Part shown: in pieces, positions 1 to 64,000 of the stretch | Layout of the letters: every line of letters starts with the position of its first letter | Position numbering within the stretch: the stretch's first letter is position 1 | NCBI GenBank assembly: GCA_030390025.1 | Contig: CM059431.1 | Coordinates: forward strand, 120,716,001 to 120,780,000 | DNA from: Squalus acanthias | Taxonomy: Eukaryota | DNA: 64,000 nt | Direction of reading: 5' to 3' | The notes under the pieces: model-generated | Databases searched by the model: none | What the model saw: only the letters and a program-made list of their open reading frames with translations | Told to the model about the DNA's origin: nothing | Made by a program: the position numbers and the translations under genes

Positions 1-1
1 G

Positions 2-1177
2 GAAATTATAGCAGAGTTGGAGAAACATGCAAAGACGGTAAATGCCCTGATTAGGGAAGATCGGAATGCATCCGATCAAGCTGCGCAGAACGAGGTGTGC
101 GTGCTTTACGGGGCGTGGTTACTGGGCGAGGGCCGCAGTAATTTGGAGGATTTAAAACAAGGTTTGGTTCCGTCCTGGATAAGTAACAAACACCTGCGGG
201 CGCTCCACCCTTTTCAGAACGCATTAAGTCCGTGCCAGCTCAGGCTAGCTTCAGAAGCATACCCAGTCCCCGTGGACTGCGGACGATCAAACCATACTAT
301 TATGGGAATAGTATTACGCATGCCGGTTTTGGGCGACACAGCAAAGCCCGCCCCGGTGTATCGGGTAGAGAACATTGGTGTCATTCAGGGGGGAGCCCAC
401 ATTCGTTATGCAGCGGTTCCACCTTACGTCATCCGCTGGGAGCAAACGATGACAGGTACAGATCTCTCTGGTTGTCGTGGCAGGGGAGCACACATAATAC
501 TGTGCCCCCAGCACTTGAATGCCTTTTTAACACCACAGTGCGGGTTCAGAACGACTGGCGCCAAGTCCATGAATTGCACCATGGAGGCAATGGCACAAGA
601 TCATGTGCCTCCGCAGGTAGCATACGTCGGGGGTGGAACATATTGTGTTACCACTGCAGCGCAACACTACCAGCATGGAAACCATAGCCGGTGTCCGGTG
701 AGTGACAGCAGTTTTTGTTTTAAACCCAGGGCGGAAGTTCAAGTAGCACAACAGCGAATTATCCCAATCCCTGAACCATCCACTGTTCATCTCACAGTAA
801 AAGAGAATTTCACCGACTTGCAGCGATTCGTCGCGCATTTTGGATACCTCATTCCCCCTCTCCCTGAACACCTCACCAAGCTTTTAAATGCCGTCGCGGT
901 ATCACAGAAACATTTTTACACATTAGAACAGAAAACTGTCGAAATAGGGACAGACATTCTGGATATAGTAGTTCCACCGTGGTGGAATCTGTTCACTAAT
1001 ATTGAAGTGCCTTCATGGATCAGAATAGCCTCCCACATTTTAGTCGTATGCCAAGTTTTCATTGTAGTGTACCTATTGGTCGTACATTGTAAAAGAGACA
1101 AGCGCCTCACCAAGCATGAAAACACGGGAGAGTGGCGAGAACGTTACGTGCGTGTGCACGATGAAAGCACCGTGTGA
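2..1177 (+). CDS. env: Envelope fusion glycoprotein, C-terminal part (cut by window edge), with intact TM anchor and cytoplasmic tail
   Basis: Open from the window start; near-identical to the copy 2 env; Cys-rich ectodomain with N-glycosylation sequons, hydrophobic IASHILVVCQVFIVVYLLVVHC, basic tail ending DESTV. Confidence 0.9.
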   Translation, partial: EIIAELEKHAKTVNALIREDRNASDQAAQNEVCVLYGAWLLGEGRSNLEDLKQGLVPSWISNKHLRALHPFQNALSPCQLRLASEAYPVPVDCGRSNHTIMGIVLRMPVLGDTAKPAPVYRVENIGVIQGGAHIRYAAVPPYVIRWEQTMTGTDLSGCRGRGAHIILCPQHLNAFLTPQCGFRTTGAKSMNCTMEAMAQDHVPPQVAYVGGGTYCVTTAAQHYQHGNHSRCPVSDSSFCFKPRAEVQVAQQRIIPIPEPSTVHLTVKENFTDLQRFVAHFGYLIPPLPEHLTKLLNAVAVSQKHFYTLEQKTVEIGTDILDIVVPPWWNLFTNIEVPSWIRIASHILVVCQVFIVVYLLVVHCKRDKRLTKHENTGEWRERYVRVHDESTV

Positions 1178-1628
1178 TCGGAAAATGGCGTCACTCCCGC
1201 TCGCCACGTGCGCCGCGGAAGTGTGTACTCGATCATGATTTTTCAGAGATTGTAAATACGTTGGGAACTCGACATGTTTTAAGAGTTGGTGTTGATTATT
1301 TTGGTGATGGTGTTACAGTTAAAAATGATTGTTTGGTTTTGGGTTTTGTTTTTCCTTTCCCTGAATAAAAGATGAATATACAGGTGATACGAGAGGCATC
1401 GGCCTGGTTACGCCGGGAAGGAAAACAAGTGGTGTAAGTTTAAGGGCAAATAATGCCTACGGTGATATAAAATGTAATTTTCTTGGGAAATAAGGACGAC
1501 ACAGAGACCCTAGCTAGGTTAAAATTATGGGATTAATTTGCTGGATTCGGAGAGAAATCGAGATAATATTGCTCACCACTATGATTTTTGATACGATAAG
1601 CGGAGTTATTCGCATCAACAGGAGGGAC

Positions 1629-3257
1629 TGTAGAATTCGCAATATATCGCGATTTTATTAATAAGGAGAAAACACAGAGTTTCGTTCAAACAGCTTTTAT
1701 TTCAGCAGAATGCTGCCAGGTTTAAAGTGGACACAAGCAGCCTGTAAAATGGCCGCCGCACCTCGTGACAGAACATTCTAGACTTTTCAACAGGCAGACA
1801 AGATGGCGTTCCAATAAACATTTGTGCAAGATCGATTAAGATTCAGCACAGTGAAGATAATACACGAGACATTATGGGTTTGCAGTATACACATAAATAC
1901 TGAAATCGGTCTCCCAGGTACAAATGAAAGCCATTGTACCGAGTAATCAAGGGCCCATCCAAATGACATTAATATGTAAAATCCCAACGACTCTACGATG
2001 AGAGAGCCGTTAACAGGTAGTTATACAAAACACTTGGAAGCCCCACAACCCCTCCAGGGAGAACACCGACCGATTTAACAATGGGAGAAATATTAACAGG
2101 TACTCAGACATTTACGAGTAGCCCCGAAACCCATTAAGAACGGAGATCACCCATACAAGACATTTGAGCGCCAGACCCTAAACAAAAGAATGGACATTAA
2201 GGTTGGGCGGGAAACGGAAGATTTTGCACTATAATTGCAGGCTCCAAACCGTCCATCTTTCTCTTATCCGATCGACTCGTAACCTCGTGGCTGCTCCTGT
2301 GTACTCGTAGTCGGGCTCCTGCTTGCCTGTTGACTCTTTGAAAAAGACTGTTGAACTTTCTGATCCGTTCGGATCTACCTCGTGTCGCGTAACGAAGACC
2401 TATGTTGGTAACTGGCAGCGGAACCAAAGGCCCGAGATGAGATGAGATGAGATGAGATGAGATGAGAAGAGAGGAAGACCATATCCATCGCCACGGTCAG
2501 TAAATCCCGACCGCGCCTGTAGGTCGAACAGCCAAGTTTTCCTTGCCAGGAAGACTTCTTCGAACTTGCAAAGAACATATCACATCGATGATATTGACAA
2601 CTGTGCTCGGAAAAGTACCTGTTAAACCAACCAACACAGGTCTTCATCACAGCAGACGGTCCAGCCTGCTAGCCGGAGCAGCAGAAGCAAGTAAACAAGT
2701 GGGACCAGGAGATCTCCTGACCGACACGTGGGTGCTGCGGTGAAAAACATCCGATCAGCTATTCGGAATTTCTCCGAGTTATCACGAGTGGTGAGCACGA
2801 GTCTCGAAATCCTACGAATCTAGTTAGGATAGATATTGATAGGGGAGGGTTTAAGGATTAAGGATATTTGTAATGTGTGCCCCTATTTACTGTGTGCCGT
2901 TCGTTCCTCGTTTCCCTAAGATCGACTATATAACTGCTTGTAAGATTGTACTGTCATTAATCTGTGCTTATGACATGTATTTCATAATCTTAAGTATCAT
3001 GCAATAAAGATTTTCCATTTCGTACCATTCAACCGAGTCTACATGAGTTTCATCTCCATTACTGCTCTCGCATCTAAGTCCAGTGTCTAGAACCGTAAGG
3101 GCGAGTGATTCGAACCACTCACAGGTGTGTCTAGTGTTCCCAGACTGGCTGGAGACCAGAACAGGCAACAAGGCCTAGACCCGCACTGACATACAGGCTG
3201 CACAGAGCCGCGTGAATCTCACAGGCTGCGAGACACGCAGGGTCAGAATCCCTTACA
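1629..3257 (+). repeat. 3' LTR of copy 1 (1629 bp)
   Basis: Starts TGTAGAATTCGC and ends CCCTTACA; homologous to 51681-53382 with indels; AATAAA at 3003-3008; (GAGAT)6 at 2434-2463. Confidence 0.93.
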
Positions 3258-4503
3258 GCTCCCGACCTCATTACAGCCTTGGTCCAAACATGGACAAAGG
3301 AGCTGAATTCCAGAGGTGAGTTGAGAGTGACTGCCCTTGACATCAAGGCAGCATTGGACCGAGTGTGGCATCAAGGAGCCCGAGTAAAACTGAAATCAAT
3401 GGGAATCGGGTGGGGGAAATGCTCCACTGGCTGGAGTCATACCTAGCACAAAGAAAGATGGTTGTGGTGGTTGAAAGGCAATCATCACAGCCCCAGGACA
3501 TTGCTGCAGGAGTTCCTCAGGGCAGTGTCCTATGCCCAACCACCTTCAGCTGCTTCATCAATGACCTTCCCTCCAACATAAGGTCAGAAATTGGGATGTT
3601 CGCTCATGACTGCACAGCATTCAGTGCCATTCGCAACTCCTCAGATAATGAAGCAGTCCATGCCCGCATGCAACAAGACCTGGACGACGTTCAGGCTTGG
3701 GCTGATAAGTGGTAGGTAACATTCGCACCACAGAAGTGCCAGGCAATGACTATCTCCAACAAGCGAGAGTCTAACCACCTCTTCATGACATTCAACGGCA
3801 TTACCATCGCCGAATCCCCCACCATCAACATTCTGGGGGTCATCATTGACCAGAAACTTAACTGGACCTGCCACATAAATACTGTGGCAAAAAAGCAGGT
3901 CAGAGGCTAGGTATTCTGTGGTGAGTGTCTAACCTCCTGACTCCTCAAAGCCTTTCCACCATCTACAAGGCACAAGTAAGGAGTGTGGTGGAATACTCTC
4001 CACTTGCCTGGATGAGTGCAGCTCCAACAACACTCAAGAAGCTCGACACCATCCAGGACAAAGCAGCCCATTTGATTGGCACCCCATCCACCACCTTAAA
4101 CATTCACTCCCATCCACCACCGGTGTTCTGTGGGTGCAGTGTGTACCATCTACAAGATGCACTGCAGAAACTCGTCAAGGCTTCTTCGGCAGCACCTTCC
4201 AAACCCATGACCTCTTCCACCTAGAAGGACAAGGGCAGCAGGCGCATGGGAACACCACCACCTCCAAGTTCCCCTCCAAGTCACACACCATCCTGAGTTA
4301 GAAGTATTTTGCCGATCCTTCATCGTCGCTGGGTCAAAATCCTGGAACTCCCTACCTAACAGCACAGTGGGAGTACCTTCACCACAGACTGCAGCAGTTC
4401 AAGAAGGCGGCTCACCACCACCTTCTCAAGGGCAATTAGGGATGGGCAATAAATGCTGACCTTGCCAGCGACGCCCACATCCCATAAACGAATTAAAAAA
4501 AAA
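3258..4503 (+). mobile_element. CR1/L2-group LINE, 3' part (degenerate RT plus 3' tail)
   Basis: GVPQGSVLCPTTFSCFINDL and FAHD (FADD-like) RT motifs with stops and frameshifts; tail ...GCCAGCGACGCCCACATCCC followed by an A-run. Confidence 0.85.
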
Positions 4504-5307
4504 CATAGGTAACATCTCGCAGTTTGCCTTCCATCACTCCATCCGAGAGGTCACAGATGCTCTCTGCAGTAGGAAAAGGGATTACATTTCCTTCCCCATC
4601 ACCAGAGAGAAGCAGGACGAGCATGCATGTGGTTTTGTCAGGATAGCAGGATTCCCCATGGTGCAGGGCGCCATTGACTGCACCCACGTGGCTTTGCGGG
4701 CACCGCATAACAATCCTGAGATCTTCCATAACCGCAAATGCTACTACTCACTTAATGTGCAGTTGGTGTGCGACCACAGACAGTGAATCCTCAATGTGAA
4801 TACTTGCTATCCTAGCAGCAGCCACGATGCCTTCGTCCTGCACCAGACCGGTGTTCCAGCACTCTTCTGGCCATCACGTTAAGCTCGCTCTCCACCTGGC
4901 TCATGACTCCCCTCCGCAAACCCAACACTCCTGCCCAGCACTCATATGCCACCACCAGGAACATCGTTGAGCAGACCATCAGGGTGCTTAAGCAATGGTT
5001 CCGCTGCCTTGACCAGACAGGAGGGGCCTTCCGGTACGCGCCAGAGCGGGTGTCCCATTTCGTCATGGTGTGCTGCATGCTGCACAATCGGGCCATCATG
5101 AGGGCCCAGCCCTTGCTAGCAGGGATTGTGGGACCACCTCAGGAGGAGGAGGAGGGAGAGGAGCAGGAGGAGGACGAGGACGACGAGGAAGATGAGGAGG
5201 AAGAGAAGGAGGAGGAGGAAGAACAGGAGCGAGGGAGGAGGCAGCCACTCAATCGGCCTTCCAGAGGGGCGGTCCGTGGCCACCTCATCAGACTGCGGTT
5301 CCGATAA
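4504..5307 (+). pseudogene. Harbinger (HARBI1-like) DDE transposase fragment
   Basis: GFPMVQGAIDCTHV, NRKCYYSLNVQLVCD, WLMTP, TRNIVEQTIRVLKQWFRCL and CCMLHN motifs, then an acidic tail; disrupted. Confidence 0.88.
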
Positions 5308-5468
5308 ATTAAACCTCACATCCCCGTTGCTCACCACATCCCCATGATTCCATCCCTGTCGCACGCCATATCACAGCACACAGCTGAAATGAGCGATAGT
5401 ACAAAATTATCCAAAGTGAATTAATAAATTTATCAGTAATCAGTGAACACATCTTTACAACAACAATA

Positions 5469-7350
5469 TTACCTATTCACCCTGTGCAATCCCTTAGTGC
5501 CTCGCATTACTGTGCCTTTGCCTACTCTAGTGCTCCTACAAAGTGTTGGCCCACTGGCAGCAGCAGGGCTGGTGGAAGGCTGCTGAGTGTCCGTGCGGGA
5601 GACTTCAGAAGACCTTGCAGGACGCCCACAACCAGCTCTGGGCCTGGAAGGCCCGGCTATAGACTGTACCACCTCAGCATGGGCGGCAGCAGTCTGGGCT
5701 GGCTGGATGACAGGCAGCGACAAGGGCAATGGCGGAGTGGCAGCGGTGGGAGCAGGAATGCTATCATCCTGAGAGAGGACAGCAAGTTCCTGCTGCACTG
5801 ACCCACTGCCACTCCCCTGGAGCAGCACCTCAGCATCCCTAGCAATCTGTTGCAGCACAGATTGCTGGCCTGCTGCGACACTGTGAAAGCCCCGCTCGAC
5901 GGTGGTAGACCCAACTATGATAGCAGCAGTCAGAGCTTGCATGGCCTCAAGCTGAGACTGCATGAGAGCAGTCTGAGATTGGATAGCACCAACCATAGAC
6001 TGCATTACAGCACTAAGACGTTGCATCGCTTCCGCCTGTGCTGCAATGGAAGCTGCCAGATCGCCCATCACATGCAGCATCACGACTGAGTCACAACGGT
6101 CTCTCTGGGAGTCCACCATCCTTTCCAGACTGGAAATGATTGGCTCCATGGTGTACACAGAGCTTTGTTCAATGTTGGAGGCGGACTCCTCCACGCTCCT
6201 TAGCATTGCCGAGAGGCTCTCGGGCAACCCTTGCCATTGCACCTATAATCGTGTGCTTGCCCATCACCATTCTTCTAAAGGCCTCCCCATCGAAGTCAAC
6301 ATCTGAGTCCTGTGCAGCAGCAGAATACGTCCAAACTCGCCCTCCAGGGAGCTGGCCCCCGAGCTACCCTTTCCCCCTGGCCTTGCTGTAGCCCGTTTGT
6401 CCCCGGTGCATCACCCTGTGCAGATCCCCCTACTATACTAGCCTCTAAAGAACGTGTAGTGCCAGTATCTGAGCTGGTGCCTGTGGGTGAAACATGCAGT
6501 GACACGGTGTGTTCTTCCTCCTCCTCTTCTCCCGCCTCACTTTCTACGGTGCCCTCAGGGACAGGCTGCTCAGGTTCTGAAAGCATAAAGGCACAAGTGT
6601 CGGGTTAAGGTGAGGGGAGGGGGGCAGGAAGGGAGAAATGCATTCATACAGCATGATTAGCTGGAAAGTGCGAAATGCTTGTGGGGTGAGGGGGAAGTGC
6701 GATGTGAGAAGAAGGAGTAGGGATAAACATACCATTGTTGTCCCCAAGAGGGTCAACGTTGCCAGTGGCCACGGTGGCCACCACCTGGCACCCAATAATC
6801 TGCAGCACTCTATTTTCCAGCACAGACAGTGGTTGGGTGTCAGCTTGTCCCCCGCCTGTGCGCTCCTGCCTGCAAGAGAAAGGAAAGTGTGTGAGTGAGT
6901 GTGGAGCAATGTGTTTGGGTGATGTGCCTGCCATAGTCGAATAGCTGTCATTGTGTGCAAGGTGTGAGATGTGGGTGTGAGTGTTGGTAGGTGGAGATTG
7001 TTGGTGGGTGAGTGCTGGGGGGTGTGGTGCTTTGGGCAATGTGTGCAGACTATGGTTCAGATGGTGGTATGTAGCATTTGTTGAGCCATTGACTCACCCT
7101 AACCACCCGAGTGAGGTCGATAAATTTCTTCCTGCACTCTGTGTGGGTCCTGGGGACCACAGTGCTGCCCGAGACCTGATGGGCTACTTCCCTCCACAGA
7201 AGATTGTGGCGAGGGCCTCCTGCCACTTGCCGGGTACAGCACCGCCCTCCGTCTCTCCACAGCGGACACCAACTCCTCCAATGCTTGGTCCAAAAATCTG
7301 CGAGCTCTCTCCCTGGGGTGATCTGCCAGGAGTACAGCTGGTTGAGTCGT
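5469..7350 (-). pseudogene. Harbinger Myb/SANT-like DNA-binding partner gene, multi-exon, degenerate
   Basis: RERARRFLDQALEELVSAVERRRAVLYP and LWREVAHQVSGSTVVPRTHTECRKKFIDL (MSANTD-like); coiled-coil 3' exon at 5469-6242. Confidence 0.78.
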
Positions 7351-7688
7351 CTGGCTCCTTGGACTTGGCCTGCTCTTGCTTGCTGACACAGGTTCACAGG
7401 CAGCAATGCTGAGAATGAGATTCTGCAGCATGATTGAACCTCCCCTTTAAGAACTGGAAAGAGCCTGTGGCAATGATGACTTGTGATTAGCCTGCACCTG
7501 ATATTGGTTAGCGATTTGAGTGTAACGCCACTGAGCTAGGCCTTTCGCGCTTGATTTAGCGCGCCCATCCTTTCTTTGAGCGATGACACTGAATTTTGCG
7601 TGCAGTGAGATTCATTAGCGCCTGGTGCTAAATCTCAAACTTTTCCAAAGTTAGCGCCCACTCCTGGGCTATAATGAATTTCTCCCCC

Positions 7689-8385
7689 ATTTTTCTAGGA
7701 AGCTGTCTCGAATGCATTCCATGAGCTCGTCCTCCAAGCTACTTTTGCCTATTTGGTTTGCCCAGTCTTTATGAAGATTAATGTCCCCCACGATTATTGC
7801 ATTGCCCTTGTTACATGCTCTTCTAATTTCCTTATTTATTCTCTGTCCAATGCTAAAACTACTGTTAGGGGACCTATAAACTACTCCCACCAGTGTTTTC
7901 TGCCCCTTGTTATACTGATTCTACATCCTGATGTTCTGGACTAAGATCCTTTCTCACTACTGTCTTTATCTCTTCCTTTATTATTATTGCTACCCCCACC
8001 GCCCCCTCCCTTTTCCTTTTTGCCTATCTTTTCTAAAAGTCAAATAACCTGGAATATTTAGTTCTCAACCTTGGTCACCCTGCAAGCATGTCACTGTAAT
8101 GGCTATTAGATCAAACCCATTTATATCTATTGTTATGAATGCTTCGTGCATTTAGATAGTGCCTTTAATTTTAACTTCTTACTATTTTTCCTTATGTGTT
8201 CTTAGTTGTTGATGCCCTATTTCCATTTATAAACTCTCTCCATTACTGACACATTCTGCTTGATTTGACCTAAATCTCTACTCTGCTCTACAGACTTGAC
8301 TTTTCTCTTTAGTTTTATAACTTTGCCCTTACCTGAACACTCCCTTCCCTGTATTAGTTTAAAGTCCTATCCACCGCCCTAGTTA
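7689..8385 (-). mobile_element. CR1 LINE fragment (endonuclease region)
   Basis: GVVYRSPNSS...IIVGDINL..DW APE-type motifs. Confidence 0.75.
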
Positions 8386-8387
8386 AC

Positions 8388-10828
8388 GTGAGTACAGTTG
8401 CACATTCAACTACATCCTGCTGTGCGCATCACCACACCCACTCAATCTGCCTTGTCAAGCCTACTTCATCACATCACTCCTCACACCCACTTGCCTTGCA
8501 CGCCCACCCATCCTTATTTTTCTATGCCCTTCGTCACAGCTCCATCTATCCATCCACCATCCCCCACTCACCCTCATCCTTATGCAATTTCATGCCTCTC
8601 CTTCATAGTCACCTTCAACAAATGCACTCCATCCATCGGCTGAACGCATGCAATTACTCACTTATGGGCCAGTTCTTTCTCAACTTGCAGGAGGGAGTAG
8701 AGAGCACGGAACTCAAGGGAGAGAACCGGAGGTGGTCCTCTATAGATTTCCCAGCTCACAAGTACAGAGCAGGAGACGCTGGAGATAAGTGGGGTTTTGG
8801 AGTCCCTGGCCATCAGGGATGGGGAGACAGGGACCTCCCAGCTACCTGGTGACACAATTAAATATCAGTGACCCACATATCATATGGCACTCAGTCATGT
8901 TGACTTGATTTCAACAGCGAGTGAAATATGGTCATCTTCATAATGATAACTTCCTACATTCTTTCCTTGCCAGTACTAATTCATACCTTTTATCTCCGAC
9001 AGGGACTTCACACATGCAGCAGAAGACGTTGGAGGTCGTGGGCGACGATTCCTCAGAGGAGCTGAATCCTTCTGAGGTTGCACCATCACAGGACTCATGC
9101 ACCAGCTCAGATACTCACACTTCGGTGTGACCAGTTAGTCAAATAGTTGGGTTTTCACCTGGTGACTCACAATGCACAAGTGAGCAAGAGCAGATGGTGG
9201 TGGCAGGGACAGCAGTGGAGAGTCTGTGTCTGAGGGTGCAGGAGGCTCCAAGCTCTGTTCAGCTGGACACAGATGCTGTACCATTGATGGAAAAGAGAAT
9301 CGTTGAGCAGCAGCAGTGAATGTGCGATGCACTGACAGGCCTTCCAAGTACACTGACCACGACTGCAGAAAGAATGGAGGAGTCCGCCTCAAACATGAGT
9401 GGGTTGTTGTTGCAGGGCATTGCAATAATGTGATCTTCCTTGGATAGAATGGCCAGCTGCATGGAACATGAAATGCTCCAATCAAATAAGGCCCTGCACA
9501 CCTTGACCACGGCCATGCAGACTCTAGATGACAACATGTCTACCATTTTAAGTAGGATGACAGATACCTTAGCCTTACAGTGCTGCACTGATCTGCACCA
9601 AAGTGTTCTCCAGCACAGTGGTAGCAATGAAATGCGACTGGGCCATGAGAGGGTTGATGGCAAAAGGAGACATGGAAGAGGGGACTCCACTCAAAGCGCT
9701 TCCACTTCTCACCCATTGTGCCCCGCTTCAGTCAGTAGCCCACGTGCTGCCTCCTGTCCCGATGGCCAAGTCTGCCCCTGCACAGGTGCAGGTGGAGCCA
9801 TCTTTGGCAGGGCCCTCATGGGCTCCAAAACCCAGAGGTCGTCAGCCAAGGGCATCTCAGCAGTCAGAGCAGGGATCTGAACAGCCTGCCTCGACCTCTG
9901 CTCAAGCCACAGGTGTTGCACCACATAGGAGCAGAAGGAAAAGGACAAGGAAAGCTTTGTAGTTGCACAAGGTTAAGCACATGGGTGTATGAGAAAATGT
10001 AATGTTGTTAAGTTTCTGTTGTTTATTCAAAGCGCATAAAATTCTTTTACACCACTTTCCCACCTTGCCTATTCTTGGATGCTGGATGGCAAGTTACCTT
10101 TTAACTTGTTTGATGATGAATGAGAAGACATGAATTGATGTGGACCAATGGGGGGATTTGCAAGGGGCGGTTGTTTGCAGGATTGCTTTATGTCAGTGGC
10201 ATTGGCGGGGTGGTGGTGGTGGGGGTGGGGAGAGTGGCCGTTGCATGTGCTTCTGACACCCTGCTGTGATTCAGAAAACCTCCAAAGTGTAGAAAGTAAC
10301 CTCTCAGCAAAAGTAAAAGAAAAAAGAAAGACTTGCATTTATATGGCGCCTTTCACGACCACCGGACGTCCCAAAGCACTTTACAGCCAATGAAGTACTT
10401 TTGAAGTGTAGTCATGTTGCAATGTAGGAAAAGTACTGTGAACAAACCTTTTCCCACTAGCAGGTAAGAGAACAGCTGTGAGCACTGAATATTTATTGCA
10501 GTATTTCCATGAGTTTGACTCAGCCCCCTCAATTGCCATTGTGCTCTCGCCTTGCTTTCACTGGTGAGTTTCACGAAGCCCGGGAAACCCGTAGATGCGG
10601 CGTTAAATTTAAAAGTCAGTTGAGTTATCGCTCCAAATGAGCAATTAGCTTATGTTAATAGGCAACCCGCCTCTCCCGAAGGGGTTTTGCACAAGCAGCC
10701 TAATGCGCTCGAGTTGAACACGGAAGTCGACGGCTTGAGCCAGCTTTCCCAATGCGCTCGAATTTCTGCCAGTTTTAACCCCCAACCTGCACCCAAACCC
10801 ACCTGATCCTCCAGATTAAAATTCCCCG
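8388..10828 (+). mobile_element. Degenerate Harbinger-related element (Myb-partner remnant) with an inserted L2-type tail near 10320-10428
   Basis: Exon fragments resemble 5469-7350 and 45650-47215; ends AAAATTCCCC. Confidence 0.55.
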
Positions 10829-11069
10829 ATAATGTTCTTGGTATAAGGGTGGATATTGTAAATTGGGCAGTAAATGAGTTAACTAATAAGAAACAAATAG
10901 TAATGTTCTATGATGGCAGCTCCAATTGTACAGCTGTTAGAAGCATTCAGTCTTGGGAACTCCACAGTTTACTATATTCATAAATGGTTAGGATGGAGTA
11001 GTATATGTAACAATGTTTTTATTTGCATGTTATACTATGTATTCTGTCTTAAGTTTTATTAATTAATTA

Positions 11070-11241
11070 ACTTTAAGACGTTTCTTAAAAACTACCTCTT
11101 TGACCAGGCTTTTGGTCATCCGCCCTAATATCTCCTTATGTGGCTCGGTGTCAAATGTTGTTTGATGATAACGCTCCTGTGAAGCGCCTTGTGAGGTTTT
11201 ATTATGTTAAAGGCGCTATATAAATGTAAGTTGTTGTTGTT
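11070..11241 (+). mobile_element. L2-type LINE/SINE 3' tail
   Basis: GTGAAGCGCCTT...AAAGGCGCTATATAAATG followed by a (GTT)n end. Confidence 0.65.
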
Positions 11242-13186
11242 TAATTTGTAGCTGATAAGTTGTGGTGATGCTCTGCAGAATTTATTAATATTCAACTGCA
11301 GCAAAAAACTACAAATAGCATTTAATGTTGAGAAATATTACTGCTAAAATAAGTACAATAATGAAGGATATATTGCAGAATAAGGAGAGTTCAGAAAGCA
11401 ATTTATGTATGATGGATGTCCAAAGCTTGTGGTAGTTTCAGTATATGGAAGCAAATAAAAAGGTAAAGAACATATTGAGGTTTGTAATCAGAACTACAAA
11501 ACACAAGTCAAAGCAAATGTTCCTGGCACTGCATCAATCATTTCTAAGGCCATACATGGCGTTCAAACATGATCAGCACAGTTAAGGAAAAATAAAGAGG
11601 CAGTGGGCTATGCAGAGATGCGAGAGAATGATTGCAAACTGAGGGGCCATGTGCTACTTAGACTTGTTAATTGACAGAATTGTCTGTAAAACTGACTGTT
11701 GTAGCATTCAAAAAAAAGAAATCATGAAAAATGCTCAGATTGGATCTGAATGATGCATAATCTACATGGGGTGAATGATTGTTCCTTATTCATATATTGA
11801 TATAAACATCTTCAAAACAATAGTATAGATGACTGTGATGCCATCACAGTGACTTATTTTTACATGAATACCGATCTCCCATGGTGCTGTTCACAGATTT
11901 GTATCAAGATATGGATGGGGAAACAACATGACTTCGCAAAAGACTTTGAACAAAAATAGGGAAATAATTGGTTCCTTTTTTAGTAAATAGTTTTTTTTTG
12001 ACAGACTATGAAGTGTCTAAATGTCTTTCATTGGTTGAAGTTTGAGTCAAACAATGCTTTGCATGCTATTGGGTATGTCAGACAACTGGCAGATGCAAAA
12101 CCTTTAATTATATTGATTATCATTTGCCAAAATTCTATTCTTAGTCTTATACTACTTAAAACATTAGCATCTTTTATTTTATTTCAGAAAGCAAAAATGG
12201 AGACTGCTAATGTAACATTAGTTAATTTTAAAGTACAAAAATTCAATCTATTCACTGTTGTGTTGTTTTTGTGCAAGTATATTTAAATTTTATTTGAATT
12301 TAAGAAAAAAGACACCCAATGCTAGATTTATGAGTAGCTCTATACTAAATCAAATATTTGTTCCTAACACACGCAAGCAGAGAAAGTCAAAGTTAATACT
12401 CTGAATGGGGTTTATTACTTCTGAGAATAGTGTGGACGGAAATGTACAAATAATACTGTCAAACCTACTTATTATTCCACTATTCCATTACGTTTGATAG
12501 CAACCTAAAATACCCAACCATTTCCCATTCATTTCTAATACACACCTGTTTCTGTTATTTTTGTTTAGTCTGATTAATTTAAAGTGTTGGTTACAACTTA
12601 TTGTTCTTCATACCTTCAGGAAGATATTCATATATTTTTAACTTGCCATTGCATTACATAGAATTTACAGAAACAGGTTATTCGACCCAACTGGTCTATG
12701 CCGGTGTTTATGCTCCACAAAAGGCTCCGACCACCTTATTTCATCTCACCCTATCAGCATATGCTTCTATTCCTTTCTCCCTCATGTACTTATCTAGCTT
12801 CCCCTTAAATGCATCTATGCTATTCACCTTAACTACTCCACATTGTTCCAAGTCATATTTGTTTTAACTTATAACAAAGTGATCATGGCATTCCTCCACC
12901 AACTGGACTACCTTTAGGAGGGTCAGGGAAAATTACAGAGCATTCCTATGTTCCTATTACAGAGCATTTTAATCTATGGTTCTCATTTAATTTTGTTAGG
13001 CTTGTACGGGTTTGTTATATGGGAATAAAGGAACTTCTGAGGTGTAGCCTGAATATGTAGCATGTACAATAAGATTGACGAGCTGTCACTGTTGCACATG
13101 TACTCTGACTTTTCATGGTGTAATCAATGACATGTTGACAGTTATCGGTCTGGTTATCACATTTTCACTTTTCTGATGATTTCCAG

Positions 13187-13257
13187 CCATTGACTTTGAG
13201 AATGTTGTGAAAACAAGCAAAATTTATAGAACCACACGTATTCACAGACATGTATGA
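13187..13257 (+). CDS. Possible short host exon (..IDFENVVKTSKIYRTTRIHRHV*)
   Basis: Pyrimidine tract plus CAG acceptor ending at 13186, protein-like reading frame, then a stop or a GTATGA donor; AATAAA near 13433; sequence looks non-repetitive. Confidence 0.3.
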
Positions 13258-14182
13258 GTAGGACAACTGTAAATATGAATCATCCGTTGTTCAGGAAGTT
13301 AACGAGGCACTAACTTTTTAAGAAAGTTTTCAAGGACGCTACTTGATGTTGTCACACCGAACTGCATCACCATGTTACTTGTGAGCATTGTTGTGACAAG
13401 AACGACACATAGCTCTTCTCCATCCTCAAAACAATAAAAGTTCTTCCGAATGCTATTTTTTTTTTTATCAAGACAGCCTTTTTGAAATGTATTTATTAAT
13501 TAAATATTTTCTCCCGAGTTTAAAAAACTATGAAAGACCAGTGGATCTGCCATGGTGTTTTTCATTGTTAGCTAGCTGGAGGAAAGGATTTTATAATAAG
13601 AGCAGCTTTAAACCATGTAATGCATCTGAGTTTTCGTCAAACCTTGCATCTAGTATGCATATCCTGTTTGTCGCACTTAATTCCTGTGTCACGAGTTTGT
13701 CACCCCTGGGTAGACACACCTGCTTCTAAACTGTATGTATAACTGTCTATAGATTTCTATTTGTATATTTACCGTTACTTACTTTTTGTGCCTCCAGAAG
13801 CTAGGTGGCGTTGTGGGTCCACAGTTACTGCCTGCTTACCAATGATTGTCTATCCCTGCCATTGGATTTCCAGCACTTCCCATTTCTCTCCTTAGAATCA
13901 TCGCTTTCAGACTCACCCCATCCATTCTCACCCTTTGTTGCTTGCGCTCACCAGTTTGATCTTGCTCACATCTCCTTCTTCCCCACCATCCACCCCACTG
14001 CCTGCTTTGTGTTGCTGTCCTTCTGGCAACCGTTCCCCCCACAAGATACAGCATGCTTTAGGCTGCCATCCACTCCTAATCCTGGTGGTACCTGATTCTT
14101 TGTTCTTTAAAACATCCTATCCCATTGCACTATCTTCTATTTATAGCTCAATTAACACTTAAAAGAACATAAAAATAGGTGT

Positions 14183-14302
14183 CCCAGACCTGAAACGTTA
14201 ACTCTGTTTCTCTCTCCACGGATGCTGCCTGGCCTGCTGAGTATTTCCAGCATTTTCTGTTGTTATTTCAGATTTCCAGCATCCGCAGTATTTTGCTATT
14301 GT
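14183..14302 (+). mobile_element. Short Penelope-type terminal-repeat insertion with 14-bp TSD
   Basis: ATAAAAATAGGTGT is duplicated at 14169-14182 and 14303-14316; the same unit recurs near 28925, 41545, 49294 and 49702. Confidence 0.7.
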
Positions 14303-15349
14303 ATAAAAATAGGTGTGATACTGGTGTGGGAGGCATGAAAAGGGAGACAGGGTAGAAGGGGCATTAGTGGTACAGGACAGCGATTGGGGGTTAAAGCGGT
14401 AGTGTAATAGAGCCTCAGGGATGTGGGAAAAGGGGATGGGGTGAGAAAAGGAATAAGGATGATTCACAGTGAGGAAGCAGGAGGGGAAGAGGTATTGCGA
14501 AAGTGCGAGTCGGAAGGTAGATTCTGGGGCTCATGTTTCAGATGGATTGGGTAGCTGTTGGAATCCAGACCGATGGGCACCTATTTGGAAGAGTGCTCAG
14601 GGAAGTGGGCCTTATGCCTAGCACCCAGCCCTGCTCAAATAGGAGAATCTAAGTCGAGTCTGTGTGTCACTTGTTGAACCTTGAAGAAGGGTTATTTTGC
14701 AGCTGAAGGAAGAGGAGAAGGAAGAGAAGATGGCTGGAGGCCCTGTGGCTGCTGTTTTTGGACAGAAGCCACAAGGGCTCTTAGGTCTGCTGCAACAGCT
14801 GATGCTCTTCCCTCATTTCCCAATGTTAAGTCCATTCGGGGGGTGGGCCTACATTGGGAAAGTGTCTAGTCTTTGGAAATTATCTGAACCCAGAAATGCA
14901 GGTGGAATATACTTTGTGTGCACGCCACCGTAATAACATCAGGCAGAGTGCTGGAGGAAAATTGTGGCTAGCAAATCTTAGTAAGTGAAATGGTATGTTA
15001 ATTTTTAATGGTAGGATCTTAATACCCTTTAATGTATAACAATTATTGTGCTGCTAAGGTGGAGCTGTGTTTAGCAGGCCAAATGCTTTCCGATAAACAA
15101 CATCTATTTAGCTCAAATAAGCAAGTTCGAGGTCAATAACAGCTTAAATACTGTGAGTGAGGGTGGTTTTCGGAATGCCAGGTGCTTATAATTTTCCAGA
15201 TTCTAACAACCTTGAAACTTTCCTGCCCAAAAAGGAAATGACCTGTAATTGAACTAACAATGAAATTACAGGGGAGCAGGGGGGTGCACGCCTTAAGACA
15301 CTTTGAAGGGTGACGGAAGCGCTCAAAACATTTATAATAATAGATGAAT

Positions 15350-17160
15350 AAGAAACATAGAAACATAGAAAAATAGGAGCAGGAGTAGGTCATTTGACCC
15401 TTCGAGCCTGCTCCGCCATTCAATATGATCATGGCTAATCCTCTATCTCAATACCATATTCCCACTCTCTCCCCATACCCCTTGGTGCCTTTTGTGTCTA
15501 GAAATCTATCTATCTCCTACTTAAATATATTCAGTGACTTGGCCTCCACAGACTTCTGTGGTAGAGAATTCCACAGGTTCACCACCCTCTGAGTGAAGAA
15601 ATTTCTCCTCATCTCAGTCCTAAATGTCCTACCCCGTATCCTGAGACTGTGACCCCTCGTTCTAGACCCCCCAGCCAGGGGAAACATCCTCCCTGCATCC
15701 AGTCTGTCTAGCCCTGTCAGAATTTTATATGTTTCAATGAGATCCCCTCTCAATCTTCTAAACTCTAGTGAATACAGGCCTAGTCGACCCAATCTCTCCT
15801 CATATGACAGTCCTGCCATCCCAGGAATCAGTCTGGTGAACCTTCGCTGCACTCCCTCTATGGCAAGTATATCCCTTCTTAGGTAAGGAGACCAAAACTG
15901 CACACAGTACTCCAGGTGTGGTCTCACCAAGGCCCTGTACAACTGTAGTAAGACATCCTTGCTCCCGTACTCAAATCCTCTTGCAATGAAGGCCAACATA
16001 CCATTTGCCTTCCTAACTGCTTGTTGCATCTGCATGTTTGCTTTCAGTGACTGGTGTACAAGGACACCCAGGTCCCTCTGTACATCAACATTTCCCAATC
16101 TATCACCATTTAAATAATACGCTGCCTTTCTGTTTTTCCTACCGAAGTGGGTAACTTCACATTTATCCACGTTATACTGCATCTGCCATGTATTTGCCCA
16201 CTCACTCAACTTGTCTAAATCGCCTTGAAGCCTCTTTGCATCCTCCTCACAACTCACAATCCCACCTAGTTTTGTGTCATCAGCAAACTTGGAAATATTA
16301 CATTTGGTTCCCTCATCCAAATCATTGATATATATTGTGAATAGCTGGGGCCCAAGCACTGTTCCCTACGGTACCCCACTAGTCACCGCCTGCCACCCCA
16401 AAAAAGACCCATTTATTCCTACTCTCTGTTTCCTGTCTGTTAACCAATTTTCAATCCATGCCAGTATATTACCCCCAATCCCATGTGCTTTAATTTTGCA
16501 CACCAACCTCTTATGTGGGACTTTATCAAAGGCCTTCTGAAAATCCAAATACACCATATCCACTGGTTCTCCTTTATCTATTCTACTGGTTACATCCTCA
16601 AAAAACTCCAGTAGGTTTGTCAAACACGATTTCCCTTTCATAAATTCATGTTGACTTTGTTTAATCCCATTGATATTTTGTTATCACATCCTTTATAATA
16701 GACTCTAGCATTTTCCCTACTACTGATGTTGGGCTAACTGGTCTGTCGTTCCCTGTTTTCTCTCTCCCTCCTTTTTTTAAATAGTGGGGTTACATTTGCC
16801 ACCCTCCAATCTGCAGGAACTGTTCCATAATCTATAGAATTTTGGAAGATGACAACCAATGCATCCACTATTTCCATGGCTACCTCTTGTAGTACTCTGG
16901 GATGCAGATTATCAGGCCCTGGGGATTTATCGGCTTTCAGTCCCATTAATTTCTCCAGCACTATTTTTTTACTAATCCTAATTTCCTTTATTTCCTCCTC
17001 CTCACTAGACCCTTGGTTCCCTCGCACTTCTGGGAAATTATTTGTGTCCTCTTCCGTGAAGACAGAACCAAAGTATTTGTTTAATTGCTCTGCCATTTCC
17101 TTGTTCCCCATTATAAATTCTCCCGTTTCTGACTGTAATTCTCCTGTTTCTGACTGTAAG
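15350..17160 (-). mobile_element. CR1 LINE, 5'-truncated, RT domain with frameshifts
   Basis: KSPGPDNLHPRVL, YLDFQKAFDKVPH, SGVP, GPQLF, KFADDTKL and RPHLEYC motifs; short tandem-repeat tail at ~15350-15370. Confidence 0.93.
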
Positions 17161-17925
17161 AGCAAAAAATACAATAATTAGGCCTTTGTAGCTTGTACCC
17201 CATAATTCAGGGAAACTTTGCCCACCAGAAACACAAATCAGGCCTTCTGGTGCAAAGATCAACAGATCTTGCAAGATTTTCCATCCATTGACTTCTGCAA
17301 CCAAATTCTCATTATATGTTCCTGATGGGCAAAGGTCTGGCCCAGGAGCACATATTTGAAAAGTCTCCACTCGTAAATTGGGCCTTTGCTGAAAGCTCAG
17401 TGTGCTGACAGTATTCATCCAGAGGAAATGCATTTATCTCGCACTTCCTCAGAGAATGTCTGCCTAGTCATATTTTATGTTCCATAATTTTCTTTTCTTT
17501 TAAAAACATCCTTGTTTGAAGGGTTCCTCTGTGAAGCCTGCAGGCATTAATTTGTCACACTATTAAAATGGAGTGAATGAGCTAAAGCGAAAAGTGCCAG
17601 AGCAATTCCCTTGTAAGCATGTCCACTCCACCGTACTGGCATCAGAGTTTATAATCTCTTTCGAGATTGATTGAGGGCTGACTGTTTTTTTCCAATTAGC
17701 AACACATATTTGTTAACAATGTTTAGCTTTCATATCAGTGAAAAGAAGTGAGAGATAGAAAGCGAGTGGGAGGAAGCTATATAATTGATGAGAAGAGAGT
17801 TTTCTTGTACTTAGGGCAAGCCTGTCACTTATGTCACCGGTGTAACCACCGTGACTCTTTTTCTCTACCAAGTTCAAACAGGACACAGCCACTGTACAAA
17901 CTGAAGCAGTTTATTTAAAACATAT

Positions 17926-20404
17926 GGGGGTAGAGTTTCCGCTCGAATCCGCTGGTTTTTTTTCGGCTGAATTCATCCAAAACATCACAGAATTTTAAGC
18001 GCAAATTCCGTCCAGCGCAAATTGAGTTTCCGCGCTCTTTTGCGCTAGTTTAAAAAACATCGTGCTAGAAGCTGGCACTGCCCACAAAACTGGCCACGCC
18101 CCCAGATTGAATTAATCACCATGAGTAGTTTCCGCTAATTGCACCCGTTTGTGGACTTTGAGGAGGCGCTAAAAATTAAGCTGGTTCTTTCGGGTGCAAG
18201 GACGCTAACAGGCACATTTTAAAAGCTTTTGAATTTAATTTACTGAGAAACTGACGACTGTACCCCAAAATAACTAGCAAATGGTTCTGTATCGTTTTTA
18301 AAAAGTCATTTTCAGTCATTTAAAATCGGGTCACTCACAGGTGGAGAATTTACTCTTTGATTAAAAAATCAGTGTAATTTTGTGATAAACCCATTTTCAG
18401 CTGTATTAATGGGCTGAATTTTGCCGGCGCTCAGAGTGCGGGTTTGGAGGCAGGTCCACTGTCAAAATCGAAATGATTGACAGCGGGTTGGGAAACTGCC
18501 GCGAACCCGCCTCCATGTAAGTTTCCAAAGTGTCGGGTCTGCGAATTCAGAACAGACCCGACACCAAGTGGCAAGGGAGGGGTTTTAGATAGTTAAATGC
18601 TTGTTAACGCTCGTTAACCACTATTCTGCCAGCCTATTCCTATTTTACCACTTTTTTAATGGGGTTCACGTCGTTCGGAGATCACGTCAGGTAAGTAGGT
18701 TGGGTTCTCTATGTCTCCACACTGCTGTGAATAGGTGACAGCTGCAAAAGTGGTATGAAAGCTACCATTTCACAGCTGGTCACTTTCCAATGTCAGAAGC
18801 TTGAGCCTTCAGGACTTGGAAGACACTTTTGAGCTGTATGCAGTTTGGAAGTGTTTGGAGTAAACTCTCTATCCACTGTCACCTCCTTGGAGCAAATTCT
18901 CTCACCATTGACAGATCGCTTCTGTCATCTCAACTTCAGCTGCCATTTATTCCAGCCCTTGAAAAAATCTCACCTTGGTCCTCTGAATCCCTCCACGATC
19001 AGCCCCAACACCAACATCACCAGGCACACCAACAACAACACCAACCTTCTCTGCAATCATCTGATGCTGCACAGGACACAGGCCATCAGCACCCGATCAC
19101 ATTACTGCCCGGGAGGCCAGCGATGGCATCACTATGGCCAGATTTACTTCACTTGACACTGTAAACCCTGGCTGCCACATGATGCGCCAGGTTGACACCA
19201 CCCCACACCAACACCATAAAGCATCCCTGCAATGTCCAAGCCATTCTTTTCAAATTCTTCACATTTGTGGGGGGAGGGGAACATTCACTGGAACTCACTA
19301 AGACACTTCCAAAGGTGAGCACAAATCTGTCCAATAAGGAAAAGTGTTGAAAATAAAGATTTCAATGTTTGACAGCACATTAACTGAAAATTTACATGAA
19401 CATTGCACAAGACACCCAAGTGCCTACCCTTGTGTGTTGTTAGTTGGTATGACTGGACAAGGATGAGGGTGAGTGCGAAGGGTGGCTAGTGAGATGGGGA
19501 AGTGATAATGTAGATAGAAAGGGATGGGTGGAGGTGCAAGGTAAGTTGGTGTGAGTAAAGATGTGCAGGAGTAGGGTAGGGAAGTCAGAGTTATGGGGAT
19601 GTGATGAGTGGCACAGCAGGATGAGGTTGAGTGTGGCTTTGCAGTAACATTTTGTGATCTACTGAGATCATTGAAAGGTTTGTGCCACTGCAGCCAGGTA
19701 CTCTTGATGGCATCCCTGCTTTTGCCCTCCTGTGTAATGTGCAACCAGGCTACGTTAGTCTCCTGAGGAGGTGTCTTCCGCCATCGGAAGGGAAGAGAAC
19801 CTTCCTGCCTGCTGTGACTCCCTCCATAAGTATATGGAGGGAGTCATGGGAGAGCCTGGGTGCAGCCGTGCACCTTTGTGCAGTGCTTGTCAGTGTTTGC
19901 AGCTGTAGATCACTGACAGCACAACTGTCAAAATGAATGTGGCCATGGTCCCTTTAAGGAAACCGGCTGATGACACGTCATCAAATGATGTAATCAGACC
20001 TGCTTCCTTTTAATTGGACGGGAACCTCGCAGGGTGGGCTTAACAAGGACAATCAACGTAAAATTCTTTTCACAGAGCGGCTGCAGCCGAGAGTGAGACT
20101 GGGACCCGCCAATCACCTCTCTCACCGCGATCCCTCCTCCGCAGGTGAAATCGGCTGCACCAAGTTACCATGCTTAAATATATCACGGAATATTTTTTCA
20201 AGCAAAAATTTGTTTTTCAAAATGAAGTTCTAAAACGCTGCCCGATTGCGCTGGTTCATGCAAATTTTGCGTTTGACGATATGCAAATGAGTTTGAGCGG
20301 ATACTCGAGGAAAAAAACCTCTTTTCAAAATGGGCGCAATCGGCAATCCGAGCCCAAATTGCGCCCAAAATTGCGCCCGTTTTGATAAGCGGAAACTCTT
20401 AGCC
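17926..20404. mobile_element. Non-autonomous TIR element (Harbinger-like MITE) containing a nested Harbinger derivative at ~18411-20155
   Basis: TIR core AGAGTTTCCGCT / AGCGGAAACTCT; the copy at 25080-25811 lacks the insert after CAGCTGTATTAA. Confidence 0.7.
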
Positions 20405-21978
20405 AAGGTAATTAGTTGGTTTGCAAAACAGGTCACATACTGTATTGCCCTTGTTAGGCCTTGTTAACTCTTCAGCTTATTTCAACAACCGGCCCAAGTT
20501 ATTTCAAGAGCAGGGAAGAAAACGGCAGGAAATAACTTATATTCTTTTTGTGTTTCATTGTGATTTGTTGGTGTTTTATGCAAAGTATGATGTCTGGAGT
20601 GTGATGGACTCTATGGTGCTCTTATTGTGAGTCTAGGGACATTTTAAAGACATTGTATAAATGCAAGCTATTGTTGAGCTAAAGGTACCGGGTGGGGGGG
20701 CGTTGGAAGTGCTGTGATGTGGAAGTGACTGCTGGCGTATAAATCTCCAGTGAAAGAATTTGGACTGAGGTTTGTAAGGATGCTGTTCAGTGACAGTGAA
20801 GCAAATGATTTTTTGATTGAGTTCTGCAAAATAATTATTATTTGTTTGTTGAACCTTTGTGCCTGGCTAAATAATCGACAGCCCTGCATGAATAATTCTT
20901 TATGTGAACAATGGCTGTTTTAAAAGTTTCAAGAAATATAAGAAAGGTTGCAATCATCTCTGTGTCTCTTTCTATCTGTCTGTATCTGTTACAGCTACGC
21001 TTTCTCTCTCAAGTGAAATATAAGCACTTGAAATAGTTTTCCTGTCAAACCTTCAGTCAGAAAAGGTTCTAAAGTTTGTGCTGAAATTTGGTTTGAAATC
21101 AATTGGTAAATACAATCTCACAGTTACAGTTATAAGCTGAGGAATGACACAGTTCAAATGGTTGCAGTGACAAAATCACACTGATGCATGCAAGGAGATT
21201 GTCCACATTGCATACACTGTGACTGCAACAATCTGGGAATTACAGACTTGTGGACTAATGATCCCTCTTCAGCTGACAGACTAATAGGGGCAAAGAATCT
21301 GGGACCTGCAAGTAAAAATGTTCATGAAGGTACTCAATGACACAAAGCACAATTTTGTAGGTAAATTTAATCATATAATCGTGAAATATATAATTTTTAT
21401 AGCTTTTCCTTTTCCCCCTGATAACAACAGCTGTATTTATTTTGGTTTTGTTCATTTGTTTTCTTTACATCTGTCTCTAAATTTCTGCTGTAGTTTTCAG
21501 GTGATAAAACACCTGCCAGTCATTAAGATTAAACAGAACCTAACTTTAACCTCTTAGAAAGAAAGAAAGCGAGAAAGAGCAACTCCCAGAAACAGCAATG
21601 TGATAATAGCCAGGTAATCTGTTTTATTTATGTTGGTTGAGGGACAAATATTGGCCAGGACACCGTGGAAAACTCTGCTCTTCTTCGAAATAAGAACTTT
21701 CATTCATATCGTGCCGTAAATGTTGGCCTTGCCAGCGATGCCCACATCCCAGCAACAAATAAAAAAAATCACAGCCTCAGGTGAATGGTTGATTGAGCTA
21801 AGCCCATGAGTAGACCCAGCAGGAGGTCCTGCAACCCGCTCAGTCAGCACCTTGTGACGAAATGAATGTGGTTGGTGAGAATTGAAGCCAAAAGTTGATG
21901 AGCAGCCTCTTCTCGCAATGAAAGCAGGAGCTGACTTAAGCTAATAGTCAAAGTCCCAAAATAGGTGCTGTTTACATT

Positions 21979-22631
21979 GGCCCTGAAATTCGCCTCTCCG
22001 GCTTGCCGCGGGGGTAAGGATCGCACGCGTACTTACCTACCGCGCCTGCCGTTATGTTTTGGGCCCACGGAAACTTCAGCTCCTGGGCCTGCTCCAACTG
22101 CCGGCACACAGTGTGTGCGTGTCCCAGGGGCGCAGTTAGTGCGATGCGTCCCCTGGGATCACGTGGGCCATGGAGAGCCAATGGCAGCAGACCATCTTTC
22201 ATTTATAGAGACCTGTCAAATCTGTGAATTTAAATCGGCCCCAAAAGAACAGCTAAACTTAAAATAAATTTTAAAAAAAACCATCACATTTATAAAATAA
22301 CTATAGTTAAATAAATTAACCACTTTAAACAAAAATTTAAATTTTTGAAAAAATTAAAATACTTTTTAAAAGTGATAAAAATAAACTTACCTTTCTTTAA
22401 AGTATCTAAAAAAGATAAACCTGTTGAAAAAGTTTTTAAATTATACTTAAGTTTGCTGCGTGCGTGCAGCCTCTACTGCGCACGCGGTTCACCTAGGAAC
22501 CGCCCCCTTCACCAGACCGGAAGTTCCGGTTTCCCGCGCATGCGCAGTGCATGCAGGAAACCGGCACTTCGGGACGCCTTACGGGTGAGTACGCACTGTG
22601 TACTCACCCGGAAGGGACGATTTTTTGGCCC
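21979..22631. mobile_element. MITE with GC-rich arms and AT-rich core
   Basis: GGCCCTGAAATT...TTTTTTGGCCC ends; inverted copy at 35237-36112. Confidence 0.7.
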
Positions 22632-25079
22632 ATGACTTCTAATAGAAACGCTCTGACAGAAATGTTTCCTTACATTCTCATAGCCCATTTTGTGATTGAA
22701 GAATTTCTATAGGGCTTCTTAAAACATTGCTCTGCAAAACAGAAAGATGGATTGAAGTGTGAGATTGTAGCAGTGCTTTTAAAGTTAAATAGGTGGCTAT
22801 TAAAGACAAAACACAATAAACTGTTGCAATTAACAGACTAAACTTGTTTGGGTATAATAACAATTCCATTCTAGATAGAGAAGTACTGCCTGTGCAGGAC
22901 GTGTCCTTTAAATTGCATTGGGCTTTACTTCCAATGGCAAATTAACGATATGTAGAGGAGAAACAAATATTTATGTTTTTGTCTTGCTGCAATCATGGCA
23001 GGAAACTTTACTGGTGTTGAATCTAGATAATACAGCAGAGATTAATGAATTAGTCAGTAAACTGCAGAGTCTCAGTTCAGCCCAAGAATCATCATCCTCA
23101 CAACCTGATGAATTTATTTGAATGACAAATATTCACAAGAGTTTAGGGAAGTACAGGCAGATATCTCACATAAAAAGGGTATCAGTTTACTGGAGCCTTT
23201 GACTTTGATGCCTCAATTTTGTGTCACATTTAGGATTTCTGACTGTGCTGCCATGGGAGAGTGGGGGCCTTGGTGTAATATATGTTAAAAATGCTACAAT
23301 TGAACTAAACCTAACACTTAAGGAGATAAATTCCCAAGACAGAAAAGCTAGGAGATATGGATTAAGATTCAGACAGGGTATCTGAACCAACATACTCCAG
23401 GCAATTAGTTTGAATATTTCAGTTAACTTTCACGCCTACTTTGGGTGAGATTGGGTGAGATGACTTGATTTATTTGAGCTCAGCAGGGGTAGTTGCCAGA
23501 ATAGTGGAGTGTGATTCCACTTTATTGGGTCAGAATTAACAAATGGGGAGAACAAAAGCAATGTTCAGGATCCGTTAAGTATAACCAAGGGAAGGTAGGT
23601 CTGAGCCTGAGCTGGGAATTAAAATATAGCAGGTAGGTTTTCCCAGCTCGAAGCTGACCTAAAATTAACTGAAACATGAAGTGAAGATGTTGTCCCCTTA
23701 TTTGGCATGGCGTGTTTTCGCTGTTTTGTGTTGTTGCAGGAAGTGTTATAGGAAAGTTTCAAAAATTCAGAAAGTTCTACTTTTGTTCAGTTACGTGTCT
23801 TCTGCAAAACAAACCAGCTTCTTAATTTGTTATTAACGTCATCTGAGAGTGTTCATCAGTCCTGCTGATCACAAGATTGGAGAAGCCCACGAGAAGGCAC
23901 GTGTCAAGTTATTGTAGACAGTCAAAGGGGACACATTACTACAACCTCTGGGTTGCACTATTGTGTATGTAGATATTAGGCAGCAGGAGTCAACTCTGGA
24001 ATGTAAGAGATGTGGGATCCACTTGCAGAAGAATCTAATACCATTGAACCCGAGAAGGTAGCTATGGTAGGCCCAAAGCTTGTAACACTTGGTTTCTTTC
24101 ATGGTCTTGCTGCACATCCCGGTACAGTTGAGTTCAGGTGCTTTGTATTTCTCAGAGGTGTCCTTTTTATCATGGAATCAATGCTCTTGGAATAACCATT
24201 GATTGTGCTGGGTGATCATGCACTCAGTACAATTGGCAGATAGTACACCTTCCAGAATCTTATTCTGCCCCTAATTCAAGTATTCTCTACTCTAGATATC
24301 AGTCCATGCAATCTTCATTAAATTAAATTGGTAAGTTTAGGTATGTTCAGCCAGGTACGTCTGAGAGAAAACTCTGATGCCAGTGGAGTTTCTTCCTCAG
24401 GCATATCAATTTGACTGGCCTTGTGATATCACCCTGAAGGAGATTCATGGGATGTGATTTATTCTGTGTGGTTGTGTAACAAAATCATAAACTTGTTTCT
24501 TATACAAACATTTATCCAGTCATGAACCTTCCCAATAAAAGCAAGGGTTGAGTACAGAATTTCTAGGCTATTCAGCAAGTGCACAGTAGACTTCATGAAT
24601 ACCAAGATAAATTCAGCAGGTATAGTACTGGGATATCTATTCTAATTGCCATTGACTTTCTGTATCTAAATGAATGTGGACAATTGATTTCCTCCAAGTG
24701 GATTCTAGATACTAGAAATAACTGCAGTGTAAAGTGGTAAACATAGTAACTCCACCCCTCCCCCCTTTTGTTCATCAGAATGTTAAACTCCCACGTCTTC
24801 AAAAGCTTTAAATATACGTCCATGGAACAACTGAAGAAGTATTGGAGATCTATAATGGGGATTTACCAAAAGGTAGGGAGCATAGCAGGCCAGTTGGTCA
24901 GCTTCTTTACATTGTTCTCTTCTGAAAATATTGATTGTCCAATGGGAACCATTTTGCATCCCCCTATTTCTTTCACTGTCATCTCTCCAATCATTAATCA
25001 TGTCCATCCTTTCTCTTCTCGTAAATGTTTCTTTATTACATGGATTAGATCAAATTGGTAACCTACTAAACCAACTAGA

Positions 25080-25811
25080 GGCCTGGAATTTCCACTAGGT
25101 TGGGCTGGGTTTGATGGCACAATTCACCTGAAATCGGCCAAACCAGCGCAAAAGATCGCAGAATTTTAAGCGCAAATTACGTTTAGCGCAAATCAAACTT
25201 CCACGATCTTTTGCGCTAGTTAAAAAAAATCGTGCTGGGAGCTGGCCTGCCCACAAAATTGGCCACGCCCCCCAGATCGAATGAATCGCCATTGCTAGCT
25301 TCCGCTAATTGCACTCGTTTGTGGGCCTTCGAGGAGGATTTAAAAATTAAGCTCTTTTGTTTAGGCACACAGACACTAATAGGCGCGTTTTAAAAGCTTT
25401 TGAATTTTATTTTACTTTACTAAGAAACTGACTACTGTACACTAATTTAACTAGCAAACCAATATGTATAGATTTTTAAAGTCATTTTCAATCATTTTAA
25501 ACTGGGTTACTCACAGGTGGTGGACTAGAGACTGATTAAAAAGCTTATTTTCTGTGATAAACCCATTTTCAGCTGTATTAAGCAAAGTAACCCAAGTTAC
25601 CACTCTTAAATATATCACGGAATACTTTTTAAAGCAAAATTATTTTTTTTAAGTTCTAAAATACTGGCCAATTGCGCTGGTTCATGGCAGCTTTTGCATT
25701 CGCTGATATGCAAATGAGTTTGAGCAGGAACTCGAGAAAAAAAACTTCTCAAAACTTCGCGCAATTTGCGCCCGGATCGCCGATTGTGCACAAAGCAGAA
25801 ACTCTAGCCCC
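25080..25811. mobile_element. MITE, same family as 17926-20404
   Basis: Colinear similarity with both arms of the 17926 element. Confidence 0.7.
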
Positions 25812-25957
25812 CATCTGTATGAGACCCAGCTTTGATCACATGTTTAATAAGAATGATTAACCTGAAACTTTGAGAGCTAAACCTTTCATTTTAGTGTGGA
25901 AGGGTATCCTTCATGGGTGGCATGAACAACAACACTGTACAAAATAGTTTGGTCATT

Positions 25958-26678
25958 GACCCCAAATTTACGGTCAGAGGCTTCCCGCGGGCGGATGCCT
26001 CCGACCTGTAAAATATCTACGAATTTACCTGGCGGGCCGGGCGATGATGAGACTTGCGATCCTGGGCCTCTCTGGGTACACGCGGGCAGAGGCCCACGTA
26101 TCCAAGGCTCGCAAGCGTCCCTGGGATCACGTGGGCCAGCCCAACCAATAAAAGAAGGGAATCCGCATTCATACTTATGGGAGTTCCGTACATATGGAAC
26201 TTCCATAAGTATGAATGGGGATCAATTAAAAAATACACCAACACATGGAATAATTGTTTTTTAAATTACATATTTAAAATTAATTAAAATGCCATTTAAT
26301 TAAATATTTTAAACAAAAATGTATATGTTTTAACGGGGCTAAAAATAAACTTACTTTATTGGGCAGGGTTTTTAATGTATAAATGAGTGATAAAATTTTA
26401 TTTTTCTATTTTTAAAACTCTTATGCTGGTAAAAGCAGGCCTTATGCCTGCTTTTACCAGGCGTAAGAATTTCACGGGCATTCAGCGGGCGGAAGTCGGG
26501 CAAATAGCGCAATTCTCCGCCCGCAGAGGCCCTTCTCCCGGGGATGCGGATTCAATCGCTTCTCTTGACAGATCCTCCGCATTCCCTTCTCCTGGGCATG
26601 CCTAAACCCGGAACTTGTGTGACCCGACGGGCGCGTACACACCTCATACGCACCCATAGGGGTCGCAAAATAAGGCCC
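25958..26678. mobile_element. MITE; a related, interrupted copy lies at ~27563-27820 plus ~29038-29386
   Basis: Shared internal palindrome CTGGTAAAAGCAGGC-CTTAT-GCCTGCTTTTACCAG. Confidence 0.65.
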
Positions 26679-27931
26679 ATTATTTATTTTTCCAGAGCCA
26701 ATGGTGGGATTTCCTGAAAGAACAATGGAAATTAGTTGAAAGGCACCACAAGGATAAACAATACAATATAGAAATCCCATTTGATAAGATTTGTATTTTA
26801 TAATAAGTATCCCAACAATCCAGAAAGATATGGCATGAGGTTAAAATTCTTCGCTACACAGGCGTTTAACACAAACATAGTTTGCTCAAGTTAGTTCACA
26901 GAAGAATAGCAGGTAGAATTTCTGCAGTGGTTCTCCCGATCTCCTGTCATAACTTTGGCAGAAAATCCAGAGAAACAGCATAAACTAAGGTCTAAAGACA
27001 GGTTTCATTTAATGAGGACAGGATTGGATTCTGCTTTGATGTCTCTCATGGTGCATACCATGATGACATTCACCGTCTGGGTGCCCACATGAACAATGTA
27101 CTAGAGAACATGATGGGCCGAATGGCCTCCTTCTGTGCTGTAAATTTCTATGAATTTCTATTAACTGTCAGTACCCGTGGAACCGTATTCTCACAAGATT
27201 TGGTGTGTTCAAGGCAAGAAAGTTGATATAATTGGAAATAAAGTTTAAATGTTGGCTTTGCACTGGTTGCAGTATGAAGCCAAAAAAGTCTCAGAATACA
27301 ATTCTTAATAAGTGATCTGAATGTGAATCTGTTTGAAATAAACTGAATTATACTGATGTGAAAAGATAGGAAGAGTGGAGGTCCGAAAAGATTTAGGAGT
27401 CCAAGTACACAGATCACTAAAATGTAGTACAAAAAATAATCAATAAAGCCAATGGAATGTTAGCCTTTATAACTAGAGGGCTTGAATATAAAAGGGAAGA
27501 AGTTTTGCTTCAGCTATACAAAGCCCTGGTTAGGCCACATCTGGAGTACTGTGCACAGTTCTGGGCCCCGGGATCACGTGGGCCAGCCCAACCAATGGAA
27601 GAAGGGAATCCCCCTTCATACTTTTGACAGTTCCGTAGGTACAGAACTATCAAAAGTATGAATGGGGATGACTGCAAAAATGCACCAACACACTGAAATA
27701 AATAAAGAAAAACCATTACATATATAAAATTAATTAAAATGGCATTTAATTAAATAAATATGTTAAACAAAAATTAGATTTTTTGAAAAAAAAATTATAT
27801 GGTTAAACGGGGCTTAATATAACCTTCATTCTGCCAGCGCATTTCACACTTTATCGAGAGCCATCCTTTGTTCCTCAACCTGTCACATTACCACCTCCTC
27901 TTGCCTTGAATATCTCTTAATGTCTCTGAAT

Positions 27932-28776
27932 GGGCTCAATTTTCACTGGCCCGTGGAGGCAGGTTTGGAGGCGTGTGGGGTGGGAAAATAGCAGATTCGG
28001 GGGTCCTGAACCAATCCCGCCCCCAACCCGCCTCCATGCCAGTTTCACAGGCAGCGGGTACCCCGACCTGTGCTGGGACCCGCCTCCCCGAGGCGGGAAG
28101 GGGATTAGTGCCAATAAACTGCCTGTTAACAGGTAGTTAACAGGCAGGTTTTTTGCCTAATCCCTATTTTTAGCCCTGAAGTGTGGGCTTCCCGACAGGT
28201 CCGAACCACGCCGATTTAGCGAGGCGGACCGTCGGTCTGGAGGGCTTGGAGGGTCGAGATGTCTGGTGTGCAGGTGAGTGATGGGTGCATGAGTACAGAG
28301 GTAAGTGTGTTTGGTGTGTGTAAAGTGTTATAAGAACTTGTACTTACCTTGACTTTGTCCTGCAGGCTTCCTTCCTTCAGTTCTCTGGAGTCCCTCAGCT
28401 CACCGGCACAGAAAGCAGAATGGCCGCGGAGCTGTCAAAAGCTGCAGTCTCTGCTTTCTGTGCTGGATTGATTTCTAACTGAGTCTAAGTACAGGGACTC
28501 ACGTTAGAAATCATATTGTCAGTGTTTGACAGCTTCACAGCGCTGTCAAACGCTGAAATTCCATCTGTCAAAAGCTCTTGACAGATGAAATTTCAATGGC
28601 TGACGTCACCTGTATCCAAGGGACCCTTGATTGGCCTGCTAAGCCCACTGGGCGGGCTTAACAAGGTCAATCAAGGGAAAATACAGTGGGTTGGCCACAA
28701 GTCGATGGAGGCGGGACTACAACCCAAAAAGTGGGAGTCCCGCCTCCATCACGTCCCCATTGACAAAATCCAGCCC
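27932..28776. mobile_element. Harbinger-type MITE with 3-bp TSD (AAT), inserted in a Penelope-type fragment (~27823-29035)
   Basis: GGGCTCAATTTT...AAAATCCAGCCC flanked by AAT on both sides. Confidence 0.72.
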
Positions 28777-28901
28777 AATGTCACTTAATCTCTCCTGCTT
28801 TCTATCCTATCACTGACCTTCCCTTTTGTTCTTTCATCCCCTTCCCCTTTTCCCAGCATTATACTTGCTTTAAAATCTATCTCATTTCCTGCTTTTTTTC
28901 C

Positions 28902-28938
28902 AGTTCTGACGAAAGGTCTTCGAACTGAAACGTTAACT
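28902..28938 (+). ncRNA. Minimal type I hammerhead ribozyme-like motif in a Penelope-type terminal repeat
   Basis: AGTT-CTGACGA-A-AGGTC-TTC-GAACT-GAAA-CG-TT-AACT: CUGANGA and GAAA core, stem I AGTT/AACT, imperfect stem II. Confidence 0.55.
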
Positions 28939-30278
28939 CTGTTTCTCTCTCCGCGGATGCTGCCTGGCCTGCTGAGTTTTTCCAGCGTTTTCTGTTGTTA
29001 TTTCGGATTTCCAGTATCCGCAGTATTTTGCTATCGTATTAAAATAACCTTACCTTATTGGACAGGGTTGTTAATTTATAAGTGAGTGATAAAATCTTAT
29101 TTTTTTATTTTTTTAAACTCTTATGCTGGTAAAAGCAGGCCTTATGCCTGCTTTTACCAGGCGTAAGAATTCTATGGCCTTTCAGCGTGCGGAAGTTGAG
29201 CAAATAGCACAACTCTTCACCCGCAGAGGCACTTTTCTTGGGCATGCAGATGATCTGTCAAGAGAATTCTTGACAAATCGCAAGTTCTGGGTTTCAGCGC
29301 ATGCGCTTCGCATGCCTAAACCTGCGCGGCCCCAATGGGCGAGTACACACCTCATACGCACTCATGGGGGTCGGAAATTCAGGGCCAATATGTTTCAATG
29401 CAATTCCTGTTTTGTGCAGCAAAATATGAATCTTGACTTGATAGAAACCAGATATTCGAGCTTAAGATGATGCAATTCAGGCCTGTACTGCTTAAGGTTG
29501 TGTTTAACATTTTGGTAGTTCAGGCTTATCAACAATGACAGTTGCAGCTCATTAAAAGCATGTGATTTGTTAATTAAAAGCAAAATATATACACATTATA
29601 CTTTGATCCAATGCAATAGTGAACACAAGCATATTTTTCTATTTGGGGAAGTGAGTGGAAAATGATAAGATGAAAATTCTAATTAAAAAAATAACTAAGT
29701 AGCAACCAAGTATCACATGAGTTGTGAATAAGACTTTTGTATCCAAAATAGATATTTCTAAATGTTCAGTCCCTGATTTACTTGAATGGGAATTCACAAC
29801 CAGCATCATCAACTTCTAAGTTGATCCCTTCACACTAGAGTGAAGATATTCCAAAATGATCCAGAAATACTTTGGTATTACAGATTTCATGTCACGACAT
29901 TTTCACAATCTGTTTCCATTTTCTTCATCAGTTTGTAGGAACAATCAAACAACAAGATCCCTGAATGTGCTCTTCCGTTGCACATTAAGAATAGACTAGT
30001 CAACCAAAGAACTTGTCTGACAGTTTGGTTCTTTCATTTCCGATCAGCCATTGACTCATTGCTAAGGAACACATAAATTGCTAGATGCAAAAAGACTGGT
30101 CCATCCTGGTAGTCACATGATACAATGATAATGAAGTTGTTGACTAGTCATAGCAGCCAATCTCTTTCAATCCGTCTACAACAGACCCAGAAAATACACG
30201 AGAAGAACCCCAGTGGTGGAGAGCTTTGGGAACCAAAGTAACCTGTTCCTCCCAAGCATGCTCCACTCACCACATGTT

Positions 30279-31144
30279 GTCTGGAATTTTGCCTGCACTC
30301 AGGGGGCGGGGTTGGAGGCGGGACATCTGGCAAAATCGCAAAGATTAACAGCGGGTCAGAAACCCGCTGTCAACCCTCCTCCAATCAATCTTCCCAAGTG
30401 TCGGGTCCCCGATTTGCACATGGACCCGACACCTAGCGCGGGAAGAGGATTATAGCCACTTAACTGCTTGTTAACGGGTTGTTAACAGGCAGTTAAGAGG
30501 CTTTTTGCAATTTTGAAAGTTCGACTGCGGGCTTCCCGATATCCGGACACCACGCCAGGTAAATGTGGCGTGCTGCGGGTCTACTGTAATGTTTCTGCAT
30601 TGATGACAGCTGCAGAAGTGGTGTGAAGGATCCAATGGTGCATTGTTGAGTTTCAGAAGTAAGATAATGTTGGGAAAATCATTTACACTTTTCTGTAGGT
30701 AACAAGTTTTGATTTGTATGTGTAGTCCCACCTCATTGGGAGAAACCTCTCTCACCAGTGACAGATCGCTTCAGTAACCTCACCTGCAGCTGCCATCTGT
30801 TCTAGCCTAAGGAGGGAGTCACTGGAGAGCCTGGGTGCAAGACCTCACCTTTGTACAGTGATTGTCAGTGTTTACAGCACCTCAATGCTGTCAAACACTG
30901 AGATATCAGCTGTCAAAAAAAAATGTGCATGGCCCCTTTAAGAAAACCGGCAGATGACATGTTATCAACTGACGTCATCTGACATCGGCTTCCTCTTAAT
31001 TGGCCGGCAAGCCCGCAGGGCGGGCTTAACAAGGCCAGTTGACGCAAAATCACGTTTGTGCGTCTGATGTCGTTGGGGGCGTGACTGGAACCCAGAAGGC
31101 AGCTGTCCCGCATCCAAGCCGCCTCGAACCAAAAAATTGCAGCC
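30279..31144. mobile_element. Harbinger-type MITE
   Basis: CTGGAATTTT...AAAAATTGCAGCC ends; arms similar to the 18411 and 27932 elements. Confidence 0.6.
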
Positions 31145-31419
31145 GGTATGTCTCAAATTACTCATATTCTGTATCCCAAAATGTTATTTTCTGAAAGAAA
31201 TCTAATTTGTATTTGAATAATCAATACTAACTGCTTCCACCATTGCCCAAGGCAGCTTGTTCCATAGATTGATCACTCGCTCATGGAAATACTGTTTCCA
31301 CAGATACATTTTGAATTTAACCCCCCTCTACATCTAAATTACCATGGCATGTTTATGATTTACTCATGTCTGTGTTACCTGACTAAATGTTCAAAACGTT
31401 TTTTAAATAGTCTTATCTC

Positions 31420-31830
31420 TGGAGTTCCTCTTGGTGACTTAGTAAACAACTGCACTATTTATGTAGAACTGAGCCATACAGACCATGTAGGTCTCATGTT
31501 TGATCCCTAGACTGTGCTAAGTTAACTGGTCTGAGTCCCAGTGGTGGTAGGGTGCTACAATTGACCTTAGCATGCTTGGGATAGGCAATGGAGAACAGCA
31601 GCCAAGGTTCCTGTCACTAATTGATATCCAATTATCCCTGCTACAATATATATGTGCGTATGTGTGTGTTGCATATAAGATTGGGTTTGGTTATGATGCC
31701 TTCATGATCGAATACCCTACCAATGCACAAATTATAATGGCTACTTGAGCAACACCCTGAAGGGTAACTATTGCCTGTACAATGGTCGTCCACTATAACT
31801 CCGCACCTTTTGGAGAGAATGGGGAAAATT
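31420..31830 (+). mobile_element. Old tRNA-derived SINE (AmnSINE2-like, from memory of the consensus)
   Basis: B-box-like GTTTGATCCC followed by CTGTGCTAAGTTAACTG...GCTACAATTGACCTTAGC. Confidence 0.45.
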
Positions 31831-31889
31831 AAAGGAAAAACAAAGGATTACAACAAATTATTATTACTCTTCTAAATTATCCATTTGAT

Positions 31890-32644
31890 GGCCCGGAATT
31901 TGTGGTCAGCAACGAAGCAAAGCCATTCGCTGCTGTCCCCGAAGTTTGCTTCTCACAAGGATCTCGCAATCCCTGTGTCAAGATCTTCGAGTTTTCCGAC
32001 CTACAATTCAATTCAATTGAACTTAATGGGGATCCCCTTGTTTGAACTGTTGTGCTGTCAACTGGCTGTCTAAGCAGCCAATCAAACGGCAGAATTCTCA
32101 CAGCCAGCAACCAAGGAAGTGAGTAAGCCCTGAAAATTCTAACTTTTTAATATAGTTAGAGGGAGCAAAAGATATATTGAGGTTCTCATATGGGGAAAAA
32201 GAGAACCTGAAATAAAGATGGACAAACAAAAAGTTTCATAATTTTTCTTAATTTTTATTGAAATAGACACATTTCACACTGCACAAAATTAAAATTAGTT
32301 TTCCAGGCCCTTAACATTAATTTCGCAGTCAATACGCTGATAAAACCCCAGTTACACCTAATCCCTTTGGATCTAACTTTTAGTGGGGATTTTAACAGCG
32401 TAATTACTGCGGAAGAGCTGAAGTTTTCGTCAGTTTCAATGATTTACGAGATTTCACTGATTGCCAGCTGTGTGGGGTGTGGGGGTGGGCACAGCGCAGC
32501 CAGTTTCGGAGCTGTCATTGTCATATCGCAACGTTGGGATTTCCGCATGCGCCTGCGTCAAATCCCGAAGTTGCGGTCAGTTTCAAAGGCGGAATGTCGG
32601 CGAATGTTGCCAGTTCACCGTCATCCCGACCGTAAATTCTGGCC
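31890..32644. mobile_element. MITE
   Basis: TIR GGCCCGGAATTT / AAATTCTGGCC. Confidence 0.65.
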
Positions 32645-35236
32645 ATTATATCTGCAGTGTGCCTCTTTTACTTAATCGTAGCCAGTGCATTACTCAGTGC
32701 AGATATACGGCCCATCTACTATTAATCACCGACAATCAAGGAGGCCTATTGGTATCTCTCTTTGGCCTGTCCCATTCCACAATATAGAATTTTGTGTGAT
32801 TCTCTGTACAATAATCATTTGGCTTAGTAAAGTTTAGAGATTTATTTATGAATGAGTGTTTCAGTCTGCTGATAATGTTGCTGTTGTTCCTAATTTCCCT
32901 ATTTTGTGACAGTCCTCTAACTAAACATTAGGTAATGAGCGGTCCAGTGATGTCAATCTTTCAAGTTACATGGCAGGATATTTTCTGTGCTTAACCATGC
33001 CAATTTATGTTTAATTTAATGGCAAGAAACAATAATTACTTTGGTTTTTCACCGACATTGAACTGGTTAATGTAACAATCGAAGCAAAATCCATGCTGAA
33101 CAGTTACTCTGCCAAAGGGTTTGGATGCTCTATGACTGAATTAACACCAGCTTACTGATTGGGCTAATCCCGTGTTAATTTGCCCCACATGAGAACTGCC
33201 ATATATTTCCCTGAAAGCTGACTAACAAGGTTTTAACTGAATCCTCTCTTTTTTTTACGGGGGGTGCAGAGAACAGGAAAAAGCTACCAATTCTGACACC
33301 TCTCTCTGCCATTATTGGCATTAAATGATAGCAGAAACTCTCCTCTATGGTGCTACAGGAGAACCAGGACAACTTTGTACTTAGAAAAATCAAATTGTAT
33401 CAATAATTTGACTCAAAGTTTGTCAAATTATTTATTTATTGATATTAATTAATGTTGTAATAGAAATACTAATACAGCACTGTGTCAATTAAAATACTTG
33501 ACTTAATAATGAAATAGTTATTCCAAAAAGTATAACACACTTGCTTTCCTGTCAGTTTGTTGCTGGTTTTATTTTTGACCAGACAGCAGCAACATATACT
33601 ACCCACCAACATTTTGGAGGGAATTTTCATCTAAAAAAATGGATGGGTTGGGGTCATGTGGGTGTTAAAAATCTGAATCCTGACCAGAACCCGCCTCCAA
33701 CTGGTTTTAACGGAGGTGGGACGGTGGGGAGAGTAGCCAACCCACTCCTGGGAGGTGGGATATCTATTTAAATATTATAACGAGGCTGGAAGCATCTGAT
33801 TTAAACACAGTTTTGAATTTAACTTTAGTTGGTTGGGTTCCGCAGGCCTCGTGAAAGCCGCCAGCTAAAGTAAGCCGAGGACTGCTGGATCCAGGAGGTA
33901 AGTGCCTTTACACTTACCTCCTGGATCCAGCGTCCCTGCCTAACCCAAACCTCGCTATCGGAGACTGCACACGAGGCCTCCGATCCCTCCCACGAGGCCT
34001 CACACCCCCCATGCTTCTCCGGCCCTCCGTGTCATCTGTCTCTTCCCCCACAGCCCACCCCCTGCTCCTCCTGGCCAACCGTGCTCCTCCTGTCCCTCCG
34101 ATGATGCTCTGAATTCCAACCCTTCTCCTCCGGCCCCCGATCGTTCCCTAACACCACCCCCCACCCCACTCCTCTGGCCCTCCCTATGCTCCTCCAGCCA
34201 ATGATCATTCCCTAACTCCCACCCCACCCTGCTTCTCCGGCCGACGATCGTTCCCTTGAAGGGATAATTACACGTCCTAGCCCTTCCGGACTACCCCAGA
34301 TCAGGCGTATTCCCCAGACGTTTACCTTCAACTAAAGTTAGCGGTAGCCGGATCCTATAAGATGCTTAATTGGATCTAAAGGTCAGACTACCTCTCCCTA
34401 AAGGAAAGAAACTGTCTAAAGATGTTACCGTCCTCCGGATAGTACTTTAATAAGTTTAACTAGACTGTAACCTTCCGGAAATTAAGAGGGTCCGGAATAC
34501 CCCCCAGATTTCTGCAACTCCTTTGAGTGTACAGAAATTGAGTTCGCAAGATGATACAGAAACACTCTTTGAGACAATTCTAAAAATATATAGATTTATT
34601 ACAGAACCGACATTTAGTAAACTGCTGCTATGGCAATCGCAACTTTAATCGTTCAAAATACAAATAGTTTACATTTCTTATCAGAGATCCTTTGTCTCAA
34701 ATCTTAACTTCATTATATTTCCACACTTCTACTTATTTCTTAATCCAGAATATCCACCAAAATCAAATACCTTGATTACCCGAGACTCAAAAGTTGTAAA
34801 CTTACAGAGAATGTCTGTAAAGTTGAGAAACGCTTGTCTTCCTAGCAACTTCTGACTTCCTGTTTGAAAAGGTCTATTTTTATATCTTTTTTGGGTGGTT
34901 TATCCTTTGAAGTTTTCCTGATGATGTAAGTTAATTGTGTCAAGTCATTCTTTGCTGACTTTGTTCTATTCTTTATTGATATCTCTGTTGAATGCTTTCT
35001 GTCTTTACTGTCAATTTAGCCATTGCATGCATAAATATGTCTCTACCTTAGATGTTTCAAAAACCATCATAAACACAATGACAGCAATGGTTTCTGTTTG
35101 ATGCAATTCTTATCGAAGTCTTTCTATTGAATTTCTAATGCTACTTTATCTGGTTATTATCAGTCGTTGTGACTCCGTGGTATTCCAAGTTCAATACAAG
35201 AACAATGTAATTGCTTGGTGTATCCATTGAAGTACT

Positions 35237-36112
35237 GGGCCAAAAATTCGGCACTTGCCGGGTGAGTACGCGCTGTGTACTCACCTGTAAGGGTTCCTGA
35301 AGTGCGGGTTTCCTGCATGCACTGCGCATGCGCGGGAAACCAGAACTTCCGGTCTCGTGTAGGGAGGGGTTGAGAGGTGAACCACGTGCACAGGAGAGGC
35401 TACGCGCACGCAGCGAACTTAGGTTTATTTTCAGGTTTCTCCGGGAAGGTAAGTATTGAAGAAGCTGCGCTTTTAAAAAGGAGGCACAAGACCGTTTTTA
35501 AGAAGATAAGTGGTTAATTAATTACAATTAAAAAAAAATTTCAACAGGTTTATCTTTTTTAGATACTTTAAAGAAAGGTAAGTTTATTTTTAGCACTGTT
35601 AAAAAGTATTTTAACTTTTTCAAAAATTTAATTTTTTTTTTAAAGTAGTTAATTTATTTAACTTATAGTTATTTTAAAAATGTGATTTTTTTAAAAATTT
35701 ATTTGAAGTTTAGGTGTTGTTTTGGGGCCGATTTCAATTCATAGATTTGACAGGTCTGTCAAATCTATGAATGAGAAGTCGCACAACACCAGGTTATAGT
35801 CCAACAGATTTATTTAATTTTACAAGCTTCTTCTCATTTTTGTCCACCCCAGTCCAACGCCGGCATCTGCACATCATGAAATCTATGAATGAAAGATGGT
35901 CTGCTGCCATTGGCTCTCCATGGCCCACGTGATCCCAGGGGACGCATCGCACTAACTACGCCCCTGGGATACACAAGCACTGCGCACCGGCAGCTGCAGG
36001 AGGCCCAGGAGCTGAAGTCCCCGTGGGCCCAGAGGTCAACGGCAGGCATGGTAGGTAGGTGCGCGCGGGATCCTTGCACCCGCGGGAAGCCAGGGAGCCT
36101 AATTTCTGGGCC
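35237..36112. mobile_element. MITE, inverted copy of 21979-22631 with a small insert at ~35775-35880
   Basis: Reverse-complement similarity to 21979-22631; AAATCTATGAATGA is duplicated around the insert. Confidence 0.7.
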
Positions 36113-36323
36113 AATATTTTCAAAGTCGTCTTGTTTGTGTACCTTTTACAACTTGTAAATTAAAACCACTTTAACTAGTATCTTCATGCATTTCTATTTA
36201 CTTCAATTGGTTTTTATCAGACCTCGGGACTCGATCTTTCAAGCTTAACATTAAAACTATTTGTTCAGCAGGTGTTTCTTTTACTTGTTGTCATTTCTTC
36301 AGTAGGTATCATATTTACACTTT

Positions 36324-36972
36324 GGCTGGATTTTCATTGACCCGTGGAGGCGGGTTTGGAGGCATGTGGGGGGTTAAAATTGCGAAAACTGGTGGGCGGG
36401 CACAAGCCCGCCTCCATCCCGCCTCCACGCAATTTTCATTAAATCCTGGCTGGCTGGCTGGCATACATATCTGGGAGTGGTGATGGATGATATATCTGGG
36501 AGTGGTGGTGGATGGGAGGATGGATGACATATCTGGGTGTGGTGGTGCATGAGAGGATGGATGACATGTCTGGGAGTGGTGGTGGATGGGAGGATGGATG
36601 ACATATCTGGGTGTGGTGGTGGATGGGAGACATATCTGGGAGTGGTGGGGGATGGGAGACATATCTGGGAGTGGTGGTGCAAAAATATCTGGGAGCAGAC
36701 TTAGGGCTGCTGCTGCTCATTCTGCATCCAGGTCCTCTCACAGCAAAGGCCAGGCAGTCTTTGCAGACCTTCAATGCAGCAGCAATGATGACATCATCAG
36801 AGGCGACTTTCAGACTGAAAACACTAATTGGGTCATGAGTTCCCATATGCTGGAACTCAATTGCCCAATTAGGTGAAAATCGCATCAATCTCCCACATCC
36901 AATTGCACTCAGGTGGATAACATGAAAAGTGGATGACACAAACCCAACCCGCCCCATATCAAAATCCAGCCC
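36324..36972. mobile_element. MITE containing a minisatellite (ACATATCTGGGAGTGGTGGTGGATGGGAG-like units, 36465-36695)
   Basis: TIR GGCTGGATTTT / AAAATCCAGCC; several degenerate tandem units. Confidence 0.7.
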
Positions 36973-37896
36973 TTTAACTCAGTGTTTACTTGCTTTCTAG
37001 CTATCTGAATTGGTTGCATATTTAATCGTGTTTCGTGTCTTATTTGATGTTATATTATGAAGGCTTATAGTTGTTTAATATTCTAAGTTTCTGTTTGCAT
37101 CAGTGTTAGCTTTTAACACTTTAAACTGGGTAATTCCATTGTTTTGATTCCAATGTCCAGACGCTCTGGAAGCAAAGCTTTGCTTTATCAATAGGGCTTG
37201 TTTCTTGGTCAATAACCCATTCCCATTTCAAAGCCTGTGGTGTTTTACAACTTGTGAATAACTGATCTTTATCTCAGAAGCCTGTATTGTGCCTGCAGCC
37301 TGTGTCGCCGAGACTTTCAGACTTTTAAACCCAGTATGTCATTTATTAATAATTTCAGAAATCTGTTCTTAGTTTTGTGTATTTTTCTGAATCCTGGCTA
37401 TTCCTTCACACCCTAACCCCACCCCGTGCTCCTCCAGCTGCTGCTGCTCACCCACCCCCACCCCGCCATGTGCTGCTCCCGGCCCCAGATTGTTCCCGAA
37501 CCCCCCCACCCCTCAAGTGCAGCTCCCAGCCCTCCCCGTGCTCCTCTGGCCTCCCCCCAGCCTCCCCCTGGCCTCCACCCGATCCCTCCCTCCTCTCTGC
37601 GGCCTCATGCCACAGGCCTATCGCCTGCAGCCAGCCAGTCTGGCAGGCGGGAAAAAGAGGTTTCCCATGCAGATCAGGCCTTGCCGATAAAGATGGCAGG
37701 GCCTGCGGAAAAACCCATTCTCCCAGGTTTCCCAACCACCTCGGAAACCCCCTGCACCAACCCGCCTTCCCATTAAAATTCAGGCCTTTGAGTCCATTTA
37801 CCAGGCAGCCCACGGGATGGTGATGGGAACAAGCAATAGATCTCCCATCTGCTGCAACAGCTAACCTGGAGGAAAGTCTGCAAAAGTGTAACTATT

Positions 37897-40128
37897 TAGG
37901 AACATAGGAACAGGAGTAGGCCATTGAGCCTGTTCCGCCATTCAATGAGATCATGGCTGATCTGCGATCTAACTCCATACACCTGCCTTTGACCCATATC
38001 CATTAATACCTTTGGTTAACAGAAAGCTATCAATCTCTGAATTAAAATTAACAATTGATCGAGCATCAATTGCCATTTGCAGAAGAGAGTTCCAAACTTC
38101 TACCATCCTTTGTGTGTAGAAGTGTTTCCTAATTTCACTCCTGAAAGGTCTGGCTCTAATTTTTAGACTATGCCCCCTAGTCCTAGAATCCCCAACCAGT
38201 GGAAATAGTTTCTCTGACCTACCCTATCTGTTCCCTTAATATCTTGAATACTTCGATCAGATCAACCCTTAACCTTCTAAATTCTAGGGAATACAACCTT
38301 AATTTGTGTAATCTTTCCTTGTAATTTAACCCTTGAAATCCAGGTATCTTTCTGGTGAACCTACGCTGCACTCCCTCCAATGCCAATATATCCTTCTTAA
38401 AGTGTGGTGCCCAGAACTGCTCAGAGTACTCCAGGTGTGGTCTAACCAGGGTTTTGTATAGCTGCAGCATAACTTCTACCCCTTGTATTCTAGTCCTCTA
38501 GATATAAAGGCCAGCCTTTTTTGATTATTTTCTGAACCTGTTCATGACATTTTAATGATCTATGTACCTGGACTCCCAAGTCTCTTTGGACCTCCACTAT
38601 TTTTAGCTTTTCACCATTTAGAAAGTACCCTGTTCTATCCTTTTTAGGTCCAAAGTGGATGACCTCACATTTTGCCTACATTGAAATCCATTTGTCACAG
38701 TTTTACCCATTCACTTAATCTGCCGATATCCCTTTGTAATTTTATGCTTTCATCTACACTGCCTACAATGCTGTCTATCTTTGTCTCATCAGAAAATTTG
38801 GATATATGACTTTCTATGCCATCATCTAAGTTGTTAATAAATACGGGGGGAGAAATTCAGAATCGCCCCATTTGGGGCGCAATTATCAGGCCGGGCGCAA
38901 AGATTAGCGCCTGGCGCTAATTATCGCCACCGACTGCAAACTTGACTTTTATCACCCCTGGAGGTGATTGGAGCACTAAATCAGGTGCTTCACACCTGTC
39001 TTAAGGCGCAAAGGCCGAGGAGCGAGGCGCTACCTCAGAGCGCTGGCAAAGCTCATGTAATGTCAGTCAGCAATGGAACACACACACAATGGCACGGGAC
39101 AGTTCTTAAAGGGAATGGTTAATCTTGCTTTCCATCCACATCCTGCTCATTGCAGCCTTGAATCTCGGCCTGGAGAGACCTGCACATCAAATCTGCTGGA
39201 AAGAACAATGGAGAGTACCAGGCAAAGAGCTCAGAGTGCAGCCCCCACAGTCTCTTCTAAATCGATACAAGGAATGGCAAATCAAAATGAACCTGCAAAG
39301 TGCTGCTCAGTACCCAGAACTCCTTCACACAACGTTGAATCTCTCCAGAAGTCTCTCTCTCTCTCTCTCAGAATGCGTAGTTCAAAAATGGCACCAACAA
39401 TAAAAGGCAGGAAGCGGTCACCTTTAAATAGCGCTCCCCCTTTCCCTTCATGACTGCAGAACGCTCCCCTCAACCTGTCGTTGCTAGCGTCAGGCGGTAA
39501 GGCAGGGGGCGCCACTCAATATCCGCTCCGGGGCGATACCGGGGCATTGCGCACTCGACTGATGTCACGATCTGCCGGCGCAGGAGATCATGGCGGTAGT
39601 GTTTAGCGCCGCAGCAAAATATCTAGTTAATTTCGCGAGCGGCGCAAACTTCGCCGCGCCTGTGCGCTAGATGCTTTACGCCCCATTAGTGCCCTCTTAA
39701 GGTGCTAACGGGAGGCACAACCAACTGAATTTTTCCCCCACGGTGAATAGCTGAGGCCCCAACACAGATCCCTGCGGGACACCACTAGTCACATCCTGCC
39801 AATTACAGTACCTGGCCGTTATCCCTACTGCCTGTCTCCTGCCGCTCAGCCAATTTTCTAACCAGGTCAATAATTTGCCTTCAATTCCATGGGCTTCTAC
39901 CTTAGATAACAGGCTCTTATGTGGGACCTTATCAAATGCCTTCTGGAAGTCCATATAAATAACATCCATAGACATTCCCCTGTCCACTACTTTAGTCACC
40001 TCCTCAAAAAATTCAATCAGGTTTGTCAGGCATGACCTACCTTTCACAAATCCATGCTGGCTCTCTCTGATCAACTATAACTTTGTGAGGTGTGCAGTCA
40101 CCCTATCCTTAATTATCGACTCTAGCAA
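37897..40128 (-). mobile_element. CR1 LINE 3' part, interrupted by a MITE
   Basis: QHGFVKGRSCLTNL, DFQKAFDKVPH, GVPQGSVLGPQLF and RPHLEY motifs. Confidence 0.9.
38846..39739. mobile_element. Harbinger-type MITE with 3-bp TSD (ACG)
   Basis: GGGGGAGAAATTCAG / CTGAATTTTTCCCCC; ACG on both sides; removing it restores the CR1 sequence. Confidence 0.85.
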
Positions 40129-40615
40129 AATGAACAAAAAAAATGTTCCTCCAGAAAAGAGAGCACAATTTAATATTAGCAAAAAATAATAAAAATAAGG
40201 ACTTGTACAGAACTCCTGTCCACTAGAAATGTGTGATATTGGGAATTGTAAAGTCTATGCACCATTTTATTTCATTATTCCAAATAAATTGGAATGCTAA
40301 AAACTACACAAAGGTGGAGACAGTGCATCTGGATTTCTTTACCTCAACATTTTTTTAAGGATTTATATCCGCTAGATTGAACTAGAATCTAAAACTGGTG
40401 CAAAGCTCCAGTGACGCACAGTTAGTGACTCAGACAGGCATTTCACATTAATTAAATGCATGAACAGATTTACAGATTAACCTACAAACTCCTTTTGATA
40501 GTTACACTATTAAGGGCTAGGCTGACCCATGACTAAGTTTTACTTGGCTAATTCCAATTGCTTCAGGTACAGAAGTAATTGTGGCTCAGATCTTTGGAAT
40601 GCAGTAAAGTGACTC

Positions 40616-41542
40616 GGGCCCTGGAAAAATTGGCATTAATGTGGCGGTAAGGGCCTAAAAACTTTCACTGAGGCCTACGGCTGGGCAGCTGAAGCACCTG
40701 CCTGAAACAGGTGGTAGGCTTCTTTCCCAATCGGGATCCTAATGATGTTATTAGGCCCCCGATTGCAATTTTAATGGACACATTGGCGGCGCTTGCAGCG
40801 CGATGTTTACTGGTGTTCTCATCATAAAAATGCTAGAAATGGTTTTTTTAATGTTTTTTTTTGAGCCGGAAGCTGCAGCAGTGCTCCACATAAATACCTG
40901 CCTCAGCTTTGCACCCGGCCCCACCCCGACCCACCAACCCCTGGAACATCTGACTGTGGGCCTCTGCTGGTGTCTCACCTGGCTGACATTCCTGAGGCTG
41001 AAGTGTGGTGAGCTGCATTGGGAGGCCTATTGGCGTCCACAGCCTGCCTGTTAAATTCAAATGTGCCTGGGGCCTCAAAATCACTGCGGCCTTTTCACCA
41101 CCGGAATGGGTGACCAGCCAGCGTGCTTTGCCAGTTGGCCATCCATAAGTCAAGATCTGTTAATTAGCATCCATCTTTTAGCACTGGGATCATGTAAGCA
41201 ATGCGTTTGCTATGAATTTTTAAACATTTGGGTGCTAACGGGGTGCAAAGCAACTCGCGCCCGGGCACGGCGCCGCCAACGCCTCCCACAAAATTCAGCA
41301 AAACTCATCAAACTATAGAGAATGTCAGTATTTGACAGCTTCACAGTGCTGTCAAACAATGACAATTCATTTGTTAAAAATTTTTGATAGCTGAAACATC
41401 ATACGCTGATGTTCTCTGTAATCGGCTTCCCCTTAATTGGCCTGCTAAGCCCGCTGGAAAAGGAAAATAGCGTGGGTTGGGCAGAAGTCGATGGAGGCGG
41501 GACTAAAACCCGACAAGTGGGAGTCCCGCCTCCAAAAGCTCC
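40616..41542. mobile_element. Composite MITE remnants
   Basis: Right arm is similar to 28510-28776 and ends AAAATCCAGCCC. Confidence 0.5.
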
Positions 41543-44500
41543 CCATTGGCAAAATCCAGCCCATTAACTCTGTTTCTCTTTCCACAGATGCTGCCTGACC
41601 TGCTGAGTATTCCCAGAATATTCTGTTTTTATTTCAGATTTCCAGCATCCGCAGTATTATGCTTTTGTATTAGATAGAAACAGACTGTTTCCAGTGGTTG
41701 AGGGGTACAGAAGATGGGGACATAGGGAATGAACCCACATGTCTTGCATCCAGCAAACGGCAGCAAAGAGCTTTTGAGAAATTGGTTCTCTTGTATGCTC
41801 TGAGTCTCGCTTTTTTTCCTCGGCCATATCCCCTTCAGGAGTCAGCCTTTGAGTCTCTTTTTGATTTCTTTCTTGCTCTTTTTCTCTTCATGTCTTTTTT
41901 CTTTCTAACTGCACAAGCAGAAACATGTTGTACAACCATGCAAGAATACATGGTTGCAAATTGTACTTGACCATATATGATATAACTCTCAGTTATTAGT
42001 TGTATTGGTTGGAGCTCTGCTCTGCTGCTTGGGTAGAGCAGGATTGTTGTGTGGTGTTTTGCTCACTGTAACATATTTCTGTTCTTTCATCATGTGCCAT
42101 GTGCAGTATTTAATTTTAAATGTGAGTAACTAATTAGACTGTAGCTGTGTCCTGGGAGAAATGGTGCTTGGGAGGTTGTTGACTCCTGTCATACTAATCC
42201 CGACCAGCATGTAACAATTGGAAAATCGGAAGAGGCAGAGGAAGAGATAAAAGGGTAATTATATTTATTCCTAATTGTATTTACAAACTGGAAAATTAAG
42301 AGAACGAAAGCTGGTAATTCCGCTGCCGTGTTCCCGATGACCTAACTGAACTTCATCAGTGATAACCAATTATTATCCAGTGATACTACCAGCAGCTCAA
42401 TATTTCACTTGATGATCACTGCTTCTTTACATGGTTGTAACAATCAAAAGCAGGGAGGCATGTGTGAAACAGCATATCTACCATTAACTCTTAAAATACT
42501 GGGAATCAGACAGAAGCACTGCTGTATCTCTTCCCCCAATCCTATGTCTGCAGTGCTGTCAAAGCTCCCCAATGACTGAGTTGATAAGAGTTGATGAGAG
42601 TTTGGAACTGAGCCAACAGAGAAGGAAGGTTCCAGTTTCGATCTCATAGTCTGTGCTGCATTAGCTGATTTGGGCCTCGACAGTTGTAGGGATTTTAATA
42701 ACATGCAAAGCTACTTGACTAACTGACAATTTAGCCTGACAAGGCACATCGGGATGATGAAATGCTTGACATCTTAACAGTGGTGTAAAATCTGTATCCT
42801 GCATACAGTGGATCACAGAAAATTGGATGCATTTAAAATGAGGACAAATCACAGAATGCTTCTCATAAGCTGGGTGTAGTGTATGGTGAACAGCTAGCTG
42901 ACTCAACATGGTGGAATTAAAGGAAGCTGATGGTACTAATATAGCATAAGTATTTGTAAATGTTCCCTCACTTTTGTAGGAGTTAATATTTCATATCAGT
43001 TTTATTATGTAATTTAGATACATTCCCTTAACAGCTCTGCTTCCAACCGCCTTCAAATTCAATGGTGATTGTTTATTTGCTAAGTTAACACTACTTTGAT
43101 CGCTGAGAAGAGTTAGATTACAGAATGGCACTGGGACCAATCGTAGGGTCCCACAAATGGCATCAATTTAGTTGTAAGTAAATCCGTAGCTCAGACAGGC
43201 TGACCAGTGCAGCCATGTGGACCCCTGTACACCACCGGCCCTTTAACATCTTGTTTGTTAAAGGCTTTGCTTTTGGGGCAGTTACAAATGTACAATGAGT
43301 GAATCTTCGGACCCTCCTTCTTTTGAGGCAAATAACATCAAAGCGATTTGTCCATAACGCAAACTGTAAACTGACACAGGATGGCTATCAGAAACCCTGA
43401 GCATCGTCAAAGAGCACAAAAAAATCATCCACCACAGACAAAAGGCAGACAACATAGAATGGGAGGGAGTAACTGCAGACAGAGGGAACAAAACAAAATA
43501 TGCCCAACCCGATTAGATTTCAAGAAGTATCTGTAAGCTAAGTTTTCAAAAGTACATACAGGTCCGACAACACTACACTTTATGATTTATATTTTCTGTG
43601 TACTCACCAGCTGCTGTTTATTCCCTTTTATTTTAATTTGCTGCAGTTACATTATCTGAAGAAAATGAAGTATTGTATCTCATCATTTGATATGCCTTAT
43701 TGCTGTGACATTAAGTGATGTAGTCCTTTTGTAATTACTTTACTGAAGAAGGTTTAATTATATTTCTTTCAGAAGTTACTTCCCTTTGACTATAATAAAC
43801 TGTTTGCTAAAGGTGGGTTGCTTCAGAGCCCAATGTATAGATTAGTCATTCGTTGATTCTTACTAATTAATCAAATTGACCTGAAATTGATAACTGGCAA
43901 CTGTTCAAAAAGTACAGTGTAGTGAACGGATGGATATAACCATAAACTTATATGAGATGAGATTAAATTCATGAGCTCTGCGATGAGTGTCAAGCAATAA
44001 CAATAAGCTCATTGTTGTTAATACAGATGAGTCAAACATGTGAAATGTTATGGAAGAATATTTCTCAATTAAAACAAAAAAAAAACACCATGAGGAGGAA
44101 AAGTGTGTTAAGAGTTTATTGTGGAATTTGAGAGGGAAATACTTTTCTATTTTGAGACCTAATAGCCGCCTCTATGTCTGCATTACAAGTCACTGCACTT
44201 CAAAGCGCTATGAGACGTTTCTGAGAGACTCCATAAGCCTCGTCTTTGTAGTTATAAATGTTATAATCAACAATCCCACATCTTTTAAAATCGATAAGTG
44301 GGCAAGAGTTAAATTGAATTAAGAGAAAACATATCCTTGGCAAAATAATACATCAGCTGCAATTAGAAACTGGAGTTAGCTGCATTCACTTTTTGGGTTT
44401 GTCCAGCTTGGAATGTTCTTGGCGCTTTCAGAATTGTGATTAAAAGTTAGCAATATATGGAAAAAATAGAATTGAAAATGAGCTTTTACCACTAGTAGGA

Positions 44501-45303
44501 ATGTCAACAAGCCCGAGCAGCTGGCCACGTTACACAAAGACTGCCCTTGCTATTGATCAGTTGAGTATTTAAGCCTCATTTACCAAATGGATTTTATGGC
44601 ATCAGATTGTTACGGCGTATCAGCCAACAGGTGCCCAGAAGATATTAGTTCAACAATGAAAATAACTTATCATGTGAAATTCCTCTTGGTACCACAGTAA
44701 ATATTTTAACATTAAATATTAGCTATTCCTGCATTTAAACTATTGTCTCCTTCTAAAAAAAGTTAGATTTGGTGTGTGTGTGTAACTAGGGGCAAAACTT
44801 TTAGATATTATTAAATGCCAGGTTCCCTAAATGACTATTAACAAAAGTGAACACAATCCCCGGCACCTTGGATCTGTTTCGGACATTGGCTGAGACACTT
44901 CTGACTCTCTGCAATGGTCACTCAGGTGTGTTGTAATTAGTTCTTCAGCAAACTGTGGCATAAATTTGCCACTAGATGACCGGGGAGCACAAATGTCTAA
45001 CTTATGGCTTTCATTGGTAATATCGCCGTTGCAGCAAATTCCAGACCAATGGGCCGAATCCTGCTGGAAAAATACTGGCAGGTTGATGATGCACGCCGTT
45101 ATTAATGCGCAAATCAGCCAGCAAGGTCAGGGATTAAGAGATACGCCATGAGTTGCGAATCTCCAGAATTTGCTGGTCAATTTAAGCTGCTCTACCATTT
45201 GGTTCACACGAACGGCATCTTGCCCTTAGCCTCCCCATTATTTTTAAGAACTTGCTGGATGTTAATTCCCATTAAACTCACAACAGAAAGTTAATATTTC
45301 AGT

Positions 45304-48103
45304 GGGCTATAAATTCATTATAGCCCAGGAATGGGCAGCATCAGTAGAAAAGTTGGAGAATTAGCGCCAGGCGCTAATGCTTTAGACTGCACGCAAAATT
45401 CATGCTCACTGCTCAAAAAAATGTTTGGAGTCCTAACTCATGTCATTACACTGAAAGGGGGGATGAATATCAGGTGCAGTCTAACCACAACTCATTATTG
45501 CCACAGGCTGTTTTCAGTACTTAAAGGGGAGGTTCATTGATGCTGCAGAACCTCATTCTCAGCATTGCTGGCTGTGCAGCTGCCTCAGCAAGCAGAAGCA
45601 GGAGAAAGAGAAGAAACTGAAGGACTGAAGCAGCTGTACTCATGGCAGATCCACGTCTCAGGGAGAGAGCCTGCAAATTCTACGATGAAGCATTGGAGGA
45701 GTTGATGTTTGCTGTGGAGAGACGGAGGGCAGTGCTCTATCTGGCAAGTGGCAGGAGGCCCTGTCCGCAAGTCCATGTGGATGGAGGTAGCGCAGCATGT
45801 CTTGGGCAGTGCTGTGGTCCTCAGGACCCACTCACAGTGAAGGAAGAAATTTAATGACATCACTCAGGTGGTCAAGGTGAGTGAATGCTTCAACAAATGC
45901 TACATACCACCATCTGTACCACAATCTTCACACACTGCCCAAAGCACCACACCCCAGTACTCACACACCAACAATCTCTACCTACCAATGCGCACACCCA
46001 CATCTCACACCTTGCACACAATCACAGCTATTCAACTATGGCAGGCACATCACCCAAACACATTGCTCCACACTCACTCACACACATTCCTTTCTCTTGC
46101 TGGCCAAGGTGGCTCACAACAGGAGGGAGCAGGAGCGCACAGGCGGGGGGACAAGCCGACACCCAACCATTGTCTGCGCTGGAGAATAGAGCGCTGCAGA
46201 TTATTGGATGCCAAGTGGTCGGCGCCGTGGCCACCGGTGACATTGACCCCTTGGGAACAACAATGGTATGTTCATCCCTACTCCTCCTTCTCCCATCCCA
46301 CTTCCCCCTCACTCCACAAGCGTTTCACACTTTCTAGCTAATCATGCTGTATGCATGTACCCTCTCCCTTCCTGCCCCCATCCCCTCACCTTAACCCAAC
46401 TCTTGTGCTTTTATGCTTTCAGATAATGAGCAAGCACATGAGCAGCCAATCACTGAGGGCACCGTAGAGAGCGAGGTGGGAGAAGAGGAGGACGAAGAAC
46501 ACACCGCATCACTGCAAGTCTCACCCGCAGGCACCAGCTCAGATACTGGCACTCCACTTCATGAGAGGCTAGTATAGTAGCGGGTTCTGCACAAGGTGAG
46601 GCACCAGGGATGAATGGGTTGCAGCAAGGCCAGGGGGAAAGGGTAGCTCGGGGGCCAGCTTCCCAGAGGGCGAGTTAGAGCGCGAGTTCTGCTGCACAAG
46701 ATTCAGATGAGGACCTCGATGGGGAGGGCTTTAGAAGAAGGGTGATGGGATTGCACACAGAGATGATAGGTGCAATGGCAAGGATATCTGAGAGCCACTC
46801 GGCAATGGTAAGGAGTGTGGAGGAGTCCGCCTCCAACATTGCACAAGGCTCTGCGCACACCATGGAGCCCATCATTTCCAGTCTGCTAAGAATGGTAGAC
46901 TCCCAGAGAGAACGTGGTGACCCAGACCTGATGCCGTGTGTGATGGGTGATCTGGCAGCTTCCATTGCAGTACAGGCGGAAGTGACGTAACGTCTTAGTG
47001 CTGTAATGCAGTCTATGCTTTGTGGCATCCAATCTCAGACTGCTCTCATGCAGTCTCAGCTTGATGCCACGCAAGCTCTGACTGCTGCCATCATGGCTAG
47101 GTCTACCACTGTTGACTGGGGCTTTCACGGTGTTGCAGCAGCCCAGCAATCTGTGCTCCAACAGATTGCTAGGGATGCTGCGGTGCTGCCCCAGGGGAGT
47201 GGCAGTGGGTCAGCGATGGACGGTGAACTGCGAGATGTTAAGTATGTCTCCTATTGCAGATTGGAAGGATCCACTGGCGAAAAAATTGAGGGTGACGGTG
47301 ACCATGACTGCCACTGGAAGAGCTGTGGTTGCCCTGGTCTGAGGCTGGAGGTCTGCTTGCAGGAGGTGGCAGAGTTCTGTGACCACCTTCTTGGTGAAGC
47401 AGAGCCTTCTAATGCACTGCTCCTTGCTTAATTGGAGGTAGGAGAAGTGCTCTCAGAATACCCTCGGAGGGTATGTCCTCCTGTTGAGAGCCCTGATGTC
47501 CCTCCTTCTCCCGCTGGGCACATGTTCCAGTCTTTGTCGCTGCCTCTGCTCCCTCTACCATAGATCCTGGAGGGCGAGGTCGACTGCCAGTACAGTTCCC
47601 ATTAATTTAGCCAAGTGTAGCATTTTGATTTTTTTTAAGAATAAATGTAGCTACTTTTTAGTTGCCACAACACTCCTGATACAAAATAACCTTCAACTTA
47701 CTGAATGAAACTGTTGGACTATGTGAAACTGACAAGAAACCACTGAAATTCCACTAACATGACAGCTGCGCGTCATTACTGATGATCTCTTTAAATAATG
47801 TCCCTGGAGCCGGCTTCCTGCTGCTCCACGCCAGCTCTCCCTGTCGCTGTTTACTCCAGGCGCTAAGGTAGGTGGCAACAATCAATTTTGCAGATTGGGC
47901 ACTCAGTGAGCATTGCACACTCACTGATGTCATGATCTACCTGGCATTGAGGCTCCCAGTGATAACTGTTACCGACGGCGTTATGGGGCGGGATTTGGCG
48001 TGCGGTGCTGGATTCGTCTCGCCCCGGCAGTAATGCTCAAGTGCCCCATTAGCGCCATCTGCTGGCGCTAATGGGAGGTGCTAAGGGGACAAATATTTCC
48101 CCC
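45304..48103. mobile_element. Internally deleted Harbinger, inverted relative to 4504-7688
   Basis: Myb-like gene on + (about 45640-47215) joined to the transposase 5' part on - (PVAVMVTVTLNFFASGSFQSAIGDILNISQ); ends ATTTCCCCC. Confidence 0.82.
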
Positions 48104-49293
48104 AGTGATTCAGCTGATTTGAGGCAGAACTACTCCAGCCACAGTACTAAAAATGTAGGGATTTTTTCGTACAGGATGAACTGCAACTGTATATAATATT
48201 GCTTTAAACCATAACAAAGTTATTCCTCTTCATTCAATCTTGCATTGCAAAGAGCGCTGAAGCAAGTTAAAAATAAGAAACTTACCAAGATCAGTAGCCC
48301 AAAGGGAGAATAGATATCATGAAGGAACAATGGACTAAAGCTAAATTGAAAGGGGAGCATCTATCTATGATTTTTAGAAGTTAAAGGTGACCACCTGAGT
48401 TCAAAGGGAACAAAAGAGTGAAGGACTATCATGTAGAGAGCACCTGAGTGAAGTTAAACTATAAGGAGAAAAACAGGATAAACAAAGCACCTGTGAGAAG
48501 TTAAAACAAATGGGATGACTAAATTTTAAAGGGAAACAGAAGCGATACGTGCAAGTAAAATGGAGGCATGATGTATGTTTACTGTGAGTTGTTTACTTTG
48601 GAGAGGATGGAGTAACTTACAAGGCAGACAAAAGGGAGGGCAAATGGACAATGTTAGACTCGGTAAGTGAGTCCTCACAGGTCTGTGAAATGGCTCGGCT
48701 CACACTACACCCTGAGAGTGAATCATCAGGGATCAGACCTGGGTCCAACATAATCAGGACAGGGTAGCCATGAAATCAAGGCAAATGCCGAATGAAGCTA
48801 TGAAATTGGGTCATTGAATGAATTAAGTTTGGTCGAAATAGCAAGAAAGGCTGTAATGCTAACCAAGAGATTACATTAATCAATTTATACCAGGATTGGT
48901 CTACCAATGGAGAAGGAAATAAGGTCACAGGAGAAGAGGCAGCTGGAAAAAATAGAGAGTAGACAGCTTTGTAGGATTTTTCCTCTCTCTTGTTCAGAAT
49001 ACAAAAAGTCAAGGATCAAGCGAGACACTAGTGATTTTCTAACTTCAAAGAAGTTTATTTGACATACAGACAACAGTTTTTACCAGAAAGTAGTAGCTTT
49101 CCATGCAAACTTTCCAGCGAGTGCAACTCAACACCGAAAGATTGATCAAGTCCTTTTTGTCTTGGGAGAATATGAAGGTTCTGCTCCGACATTGTTCCAA
49201 CATGACGTGGCTCACCTGAAAACCTTTGCTGAAAGCACTGTTGTATATGTTTTCCTACAATTCTGCTGTTGAACATAATCCCATATTTGGGTT

Positions 49294-49800
49294 AACAACA
49301 GAAAATGCTGGAAACACAGCAGGTCAGGCAGCATCGAGGAGAGAGAAACAGAGTCAACGTTTCAGGTCGAACCCTTTGTCAGAACTGGAAAAGGTTAGGG
49401 AAGAGAGATTTTTAAGCAGGGGCAGGGAGGAGGGGAGGAAAGAACAAAGGGAAGGTCTGTGATAGGATGGAAGGCAGGAGAGATAGACTGACAAAAGGGA
49501 TGATGGTGCGAGGCAAAAGGAGAGGTAGTGGGACAAGTTAAGAAACAAAAGATGGCTCTGGATGATGTGTGAATGATGATGGCAGCAACTTTAACAGCTA
49601 CCATGTGAGGAAACAAGAGAGAAAAAAATAAAGAAATACAGGGGCCAATTTATAGTTTGAAATTGTTGAACTCGATGTTAAGTCTAGAAGGCTGTAAAGG
49701 CTAACTCTGTTTCTCTCTCCTCGATGCTGCCTGACCTGTTGAGTGTTTCCAGCATTTTCTGTTGTTATTTCAGATTTCCAGCATCTGCAGTATTTTGCTA
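49294..49800. mobile_element. Penelope-type fragment with inverted terminal repeats and probable TSD
   Basis: Inverted copies at 49294-49358 and 49702-49800; flanks CCATATTTGGGTT and CCATATTTGGATT. Confidence 0.7.
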
Positions 49801-50108
49801 CCATATTTGGATTGTTTTCAATTCTAACACTAAAGAATTTCTAATCAGTTCTTCAGGCCTTGTAGCTTCCTGAGGCCAGTCTTGCAGACAAATCTGACCT
49901 ACACTCTCAACAAAACTGCATCCTGCCAGTAAGTAGTAAACAAATCCATGATCCTTTTCAGGATGTGTCAATGGCCTAATTTCCCAGCATTCTGATTTTG
50001 CTAAAGTTGATAGTTCTGTGTTTTTTTAACGAAGTAATTGAGGGTTCCAAGTCCATTCATTTTGCCTTCTTTAAAATTGATGCTAAAAGTCCACATTAAA
50101 AAGCCCAA

Positions 50109-50779
50109 GGGGGTTAAATTCGGTTGAGGGTGCTAACGGGACGCAAATCAACTAACGCCTGGGCACAGCACCGCTGACACCTCCCGCGAAATTTAGCGGG
50201 AGGTTAGCGACGGCGCTAACTGTTAGCTCCACGTGGCGCTGCGCCGCCGGCAATGACGTCATCGCTGTGCGCAGCGCCCCGCTCGCGCCCCGGCTGTAAT
50301 ATTGGGTGGCGCCCCCCCGACTTACCACCGGACACTATGTCCACCAGGGTCAGGGAGGCCTACCTGCGGCCGGAGCGGCGCTAGTTAAACGGGAGGTGGT
50401 GCGTGACCATTTTTGTTGCTGGCCGCCTGCCAGCACCTTCCCCCGTTGCCGTCCCCGGCCCCCGTGAAGCCCCCCCCCCCCGCCCGCTGGGTGCCGGGCT
50501 CGTTTGCTGGCACTCCCGATCCCTGGTGGCCCAGCTGGGCACCGGGACGCGCTGCGCCAGGCCCCTCCCCTTTAATAAGGGGAGGAAGGCCTGCAGTACC
50601 GCGGCGCGATGTGCCACAGCGCATGGCGATATTGGCTCGCAGCGCCCCAAGAGGGACGTGGAGCGCTTCCAGTAGTGCCCCTCCTCCCTCTCGGGGCGCT
50701 ACCAGGGAAAATCAGCCGCGGGGGTGCTAACTTTTTCCGGGGCGCTAAAATTAGGGGGCGCTACCCAATTTTTACCCCC
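50109..50779. mobile_element. GC/CpG-rich Harbinger-type MITE
   Basis: GGGGGTTAAATT / AATTTTTACCCCC ends; possible CAA TSD. Confidence 0.7.
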
Positions 50780-51339
50780 AAAATTCTTCAGCTTGGACTG
50801 TGACACAGCTTGAAGGTCAAAGATTGTTGCTGCTGTTGGGAATTCTTTGCTCAAGAAAGTAGATGGCCATTGTCTGTCATAAGGTAATATCCAAAGAATG
50901 GTGACTTGACTACCTGGGCCAGAACAGCATGTATTGAAATCAGAAGGAATACTGAAAGGCACAGAAAGGAATGTAATTGTGATCCACTTAAGGATAAATG
51001 AGATAGTAATGTTGTCTGGTATACTTCTGGTATTTAAGAAAGATGGGGAGTTCACTAAGAAAATTGAAGATGTAATGAATGCCTGGAAAAATAGTGTGTA
51101 GATGACAATACTGTCTTCATAAATAACAAGGAATACTTTCATAGCAAAAAGGATTGTTACAGGAGAGACAGGCTGCTCTTTAACCTGACAGGCACAAAGG
51201 AATTGCAAAGAACAATTCAGAATAAATTAAACCAGATAGATGTGAGGGTGGAAGGGCAAGGAGAAAAATTGGATCCCAGATGAGACGGATTGCAAATTAA
51301 AAAGTAGTCAACTGGTGAGTATGGACAACAATATCAACA

Positions 51340-51680
51340 GCAGCAATAACCTGTATTTATGTAGCAAATTTAACTTTAGAATACGTACTCAAGGTGCTGC
51401 ACCAGAGCATGATCAGACAAAAATTGAGAGAGCCAAAGAAGAAAATATTTTAATATTAATATTAAATATTAAAAGAAGTGACTCAAAATTAGGTCAAAGA
51501 GGTAGGTTTTAATGAGGGCTTTGAAGGGGGAGAAAGAGGTGGAGACAGAAAGATTTAGAGAGGGAATTCCAGAGTTTAGGGCCTAGATGGCTGAAGTCAC
51601 GGTCAGGAATGGTGGAGCAAAAGGAAGTGGGGCTTACATCACAGGCCAGAGTTGGAGGAACGCAGATGTCTTAGAGGATT
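51340..51680 (-). mobile_element. L2 LINE 3' part (left flank of the provirus)
   Basis: L2-type tail; sequence continues across the GATT TSD into 61171 onward. Confidence 0.65.
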
Positions 51681-53382
51681 TGTAGAATTCGCAATATATC
51701 ACGATTTTATTAATAAGGAGAAGAACACATAGTTTCGTTCAAACAGCTTTTATTTCAGCAGAATGCTGTCAGGTTTTCAAAGTGGACACAAGCAGCTTGT
51801 AAAATGGCCGCCACGCCTCGTGGCAGAACATTCTAGACTTTTCGACAGGCAGACAAGATGGCGTTCCAATAAACATTTGTGCAAGATCGATCAAGACTCA
51901 GCACATTTAAGATAATACACGAGACATCATGGGTTTACAGTATACACATAAATACTGAAATCGGTCTCCCAGGTGCGAATAAGGGCTATTGTACCAAGTA
52001 ATCAAGAACCCATCCAAAGACATTAATATGTAAAATCCCAACGACTCTACGATGAGAGAGCCGTTAGCGGGTAGTTACAGAAAACATTTGGAAGCCCCAA
52101 AACCCCTCCAGGGAGAACACCGACCGATTAAACAATGGGAAAAGTATTAACAGGTACTCAGACAGTTACGAGTATCCCCGAAACCCATTAAAACGAAGAT
52201 CACCCTATACAAGAAATTTGAGCGCCAAACCCTAACAAAAGAAAAGACATTAAGGTTGGGCGGGAAAAGGGAGGATTTTGCACTATAACTGCAAGCTCCA
52301 ACCGTCCATCTTTCTCTTATCCTCTTATTCGGTTGACGTTTATCCTCGTGGCTGCTCCTGTTGCTCTTATCCTTTCGACTCCTTGCCGCCTGCCTCGTGT
52401 CTCTGCCTCTTGCAGCTTTTAAAGACTGTTGAACTTTACGATCCGCTCGGATCTACCTCGTGGCGTGCCGCGAAGATCTGTGTGGAACTGGGCTCTGAAG
52501 CCTTGAAGCGGGCGCACCATCCCGAGAAGTCGGTAAACGGTGTTGGAACCGAAGGCCCGAGATGAGATGAGATGAGATGAGATGAGAAGAGAAGAAGACC
52601 ATACGTATCGCCACGGTCAGTAAGCTCCGACCGCGCCTGTAGGTCGAATAGACACTTTCCTTGCCAGGAAGACTTCTTCGAATTTTACAGAACTGCCAGG
52701 AAGACTATTCTTCGAATTTTATCGTATCCGTGCGAGGGCACAGGAAGACTCTTCTTTGAGCAGTGTCGGAACTCCGAGGACAACACAGATCTTCATGACA
52801 GCAGACGTTCCAGCCTGCTAGCCGGAGCAGAAACGAGTAAACAAGTGGGGTACAGAGACCCCTGATCGACACGTGGGTGCTGCGGTGAAAAACATCTGAT
52901 CAGAGTTTTCGGAATTCTCCGAGTTATCACGAGTGGTGAGCATGAGTCTCGATCCTACAAATCTAGCTTAGGGCAGATATTGATAGGGGAGGGTTTAAGT
53001 TTTAAGGATAATTGTAATGTGTGCCCCCATTTACGATGTGTCGTTCGTTCCTCGTTTCCCTGAAATTAGTTACATAACTGCGTGTAAGATTATACTGTCA
53101 TTAATCTGTGCTTATGACATGTATTTCGTAATCTTAAATAATATGCAATAAAGATTTTCCATTTCGTACCATTCAACCGAGTCTACCTGAGTTTTATCTC
53201 CATTACTGCTCTCGCATCTAAGTCCAGTGTCAGAACCGTAAGGGCGAGTGGGTCGAACCACTCACAGGTGTCTAGTGCTCCCAGACTGGCTGGAGACCAG
53301 AACAGGCAACAAGGCCTAAACCCGCACTAGCATCCAGGCTGCACAGAGCCACACGAATCTCACAGGTTCAGAAACCCTTACA
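51681..53382 (+). repeat. 5' LTR (1702 bp)
   Basis: TGTA...TACA termini; direct repeat of 59469-61170. Confidence 0.97.
52258..52288 (+). promoter_or_regulatory. Putative LTR core promoter (GC box plus TATA-like element)
   Basis: GGGCGG at 52258-52263 and TATAA at 52284-52288, conserved in all three LTRs; YY1-like AAAATGGCCGCC (51801) and CAAGATGGCG (51854) upstream. Confidence 0.5.
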
Positions 53383-53386
53383 GAAA

Positions 53387-55193
53387 ATGGCGACCGCGGC
53401 AGGACGCTGGCAGCGAGAGGGTAATGTGTTAGACTTTGGTATGAATGTACGAAATGTCATGCAAGAGAAAATAGCAGATTATGTGTTCGAAAAAGTAAAT
53501 TTGACTAAGAAATGGATAAGTGACCTGTTAGCGGATAAGAGTCCACTAGAGGCAGCCGAGAGGTGGACAGATAGTAAGGAACATAAAAAGACAGTCGAGA
53601 AAGCGGTCTGGTTAATGTGTTATAAAAGGCAGGTCCAGATTTCAAACCAGGTCATTACAGCGCAAACAGCTCGGATCAGGCATTTAGAGGAGGAAATGGA
53701 CGAGAAGGTCACTGGGGGGGGAGTTGCTCATTAGGAATTTAAGTGCGTTGCACCGAGAACGCCAGGAAATCACCAGTCACCATAAAGCAAAAATAGATTA
53801 CCTCAAGTGCCAGGTCACTGAGGCAAAGTTAAGTGAGGGCAGACTAAAGGAACGATGTGCCCGCCAAGCTGCCCAAATAAAAGCCCAGGAAGAGAGCTTA
53901 ACGGGGGTTAGGGCGGCATTTAAGATGGCCCTTGAGGATAAGTTTCAGGGGGCCGATCATAGCATTTGCCAAAAGGAGATAGAGCACCTTAAAAGGGCCG
54001 TGAACAAAGCGCACGGCATAGTGTGCCTTATCAGTCCGTCAGCACACCAGCCACTAGTAGATGAGGAGTTTCAGAAATTCCCACCCAATAAAGCAAAGGA
54101 AGTATTAGCCACTACGCCCTCCGCGCCACCCAGCTATTCGGAAACCTGGGTAAGGGAGGAAGTAGTAGAAGAAACGAAAGAGCCCACTGAGGGAGAAGTG
54201 GAAAAGGGACCGTTGTGTCCGGTTACGGGTATAAAAAGGGGCCCAAACAGAAACGGTGGGGAACAAGGAGATCTCCTCAACCAGCTTGTGTTGCCTCACA
54301 GCTCACACCAGCTGAGGGTTATGATAAGTCACGTACGGAAGCTGACCGAGGCAGACGACCCTTCCGTACATTTCAGGGAAGTTGAGCAAACCGCAGCCAT
54401 TAACGGCTGCGACGATGGGGAAACAGCAAAGATGCTGTTATTTTCATTAGGTAGTTCGATCCTTCAGTGTCTCTCGGACGAGAGCAAGAGAGGAACCAAA
54501 AAATATGAGGCACTAAAAAATGAGGTCCTAGAAGTATTGGGGACGGACGATGAAGGTCCGTTTGTTAGAGTGGGACAGACAGTGCAGATGGAGGGAGAAC
54601 CCCCGAAGGTTTTCGCCGACAGGCTGTGGCCAGTATACCAGCGCAGCTGCCCAGGTGCGCCAGAGCGCGACGATGTGGAAGGCGTCGGTTTAGCTCATTG
54701 GCTCAGGTGTATAGTAGCCAACAGTTTGCCAGCCGTCAGAGAGCAGGCAAAAGCGTGGTTTGATCCCACTGACCCCAACATTACGGAGGAGTCGGTCTTA
54801 AATCGACTCACGGTAGGATACCGCAATATAAGGGGTATGGGAACACGTCCCCTTAAAGGAAAAGTACATGAGGTACGACCCGCAGCCCCGGCTCAAAAGG
54901 AGTGGCATCAGGAGGGTAACCGCGCCCCGCAGGCAAGTAATGCTTATTACGGGTGTGGGAGGACAGGGCACTGGCGCAAGAACTGCAGGAACCCTTGGAA
55001 GGATTCCAGGGATAAAAATCCCGCAGCCCGAGCCCAGATGCCTGTCTCTGTTAGGGAAGCTAGTGCACCCACCCCTCCCGACGACCTCGAAACAGTGTTG
55101 GGAGCCATGCGCAACTTCATGAGTGCGCATGGAAAAGTGGCGGTTGCTACCGGCCCCGTAGGTGCCACAGGCCCGTCTAACAATACCCAATGA
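53387..55193 (+). CDS. gag: Gag-like polyprotein (~600 aa if one G is removed from the G8 run at 53714-53721)
   Basis: ORFs 53387-53734 and 53724-55193 join on a 1-nt deletion; N-terminal coiled coil, PSAPPSY late domain, helical capsid-like region, zinc knuckle YYGCGRTGHWRKNC with the first Cys replaced by Tyr. Confidence 0.85.
53388..53405 (+). promoter_or_regulatory. Primer-binding site, tRNA-Arg (TCG/CCG type)
   Basis: TGGCGACCGCGGCAGGAC is the reverse complement of the vertebrate tRNA-Arg 3' end GTCCTGCCGCGGTCGCCA as recalled; it starts 5 nt after the LTR. Confidence 0.88.
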
Positions 55194-56339
55194 CTAGAGC
55201 CCACGCAGCCTGCCTACCTGTGTCCTTTTAAAAGACACGCACAGGAGGGGGTCTCCTGTGAGGAGGCCAGGTTAAAAGAGCAGGCCTTGCGGGAGGAGAA
55301 CGCCCGCTTAATAGGGAAAATAGATGGGCTAGAAGGGCAGCTTAGAGAGCAGGCCCTGCGGGAGGAGAACGCCCGCTTAATGGGAAAGTTAGACGTGCTC
55401 AGGCTAGAAGGGCAGCTTAGAGAAATAAAAGCAGCCTACCAGGTAGCCAGAAGCAGGGATTTAAATCAGTGCAAACTGTACAAGCCAGGTGCACAAGGGA
55501 AAACCACAGGGGCAAACCCTGCGAGTGGGGACTCGCAGCCCCAGGTAGGACCACAGGGCACACAGGCAGGAAGAGCAGCTTGCATCAGGGAAGGAGGCAT
55601 CCTGGAAAATTGTGAAACATTTTTGTGGGGTTGGGAGTCAGATGAGGGAGAGTTCCCGGAACTCGAGTCAGATGAGGATAGTGATGAGGACGAGTGGGAA
55701 TCGGGGAACGCAAGGGTCGCCCCCGATTCAGGTATAGGGAGGACAGGAGCTGCAGATAGAGATCCACACAGGGTGGACACCGAGGCTGCAGGTCCCGAAC
55801 ACAGGAGGGAGGAGCTAGGGGAGGCGGAGCCAGCCGCTGTGGGACCACAGGGCGTGACGGTGAAAACCTCAGAGCCCGAGCCGCCCGCCTTGAACGTCCT
55901 GCCCTCGAGAGAGGTAGGGATTGCGAGTGAAGGGCCGCCTGCTGGGCCGAGCAGGGCGGTGCCACAAGCTGCAAGTCCCGAGGTCAGGGAGGCGGAGTCA
56001 GGGGAGGCGGAGCCAGCGACTGTGGTGGGACCACAGGTCGTCCCGGTGGAAGTCTCGGAACCCGGTCCGTCGGTCCTGGGATTCCTGCCCCCGACAACTC
56101 CTCGTAGGTCAAGTCGAGCACCCCAGCCCAGGAAGATGTGGTCATGTCCCCAGACTGCCCCAAGGCGCAGGCTTAAGGTTAAGGCAGCCCAGGTAGGGCC
56201 CAGTCCCATCGCAGCAGCAACAGGCTGCGGCAGATCAAAGGAAGGGGTCAGTGCAGCAACAGGCTGCGGCAGATCAAAGGAAGGGGTCAGTGCCCTCCCA
56301 CCATCGGGAAGAACTCGCAGCAGCCTTCTCAGAATTTAA
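55194..56339 (+). CDS. ORF-X: in-frame readthrough extension of gag at the pol position, unknown function (~381 aa)
   Basis: No stop between the gag TGA and TAA 56337-56339; starts LEPTQPAYLCPF; no D(T/S)GA, YxDD, HHCC or DDE motifs seen. Confidence 0.75.
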   Translation, partial: LEPTQPAYLCPFKRHAQEGVSCEEARLKEQALREENARLIGKIDGLEGQLREQALREENARLMGKLDVLRLEGQLREIKAAYQVARSRDLNQCKLYKPGAQGKTTGANPASGDSQPQVGPQGTQAGRAACIREGGILENCETFLWGWESDEGEFPELESDEDSDEDEWESGNARVAPDSGIGRTGAADRDPHRVDTEAAGPEHRREELGEAEPAAVGPQGVTVKTSEPEPPALNVLPSREVGIASEGPPAGPSRAVPQAASPEVREAESGEAEPATVVGPQVVPVEVSEPGPSVLGFLPPTTPRRSSRAPQPRKMWSCPQTAPRRRLKVKAAQVGPSPIAAATGCGRSKEGVSAATGCGRSKEGVSALPPSGRTRSSLLRI

Positions 56340-56632
56340 AGGGGCCGCCCTGAGAACGGGCGGCGCTGTACAGTAATAAGTTTAGGATAAGTTTTAAGGT
56401 CATAGTTTAAGTTTACGTTTCTAAGTTTAAGGTTAAGAATAAGGTTAAGAATAAGTTTATAGTTTTAAAATCGGTTTAAGTTTGTAGTTTAATTTTAACA
56501 GAATATGATAAAATGATGGGAGTTTTAGATAGGTTTAGTTAAAGTTTATTCAGCGAACATGGAAGTTTCCGTGAGGCGAGGTCAGGGGACCCGCTCACCC
56601 TTTACAAAAGCCAGAGACTCTTGCGAGGCTGG

Positions 56633-56656
56633 CTAACTCATTCTATCTGATCACAG
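56633..56656 (+). promoter_or_regulatory. Putative env splice acceptor (branch point plus CAG)
   Basis: CTAAC-TCATTCTATCTGAT-CACAG, 13 nt upstream of the env ATG at 56670. Confidence 0.65.
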
Positions 56657-56669
56657 GAACCAAGGAAGG

Positions 56670-59020
56670 ATGGAACGAATTCTAGTATTGCTCGCGGCAA
56701 TCGGATGTGGGTTGGCCTATCGAGGCCGCACCAAGGATGTCGTGGTGTTTGGATGCTCCGGGGACACGGCCCCCATCGCGGTGGATGGGACCGGAAGACG
56801 GGAGGCTGAGGAGACCACCACCTATTTCCACAAGGGAAGGTGGCCAGGATGGCTGGGAACGAACTCAACGGAGTATTCCAGCACATCGGGGTTTGCCTAC
56901 CAAGAGACTTCTTTAATGTGCCCCAAAGTAAGGATCATCGCACCCAGGATCAGCGTCACCGTCGGCAAACGGATTTGTTTGACTTGTAATGGGAATGTCC
57001 CATTGAGCCGATGGTGGTGGCTGCGAAAGCTGAGCAAAAACATGAGGAACTCTTCGGTCGAGTGGGAACGACTGGGTAATAATACCCATCGGACAATTAC
57101 GGGGACAAACGGACAAGTGAGAGTCTGTTGGGACAAATGGTGGGAACCGGATGAGGGAATTTATGTACGCATGTGGGGGTCAAAGTACGCGTGCCCCAAA
57201 GGCATCTCCATATTTTTCATTAATCAATGGCAGGATAACGGACAGGGAATGAGGTGGGATGCGAGCACCAGGGGGTGCGGAGCCCCATACTCTTCGATCC
57301 CGGTAAATGCCACTGAACTCATTACGCGCCCACGCAAAGCCCCGCCCACGATTCCGGTGGTTCTAGCTAAAGAGGAAGGGTGCCCTAAAACCAGTAAGGG
57401 ACCCGGGAATGGTTTGGTACTGGTCCCCACAGACCAGATACTATTTCAGGGGGTACATTACGCGGTGGCCTCGGTGGTTTTAAATCTCACCGAGGTGCGG
57501 TTACCAGAGTGGCGCCCCAAAAAGACGGAACAGTTGTATCAGGTCCTGTTGACCAAGATGTTCAGACAATTTTACGAATTCGATTTCGCGGTAATTGATA
57601 AAACAAGTTTGTACACCGCACCACATGAAGTTTTGGATCAATTAGGGAGGCAAAGAAGGGGTGTAGTGAACGACGCGTTCACTGCTTTTAACACGGGTAC
57701 ATCTGTGGTCAACGCTCTAGATAGTGTGGAGCTGCAGACCCAGATTAATGGTTTAAAGACGCAATTAAAAGACATTCTAACAGATGAAAATAAAGTGGTT
57801 GGGTCGGGTTTACATGAGGACCAAGCCATGACTCTCCATTTAAAGGAAATTATAGCAGAGCTGGAGAAACACGCGAGAACGGTAAATGCCCTGATTAGGG
57901 AAGATCGGAATGCATCCGATCAAGCTGCGCAGAATGAGGTGTGCGTGCTTTACGGGGCGTGGTTACTGGGCGAGGGCCGCAGTAATTTGGAGGATTTAAA
58001 ACAAGGTTTGGTCCCGTCCTGGATAAGTAACAAACACCTGCGGGCGCTCCACCCTTTTCAGAACGCATTAAGCCCGTGCCAGCTCAGGCTAGCTTCAGAA
58101 GCATACCCAGTCCCCGTGGACTGCGGACGATCAAACCATACTATCATGGGTATAGTACTACGTATGCCGGTTTTGGGCGACACAGCAAAGCCCGCCCCGG
58201 TGTATCGGGTAGAGAACATTGGTGTCATTCAGGGGGGAGCCCACATTCGCTATGCAGCGGTTCCACCCTACGTCATCCGCTGGGAGCAAACGATGACAGG
58301 TACAGATCTCTCTGGTTGTCGTGGCAGGGGAGCACACATAATACTGTGTCCCCAGCACTTGAATGCCTTTTTAACACCACAGTGCGGGTTCAGAACGGCT
58401 GGCGCCAAGTCCATGAATTGCACCATGGAGGCAATGGCACAAGATCATGTGCCTCCGCAGGTAGCATACATCGGGGGTGGAACATATTGTGTTACCACTG
58501 CAGCGCAACACTACCAGCATGGAAACCGTAGCCGGTGTCCGGTGAGTGACAGCAGTTTCTGTTTCAAACCCAGGGCGGAAGTTCAAGTAGCACAACAGCG
58601 AATTGTCCCAATCCCTGAACCATCCACTGTTCATCTAACAGTAAAAGAGAATTTCACCGACTTGCAGCGATTCGTCGCGCATTTCGGATACATCATTCCC
58701 CCTCTCCCTGAACACCTCACCAAGCTTTTGAAAGCCATCGCGGTGTCACAAAAACATTTTTACACACTAGAGCAGAAAACTGTCGAAATAGGGACAGACA
58801 TTCTGGATATAGTAATTCCACCGTGGTGGAATCTGTTCACCAATATGAAGTGCCTTCATGGATCAGAATAGCCTCCCACATTTTAGTCGTATGCCAAGTT
58901 TTTATTGTAGTGTACCTATTGGTCGTACATTGTAAGAGAGGCAAACGCCTCACCAAGCACGAAAACACGGGAGAGTGGCGAGAACGTTACGTGCGCGTGC
59001 ACGATGAAAGCACCGTGTAA
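56670..59020 (+). CDS. env: Envelope glycoprotein (class I fusion type), frameshifted near 58846 before the TM anchor
   Basis: Signal peptide MERILVLLAAIGCGLA, Ig-like segment, furin site RQRR at 57648-57659, fusion peptide and heptad repeat; AATATGAA here versus AATATTGAA in copy 1. Confidence 0.9.
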
Positions 59021-59459
59021 TCGTAAAATGGCGTCACTCCCGCTTGCCACCTGCGCCGCGGAAGTGTTGTACTCGACCGTGATTTTTCGAAAACTGTAAA
59101 TACGTTTGGAACTCGACATGTTTTAGGAGTTGGTGTTGATTATTTTGGTGATGGTGTTGTAGTTAAAGATGATTGTTTGGTTTTGTTTTGCTTTTCCTTT
59201 CCCTAAATAAAAATATGAATATACAGGTGATACGAGAGGCATCGGCCTGGTTAAGCCTGGAAGGAAAACAAGTGGTGTAAGTTTAAAGGCAAATAATGCC
59301 GACGGTGCTATAAAATGTAATTTTCTTGGGAAATAAGGACGACACAAAAACCCTAGATAGTTTAAGTTATGGGATTAATTTTCTGGATCTGGAGAAATCA
59401 AGATAATATTGCTCACCACTATACTTTTTGATACGATAAGCGGAGTTATTCGCATCAAC

Positions 59460-59468
59460 AGGAGGGAC
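59460..59468 (+). promoter_or_regulatory. Short polypurine tract
   Basis: AGGAGGGAC directly before the 3' LTR; identical at 1620-1628. Confidence 0.8.
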
Positions 59469-61170
59469 TGTAGAATTCGCAATATATCACGATTTTATTA
59501 ATAAGGAGAAGAACACATAGTTTCGTTCAAACAGCTTTTATTTCAGCAGAATGCTGTCAGGTTTTCAAAGTGGACACAAGCAGCTTGTAAAATGGCCGCC
59601 ACGCCTCGTGGCAGAACATTCTAGACTTTTCGACAGGCAGACAAGATGGCGTTCCAATAAACATTTGTGCAAGATCGATCAAGACTCAGCACATTTAAGA
59701 TAATACACGAGACATCATGGGTTTACAGTATACACATAAATACTGAAATCGGTCTCCCAGGTGCGAATAAGGGCTATTGTACCAAGTAATCAAGAACCCA
59801 TCCAAAGACATTAATATGTAAAATCCCAACGACTCTATGATGAGAGAGCCGTTAGCGGGTAGTTACAGAAAACATTTGGAAGCCCCAAAACCCCTCCAGG
59901 GAGAACACCGACCGATTAAACAATGGGAAAAGTATTAACAGGTACTCAGACAGTTACGAGTATCCCCGAAACCCATTAAAACGAAGATCACCCTATACAA
60001 GAAATTTGAGCGCCAAACCCTAACAAAAGAAAAGACATTAAGGTTGGGCGGGAAAAGGGAGGATTTTGCACTATAACTGCAAGCTCCAACCGTCCATCTT
60101 TCTCTTATCCTCTTATTCGGTTGACGTTTATCCTCGTGGCTGCTCCTGTTGCTCTTATCCTTTCGACTCCTTGCCGCCTGCCTCGTGTCTCTGCCTCTTG
60201 CAGCTTTTAAAGACTGTTGAACTTTACGATCCGCTCGGATCTACCTCGTGGCGTGCCGCGAAGATCTGTGTGGAACTGGGCTCTGAAGCCTTGAAGCGGG
60301 CGCACCATCCCGAGAAGTCGGTAAACGGTGTTGGAACCGAAGGCCCGAGATGAGATGAGATGAGATGAGATGAGAAGAGAAGAAGACCATACGTATCGCC
60401 ACGGTCAGTAAGCTCCGACCGCGCCTGTAGGTCAAATAGACACTTTCCTTGCCAGGAAGACTTCTTCGAATTTTACAGAACTGCCAGGAAGACTATTCTT
60501 CGAATTTTATCGTATCCGTGCGAGGGCACAGGAAGACTCTTCTTTGAGCAGTGTCGGAACTCCGAGGACAACACAGATCTTCATGACAGCAGACGTTCCA
60601 GCCTGCTAGCCGGAGCAGAAACGAGTAAACAAGTGGGGTACAGAGACCCCTGATCGACACGTGGGTGCTGCGGTGAAAAACATCTGATCAGAGTTTTCGG
60701 AATTCTCCGAGTTATCACGAGTGGTGAGCATGAGTCTCGATCCTACAAATCTAGCTTAGGGCAGATATTGATAGGGGAGGGTTTAAGTTTTAAGGATAAT
60801 TGTAATGTGTGCCCCCATTTACGATGTGTCGTTCGTTCCTCGTTTCCCTGAAATTAGTTACATAACTGCGTGTAAGATTATACTGTCATTAATCTGTGCT
60901 TATGACATGTATTTCGTAATCTTAAATAATATGCAATAAAGATTTTCCATTTCGTACCATTCAACCGAGTCTACCTGAGTTTTATCTCCATTACTGCTCT
61001 CGCATCTAAGTCCAGTGTCAGAACCGTAAGGGCGAGTGGGTCGAACCACTCACAGGTGTCTAGTGCTCCCAGACTGGCTGGAGACCAGAACAGGCAACAA
61101 GGCCTAAACCCGCACTAGCATCCAGGCTGCACAGAGCCACACGAATCTCACAGGTTCAGAAACCCTTATA
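59469..61170 (+). repeat. 3' LTR (1702 bp; terminal CA changed to TA)
   Basis: Direct repeat of the 5' LTR with three differences seen by eye. Confidence 0.97.
60935..60940 (+). terminator. LTR polyadenylation signal
   Basis: AATAAA conserved in all three LTRs (3003, 53147, 60935), about 230-250 nt from the LTR end. Confidence 0.65.
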
Positions 61171-62700
61171 GATTTTAGAGCTGGAGGAGGTTAAGATAGG
61201 GAGGGGTGAGGCCATGGAGGGATTTGAACACAAGGATGAGAATTTTTAAATTGACGCAATGCTGGACCGGGAGTTAATGTAGGTCAGTGAGCACAAGGGT
61301 TGATAGGTGAATGGGACTTGTTGCGGGTTAGCATATGGGCAGAAAAGTTTAGGATGAGCTCAAGTTTAAGGAGTGTGGTAGATGGGAGACCAGCCAGGAG
61401 AGTATTAGAATTGGCTGGAGGTAACAAAAGCATTGATGAGGGTTTCATCAGCAGAGCAGTTGAAACAGTGGTGGATGATGGGTGGTGGTATGGAGGCAGA
61501 TGTAGGCGGTCTTTGTGATGAAGAGAATATGGTGTCAGAAGTTCAGCTCAGTGTCAAATAGGACACCGTAGTTGTGAGCAGTCTGAGATAGTGGGATAGT
61601 GCTCCACACGCACAGTCACATAGGCTGTAATTTGTGGCTTTGATTAGCATCGTTCCAATGCTGTGGTAAGAGTGGAAACCTGATTGGAGAGATTCAAACA
61701 TGGAGTTGCAGGAAAGATGGTCATGTATTTGGGAGCTGACAACACATTTGAGGACTTGAGAGAAAAGGGAGTTTGGACATACGGTGACAGAAGGGTCAAG
61801 GGTTTTTTTTGAAGAGGGGAATGCTGATGGCAGATTTGAAAGGGAGGTGACAATAACTGAGGAGAAGGAACCATTTACTAGGTCAGCTAGCACGTGGGGC
61901 CAGGAAGTGAAGTTGGGTGGTCAGCTGTTTAGTGGAAAAAGGGGCGAGAGAGCAGAAGAGGGCATGAGTGGAGATAAGAAAGAAACTAGAGATAGATGCT
62001 AGTTCAGGAATAGGGCAGGGGGGGAATCTTTGGGAAAGCTTGGCTTGGTGGGCACGGGAAAGGGATGGATGAAGCAGAGGCAGTTGAATAGATGGTCTCA
62101 ATTATAGTGGCAAAAAAGTTCATGAGCTCCTCGCATTTGTTGTTGGAGGTGAATGTGGAGGGGGCAGGGGAGAGTGGTTAAAGGAGATGGTTGATAGTGA
62201 AGAGAAGCCAGTGGTTATCTTTGCATTCTAGGCTGATCCTGGAGTAGTGAACATTTCTGGCAGAGGAGAGCAGCACCCAGTGGTGCTTGATGCGATCAAG
62301 CCAGATCTGGCAATGAATGACAAAACCAATGTGCCATATATGTTCAAGTCTGTGCTCCTTAGACGTAAGGGAGCAAAGATGATGGCCGTACCAGGGGGAA
62401 TGACCAGGGTGGGAGAGAGGAAATGTTTCACTGGGATCAAGGGCATCAAAGGTGGAAGTGATGGAGTGATTGAGCAGATCAACACCTGCAGATATATTGT
62501 GAGGAACAGAGGGCTAAAGGCTAGACAATTAGAAGTTTTAAAGAGAGTGGCAAGATTAGCACCCAGCACGTGCTCTGGGTGGAAAGGTCAGCAGGTGAGG
62601 AGGATGGCAGTTGGAGTTGCTGCTCGTAAGGAGGCAGCGACAAGTGCCTCGATGGATAAATGCAAGTCAGAGGACGTCATGACCAAACTGTTCAGTTCTG
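61171..62700 (-). mobile_element. Degenerate L2 LINE (right flank of the provirus)
   Basis: NSMFESLQSGFHSYHS resembles the L2 QSGFR..HSTETAL motif. Confidence 0.7.
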
Positions 62701-63275
62701 GTCACTGAGACACAGAGGAAACATTCAAGCACAGGAAATAGTGCAAAATAGAGCTAAAAGATTGATCCCTCGGGCCAATGGTCTAAGTTATGAGGACAAC
62801 AGAGAAGCCTGGGTTTTTCTGCCTGGAAATTCGGTGTCAGAGAAATTTATAGAGGTTATAAAAGAAAGTTGAGAGTGGAAAAGCTAAACTCTGAATATTA
62901 TTTGAAGTTAAATAACAAGAGTAGGACACAAGAGCATTGATTCAAACTAGTAAAAGGTAAATTTAGATTGGATGAATAGTCTTCATGTAAAACTATCTTG
63001 TAATCTTTGAATCATGGAAAAATCAGTAGGAATCACAAGGATAGCTAATGTGTGAATCGATGTTGGGGAAAAGAGAACAATTTTATAATGCAAAGGAATA
63101 GCTTAAAGTGTAAAATAAAAACTAGTTTATACAACTGGCTTGGGATCAAGGAATGTTTACTATTAAGAATGGCAACCTTTGAATTCAAGGTGGAACCTGA
63201 AGAAAAGTTCTCTGCCTTTGTCACAATATTCCCTTCTACTTTTTAATGCTTTACTATTTCTCTCCTTGAAATTTC

Positions 63276-64000
63276 TCATCCGTGGCTAAGTAAAGAAATT
63301 AAGGATAGTATTCGACTAAAAACAAGGTAGCCAAATCTAGTGGGAGGATAGAGGATTGGGAAAACTTTAAAAGACAGCAAAAAATAACAAAAAGATTGAT
63401 TAAGAAAGGGAGGATAGATTATGAAAGTAAATTAGCAAAAAATATAAAAACAGATAGTAAGAGTTTTTATAGTTATATAAAAAGAAAAAGGGTGGCTAAA
63501 GTAAATGTTGGTCCCTTAGAGGATGAGACCGGGAAATTAATGGTGAGAAATATGGAGATGGCAAAAACACTGAATGAATATTTTGTATCAGTCTTTACAG
63601 TAGAGGACACTAAGAATATCCCAACACTGGACAAACAGGGGGCTATAGGGGGGGAGGAGCTAAACACGATCAAAATCACTAAGGAAGTGGTACTCGGTAA
63701 AATAATGGGACTCAAGGCGGATAAATCACCTGGACCTGATGGCTTACATCCTAGGGTCTTGAGGGAAGTGGCGGTAGGGATTGTGGATGCATTGGTAATA
63801 ATTTTCCAAAACTCCCTGGACTCAGCAAAGATCCCGGCAGACTGGAAAACTGCTAATGTAACACCCTTATTTAAAAAGGGCAGTAGACAGAAAGCTGGAA
63901 ACTATAGACCGGTTAGCCTAACATCTGTGGTAGGTAAAATTTTGGAGTCCATTATTAAGGAGACAGTAACGGGACATTTGGATAATTATAATTTAATAGG
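63276..64000 (+). mobile_element. CR1 LINE ORF2 fragment running off the window
   Basis: YFVSVFT, KSPGPDGLHPRVL, WKTANVTPLFKKG and GNYRPVSLTSVVGK motifs. Confidence 0.9.

Follow-up and report, generated by a model that had tools for sequence, protein, structure and literature searches.

A pol-less variant of a multi-copy dogfish endogenous retrovirus, probably mobilised in trans by its full-length relatives

Mouse ETn elements with MusD, together with deleted IAP elements, are non-autonomous derivatives of endogenous retroviruses (ERVs) that are mobilised in trans. In the ETn- and IAP-type cases, most or all of the coding capacity is gone, env included. Another parallel is offered by retroviral genomes that cannot replicate alone and are carried along by a helper, for example acute transforming viruses and defective interfering genomes. 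The element of the dogfish Squalus acanthias described here would resemble ETn/MusD and IAP in its internal deletion, in the retention of LTRs, primer-binding site (PBS) and polypurine tract (PPT), and in a high copy number reached through the proteins of autonomous relatives. It differs from them in having lost only pol: gag is open in 9 of 14 and env in 12 of 15 sampled pol-less copies. By analogy, it may share with helper-dependent defective retroviruses the replacement of part of pol by foreign sequence, the use of helper enzymes and recombination with the helper. Unlike in acute transforming viruses, the insert is only 236 bp long and contains no recognisable host gene, and unlike defective virus stocks, the variant is known from germline copies and not as an exogenous virus.

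Two retroviral groups are of interest for comparison. Snakehead retrovirus (SnRV), like the dogfish element, uses a tRNA-Arg primer site. The RT motifs DISNGFWSI and LPQGFH.SP.IFHQ are common to SnRV and the dogfish family; by eye, about 93 of the 193 positions agree. The nearest Pol and Env relatives of the family occur in frogs and cartilaginous fishes. This clade of unclassified Orthoretrovirinae includes SnRV-like frog ERVs and the elephant shark lineage I ERVs, and the simple gag-stop-pol read-through layout given for it in the relevant passages of the literature is also that of the dogfish family (PMC12193657, PMC4131045, PMC4422223). The stop context differs, being UAG GGC in the SnRV entry of PMC13517186 and UGA CUA G in the dogfish family; accessory ORFs are present in SnRV, whereas none is evident in the dogfish element. 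With lokiretroviruses, as characterised in the pertinent sections of Wang and Han 2020 (PMC7947760), the family shares the F-type Env architecture, a dual RNase H, a long coiled-coil region preceding Gag (predicted here) and lower-vertebrate hosts. It differs from them in an RT that clusters apart from the Loki-Aro anchor, in other RT motifs and in the stop between gag and pol, and also in its Env, which lacks a PF00523 sequence match and is longer at the N-terminus by about 230 residues. For cartilaginous fishes, the Orectolobiformes row in the supplement of the same paper counts lokiretroviruses in 0 of the 3 genomes that were screened (PMC7947760).

The window, which is the whole stretch of DNA analysed, comprises 64,000 nucleotides (GCA_030390025.1, contig CM059431.1, positions 120,716,001 to 120,780,000). 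It contains the following features.

1..3262, + strand: 3′ portion of another, older pol-less copy (L032), with the 3′ end of env; the 5′ part lies upstream of the window
1629-3258, + strand: 3′ LTR of the second copy, ending directly before the target-site duplication (TSD)
3259-3262: target duplication GCTC of the second copy, adjoining the 3′ LTR end
51677..51680, no strand: 5′ TSD copy GATT, 4 bp, the same as at 61171-61174 (direct reading)
51681..53382, + strand: 5′ LTR, 1702 bp, TG...CA, with AATAAA at LTR position 1467 (self-BLAST)
53387..55193, + strand: gag, split here by an extra base; stop TGA at 55191-55193
53388..53405, + strand: PBS, 18 nt, complementary to the tRNA-Arg(TCG) 3′ end plus CCA
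55191..55199, + strand: gag stop context TGA CTA GAG, a type II read-through motif
55194..55225, + strand: first 11 pol codons, start of ORF-X; matched by the pol-bearing relative up to 55225
55226..55461, + strand: filler, 236 bp, in frame, standing where 3617 bp of pol was
55462..56339, + strand: low-complexity C-terminal tail of Pol, making up the final ~290 ORF-X codons; aligns collinearly with the Pol C-terminus of the relative
56670..59020, + strand: env; the open frame spans 56670-58871 (733 codons), and the anchor and tail are encoded up to 59020 in a different frame
59460..59467, + strand: polypurine tract AGGAGGGA (direct reading); the 3′ LTR begins one base further on
59469..61170, + strand: 3′ LTR, 1702 bp, TG...CA (self-BLAST and direct reading)
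61171..61174, no strand: 3′ TSD copy GATT, 4 bp (direct reading)

An earlier sequence-only reading of this DNA had named LTRs, a tRNA-Arg PBS, a PPT and a 4-bp TSD, and all of these were read in the window. The LTRs of the pair differ at 3 of 1702 positions, two of them CpG sites (99.82% identity, self-BLAST). Genomic tRNA genes ending in the PBS complement were found at 424 sites with a 22-nt pattern, compared with 0 in the control, and ARAGORN called tRNA-Arg(tcg) in 2/2 of the fetched pattern sites, supporting the primer assignment. In the interior, gag and an in-frame TGA are followed by an open frame of 381 codons that occupies the place of pol, and then by env. The second family member that had been noticed is present as well: it begins upstream of the window, ends at window position 3258 and, when followed upstream, is also pol-less. 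This copy is placed in a local duplication with repeated host flank.

Contrary to what had been supposed, the provirus is not complete. In intact relatives, gag is a single 601-codon frame whose ATG overlaps the PBS. In the window copy, a single surplus base in the G-run 53714-53721 shifts the gag frame (0/14 other copies), and the first Cys codon (54945-54947) of the CCHC knuckle (54945-54986) has become Tyr (0/16 other copies). A one-base deletion near 58845 cuts the env frame before the membrane anchor (0/29 other copies). Exact 28-mer probes for the G-run insertion, the knuckle Tyr and the env deletion have 1, 2 and 1 genomic sites, respectively. The provirus is a recent insertion of a non-autonomous ERV deletion variant and is itself dead.

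The gag gene carries PSAP/PPSY motifs at 54117-54137. Its zf-CCHC match has E=0.016 in the window copy and 0.0058 in the pol-bearing relative, both under the Pfam cut-off. The shared variants in gag comprise 84 synonymous and 105 non-synonymous changes, with a synonymous share of ~43-45% in each of three thirds. The Gag structure model reached a pLDDT of 42, and a long N-terminal helix before Gag is predicted in it at low confidence. The proposed stop-codon read-through is consistent with the stop context: TGA CTA G, kept in 16/17 aligned copies, belongs to the type II read-through motif class as defined in the corresponding section of PMC13517186. No significant RNA structure was detected downstream of the gag stop.

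The env gene encodes an RQRR cleavage motif at 57648-57659. Its shared variants are distributed over the codon positions as 19/21/99, with 112 synonymous and 40 non-synonymous changes; judged by these variants, env is under strong purifying selection family-wide. The AF2 model of the Env of an intact relative has a pLDDT of 70-95 across most of residues 230-650, and every PDB match listed by Foldseek was an F protein of a paramyxovirus or a pneumovirus (best E=4e-10; target-normalised TM 0.45-0.55). Atlas feature matches to Gypsy/Baculo_F and Fusion_gly clusters scored 0.93-0.95. Pfam Fusion_gly (PF00523) was absent from the window Env and from the reported matches of 27 Env relatives scanned at E<=0.01 or E<=1. 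The predicted structure marks Env as a class I fusion protein that adopts the fold of paramyxovirus F and has ~230 additional residues at its N-terminus, and the earlier designation of env as F-like is borne out by this model.

The frame in the pol position, ORF-X, covers 381 codons (55194-56339) in the same frame as gag, after the TGA. It had been regarded as unrelated to pol. Comparison with the pol-bearing relative (L031+L018), in which gag and the same in-frame TGA precede a Pol of 1508 codons, contradicts this: ORF-X is composed of both ends of Pol and the filler. Homology between the window and the relative breaks at 55225 and resumes at 55462. The 3617 bp missing and the 236 bp present both leave a remainder of 2 modulo 3, and the reading frame is therefore kept. 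The tail corresponds to the Pol region downstream of the integrase SH3-like domain. The translated filler has a heptad-like repeat, and its DNA an internal duplication of ~70 bp; no match was found in the pol-bearing relative and no homolog in the protein database. Pfam recognised no family in ORF-X at E<=1 and no protease, RT, RNase H or integrase family in the window copy, whose gag and env matches were below the cut-off.

Pol-bearing relatives have LTR and PBS in common with the pol-less form, as seen in the one copy read through (C5). Junction probes of 28 nt, with up to 2 mismatches, detected 1101 pol-less and 2174 gag/pol sites at the gag 3′ end (reversed controls 0), and the pol-less form makes up about one third of these junctions. 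The 30 loci compared are the best scorers against the window interior and constitute a non-random sample. Both junctions are common to 16/16 pol-less copies read, which argues against a single post-insertion rearrangement at this locus, and 15 sampled loci (the one read through and 14 more) carry the pol 3′ end. Private 4-bp TSDs were found in 7/7 pol-less copies checked (GATT, GCTC, CTCT, CTTT, AAAA, GGTC and CCAG), and the flanks of these seven are unrelated. In 11/12 pol-less copies the LTR pairs differ by 0.08-1.1%, the twelfth having a chimeric 5′ LTR, while pol-less copies diverge by 3-7% from the window copy. Low LTR divergence within copies and higher divergence between them is the signature of a fresh reverse-transcription cycle for each copy. 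Mapped on an env tree that comprises 30 copies, the pol-less label requires 9 changes compared with a shuffled mean of 10.2, and the AU test rejected pol-less monophyly (delta lnL 212.5, p 0.0008). The mixing in this tree may come in part from gene conversion between genomic copies, as an alternative to co-packaging.

From the junctions, the private TSDs, the young LTR pairs and the interleaved env tree, we infer trans-complementation by its genomic outcomes: very probably, the pol-less variant of this multi-copy ERV was mobilised by the Pol of full-length relatives and recombined with them. The proposal of a non-autonomous lineage that borrows Pol in trans fits well with these data and with the lack of RT and integrase. 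We propose that an ancestor exchanged, in frame, the 3617 bp that code for protease, RT, RNase H and integrase for the 236-bp filler and kept the LTRs, tRNA-Arg PBS, PPT, gag with its stop, 11 pol codons, the unconstrained tail and env. The variant RNA would be transcribed from the LTR and packaged alongside RNA of pol-bearing relatives, whose Pol would reverse-transcribe and integrate it, giving fresh identical LTRs and a new 4-bp TSD at each site. Of the sequencing runs recorded as containing this stretch, none is an RNA run. Template switching between co-packaged RNAs could account for the mixed forms in the env tree despite a single origin of the deletion.

A different origin of the copy number, by segmental or tandem DNA duplication of one rearranged provirus and no retrotransposition in trans, is very improbable. 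Some junction sites on C1 and C2 are 7.7-7.8 kb apart, the length of one interior plus one LTR, so that tandem duplication at the DNA level adds to the 1101. Pol-bearing pairs spaced 11.1 kb and 12.7 kb and the duplicated surroundings of the upstream window copy point in the same direction. Against duplication as the general explanation stand the private TSDs with unrelated flanks, the LTR pairs that are much closer to each other than the copies are to the window copy, and the scatter of junction sites across many chromosomes. It is also unlikely that ORF-X is a functional accessory gene, in which a captured or new coiled-coil filler forms a read-through protein that aids particle competition or interferes with the helper. 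Such a role would agree with the exact in-frame replacement, the heptad-like repeat, the conserved TGA CTA G context, the tail frame open in 11/13 pol-less copies and the filler identity of 98-100% in all 40 genomic places scored (full length, except one over 235/236 bases, of 1462 first-look candidates). However, this identity may merely mirror a young lineage, no filler homolog turned up in the helper element or the protein database, and the same tail is open in 12/15 pol-bearing copies. The shared variants of the tail show no third-position excess (36/26/30), and 31 are synonymous compared with 82 non-synonymous (27% synonymous), so by this measure the tail evolves like neutral sequence. 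The opposite strand is open too, for 289 codons, as expected for G+C-rich low-complexity DNA. ORF-X probably has no gene function of its own; most likely it arose as a by-product of the deletion and is accessible to ribosomes only via gag-stop read-through.

The Pol of the relative contains the Pfam families RVP, RVT_1, RT_RNaseH_2, RNase_H, Integrase_H2C2 and rve. RT trees made with FastTree (114 rows) and IQ-TREE (44 rows), both without SnRV, gave the same order: gypsy-like elements, then a Loki anchor, then the family's own clade with a gamma/epsilon-marked clade (SH-aLRT 99). The family's RT clusters with ERVs of frogs and the coelacanth, adjacent to the gamma/epsilon-type clade. An env-bearing Ty3/Gypsy element of errantivirus-like type, the alternative offered by the sequence-only reading, is extremely improbable. 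F-type Env is typical also of insect errantiviruses, the Atlas matches to Gypsy/Baculo_F clusters reach 0.94-0.95, and a weak Baculo_F match was obtained for one of the Env relatives (E=0.0011, below the cut-off). Nevertheless, the relative's Pol has a degenerate tether (RT_RNaseH_2) plus an added RNase_H, and the tree puts its RT, with support 99, on the side of the dual-RNase-H elements; this domain pair and the placement of the RT on the side of the retroviruses were the grounds for rejecting the Gypsy alternative. Further retrovirus-like traits are the PBS, the 4-bp duplication and the gag-stop-pol read-through, and the RT bit scores against PDB are higher for MLV/XMRV (185-192) than for foamy virus (156-163), Ty3 (132-137) and HIV (55-59). 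By domain content and tree position, the parent family is a retrovirus with dual RNase H.

The label of lokiretrovirus, which would place the family in the lineage sister to all other retroviruses with F-like Env as its hallmark and make the variant a lokiretrovirus-derived satellite, is quite improbable. The modelled F fold of Env speaks for it. So do a short stretch past the fusion peptide that resembles the printed Loki-Xtr Env by eye, the low-confidence helix before Gag, which recalls the 'smc-gag-pol' and 'Spc7-Gag-Pol' labels in the supplement, and the frog, coelacanth, eel and turtle hosts of Pol and Env relatives, which overlap the published host range of lokiretroviruses (PMC7947760). 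A 13-residue RT peptide of the hit P0032 is identical in Loki-Aro in the same supplement, and its 3-row clade is thus anchored as lokiretroviral; a branch with support 99 divides this clade from the family's own clade in both trees. Joining the two was rejected by the AU test (delta lnL 26.6, p 0.006), which concerns one Loki anchor lineage and a group named after a tree was seen. The RTs given in that source for Loki-Xtr, Loki-Xla, Loki-Npa and Loki-Aro have PFGY..N where the dogfish family has LPQGFHNSP, and two Loki polyproteins are labelled there as a single Gag-Pol frame, in contrast to the in-frame stop of the dogfish family; the missing Fusion_gly match also stands against this label. 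From the by-eye comparison with a printed alignment and the literature context, the parent family probably belongs to the snakehead-retrovirus clade. Pol and Env relatives were found in frogs, the coelacanth, an eel, a turtle and cartilaginous fishes.

The provirus under study is bounded by two direct repeats of 1702 bp, which were detected by comparison of the window with itself. The repeats have the termini TG...CA and differ from each other at 3 of the 1702 positions, two of the three differences being CpG transitions, and the 4-bp target duplication GATT is present at both outer ends. At an assumed neutral rate of 1–2e-9 per site per year, a rate not measured in this host, the LTR divergence of 0.18% would mean an age of roughly 0.4–0.9 million years for this copy. 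The first frame of the interior ends at a TGA codon and the same frame stays open beyond it; this continuation, which occupies the position of pol, is called ORF-X.

Features of the provirus in the window
51681–53382: 5′ LTR
53388–53405: primer-binding site (PBS) TGGCGACCGCGGCAGGAC, starting five bases past the 5′ LTR and complementary to tRNA-Arg(TCG)
54117–54137: PSAP and PPSY motifs in gag
55191–55193: TGA ending the first frame (gag)
from this TGA to 56339: ORF-X, 381 further codons in the same frame
56670–58871: third frame (env), 733 codons
up to one base short of the 3′ LTR: polypurine run AGGAGGGA, by direct reading
59469–61170: 3′ LTR

The PBS was examined with a 22-nt genome pattern composed of the PBS complement and the T-loop motif, with the reversed pattern as a control. 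The pattern occurs at 424 genomic sites against 0 for the control, and ARAGORN called tRNA-Arg(tcg) at both of the two sites that were fetched; therefore the primer assignment holds. Many of the 424 sites are arrayed with a period of 1623 bp; on C26 (38.99–42.21 Mb) the genes for tRNA-Arg(TCG), the primer of this family, form extensive arrays of that period. The repeats, the GATT duplication, the tRNA calls and the purine run bear out the cis signals listed in the sequence-only reading (LTRs, tRNA-Arg PBS, PPT and 4-bp duplication). The LTRs, the PBS and the PPT are intact, as is asked of an ERV derivative mobilized in trans. The absence of enzyme motifs noted in the same reading was also found: no Pfam family matches ORF-X at E ≤ 1, and no enzyme family matches the gag or env frames. 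The gag frame gives weak matches below the cut-off, among them a CCHC knuckle, and the env frame gives one such match, to an unrelated family. With all interior frames listed and 3617 bp of pol missing, the window copy has no coding capacity for reverse transcriptase (RT) or integrase.

A search of the genome with the 6086-bp interior of the window copy retrieved 12 copies aligned over the full length with 93–97% identity and a second class of copies that align from interior position 2080 onward only. One copy of the second class, read with 10 kb of its upstream sequence (L031+L018), has the same LTR, PBS, gag and in-frame TGA, followed by a frame of 1508 codons; it is the single pol-bearing copy read through both gag and pol. 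The Pfam domains of its Pol are a retroviral protease, RVT_1, a degenerate RNase H tether, an added RNase_H, an integrase zinc-binding domain and the integrase core. The final ~290 residues are common to this Pol and ORF-X. Homology between the pol-less and the pol-bearing form is lost at window position 55225 and returns at 55462, where 236 bp of the pol-less form, which have no counterpart in the pol-bearing element, replace 3617 bp. Both lengths leave a remainder of 2 on division by three, and therefore the frame is kept. ORF-X had been taken for an unrelated ORF; judged from these alignments, it consists instead of 11 N-terminal codons of Pol, a filler of 78 codons and the low-complexity tail of Pol past the integrase SH3-like domain, the tail being collinear with the 1508-codon Pol. 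The filler is heptad-like with an internal duplication of ~70 bp. Its source was sought with BLASTN and TBLASTN, and neither the pol-bearing element nor the rest of the window gave a match; no homolog was seen among longer proteins, which is weak evidence. Opposite the ORF-X tail lies an open frame of 289 codons (55466–56335, minus strand), which fits G+C-rich low-complexity DNA with few stops in any frame.

Both junctions of the replacement are identical in all 16 pol-less copies read, a set made up of the window copy, its older upstream neighbour, a copy divided between two loci and 13 loci that are full or nearly so; in 15 sampled loci the 3′ end of pol is found instead of the junction. The junction and the filler are unique, and therefore the deletion arose once. 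A left-junction probe (28 nt, up to 2 mismatches) detects 512+589 = 1101 genomic sites, a count that is somewhat inflated by tandem duplication, as follows from junctions spaced 7.7–7.8 kb apart. A gag/pol-junction probe detects 1097+1077 = 2174 sites, and the reversed control of either probe detects 0. These counts were used in place of the first-look candidate counts (1462 filler, 2243 RT, 1695 env and 2135 gag), which are not additive. Private matching 4-bp duplications flank all seven pol-less copies checked (GATT, GCTC, CTCT, CTTT, AAAA, GGTC and CCAG), the LTR pairs within a copy are 0.08–1.1% apart in 11 of 12 pol-less copies, the twelfth having a chimeric 5′ LTR, and the copies diverge from the window copy by 3–7%. 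An autonomous partner is present in the same genome, namely the pol-bearing relative, which shares the PBS, is 93–95% identical in LTR and leader, and encodes PR-RT-RH-IN. It is established retroviral biology that an element without RT and integrase spreads in this manner only through enzymes supplied in trans. The shared junctions, private duplications and near-identical LTR pairs of an element devoid of RT and integrase therefore argue for enzymes supplied in trans. As judged from the genomic outcome, the pol-less RNA would be reverse-transcribed and integrated by the enzymes of the pol-bearing relatives. A helper-dependent pol-less lineage, as envisaged in the sequence-only reading, is well supported by these genomic data; the pol-bearing relative sought there exists, and the upstream neighbour has both pol-less junctions. 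The opposite account, a single post-insertion rearrangement at this locus with a normal pol in all other members, is contradicted by the number of pol-less sites.

The window copy was earlier described as complete. Alignment with sampled copies and counts of exact 28-mers in the genome at three sites revealed lesions in gag and env.

Lesions of the window copy
53714–53721: extra base in a G-run, cutting the first 110 gag codons off the rest; other copies 0/14; exact 28-mer sites 1
54945–54947: Tyr for the first zinc-knuckle Cys; other copies 0/16; exact 28-mer sites 2
near 58845: one-base deletion, env stopping before the membrane anchor; other copies 0/29; exact 28-mer sites 1

The same Tyr-for-Cys state is found in one other genomic copy (C10:117041609–117041636). 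In the window copy the anchor and the cytoplasmic tail of env resume in another frame, to 59020. An uninterrupted gag frame of 601 codons, with its ATG overlapping the PBS, is present in the pol-bearing copy read and in 9 of the 14 pol-less copies. The frame at 53925–55193, previously named gag, is indeed gag, and represents just the portion downstream of the frameshift. The first 190 codons vary like the remainder, with 43–45% synonymous variants in all three parts. An AF2 model of gag from 9 near-identical copies reached a pLDDT of 42, too poor for a fold search, and atlas feature matches to Retrotrans_gag, Ty3_capsid and zf-CCHC clusters (0.93–0.95, with under 170 features in common) serve as no more than leads. 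The gag stop context TGA CTA GAG is retained in 16 of 17 copies. According to passages of PMC13517186, alphaviruses have UGA CUA as their type II read-through context, and UGA CUAG is functional in mammalian genes. A search for a stimulatory structure past the stop found none: the folding of the next 120 nt was no better than that of shuffles in the pol-bearing copy (z +1.28) and only marginally better in the pol-less copy (z −1.84). Read-through of the gag stop is inferred from the layout of the frames.

The pol-less and pol-bearing forms are interleaved in an env tree of 30 copies and 2802 columns, whose loci are the best matches to the window and not a random sample. The pol-less label requires 9 changes on this tree, compared with 10.2 for shuffled labels, and the well-supported branches require at least 4. 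In an AU test the tree with the pol-less copies placed together was rejected (delta lnL 212.5, p 0.0008). The ordinary explanation would be recombination while co-packaged RNAs are reverse-transcribed; the interleaving may instead stem from gene conversion among the copies in the genome. The interleaving lends indirect support to packaging and reverse transcription by helpers. Shared variants were also classified by codon position and coding effect.

Shared variants by codon position (1 / 2 / 3) and synonymous : non-synonymous changes
env: 19 / 21 / 99; 112 : 40
gag: 47 / 46 / 74; 84 : 105
ORF-X tail: 36 / 26 / 30; 31 : 82

These patterns indicate that env has stayed functional as the lineage replicated, and that gag has done so to a moderate degree. 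The shared variants show no amino-acid constraint on the ORF-X tail. The tail frame is still uninterrupted in 11 of 13 copies without pol and in 12 of 15 with pol; for env the corresponding counts are 12 of 15 and 9 of 15.

The sequence relatives of Env are confined to sharks, skates, frogs, coelacanth and an eel. No Pfam family scores above the cut-off in Env or in 27 scanned relatives, save for domains that belong to adjoining parts of host genes. Fusion_gly (PF00523) gave no match for Env at E ≤ 1 (window copy) or E ≤ 0.01 (pol-bearing relative), and it was not reported for the 27 relatives (22 scanned at E ≤ 0.01 and 5 at E ≤ 1). A phmmer search of Env against the PDB gave only weak antibody light-chain-like matches (E about 0.5), and the sole match in a profile search was to the HR2-anchor region of a coronavirus spike (E = 4e-4). 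For the pol-bearing copy, the natural Env of 782 residues was modelled with AF2 from 34 relatives (model m5f7d321dbf33), and the pLDDT is 70–95 across most of residues 230–650. Every PDB match listed by Foldseek is the F protein of a paramyxovirus or a pneumovirus (hPIV3, RSV, Langya, NDV and Nipah); 1ztm, 3rki, 8tve and 3maw were matched with E values of 4e-10 to 1e-8 and a probability of 1.00. The predicted cleavage motif RQRR is followed by the hydrophobic peptide GVVNDxFTAFNTG, and helices span residues 347–444 and 680–711, the second adjoining the anchor, with a hydrophobic stretch within 730–766. On the fold matches of this model, Env is predicted to be F-like. The earlier assignment of an F-like Env thus stands by fold and finds no counterpart by sequence. 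Residues 1 to ~230 are poorly modelled and absent from the eel relative; this extension may be a receptor-binding module joined to the F-like core. Its weak immunoglobulin V-like similarity (residues 1–230 of the Env at L018:2699–5044; window 56670–57360; E about 0.5) is a lead only, and one shark homolog carries the UniRef name "Ig-like domain-containing protein". In other cartilaginous-fish gene models, pieces of Env are fused to Niban-like, zinc-finger, cadherin and F-box proteins (P0002, P0127, P0130 and P0158). These models are probably annotation artefacts across ERV insertions; exonisation is possible.

An F-like Env behind a read-through stop had suggested a lokiretrovirus, with an env-bearing Gypsy element as the alternative. 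The nearest relatives of Pol, 44–51% identical, come from frogs, coelacanth and a turtle. A deep-sea eel match holds verbatim a 13-residue peptide of the Loki-Aro RT, as printed in the Wang and Han supplement (PMC7947760), and a small clade is therefore anchored as lokiretroviral. RT trees were built with FastTree (114 rows) and with IQ-TREE under a mixture model (44 rows), both rooted on single-RNase-H gypsy-like sequences. The Loki-anchored clade branches first, and in both trees the clade of the window family groups with sequences carrying gammaretrovirus-type markers (support 99), beside and not inside the gamma/epsilon-marked clade. An AU test rejected the union of the window-family clade with the Loki anchor (p 0.006), for a group chosen after the tree was seen and a single anchor lineage. 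Lokiretroviral RTs read PFGY..N in the printed rows seen, whereas the RT of the window family reads LPQGFHNSP. The lokiretroviral F-related Env is matched by the window family in fold, without PF00523 by sequence. The lokiretroviral dual RNase H (tether and added domain) is also present in the pol-bearing relative; it is common to all retroviruses and therefore does not discriminate. The lokiretrovirus label is not upheld by the RT trees. A Ty3/Gypsy errantivirus is ruled out by the dual RNase H and by an RT outside the Metaviridae. Against solved structures the RT scores in the order MLV/XMRV > foamy viruses > Ty3 > HIV.

Snakehead retrovirus (SnRV), of an unclassified clade of the Orthoretrovirinae, has a tRNA-Arg PBS, and the PBS of the window family is likewise of the tRNA-Arg(TCG) type. 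The SnRV row of the same printed alignment shares DISNGFWSI and LPQGFH.SP.IFHQ with the window family, about 93 of 193 positions being identical by eye, in a comparison without a tree that includes SnRV. According to the passages seen, the SnRV clade includes ERVs of frogs, fishes and elephant shark (PMC12193657, PMC4131045 and PMC4422223). Literature passages found by keyword contain no statement of an F-type Env for this clade. We read the window family as an SnRV-clade-like orthoretrovirus with an F-type Env; its place in the SnRV clade is putative.

The most interesting feature of the family is an F-type Env that accompanies an RT from outside the lokiretroviruses; it bears on the origin of retroviral envelopes and on how often they were swapped. 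The full reading joins an F-type Env on a non-lokiretroviral lineage (RT with SnRV-like ERVs of frogs, coelacanth and cartilaginous fishes; Env homologs in sharks, skates, frogs, coelacanth and eel) to a pol-less gag-env "satellite" that accounts for roughly one third of the family and still exchanges sequence with its helpers; we hold it tentatively, at rather less than even chances. If it is true, F-type fusogens would have a greater age or a higher mobility among retroviruses than is implied by the lokiretroviruses as the single case. ERV derivatives that depend on a helper are well known, but it seems unusual for one to lose pol alone, keep gag and env mostly open and reach about a thousand copies next to some two thousand with pol. 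In the pol-less lineage one could ask, in a natural setting, whether a defective genome competes better for helper enzymes when it supplies Gag and Env in cis.

The left junction is bridged by contigs that extend 31 letters or more to either side, from runs with three different organism labels; the contig of a fourth has just 22 letters on one side. One of the runs may be the source of the assembly. Loose contig ends at 55462, seen in two runs, carry the 3′ end of integrase as it stands in the pol-bearing form. Among the runs with this stretch, none is recorded as RNA. This comparison covered window 54900–55800 on runs X1, X5, X9 and X10, for which the molecule type is unrecorded, and has no bearing on transcription. 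The near-identical junction contigs may reflect a pol-less variant shared by related species.

Junction sites separated by one pol-less interior and one LTR (7.7–7.8 kb) occur at C1:143657923 / 143665646 / 143673364, C1:204985285 / 204993090 and C2:133593991 / 133601710, and the pol-bearing pairs L014/L015 and L026/L027 are spaced by 11.1 kb and 12.7 kb. Such spacings suggest tandem proviral arrays sharing LTRs. The chimeric 5′ LTR mentioned above belongs to locus L007, where positions 1–430 are 83% identical to its own 3′ LTR and the remainder 98.9%. At the upstream neighbour (L032 2337–3966; window 1629–3262), a full LTR located 10 kb upstream is 99.8% identical to the 3′ LTR of the copy; after it come the host flank that also lies behind the copy (GCTC CCGACC...), ~1.2 kb, a 5′-truncated LTR and the provirus. 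This rearrangement looks like a tandem duplication followed by LTR–LTR recombination in one unit. Elsewhere in the window, an open frame of 282 codons (15517–16365, minus strand) that partially matches RVT_1 (E = 7e-8) belongs to a fragment of a different retroelement, unrelated to this family.

Follow-up and report, generated by a model that had tools for sequence, protein, structure and literature searches.

Organization of the provirus

The window, i.e., the complete stretch of 64,000 nucleotides of Squalus acanthias DNA that was analyzed, contains a member of a pol-less (non-autonomous) family of endogenous retroviruses (ERVs), which is very abundant in the genome of a cartilaginous fish. 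It is a young LTR provirus at positions 51681-61170, in which gag, a further open reading frame called ORF-X here, and env are present, and pol is absent. All features are located on the forward strand. The provirus is bounded by the target-site duplication GATT, which was read from the flanks (51677-51680 on the 5' side, 61171-61174 on the 3' side). The 5' LTR (51681-53382; 1702 bp, TG...CA) was delimited by an identity profile at offset 7788, and the 3' LTR occupies 59469-61170. The LTR pair has three mismatches within 51681-53382, at 52050, 52646, and 53381. None of the ORFs of the window gave a Pfam match to RT or IN. LTRs with a target-site duplication, the lack of RT and IN, and the autonomous relatives in the same genome that are described below together characterize a pol-less ERV.

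The N-terminal part of gag is a 115-aa ORF (53387-53734), the ATG of which lies 5 nt past the LTR and overlaps the putative primer-binding site. In the window copy its frame differs from that of the main part of gag (53727-55193), which ends at the TGA at 55191-55193. Near the G-run at 53714-53722 the length differs by one base in all 29 siblings, and gag is a single frame there. Some of the one-base indels may be assembly errors. The main part encodes a coiled coil, PSAP and PPSY motifs, a capsid-like region, and a CCHC knuckle, for which the zf-CCHC match was weak.

Downstream of ORF-X a non-coding spacer with many indels among the copies (56340-56669) precedes an env-like ORF (56670-58871), which encodes a signal peptide, an RQRR cleavage site, and heptad regions. 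In the window copy a frame shift near 58846 places the membrane anchor and the tail (to about 59017) in another frame. Relatives of env were found in a skate and a sawshark.

The gag stop codon is a probable inherited readthrough site

The gag-like frame stops at 55193, and the same frame is then open for 381 codons up to the stop codon at 56337-56339. The initial annotation had noted the sequence CAA-TGA-CTAG at this junction, and it is indeed present at 55188-55197, with CAA at 55188-55190, TGA at 55191-55193, and CTAG at 55194-55197. The 31 sense codons past the stop (55194-55286), which lead to the TTG at 55287, and the first in-frame ATG of ORF-X at 55380 were also found as described. The hexanucleotide UGACUA agrees with the definition of the Beier-Grimm type II readthrough motif (UGACUA or UGACGG), as it is named in a section of PMC13517186. 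The earlier claim that UGA-CUAG is a strong readthrough context is backed by passages in PMC4359377 and PMC13517186, both of which document high readthrough for UGA CUA(G); in PMC4359377 it is the basal readthrough that is high.

The same genome harbors autonomous relatives (helpers), in which gag and a pol of 1437-1496 codons lie in one frame and are parted only by CAA-TGA-CTA(G/A). In the helper copy L063 gag ends with the TGA at 4004-4006, and a Pol of 1437 aa follows in the same frame at 4007-8320; it carries the DTGA motif and the domains RVT_1, RT_RNaseH_2, RNase_H, Integrase_H2C2, and rve. The 1496-type copies L086, L088, and L089 have the same gag/pol arrangement. The helper pro starts read LKPAQPVYLCPL and LEPAQPVYLCPL, each followed by the DTGA protease motif, and in accordance with this the suggestion that LEPTQPAYLCPF derives from the first residues of pro could be upheld. 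The remnant comprises the first 10-11 codons of pro (LEPTQPAYLCP, 55194-55225; assigned by helper homology). Because the autonomous relatives hold gag and pro-pol in one frame and part them by this stop alone, TGA-CTAG can be regarded as the lineage's own readthrough site, and CAA-UGA-CUAG as its inherited gag/pro junction. The earlier proposal of a readthrough-type junction is thus supported.

All 30 copies that were examined first retain CAA-TGA-CTAG. Since the first 29 siblings had been picked for their similarity to the junction stretch, and a further 40 copies for an exact 26-mer match, conservation of 55185-55210 is forced in these samples. The low variation at 55194-55225 in the 69 copies was not used as evidence, because 55185-55210 had been fixed by the copy selection. 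With the stop codon left free, the junction 26-mer had 1,911 genome matches of the non-autonomous type, and the first 100 listed had TGA in 98 cases, TAA in one case, and AGA in one case. Helper-type junctions numbered 1,266, and among the first 100 listed there were 99 TGA and one AGA, followed by CTAG in 92 cases and CTAA in eight. TGA-CTA was present in 21 of the 22 copies of the 1437-type that were fetched, and TGA-CTAG in all three of the 1496-type. Accordingly, two diverged autonomous lineages have retained CAA-TGA-CTA(G/A) between gag and pol, and the stop and its context are conserved between them although the flanks are only 72-86% identical. The conservation of the stop context is far beyond chance.

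Some readthrough sites need a downstream RNA structure, and the stimulatory pseudoknot of the MLV type sits about 8 nt after the stop. A possible stem-loop with two alternative pairs of arms had been proposed at the junction, and these arms exist (GTGTC 55220-55224 with GACAC 55234-55238, and CCTGTG 55217-55222 with CACAGG 55240-55245), but they have no statistical support. A better hairpin is formed by CACAGGAG (55240-55247) and CTCCTGTG (55253-55260). The hairpin at 55240-55260 was also found by a scan for bacterial promoters and terminators, which is otherwise irrelevant here. The fold of 55188-55290 (103 nt) is ordinary, with z = -1.57 and 19 of 200 dinucleotide shuffles folding equally well. 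For 140 nt of the window z was -2.7 against mononucleotide shuffles, and for the helper junctions the values were +0.47 and -1.43; the downstream structure was significant in neither the window nor the helpers. The copies are too similar for a covariation analysis at the junction.

ORF-X is an internally deleted pol

The initial annotation had described ORF-X as a non-Pol protein, and this had to be revised. The C-terminal tail of Pol makes up residues 90-381, which match Pol residues 1217-1437 (E 1e-47 for the tail against the 1437-aa Pol), residues 1-13 match Pol residues 1-13, and only a helical insert of 79 codons is new. The proposed alignment with the gag/pro junction of a helper gave a match in 8 of 13 residues at the start of the protein, and the blastn homology ended at 55225; at the DNA level the match between window and helper resumes at 55464. 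The tail (55464-56339, from NQCKLYKPG to SLLRI and the stop codon) is predicted to be disordered and contains an internal duplication of 183-186 nt and a tandem unit of 39 nt. It shares 77% nucleotide identity with the tail of the 1496-type, and the internal duplication is common to both. An exhaustive phmmer search of 1.84 billion representatives with ORF-X as query yielded one hit, P0004, the N-terminus of which is the C-terminal end of an integrase, and in the genome to which the window belongs P0004-like tails end open frames of 1437 and 1496 aa. A word-indexed protein search with ORF-X returned no match; low-complexity words probably swamped this search.

Judged from these alignments, ORF-X is composed of about 11 protease codons, the helix-coding insert of 79 codons, and a disordered post-integrase tail of about 290 codons. 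A large internal deletion has removed protease, RT, RNase H, and integrase, about 3.6 kb in all, and the insert lies in their place. The frame is likewise intact in a structural variant whose 3' breakpoint lies elsewhere.

The insert (55226-55463, 238 nt) contains in-frame tandem units of 69 and 75 nt, and a 27-mer from it has 996 genome matches. Its stop triplets are distributed 0/10/4 over the three frames, i.e., all 14 are off-frame. It encodes one long predicted helix (ORF-X residues 22-95), with a pLDDT of 89-98 for roughly residues 21-80. A dimer prediction with two copies of residues 12-100 gave a score of 0.31, the mark being 0.32, and speaks neither for nor against a dimer. Comparison of the insert with the helper loci and the window by blastn and tblastx gave nothing significant (best tblastx E 0.022). 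A weak resemblance (EGQLREIK/EGQLQEVK) of the insert to the C-terminal region of integrase had an E of 3.1 and was discarded as not significant. No relative of the insert was detectable in helpers or in protein databases. This finding and the prediction of a single long helix would fit a captured or newly evolved non-Pol protein that is fused to Gag by design and takes the place of Gag-Pol in packaging. Nevertheless, we consider this reading highly improbable: three quarters of ORF-X are pol tail, and the amino acids of the insert are not under purifying selection (31 nonsynonymous (N) and 19 synonymous (S) shared variants; expected 34 and 15).

Selection on gag, env, and ORF-X

The shared variants among the copies revealed purifying selection on gag (66 N and 68 S; expected 90.8 and 40.1) and on env (5' part, 3 N and 14 S; expected 10 and 6). 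For the tail of ORF-X 54 N and 20 S were found (expected 49 and 24), and the tail of the helpers is itself weakly constrained (88 N and 38 S; expected 82 and 40). The pairwise omega in the family tail was 0.73-1.27, at a dS between sub-lineages of up to 0.32, and omega for ORF-X was about 0.9. The amino acids of ORF-X thus drift almost neutrally, and any protein function would therefore be independent of the sequence.

These ratios are what would be expected if ORF-X was a dead remnant, which has remained open through the youth of the family, a G+C-rich sequence, and a tail repeatedly refreshed by recombination with helpers, the pol of which is under selection, so that a fusion would be an irrelevant by-product. 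Also in favor of such a neutral vestige, frameshifting one-base indels were about equally frequent in ORF-X and gag in the 29 siblings. In addition, the tail sub-lineage L132 has a lower dS to the 1496-type helper (0.18) than to the non-autonomous copy L130 (0.32), which suggests recombination with helpers.

The distribution of stop codons argues against this possibility. No new stop was seen in the frame of ORF-X, whereas about 16.6 were expected for insert and tail, and the off-frame controls fit the expectation (19 seen and 16.4 expected, 11 and 11.8, 1 and 3.3, 2 and 3.0). In the spacer and the off-frames of gag, stops were at or above expectation. The tail contributed 0 stops versus 11.7 expected; this value rests on 34 copies, and variants of the tail may already have passed selection in helpers, so that its expected number of stops would be too high. 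The insert contributed 0 versus 4.9 expected in 69 copies (p about 0.007), a weaker signal than that of the tail. However, the insert has no helper homologue and thus could not be refreshed by recombination, and its 14 stop triplets are all off-frame. Furthermore, the shared indels are multiples of three, and both breakpoint variants are in frame. In four copies that had been picked by the 26-mer alone, the 873-nt tail carries 85-143 substitutions relative to the window, and the frame was open in all four. Two apparent shared stop variants, at 55378 and 55669, turned out to be two-base codon changes and not stops. On balance, the neutral vestige appears somewhat unlikely to us.

The stop deficit lies mostly downstream of the ATG at 55380 (0 versus about 7.7 expected, and more with the 34-copy tail set), and this ATG is present in 66 of 69 copies. 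Together with a pyrimidine-rich stretch followed by AG at 55209-55244, which was recognized by eye, this could indicate that ORF-X, or the part starting at this ATG, is a separate accessory protein, for which a spliced subgenomic mRNA or an internal start of translation, and not readthrough, would be used. No GT..AG joint was seen in four sequencing runs, the short contigs of which, of uncertain kind, could not have shown one. The conservation of the ATG is no better than the overall identity of about 96%, and its context is weak (T at -3, by eye). Upstream of the ATG the stop test has no power (0 seen, 2.3 expected), and the frame contains a stop in four of the 69 copies (L017, L025, L116, L119); in all others it is open, and it follows directly on the gag stop, in the frame of the ancestral pol. 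An accessory protein is therefore regarded as quite improbable.

Proposed origin and role of the open frame

The explanation that we favor, and consider probable as a whole, combines an inherited readthrough site, a deleted pol, a Gag-deltaPol fusion, helpers that act in trans, and an open frame that is maintained. In the UGA-CUA context the leaky UGA would be misread by probably a few per cent of the ribosomes, which would run into the pol remnant and generate a Gag-deltaPol fusion, and RT and integrase for copying would be supplied in trans by the autonomous relatives. The fusion is likely made by readthrough, because the ORF-X frame is free of new stops while the off-frames behave as expected. 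The lack of stops is also the one indirect argument for the proposal that the fusion would be made and would replace Gag-Pol in the particle. With less certainty, the pattern of stops and indels suggests that the leftover frame is not simply decaying, and that stops and frameshifts are kept out of it in the multiplying lineages.

The amino acids drift almost neutrally and yet the frame is open, and therefore it seems to be of importance to the element that the region is translated through, or that a long disordered tail is present, whatever its sequence. Two roles can be put forward tentatively, although we judge it fairly unlikely that one of them applies. First, the frame might be selected as a "ribosome runway" against nonsense-mediated decay. 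The gag stop is trailed by more than 4 kb of RNA, and with a leaky UGA-CUAG and a long open frame, the sequence of which would be arbitrary, occasional ribosomes would sweep along the RNA and shield the genomic RNA. Protection of MLV-type reporters from nonsense-mediated decay by readthrough elements is mentioned in a passage of PMC10141005, citing Hogg and Goff 2010. Second, the fusion of Gag, helix, and disordered tail might be a structural part for packaging by helpers. Either role would explain an open frame at an omega of about 1.

Taken together, what had appeared as Gag fused to an unknown protein is resolved as a pol-deleted retrovirus that still has the readthrough site of its ancestor. 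It adds a retroviral lineage of cartilaginous fish with a UGA-CUA(G) gag/pol junction, a motif that is otherwise known from alphaviruses and cellular readthrough genes. With about 1,900 junctions of the non-autonomous type and 1,300 of the helper type, the genome offers a natural test set for two questions, i.e., whether context alone can drive retroviral readthrough, and for what reason gag, env, and a frame that is open but sequence-free are retained by a parasite of a parasite. Selection of this frame solely for being translated, if real, would make it a genomic case of RNA protection that depends on translation.

Comparison with known systems

Gag-Pro-Pol production by readthrough of an in-frame stop is used by gamma- and epsilonretroviruses (MoMLV, WDSV) and by the unclassified SSSV, ZFERV, and RMEV of fish and frog. 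The shark lineage resembles them in having one frame and a single stop after the zinc knuckle and shortly before DTGA. UGA is the gag stop, as it is here, in ZFERV, SSSV, and RMEV according to a part of PMC13517186, a 2026 review of readthrough in animal viruses. The retroviral hexanucleotides given in that part are UAG-GGA, UAG-GAU, UGA-AGA, UGA-CGA, and UGA-AGU; UGA-CUA is not among these cases, in a search that was not exhaustive. In contrast to MLV, no MLV-like pseudoknot or significant downstream fold was found at the shark junctions, and in contrast to these retroviruses the downstream frame of the window copy lacks the enzymes.

Passages in PMC4359377 and PMC13517186 name alphaviruses, Plautia stali intestine virus, and human AQP4, SYTL2, LDHB, and MDH1 as users of UGA-CUA(G). 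The stop and the next three to four nucleotides are identical to those of the shark element. In these type II users, however, readthrough yields short peptide extensions of cellular proteins or an RNA-virus polymerase, whereas in the shark element the motif lies at a retroviral gag/pol junction, in the window in front of a gutted pol.

The BHIKHARI elements (Bik-1 and Bik-2) of zebrafish are described in a section of PMC12067270 as recently active non-autonomous endogenous lokiretroviruses with an intact, selected gag, no RT and IN, and dependence on a partner. The shark family shares these features with them, and also the N-terminal coiled coil of Gag. Bik-1 and Bik-2 retain only gag, whereas in the shark family env is retained as well, under purifying selection, and the leaky stop is followed by a pol remnant with an open frame; its autonomous partners are abundant in the same genome. 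An Env with similarity to paramyxovirus F characterizes lokiretroviruses. The large post-cleavage subunit of env is compatible with an F-like protein. No match to PF00523 (paramyxovirus F) was found at E <= 1, at a sensitivity too low to prove a difference; a PDB sequence search gave only a chance match (E 3.2), the Atlas gave no usable match, and an AF2 model from a five-sequence alignment had a pLDDT of 28 and was unusable for a fold comparison.

Acutely transforming viruses encode Gag-Onc fusions; their genomes are replication-defective, with other sequence in place of part of pol, and depend on a helper for the enzymes. The shark element differs from them in that the fused part is mostly its own pol tail and not a host gene, and in that the fusion needs readthrough of a stop codon. 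Moreover, in contrast to the Gag-Onc viruses, about 1,900 copies of the shark family have accumulated in the germline.

The provirus and its genes

The site CAA-TGA-CTAG (55188-55197) lies in an LTR provirus at 51681-61170, which is flanked by a GATT duplication. Its LTRs are 1702 bp each and bounded by TG and CA. The gag-like gene, which encodes PSAP and PPSY motifs and a CCHC knuckle, lies 5' of ORF-X, the open frame after the gag stop, and an env-like gene of 733 codons with an RQRR cleavage site lies 3' of it; public protein relatives of Env were found in a skate and a sawshark, in line with a cartilaginous fish as host. A protease, RT, RNase H, or integrase was not found within the provirus interior.

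The window copy is very young (three mismatches between its two LTRs of 1702 bp), yet one-base differences split gag and detach env from its membrane anchor. A G-run near 53716-53722, which differs in length by one base from that of all 29 siblings (copies fetched from the same genome), breaks the gag gene into two frames, and, compared with one sibling and one helper copy, env has a frame shift near 58846, directly before the anchor. Both positions are short homopolymer or dinucleotide repeats, so that an assembly error is a possible cause. The gag ATG is 5 nt past the LTR and overlaps a putative primer-binding site (TGGCGACCGCGGCAGG..., 53383-53410), and, thus, any splice donor for the env mRNA must be in the LTR or inside gag.

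In public sequencing runs, the depth of the LTR (51681-53382) was 10 to 100 times that of the interior, and in one organism the env depth was several times that of gag and ORF-X, with contig depth being a poor measure in both cases. The pattern may point to numerous solo LTRs and to further elements with the same LTR and env. Junction or insert words of the family recur at a regular spacing of about 7.7 kb on contigs C661 (about 55.5-71.6 kb) and C1 (143.658-143.673 Mb), and six consecutive words at about 6.4 kb on contig C3 (64.286-64.318 Mb), which suggests tandem LTR-interior-LTR arrays besides dispersed insertions. Elsewhere in the window, a piece of an RVT_1-type reverse transcriptase was seen at 15520-16359 (-) (E 8e-7), and an open frame at the window end, 63396-63998 (+), resembles a LINE reverse transcriptase by eye, with no Pfam match at E <= 0.001.

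Identity of ORF-X

A word-based protein search with ORF-X gave no match; phmmer, run exhaustively on 1.84 billion representatives, gave a single one, P0004 (E 2e-25). The first 45 residues of P0004 are a typical integrase end, and the remainder aligns with ORF-X from residue 90. When P0004 was searched against the dogfish's own genome, 147 matches were obtained, many of which form the C-terminus of an open frame with 1437 or 1496 codons, the Pol of autonomous relatives (helpers). At L063, a locus of the 1437-type, a gag ending in ...SSQ is followed by TGA, the 1437-codon Pol in the same frame, and then env; the initial annotation had proposed an alignment with such a junction. This Pol starts with LKPAQPVYLCPLRYD...DTGA, contains the domains RVT_1, RT_RNaseH_2, RNase_H, Integrase_H2C2 and rve, and ends with ...HINQCKLYKPGAQG...SLFRI.

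Residues 1-13 of ORF-X match Pol 1-13 at 8 of 13 positions, and residues 90-381 align to Pol 1217-1437 (E 1e-47). The DNA homology to the helper ends at 55225 and resumes at 55464, so that 238 nt without a helper homologue (the insert, 55226-55463) are found where the helper has 3,619 nt. As each length is a multiple of 3 plus 1, the pol frame is preserved. The 1496-type is closer to the window than the 1437-type: at the junction it has ACC-CAA-TGA-CTA-GAG and then LEPAQPVYLCPL, and its tail shares with 55464-56406 both 77% identity and an internal duplication. ORF-X is, therefore, an internally deleted pol and not foreign in origin. It had been taken for a non-Pol protein, which the alignment of residues 90-381 contradicts; the remark that its first residues may be left over from pro is borne out by the match at the Pol start and the homology up to 55225. 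In the AlphaFold model, residues 22-95, essentially the insert, form one long confident helix, and the tail (55464-56339) is disordered.

In a variant (L102 and L134, C1:165264755-165265400) the joint between the helical insert and pol lies about 210 nt farther upstream in pol. Its different 3' breakpoint keeps about 70 more integrase codons, including the C-terminal SH3-like part, still in frame, and it is a possible intermediate in a stepwise loss of pol. A 39-nt unit coding AATGCGRSKEGVS (56214-56291 in the window), close to where the pol tail ends, is present in one, two or three tandem copies, depending on the element, and the acidic tail part has a hypervariable length among elements (window, L130-L133).

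The putative readthrough junction

The frame after the TGA is open for 381 codons, up to a stop at 56337-56339, and the leaky context with an open frame beyond was thus present as initially described. There are 31 codons between the gag stop and the TTG at 55287, and the earliest in-frame ATG is at 55380. The arms of a proposed stem-loop are present, but the fold of the 103-nt stretch was matched by 19 of 200 shuffles (z = -1.57), and an 8-bp hairpin at 55240-55260 is stronger than these arms. No significant downstream fold was found at helper junctions.

With the stop codon left free, the junction word had 1,911 genome matches; among the first 100 matches listed, the stop was TGA in 98 (TAA and AGA once each). 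The helper-type word had 1,266 matches, and among the first 100 listed TGA was found in 99 (AGA once), followed by CTAG in 92 and CTAA in 8. The fetched 1437-type junctions had TGA-CTA in 21 of 22 cases and TGA-CGA in one. Conservation is highest at the stop and in about 25 nt around it, the rest of the region being 72-86% identical between lineages.

Taken together, it is well supported that the family is a helper-dependent, pol-deleted retrovirus that retained the leaky gag stop of its ancestor. A minor Gag-deltaPol fusion is, therefore, its expected product.

Possible selection on ORF-X

The sample, picked throughout via the junction word, comprised 29 siblings (3.6 kb each), 40 more copies of the 277-nt ORF-X start (the misaligned L091 was left out), and four more tails; substitutions were counted when present in at least two copies. 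Purifying selection was seen for gag (66 nonsynonymous and 68 synonymous versus 91 and 40 expected) and the 5' part of env (3 and 14 versus 10 and 6). The ORF-X tail (54 and 20 versus 49 and 24) and insert (31 and 19 versus 34 and 15) were neutral, and omega was 0.73-1.27 between sub-lineages, with a dS of up to 0.32. The helper tail was likewise weakly constrained (88 and 38 versus 82 and 40), the helper integrase strongly (29 and 84). In a helper pol-tail block coding ..PRRSDRTPQPRKLW.. (L063 8108-8227), 27 nonsynonymous and 5 synonymous shared variants were found (20.5 and 10.4 expected), an excess that may reflect diversifying selection.

Across copies, a comparison that had been proposed, the ORF-X frame was nevertheless devoid of new stops in the tail (11.7 expected) and in the insert (4.9 expected). 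The off-frames had 19 and 11 in the tail (16.4 and 11.8 expected) and 1 and 2 in the insert (3.3 and 3.0 expected), gag had 3 in its own frame (8.8 expected), and a non-coding spacer 22 in all frames (14.9 expected). All 14 stop triplets of the insert are off-frame, and shared indels are multiples of three. Four tails taken regardless of similarity, with 85-143 substitutions and several indels versus the window, were all open, the fetched stretch of one (L131) stopping short of its stop codon.

That ORF-X is a neutral vestige, refreshed through recombination, is a possible but less probable reading. The tail of L132 resembles the 1496-type helper more closely than it does the rest of the family, and, thus, recombination with helpers may bring pre-filtered variation into the tail; the stop deficit of the insert alone is modest (p about 0.007). 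Independent expression of ORF-X, from the ATG at 55380 or a spliced RNA and without gag readthrough, is improbable. Upstream of this ATG no new stops were seen versus 2.3 expected, a test without power there.

The combination of absent stops and freely changing amino acids would fit a requirement that ribosomes translate this stretch, or that it supply a disordered tail, whatever the residues. An occasional readthrough ribosome might protect the long RNA that lies 3' of this stop against nonsense-mediated decay, an idea raised in an excerpt of PMC10141005.

Comparison with known systems

In the Beier-Grimm scheme UGA-CUA is the type II motif. According to part of a 2026 review, it was experimentally shown in a triatovirus and in alphaviruses; for retroviruses, the sites given in that part are UAG-GGA, UAG-GAU, UGA-AGA, UGA-CGA and UGA-AGU (PMC13517186). 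In human genes, according to an excerpt of PMC4359377, UGA-CUA(G) is the consensus of sites with high basal readthrough. In its expression logic the family follows gamma- and epsilon-type retroviruses, from which it differs by the type II context. Pfam and PDB sequence searches gave no match that would mark the family as lokiretroviral. Cartilaginous fish are not among the lokiretrovirus hosts in the portion of PMC7947760 concerned. The lifestyle resembles that of BHIKHARI-like non-autonomous ERVs, but these, as described in part of PMC12067270, retain gag only, whereas the window family retains also env and an open pol remnant.

Follow-up and report, generated by a model that had tools for sequence, protein, structure and literature searches.

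Paramyxoviruses entrust attachment to a protein separate from the one that fuses membranes. In retroviruses, the accessible text of one preprint describes receptor-binding domains (RBDs) of gamma-type envelope (Env) proteins that have a modified IgV-like fold and have been transferred between lineages, as well as one alpha-like Env, Env-Dbi, that carries a SIRP-derived IgV domain captured from a host gene (Hotzel 2024, bioRxiv 2024.03.17.585361); that text does not mention shark, fish, lokiretrovirus or paramyxovirus. Lokiretrovirus Envs are F-like, and the consulted parts of the survey, including its supplement, place these viruses in none of three chondrichthyan genomes (Wang and Han 2020, PMC7947760). 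F-type Envs with four conserved domains are also found in errantiviruses, which were surveyed in invertebrates (Chary and Hayashi, bioRxiv 2023.10.26.564294), and the available main text of that study contains none of the terms "immunoglobulin", "Ig-like" or "Ig domain". Here, we describe an Env encoded in a window of 64,000 nucleotides from the shark Squalus acanthias (contig CM059431.1, positions 120,716,001 to 120,780,000), and we consider it fairly probable that its Ig-like domain is a built-in cell-attachment head on the predicted F-type fusion module of a young LTR element that lacks pol.

The env open reading frame (56670-58871, 733 aa) belongs to an LTR element at 51681-61170, whose genes and LTRs all lie on the + strand. 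Because the 5' LTR (51681-53382, 1702 bp) is identical to the 3' LTR (59469-61170, delimited by LTR alignment) at 1701 of 1704 aligned bases, has TG...CA ends and is part of an insertion flanked by a 4-bp target-site duplication (left copy 51677-51680, right copy 61171-61174, identified from the flanks), the insertion is very young. Despite only three LTR differences, it carries private changes relative to sibling contigs, including a split gag frame and a break in the env frame. The gag-like region (53387-55193) occupies two frames, split near 53688-53734, and has a degenerate zinc knuckle (Pfam zf-CCHC, E 0.019; HIV nucleocapsid, E about 1); its ATG overlaps a TGG-starting sequence resembling a primer-binding site directly 3' of the 5' LTR (53387-53400). 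ORF2 (55194-56339, 381 aa) continues in frame past the gag stop and sits in the usual place of pol, but is not pol: a repetitive, coiled-coil-like start (55261-55423) is followed by acidic and Pro-rich sequence, with a 39-bp duplication at 56214-56293. Some lokiretroviruses have an additional smc-like ORF with which ORF2 might be compared. At the gag stop (55191-55197), TGA is followed by CTAG, which we take to be a readthrough-type context. No second glycoprotein ORF was found in the element. Elsewhere in the window, interspersed repeats form inverted pairs with 77-93% identity (5798-7689 with 45303-47213, and 21976-22611 with 35258-36115).

A sibling copy (copy 1) contributes its 3' end at positions 1-3234 (+ strand), consisting of the C-terminal half of env with its transmembrane tail and then an LTR, with 94% identity to the element over the first 2.3 kb. 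Since the window starts inside this sibling, its env begins within the fusion module, at Env residue 393, and lacks the Ig region. The two copies differ at 23 synonymous and 11 non-synonymous codons, a count that concerns the fusion module alone.

Env opens with a predicted signal peptide (residues about 1-16; 56670-56717), placed by hydropathy with a presumed cleavage site, and a conserved segment with an invariant Cys (residues 17-83; 56718-56918). These are followed by the predicted Ig-like domain of V/I-set type (residues about 84-188; 56919-57233), a Pro/Thr-rich linker with a conserved Cys at residue 203 and an N-glycosylation sequon (57234-57380), and, from residue 238, a predicted F-type fusion module with a Cys-rich body (57381-58845) and a furin-type RQRR sequence at residues 327-330 (57648-57659). 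The frame is broken near 58845, leaving the transmembrane tail out of frame at the end of env (58846-59020), while the membrane anchor is in frame in copy 1 at the window start. The env copy at 56670-58871 is therefore likely defective.

The motifs from which a sequence-only reading had first proposed an Ig domain are all present in the env frame: ISVTVGKRICLTC at 56949-56987 (residues 94-106), WWWLR at 57012-57026 (residues 115-119) and DEGIYVR at 57150-57170 (residues 161-167). They supply the landmarks of the predicted fold, namely a B-strand Cys106, a C-strand Trp117, DxGxY at 161-165 and an F-strand position 167 that is Arg here and Cys in relatives. The pattern C-x(8-20)-W-x(35-75)-DxGxY, which was chosen after the sequence had been seen, arose in 70 cases when residues 17-250 were shuffled 10,000 times, and occurs once across window ORFs of at least 100 aa (13,376 aa), in the env Ig-like region. 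Moreover, the sole Pfam family matching this region is Ig_3 (E 0.067, 14.1 bits). Pieces of relatives match it at E 3.9e-4 and 0.033, and further pieces at 1.3e-3 and 0.11; no piece reaches the 30-bit cut-off, the best being a relative at 21.3 bits. A six-sequence profile searched against PDB gave eight matches, seven of them CRTAM or CD8a V domains aligned to residues about 79-178 with the B-strand Cys, C-strand Trp and DxGxYxC in register. Atlas features placed the region with V/I-set clusters at 0.88-0.91, all 47 listed Foldseek matches look like antibody V-domain chains, judging from title, chain and length (probability up to 1.0), and among the 50 rows listed by a wide VIA search, 44 are Ig-superfamily by title, four are unclear and two are C2-domain. 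A single-sequence AlphaFold model of the N-terminal part had a pLDDT of 46.8, and in Foldseek it matched mainly antibody and CD8 chains, at E 0.08-0.3. In further searches, BFVD structures gave no match under E 0.001, profile A2 had no match in PDB, and the whole Env as a single sequence found nothing useful in Pfam or PDB. As modelled, residues 84-188 likely adopt an Ig fold. Because the structural alignments reach residue 188, the predicted G strand lies beyond position 57180, where the domain had originally been taken to end.

The sub-threshold scores and low-confidence models could also be accounted for by a Trp/Cys-rich viral beta domain that resembles Ig by convergence or through chance motifs, as could the atypical WDKWW segment and the extra cysteines, conserved at residues 103, 153 and 175. 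We regard this explanation as quite improbable, given that Ig is the one family indicated, by five different methods, that scores rise in relatives keeping the second Cys, and that UniRef independently labels a related shark Env an "Ig-like domain-containing protein". An Ig-type fold stands as the consistent best reading across Pfam, profile, Atlas and Foldseek results; the accompanying proposal of capture from the host is plausible.

Conservation within the family follows the same landmarks. Close relatives of this Env occur in Rhinoraja and Pristiophorus, and the landmarks are conserved in relatives from both sharks and skates. Cys106, Trp117, Gly163 and Tyr165 are kept in all six whole-domain sequences and the second Cys in five; the B-strand Cys, C-strand Trp and DxGxYxC have canonical spacing in five of six, counting two with one conservative D/E difference, such as P0012, which has E at the D position. 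Identity to P0007 is 60/104 in the Ig-like domain, 37/68 in the pre-Ig segment and 24/55 in the linker, so that conservation of the predicted domain equals that of the pre-Ig segment and exceeds that of the linker. A count of synonymous against non-synonymous sites, covering 27 of 40 listed variants, beyond which there were 56 more, was uninformative and was not used. The suspicion that the Cys-to-Arg change is peculiar to the copy at 56670 was supported, as all five relative proteins covering the position have Cys. Siblings agree: the codon specifies Cys at all contig depth in four of four sequencing runs (three organisms; 5, 4, 7 and 1 contigs, in which rare variants are dropped). The Arg is thus very likely private to this copy. 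A second Cys position, near 57513, is a further private change relative to sibling contigs.

For the remainder of the ectodomain, an F-type identity is predicted from Atlas placement, motif layout and one relative's match to Baculo_F (E 1.1e-3). Residues 235-725 fall closest to the Baculo_F cluster (0.94; PF12259) and next to Fusion_gly (0.93; PF00523), with 199-206 features shared. By HMM, neither Baculo_F nor Fusion_gly was found in any of 22 aligned family members, and a PDB search with the family profile gave no F protein.

We compared the N-terminal heads of relatives, using the first Cys in the fusion module as the alignment anchor. The full-library profile search gave 50 matches, and the organisms of the 29 looked up include 20 sharks, three frogs and one coelacanth. 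Four Ig-like head types can be told apart: type A, in the lineage of the Env at 56670; type B, in Chiloscyllium P0017 (Ig_3 and Ig_2, E 0.12; "Ig-like domain-containing" in UniRef); type C, in two frogs (P0022 and P0052), Ig-like by eye and without a Pfam match; and type D, in P0037 (V-set, E 1.6e-3), which by eye lacks the B- and F-strand cysteines, unlike the other Ig-like heads. A Cys-rich N-terminal head of about 120 aa, unrelated and without a Pfam match, occurs in the shark Envs P0016, P0028 and P0032, which lie in an adjacent clade. No head is present in P0040 or in P0047 from coelacanth. With hhalign probabilities of at most 7%, the head types are mutually unalignable; a profile of the close-family Ig domain failed to pick up the others. 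In a fusion-module tree of 14 rows, which leaves out short fragments of the 50 matches, has no outgroup and contains two long branches, P0037 with its V-set head and headless P0040 are sisters (support 95/96), and the grouping of type A with the Cys-rich type has 91/90 support, which falls short of the starred level. Because head types differ across this tree, the head slot has evidently changed more than once. Such turnover is what an exchangeable attachment module would show, with few sequences behind exchange across the family as a whole.

Several other features of these relatives were observed. The heads of frog proteins P0022 and P0052 share 32% identity (z 34) and their F modules 26.5%; the F module of P0022 is closer to that of P0037 (36.7%), which bears another head, a possible case of head exchange. 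A Mantella Env cluster has 16 members, with a length of 677 aa in 12 of the 15 listed. Shark gene models P0005, P0012, P0015 and P0050 fuse Env pieces to Niban-1-like, zinc-finger, cadherin-like and fbxo15 genes; these are probably annotation chimeras, exonisation being the alternative. A limited search found no longer fused forms of Env, and metagenome contigs, viral contigs and phages yielded no tblastn-confirmed locus. Beside related shark Envs, pol is present as degraded pieces alone, which match no part of the element at 51681-61170; their similarity is to RNase_H (PF00075) and, more faintly, to MLV RNase H, an affinity that leads away from gypsy.

Where the heads came from can be addressed in part. 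We looked for the closest host Ig gene, and a search among proteins of 30-402 aa gave no host match to residues 17-250 with an E of 1 or lower. Likewise, none of the 50 matches from the full-library search aligned a host protein with the Ig segment, and the CRTAM and CD8a profile matches, at E 0.3-0.7, are not evidence of a donor. The head was plausibly taken long ago from host Ig-superfamily genes. We tentatively propose that these proteins make up an undescribed lineage of vertebrate F-type Envs in sharks, skates, coelacanth and frogs, apart from published lokiretrovirus Envs, whose N-terminal slot may have been filled several times by different host Ig-superfamily domains, yielding machines that attach and fuse in one protein from a class of fusogens that otherwise depends on a distinct protein for attachment. 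It is also possible, if short of probable, that an Ig head was gained a single time in the ancestor of the clade, with divergence, replacement or loss thereafter and no repeated capture. The occurrence of Ig-like heads in both halves of the midpoint-rooted tree fits a single gain, as does a faint likeness between the type A and Chiloscyllium heads (z 5.6 and 2.8 against shuffles; hhalign 21 against a shuffle maximum of 18.4). However, the low profile-profile probabilities between head types, the absent cysteines of the P0037 head and the failure of the close-family profile on other heads, despite 19-37% identity between the aligned F modules, argue against it. A single gain concerns origin, and is compatible with a role in attachment.

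Regarding function, the position of the domain, its conservation, the turnover of the slot, the absence of another glycoprotein ORF and the gamma-type precedent together lead us to favor an attachment role. The Ig domain lies between the predicted signal peptide and the predicted F-type module; after cleavage at RQRR it would stay on the N-terminal (F2-side) subunit, where it could be displayed on the trimer and bind a cell-surface ligand, leaving fusion to the putative F-type core. The main competing explanation is that a real Ig fold does not act as an entry head but as an immune decoy or modulator that engages a host immune receptor, or as a shield over the fusion core. The best sequence look-alikes are indeed immune-cell V domains (CRTAM and CD8a), but these similarities lack significance and are due to the composition of the library. 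Four N-glycosylation sequons within residues 17-237, weak fold matches that include herpesvirus Ig-family membrane proteins, and a head that appears dispensable in P0040, P0047 and all 22 published lokiretrovirus Envs available with an N-terminus would also suit a decoy. Since the gamma-type Env, as described in the accessible text, has its RBD at the same position, we consider a decoy unlikely, and attachment remains our preferred reading.

Compared with the described systems, this Env combines traits so far reported apart. As in gamma-type RBD-C and Env-Dbi, to the extent that these are described in the accessible text of Hotzel 2024, an Ig-fold domain is placed at the N-terminus of the surface subunit; unlike in those gamma- and alpha-type SU-TM Envs, the shark head is on a predicted F-type fusogen, and whereas the SIRP donor of Env-Dbi is detectable by BLAST, no donor was found for the shark head. 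With host CRTAM and CD8 alpha V-set domains the head shares strand spacing as well as the register of its landmarks. The view that Ig domains are not standard in Env needs revising for retroviral Env, and holds for F-type Env within the literature searched. There we found no report of an Ig head on an F-type Env (the search covered neither bioRxiv supplements nor subscription journals and Repbase), and the accessible parts of PMC11089739, PMC12440569 and PMC13709493 hold nothing on the shark domain.

The element resembles lokiretroviruses which, in the consulted parts of PMC7947760, are likewise LTR elements with an F-like Env and a vertebrate range rich in non-amniotes. The traits that define their Envs are found here: a signal peptide, a basic cleavage site (RQRR, against RXKR in that definition), a coiled coil and a transmembrane segment (in frame in copy 1 alone), with gag and env between LTRs. 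By eye, both fusion modules begin with a GPxxG motif. In contrast, in all 22 lokiretrovirus Envs with an N-terminus (the 23rd being a fragment) the leader appears by eye to run straight into GPxxG with no added domain. Moreover, the segment past the cleavage site looks different by eye, PF00523 is unmatched by HMM in the 22 aligned members of the present family, and the element lacks pol, the gene to which the other defining traits of lokiretroviruses belong: a reverse transcriptase that branches as sister to retroviruses, a tether and a second RNase H. With errantivirus Envs, as described in the available text, it shares a predicted F-type ectodomain, a furin site and an LTR retroelement context.

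An Ig domain on Env is therefore already known; the present case is a conserved domain, probably of Ig fold, on a predicted F-type Env. If this holds, RBD capture, so far described for gamma- and alpha-type retroviral Envs, would extend to F-type fusogens, and cartilaginous fish, where the consulted lokiretrovirus survey had none in three genomes, would harbor a recently active family of Env-bearing retroelements. As the copy at 56670 is likely defective, the value rests with the family, whose exchange of heads holds the greater interest: homologous fusion cores bearing one of four Ig-like heads, a Cys-rich one or no head at all would form a natural series in which to study how binding is coupled to fusion.
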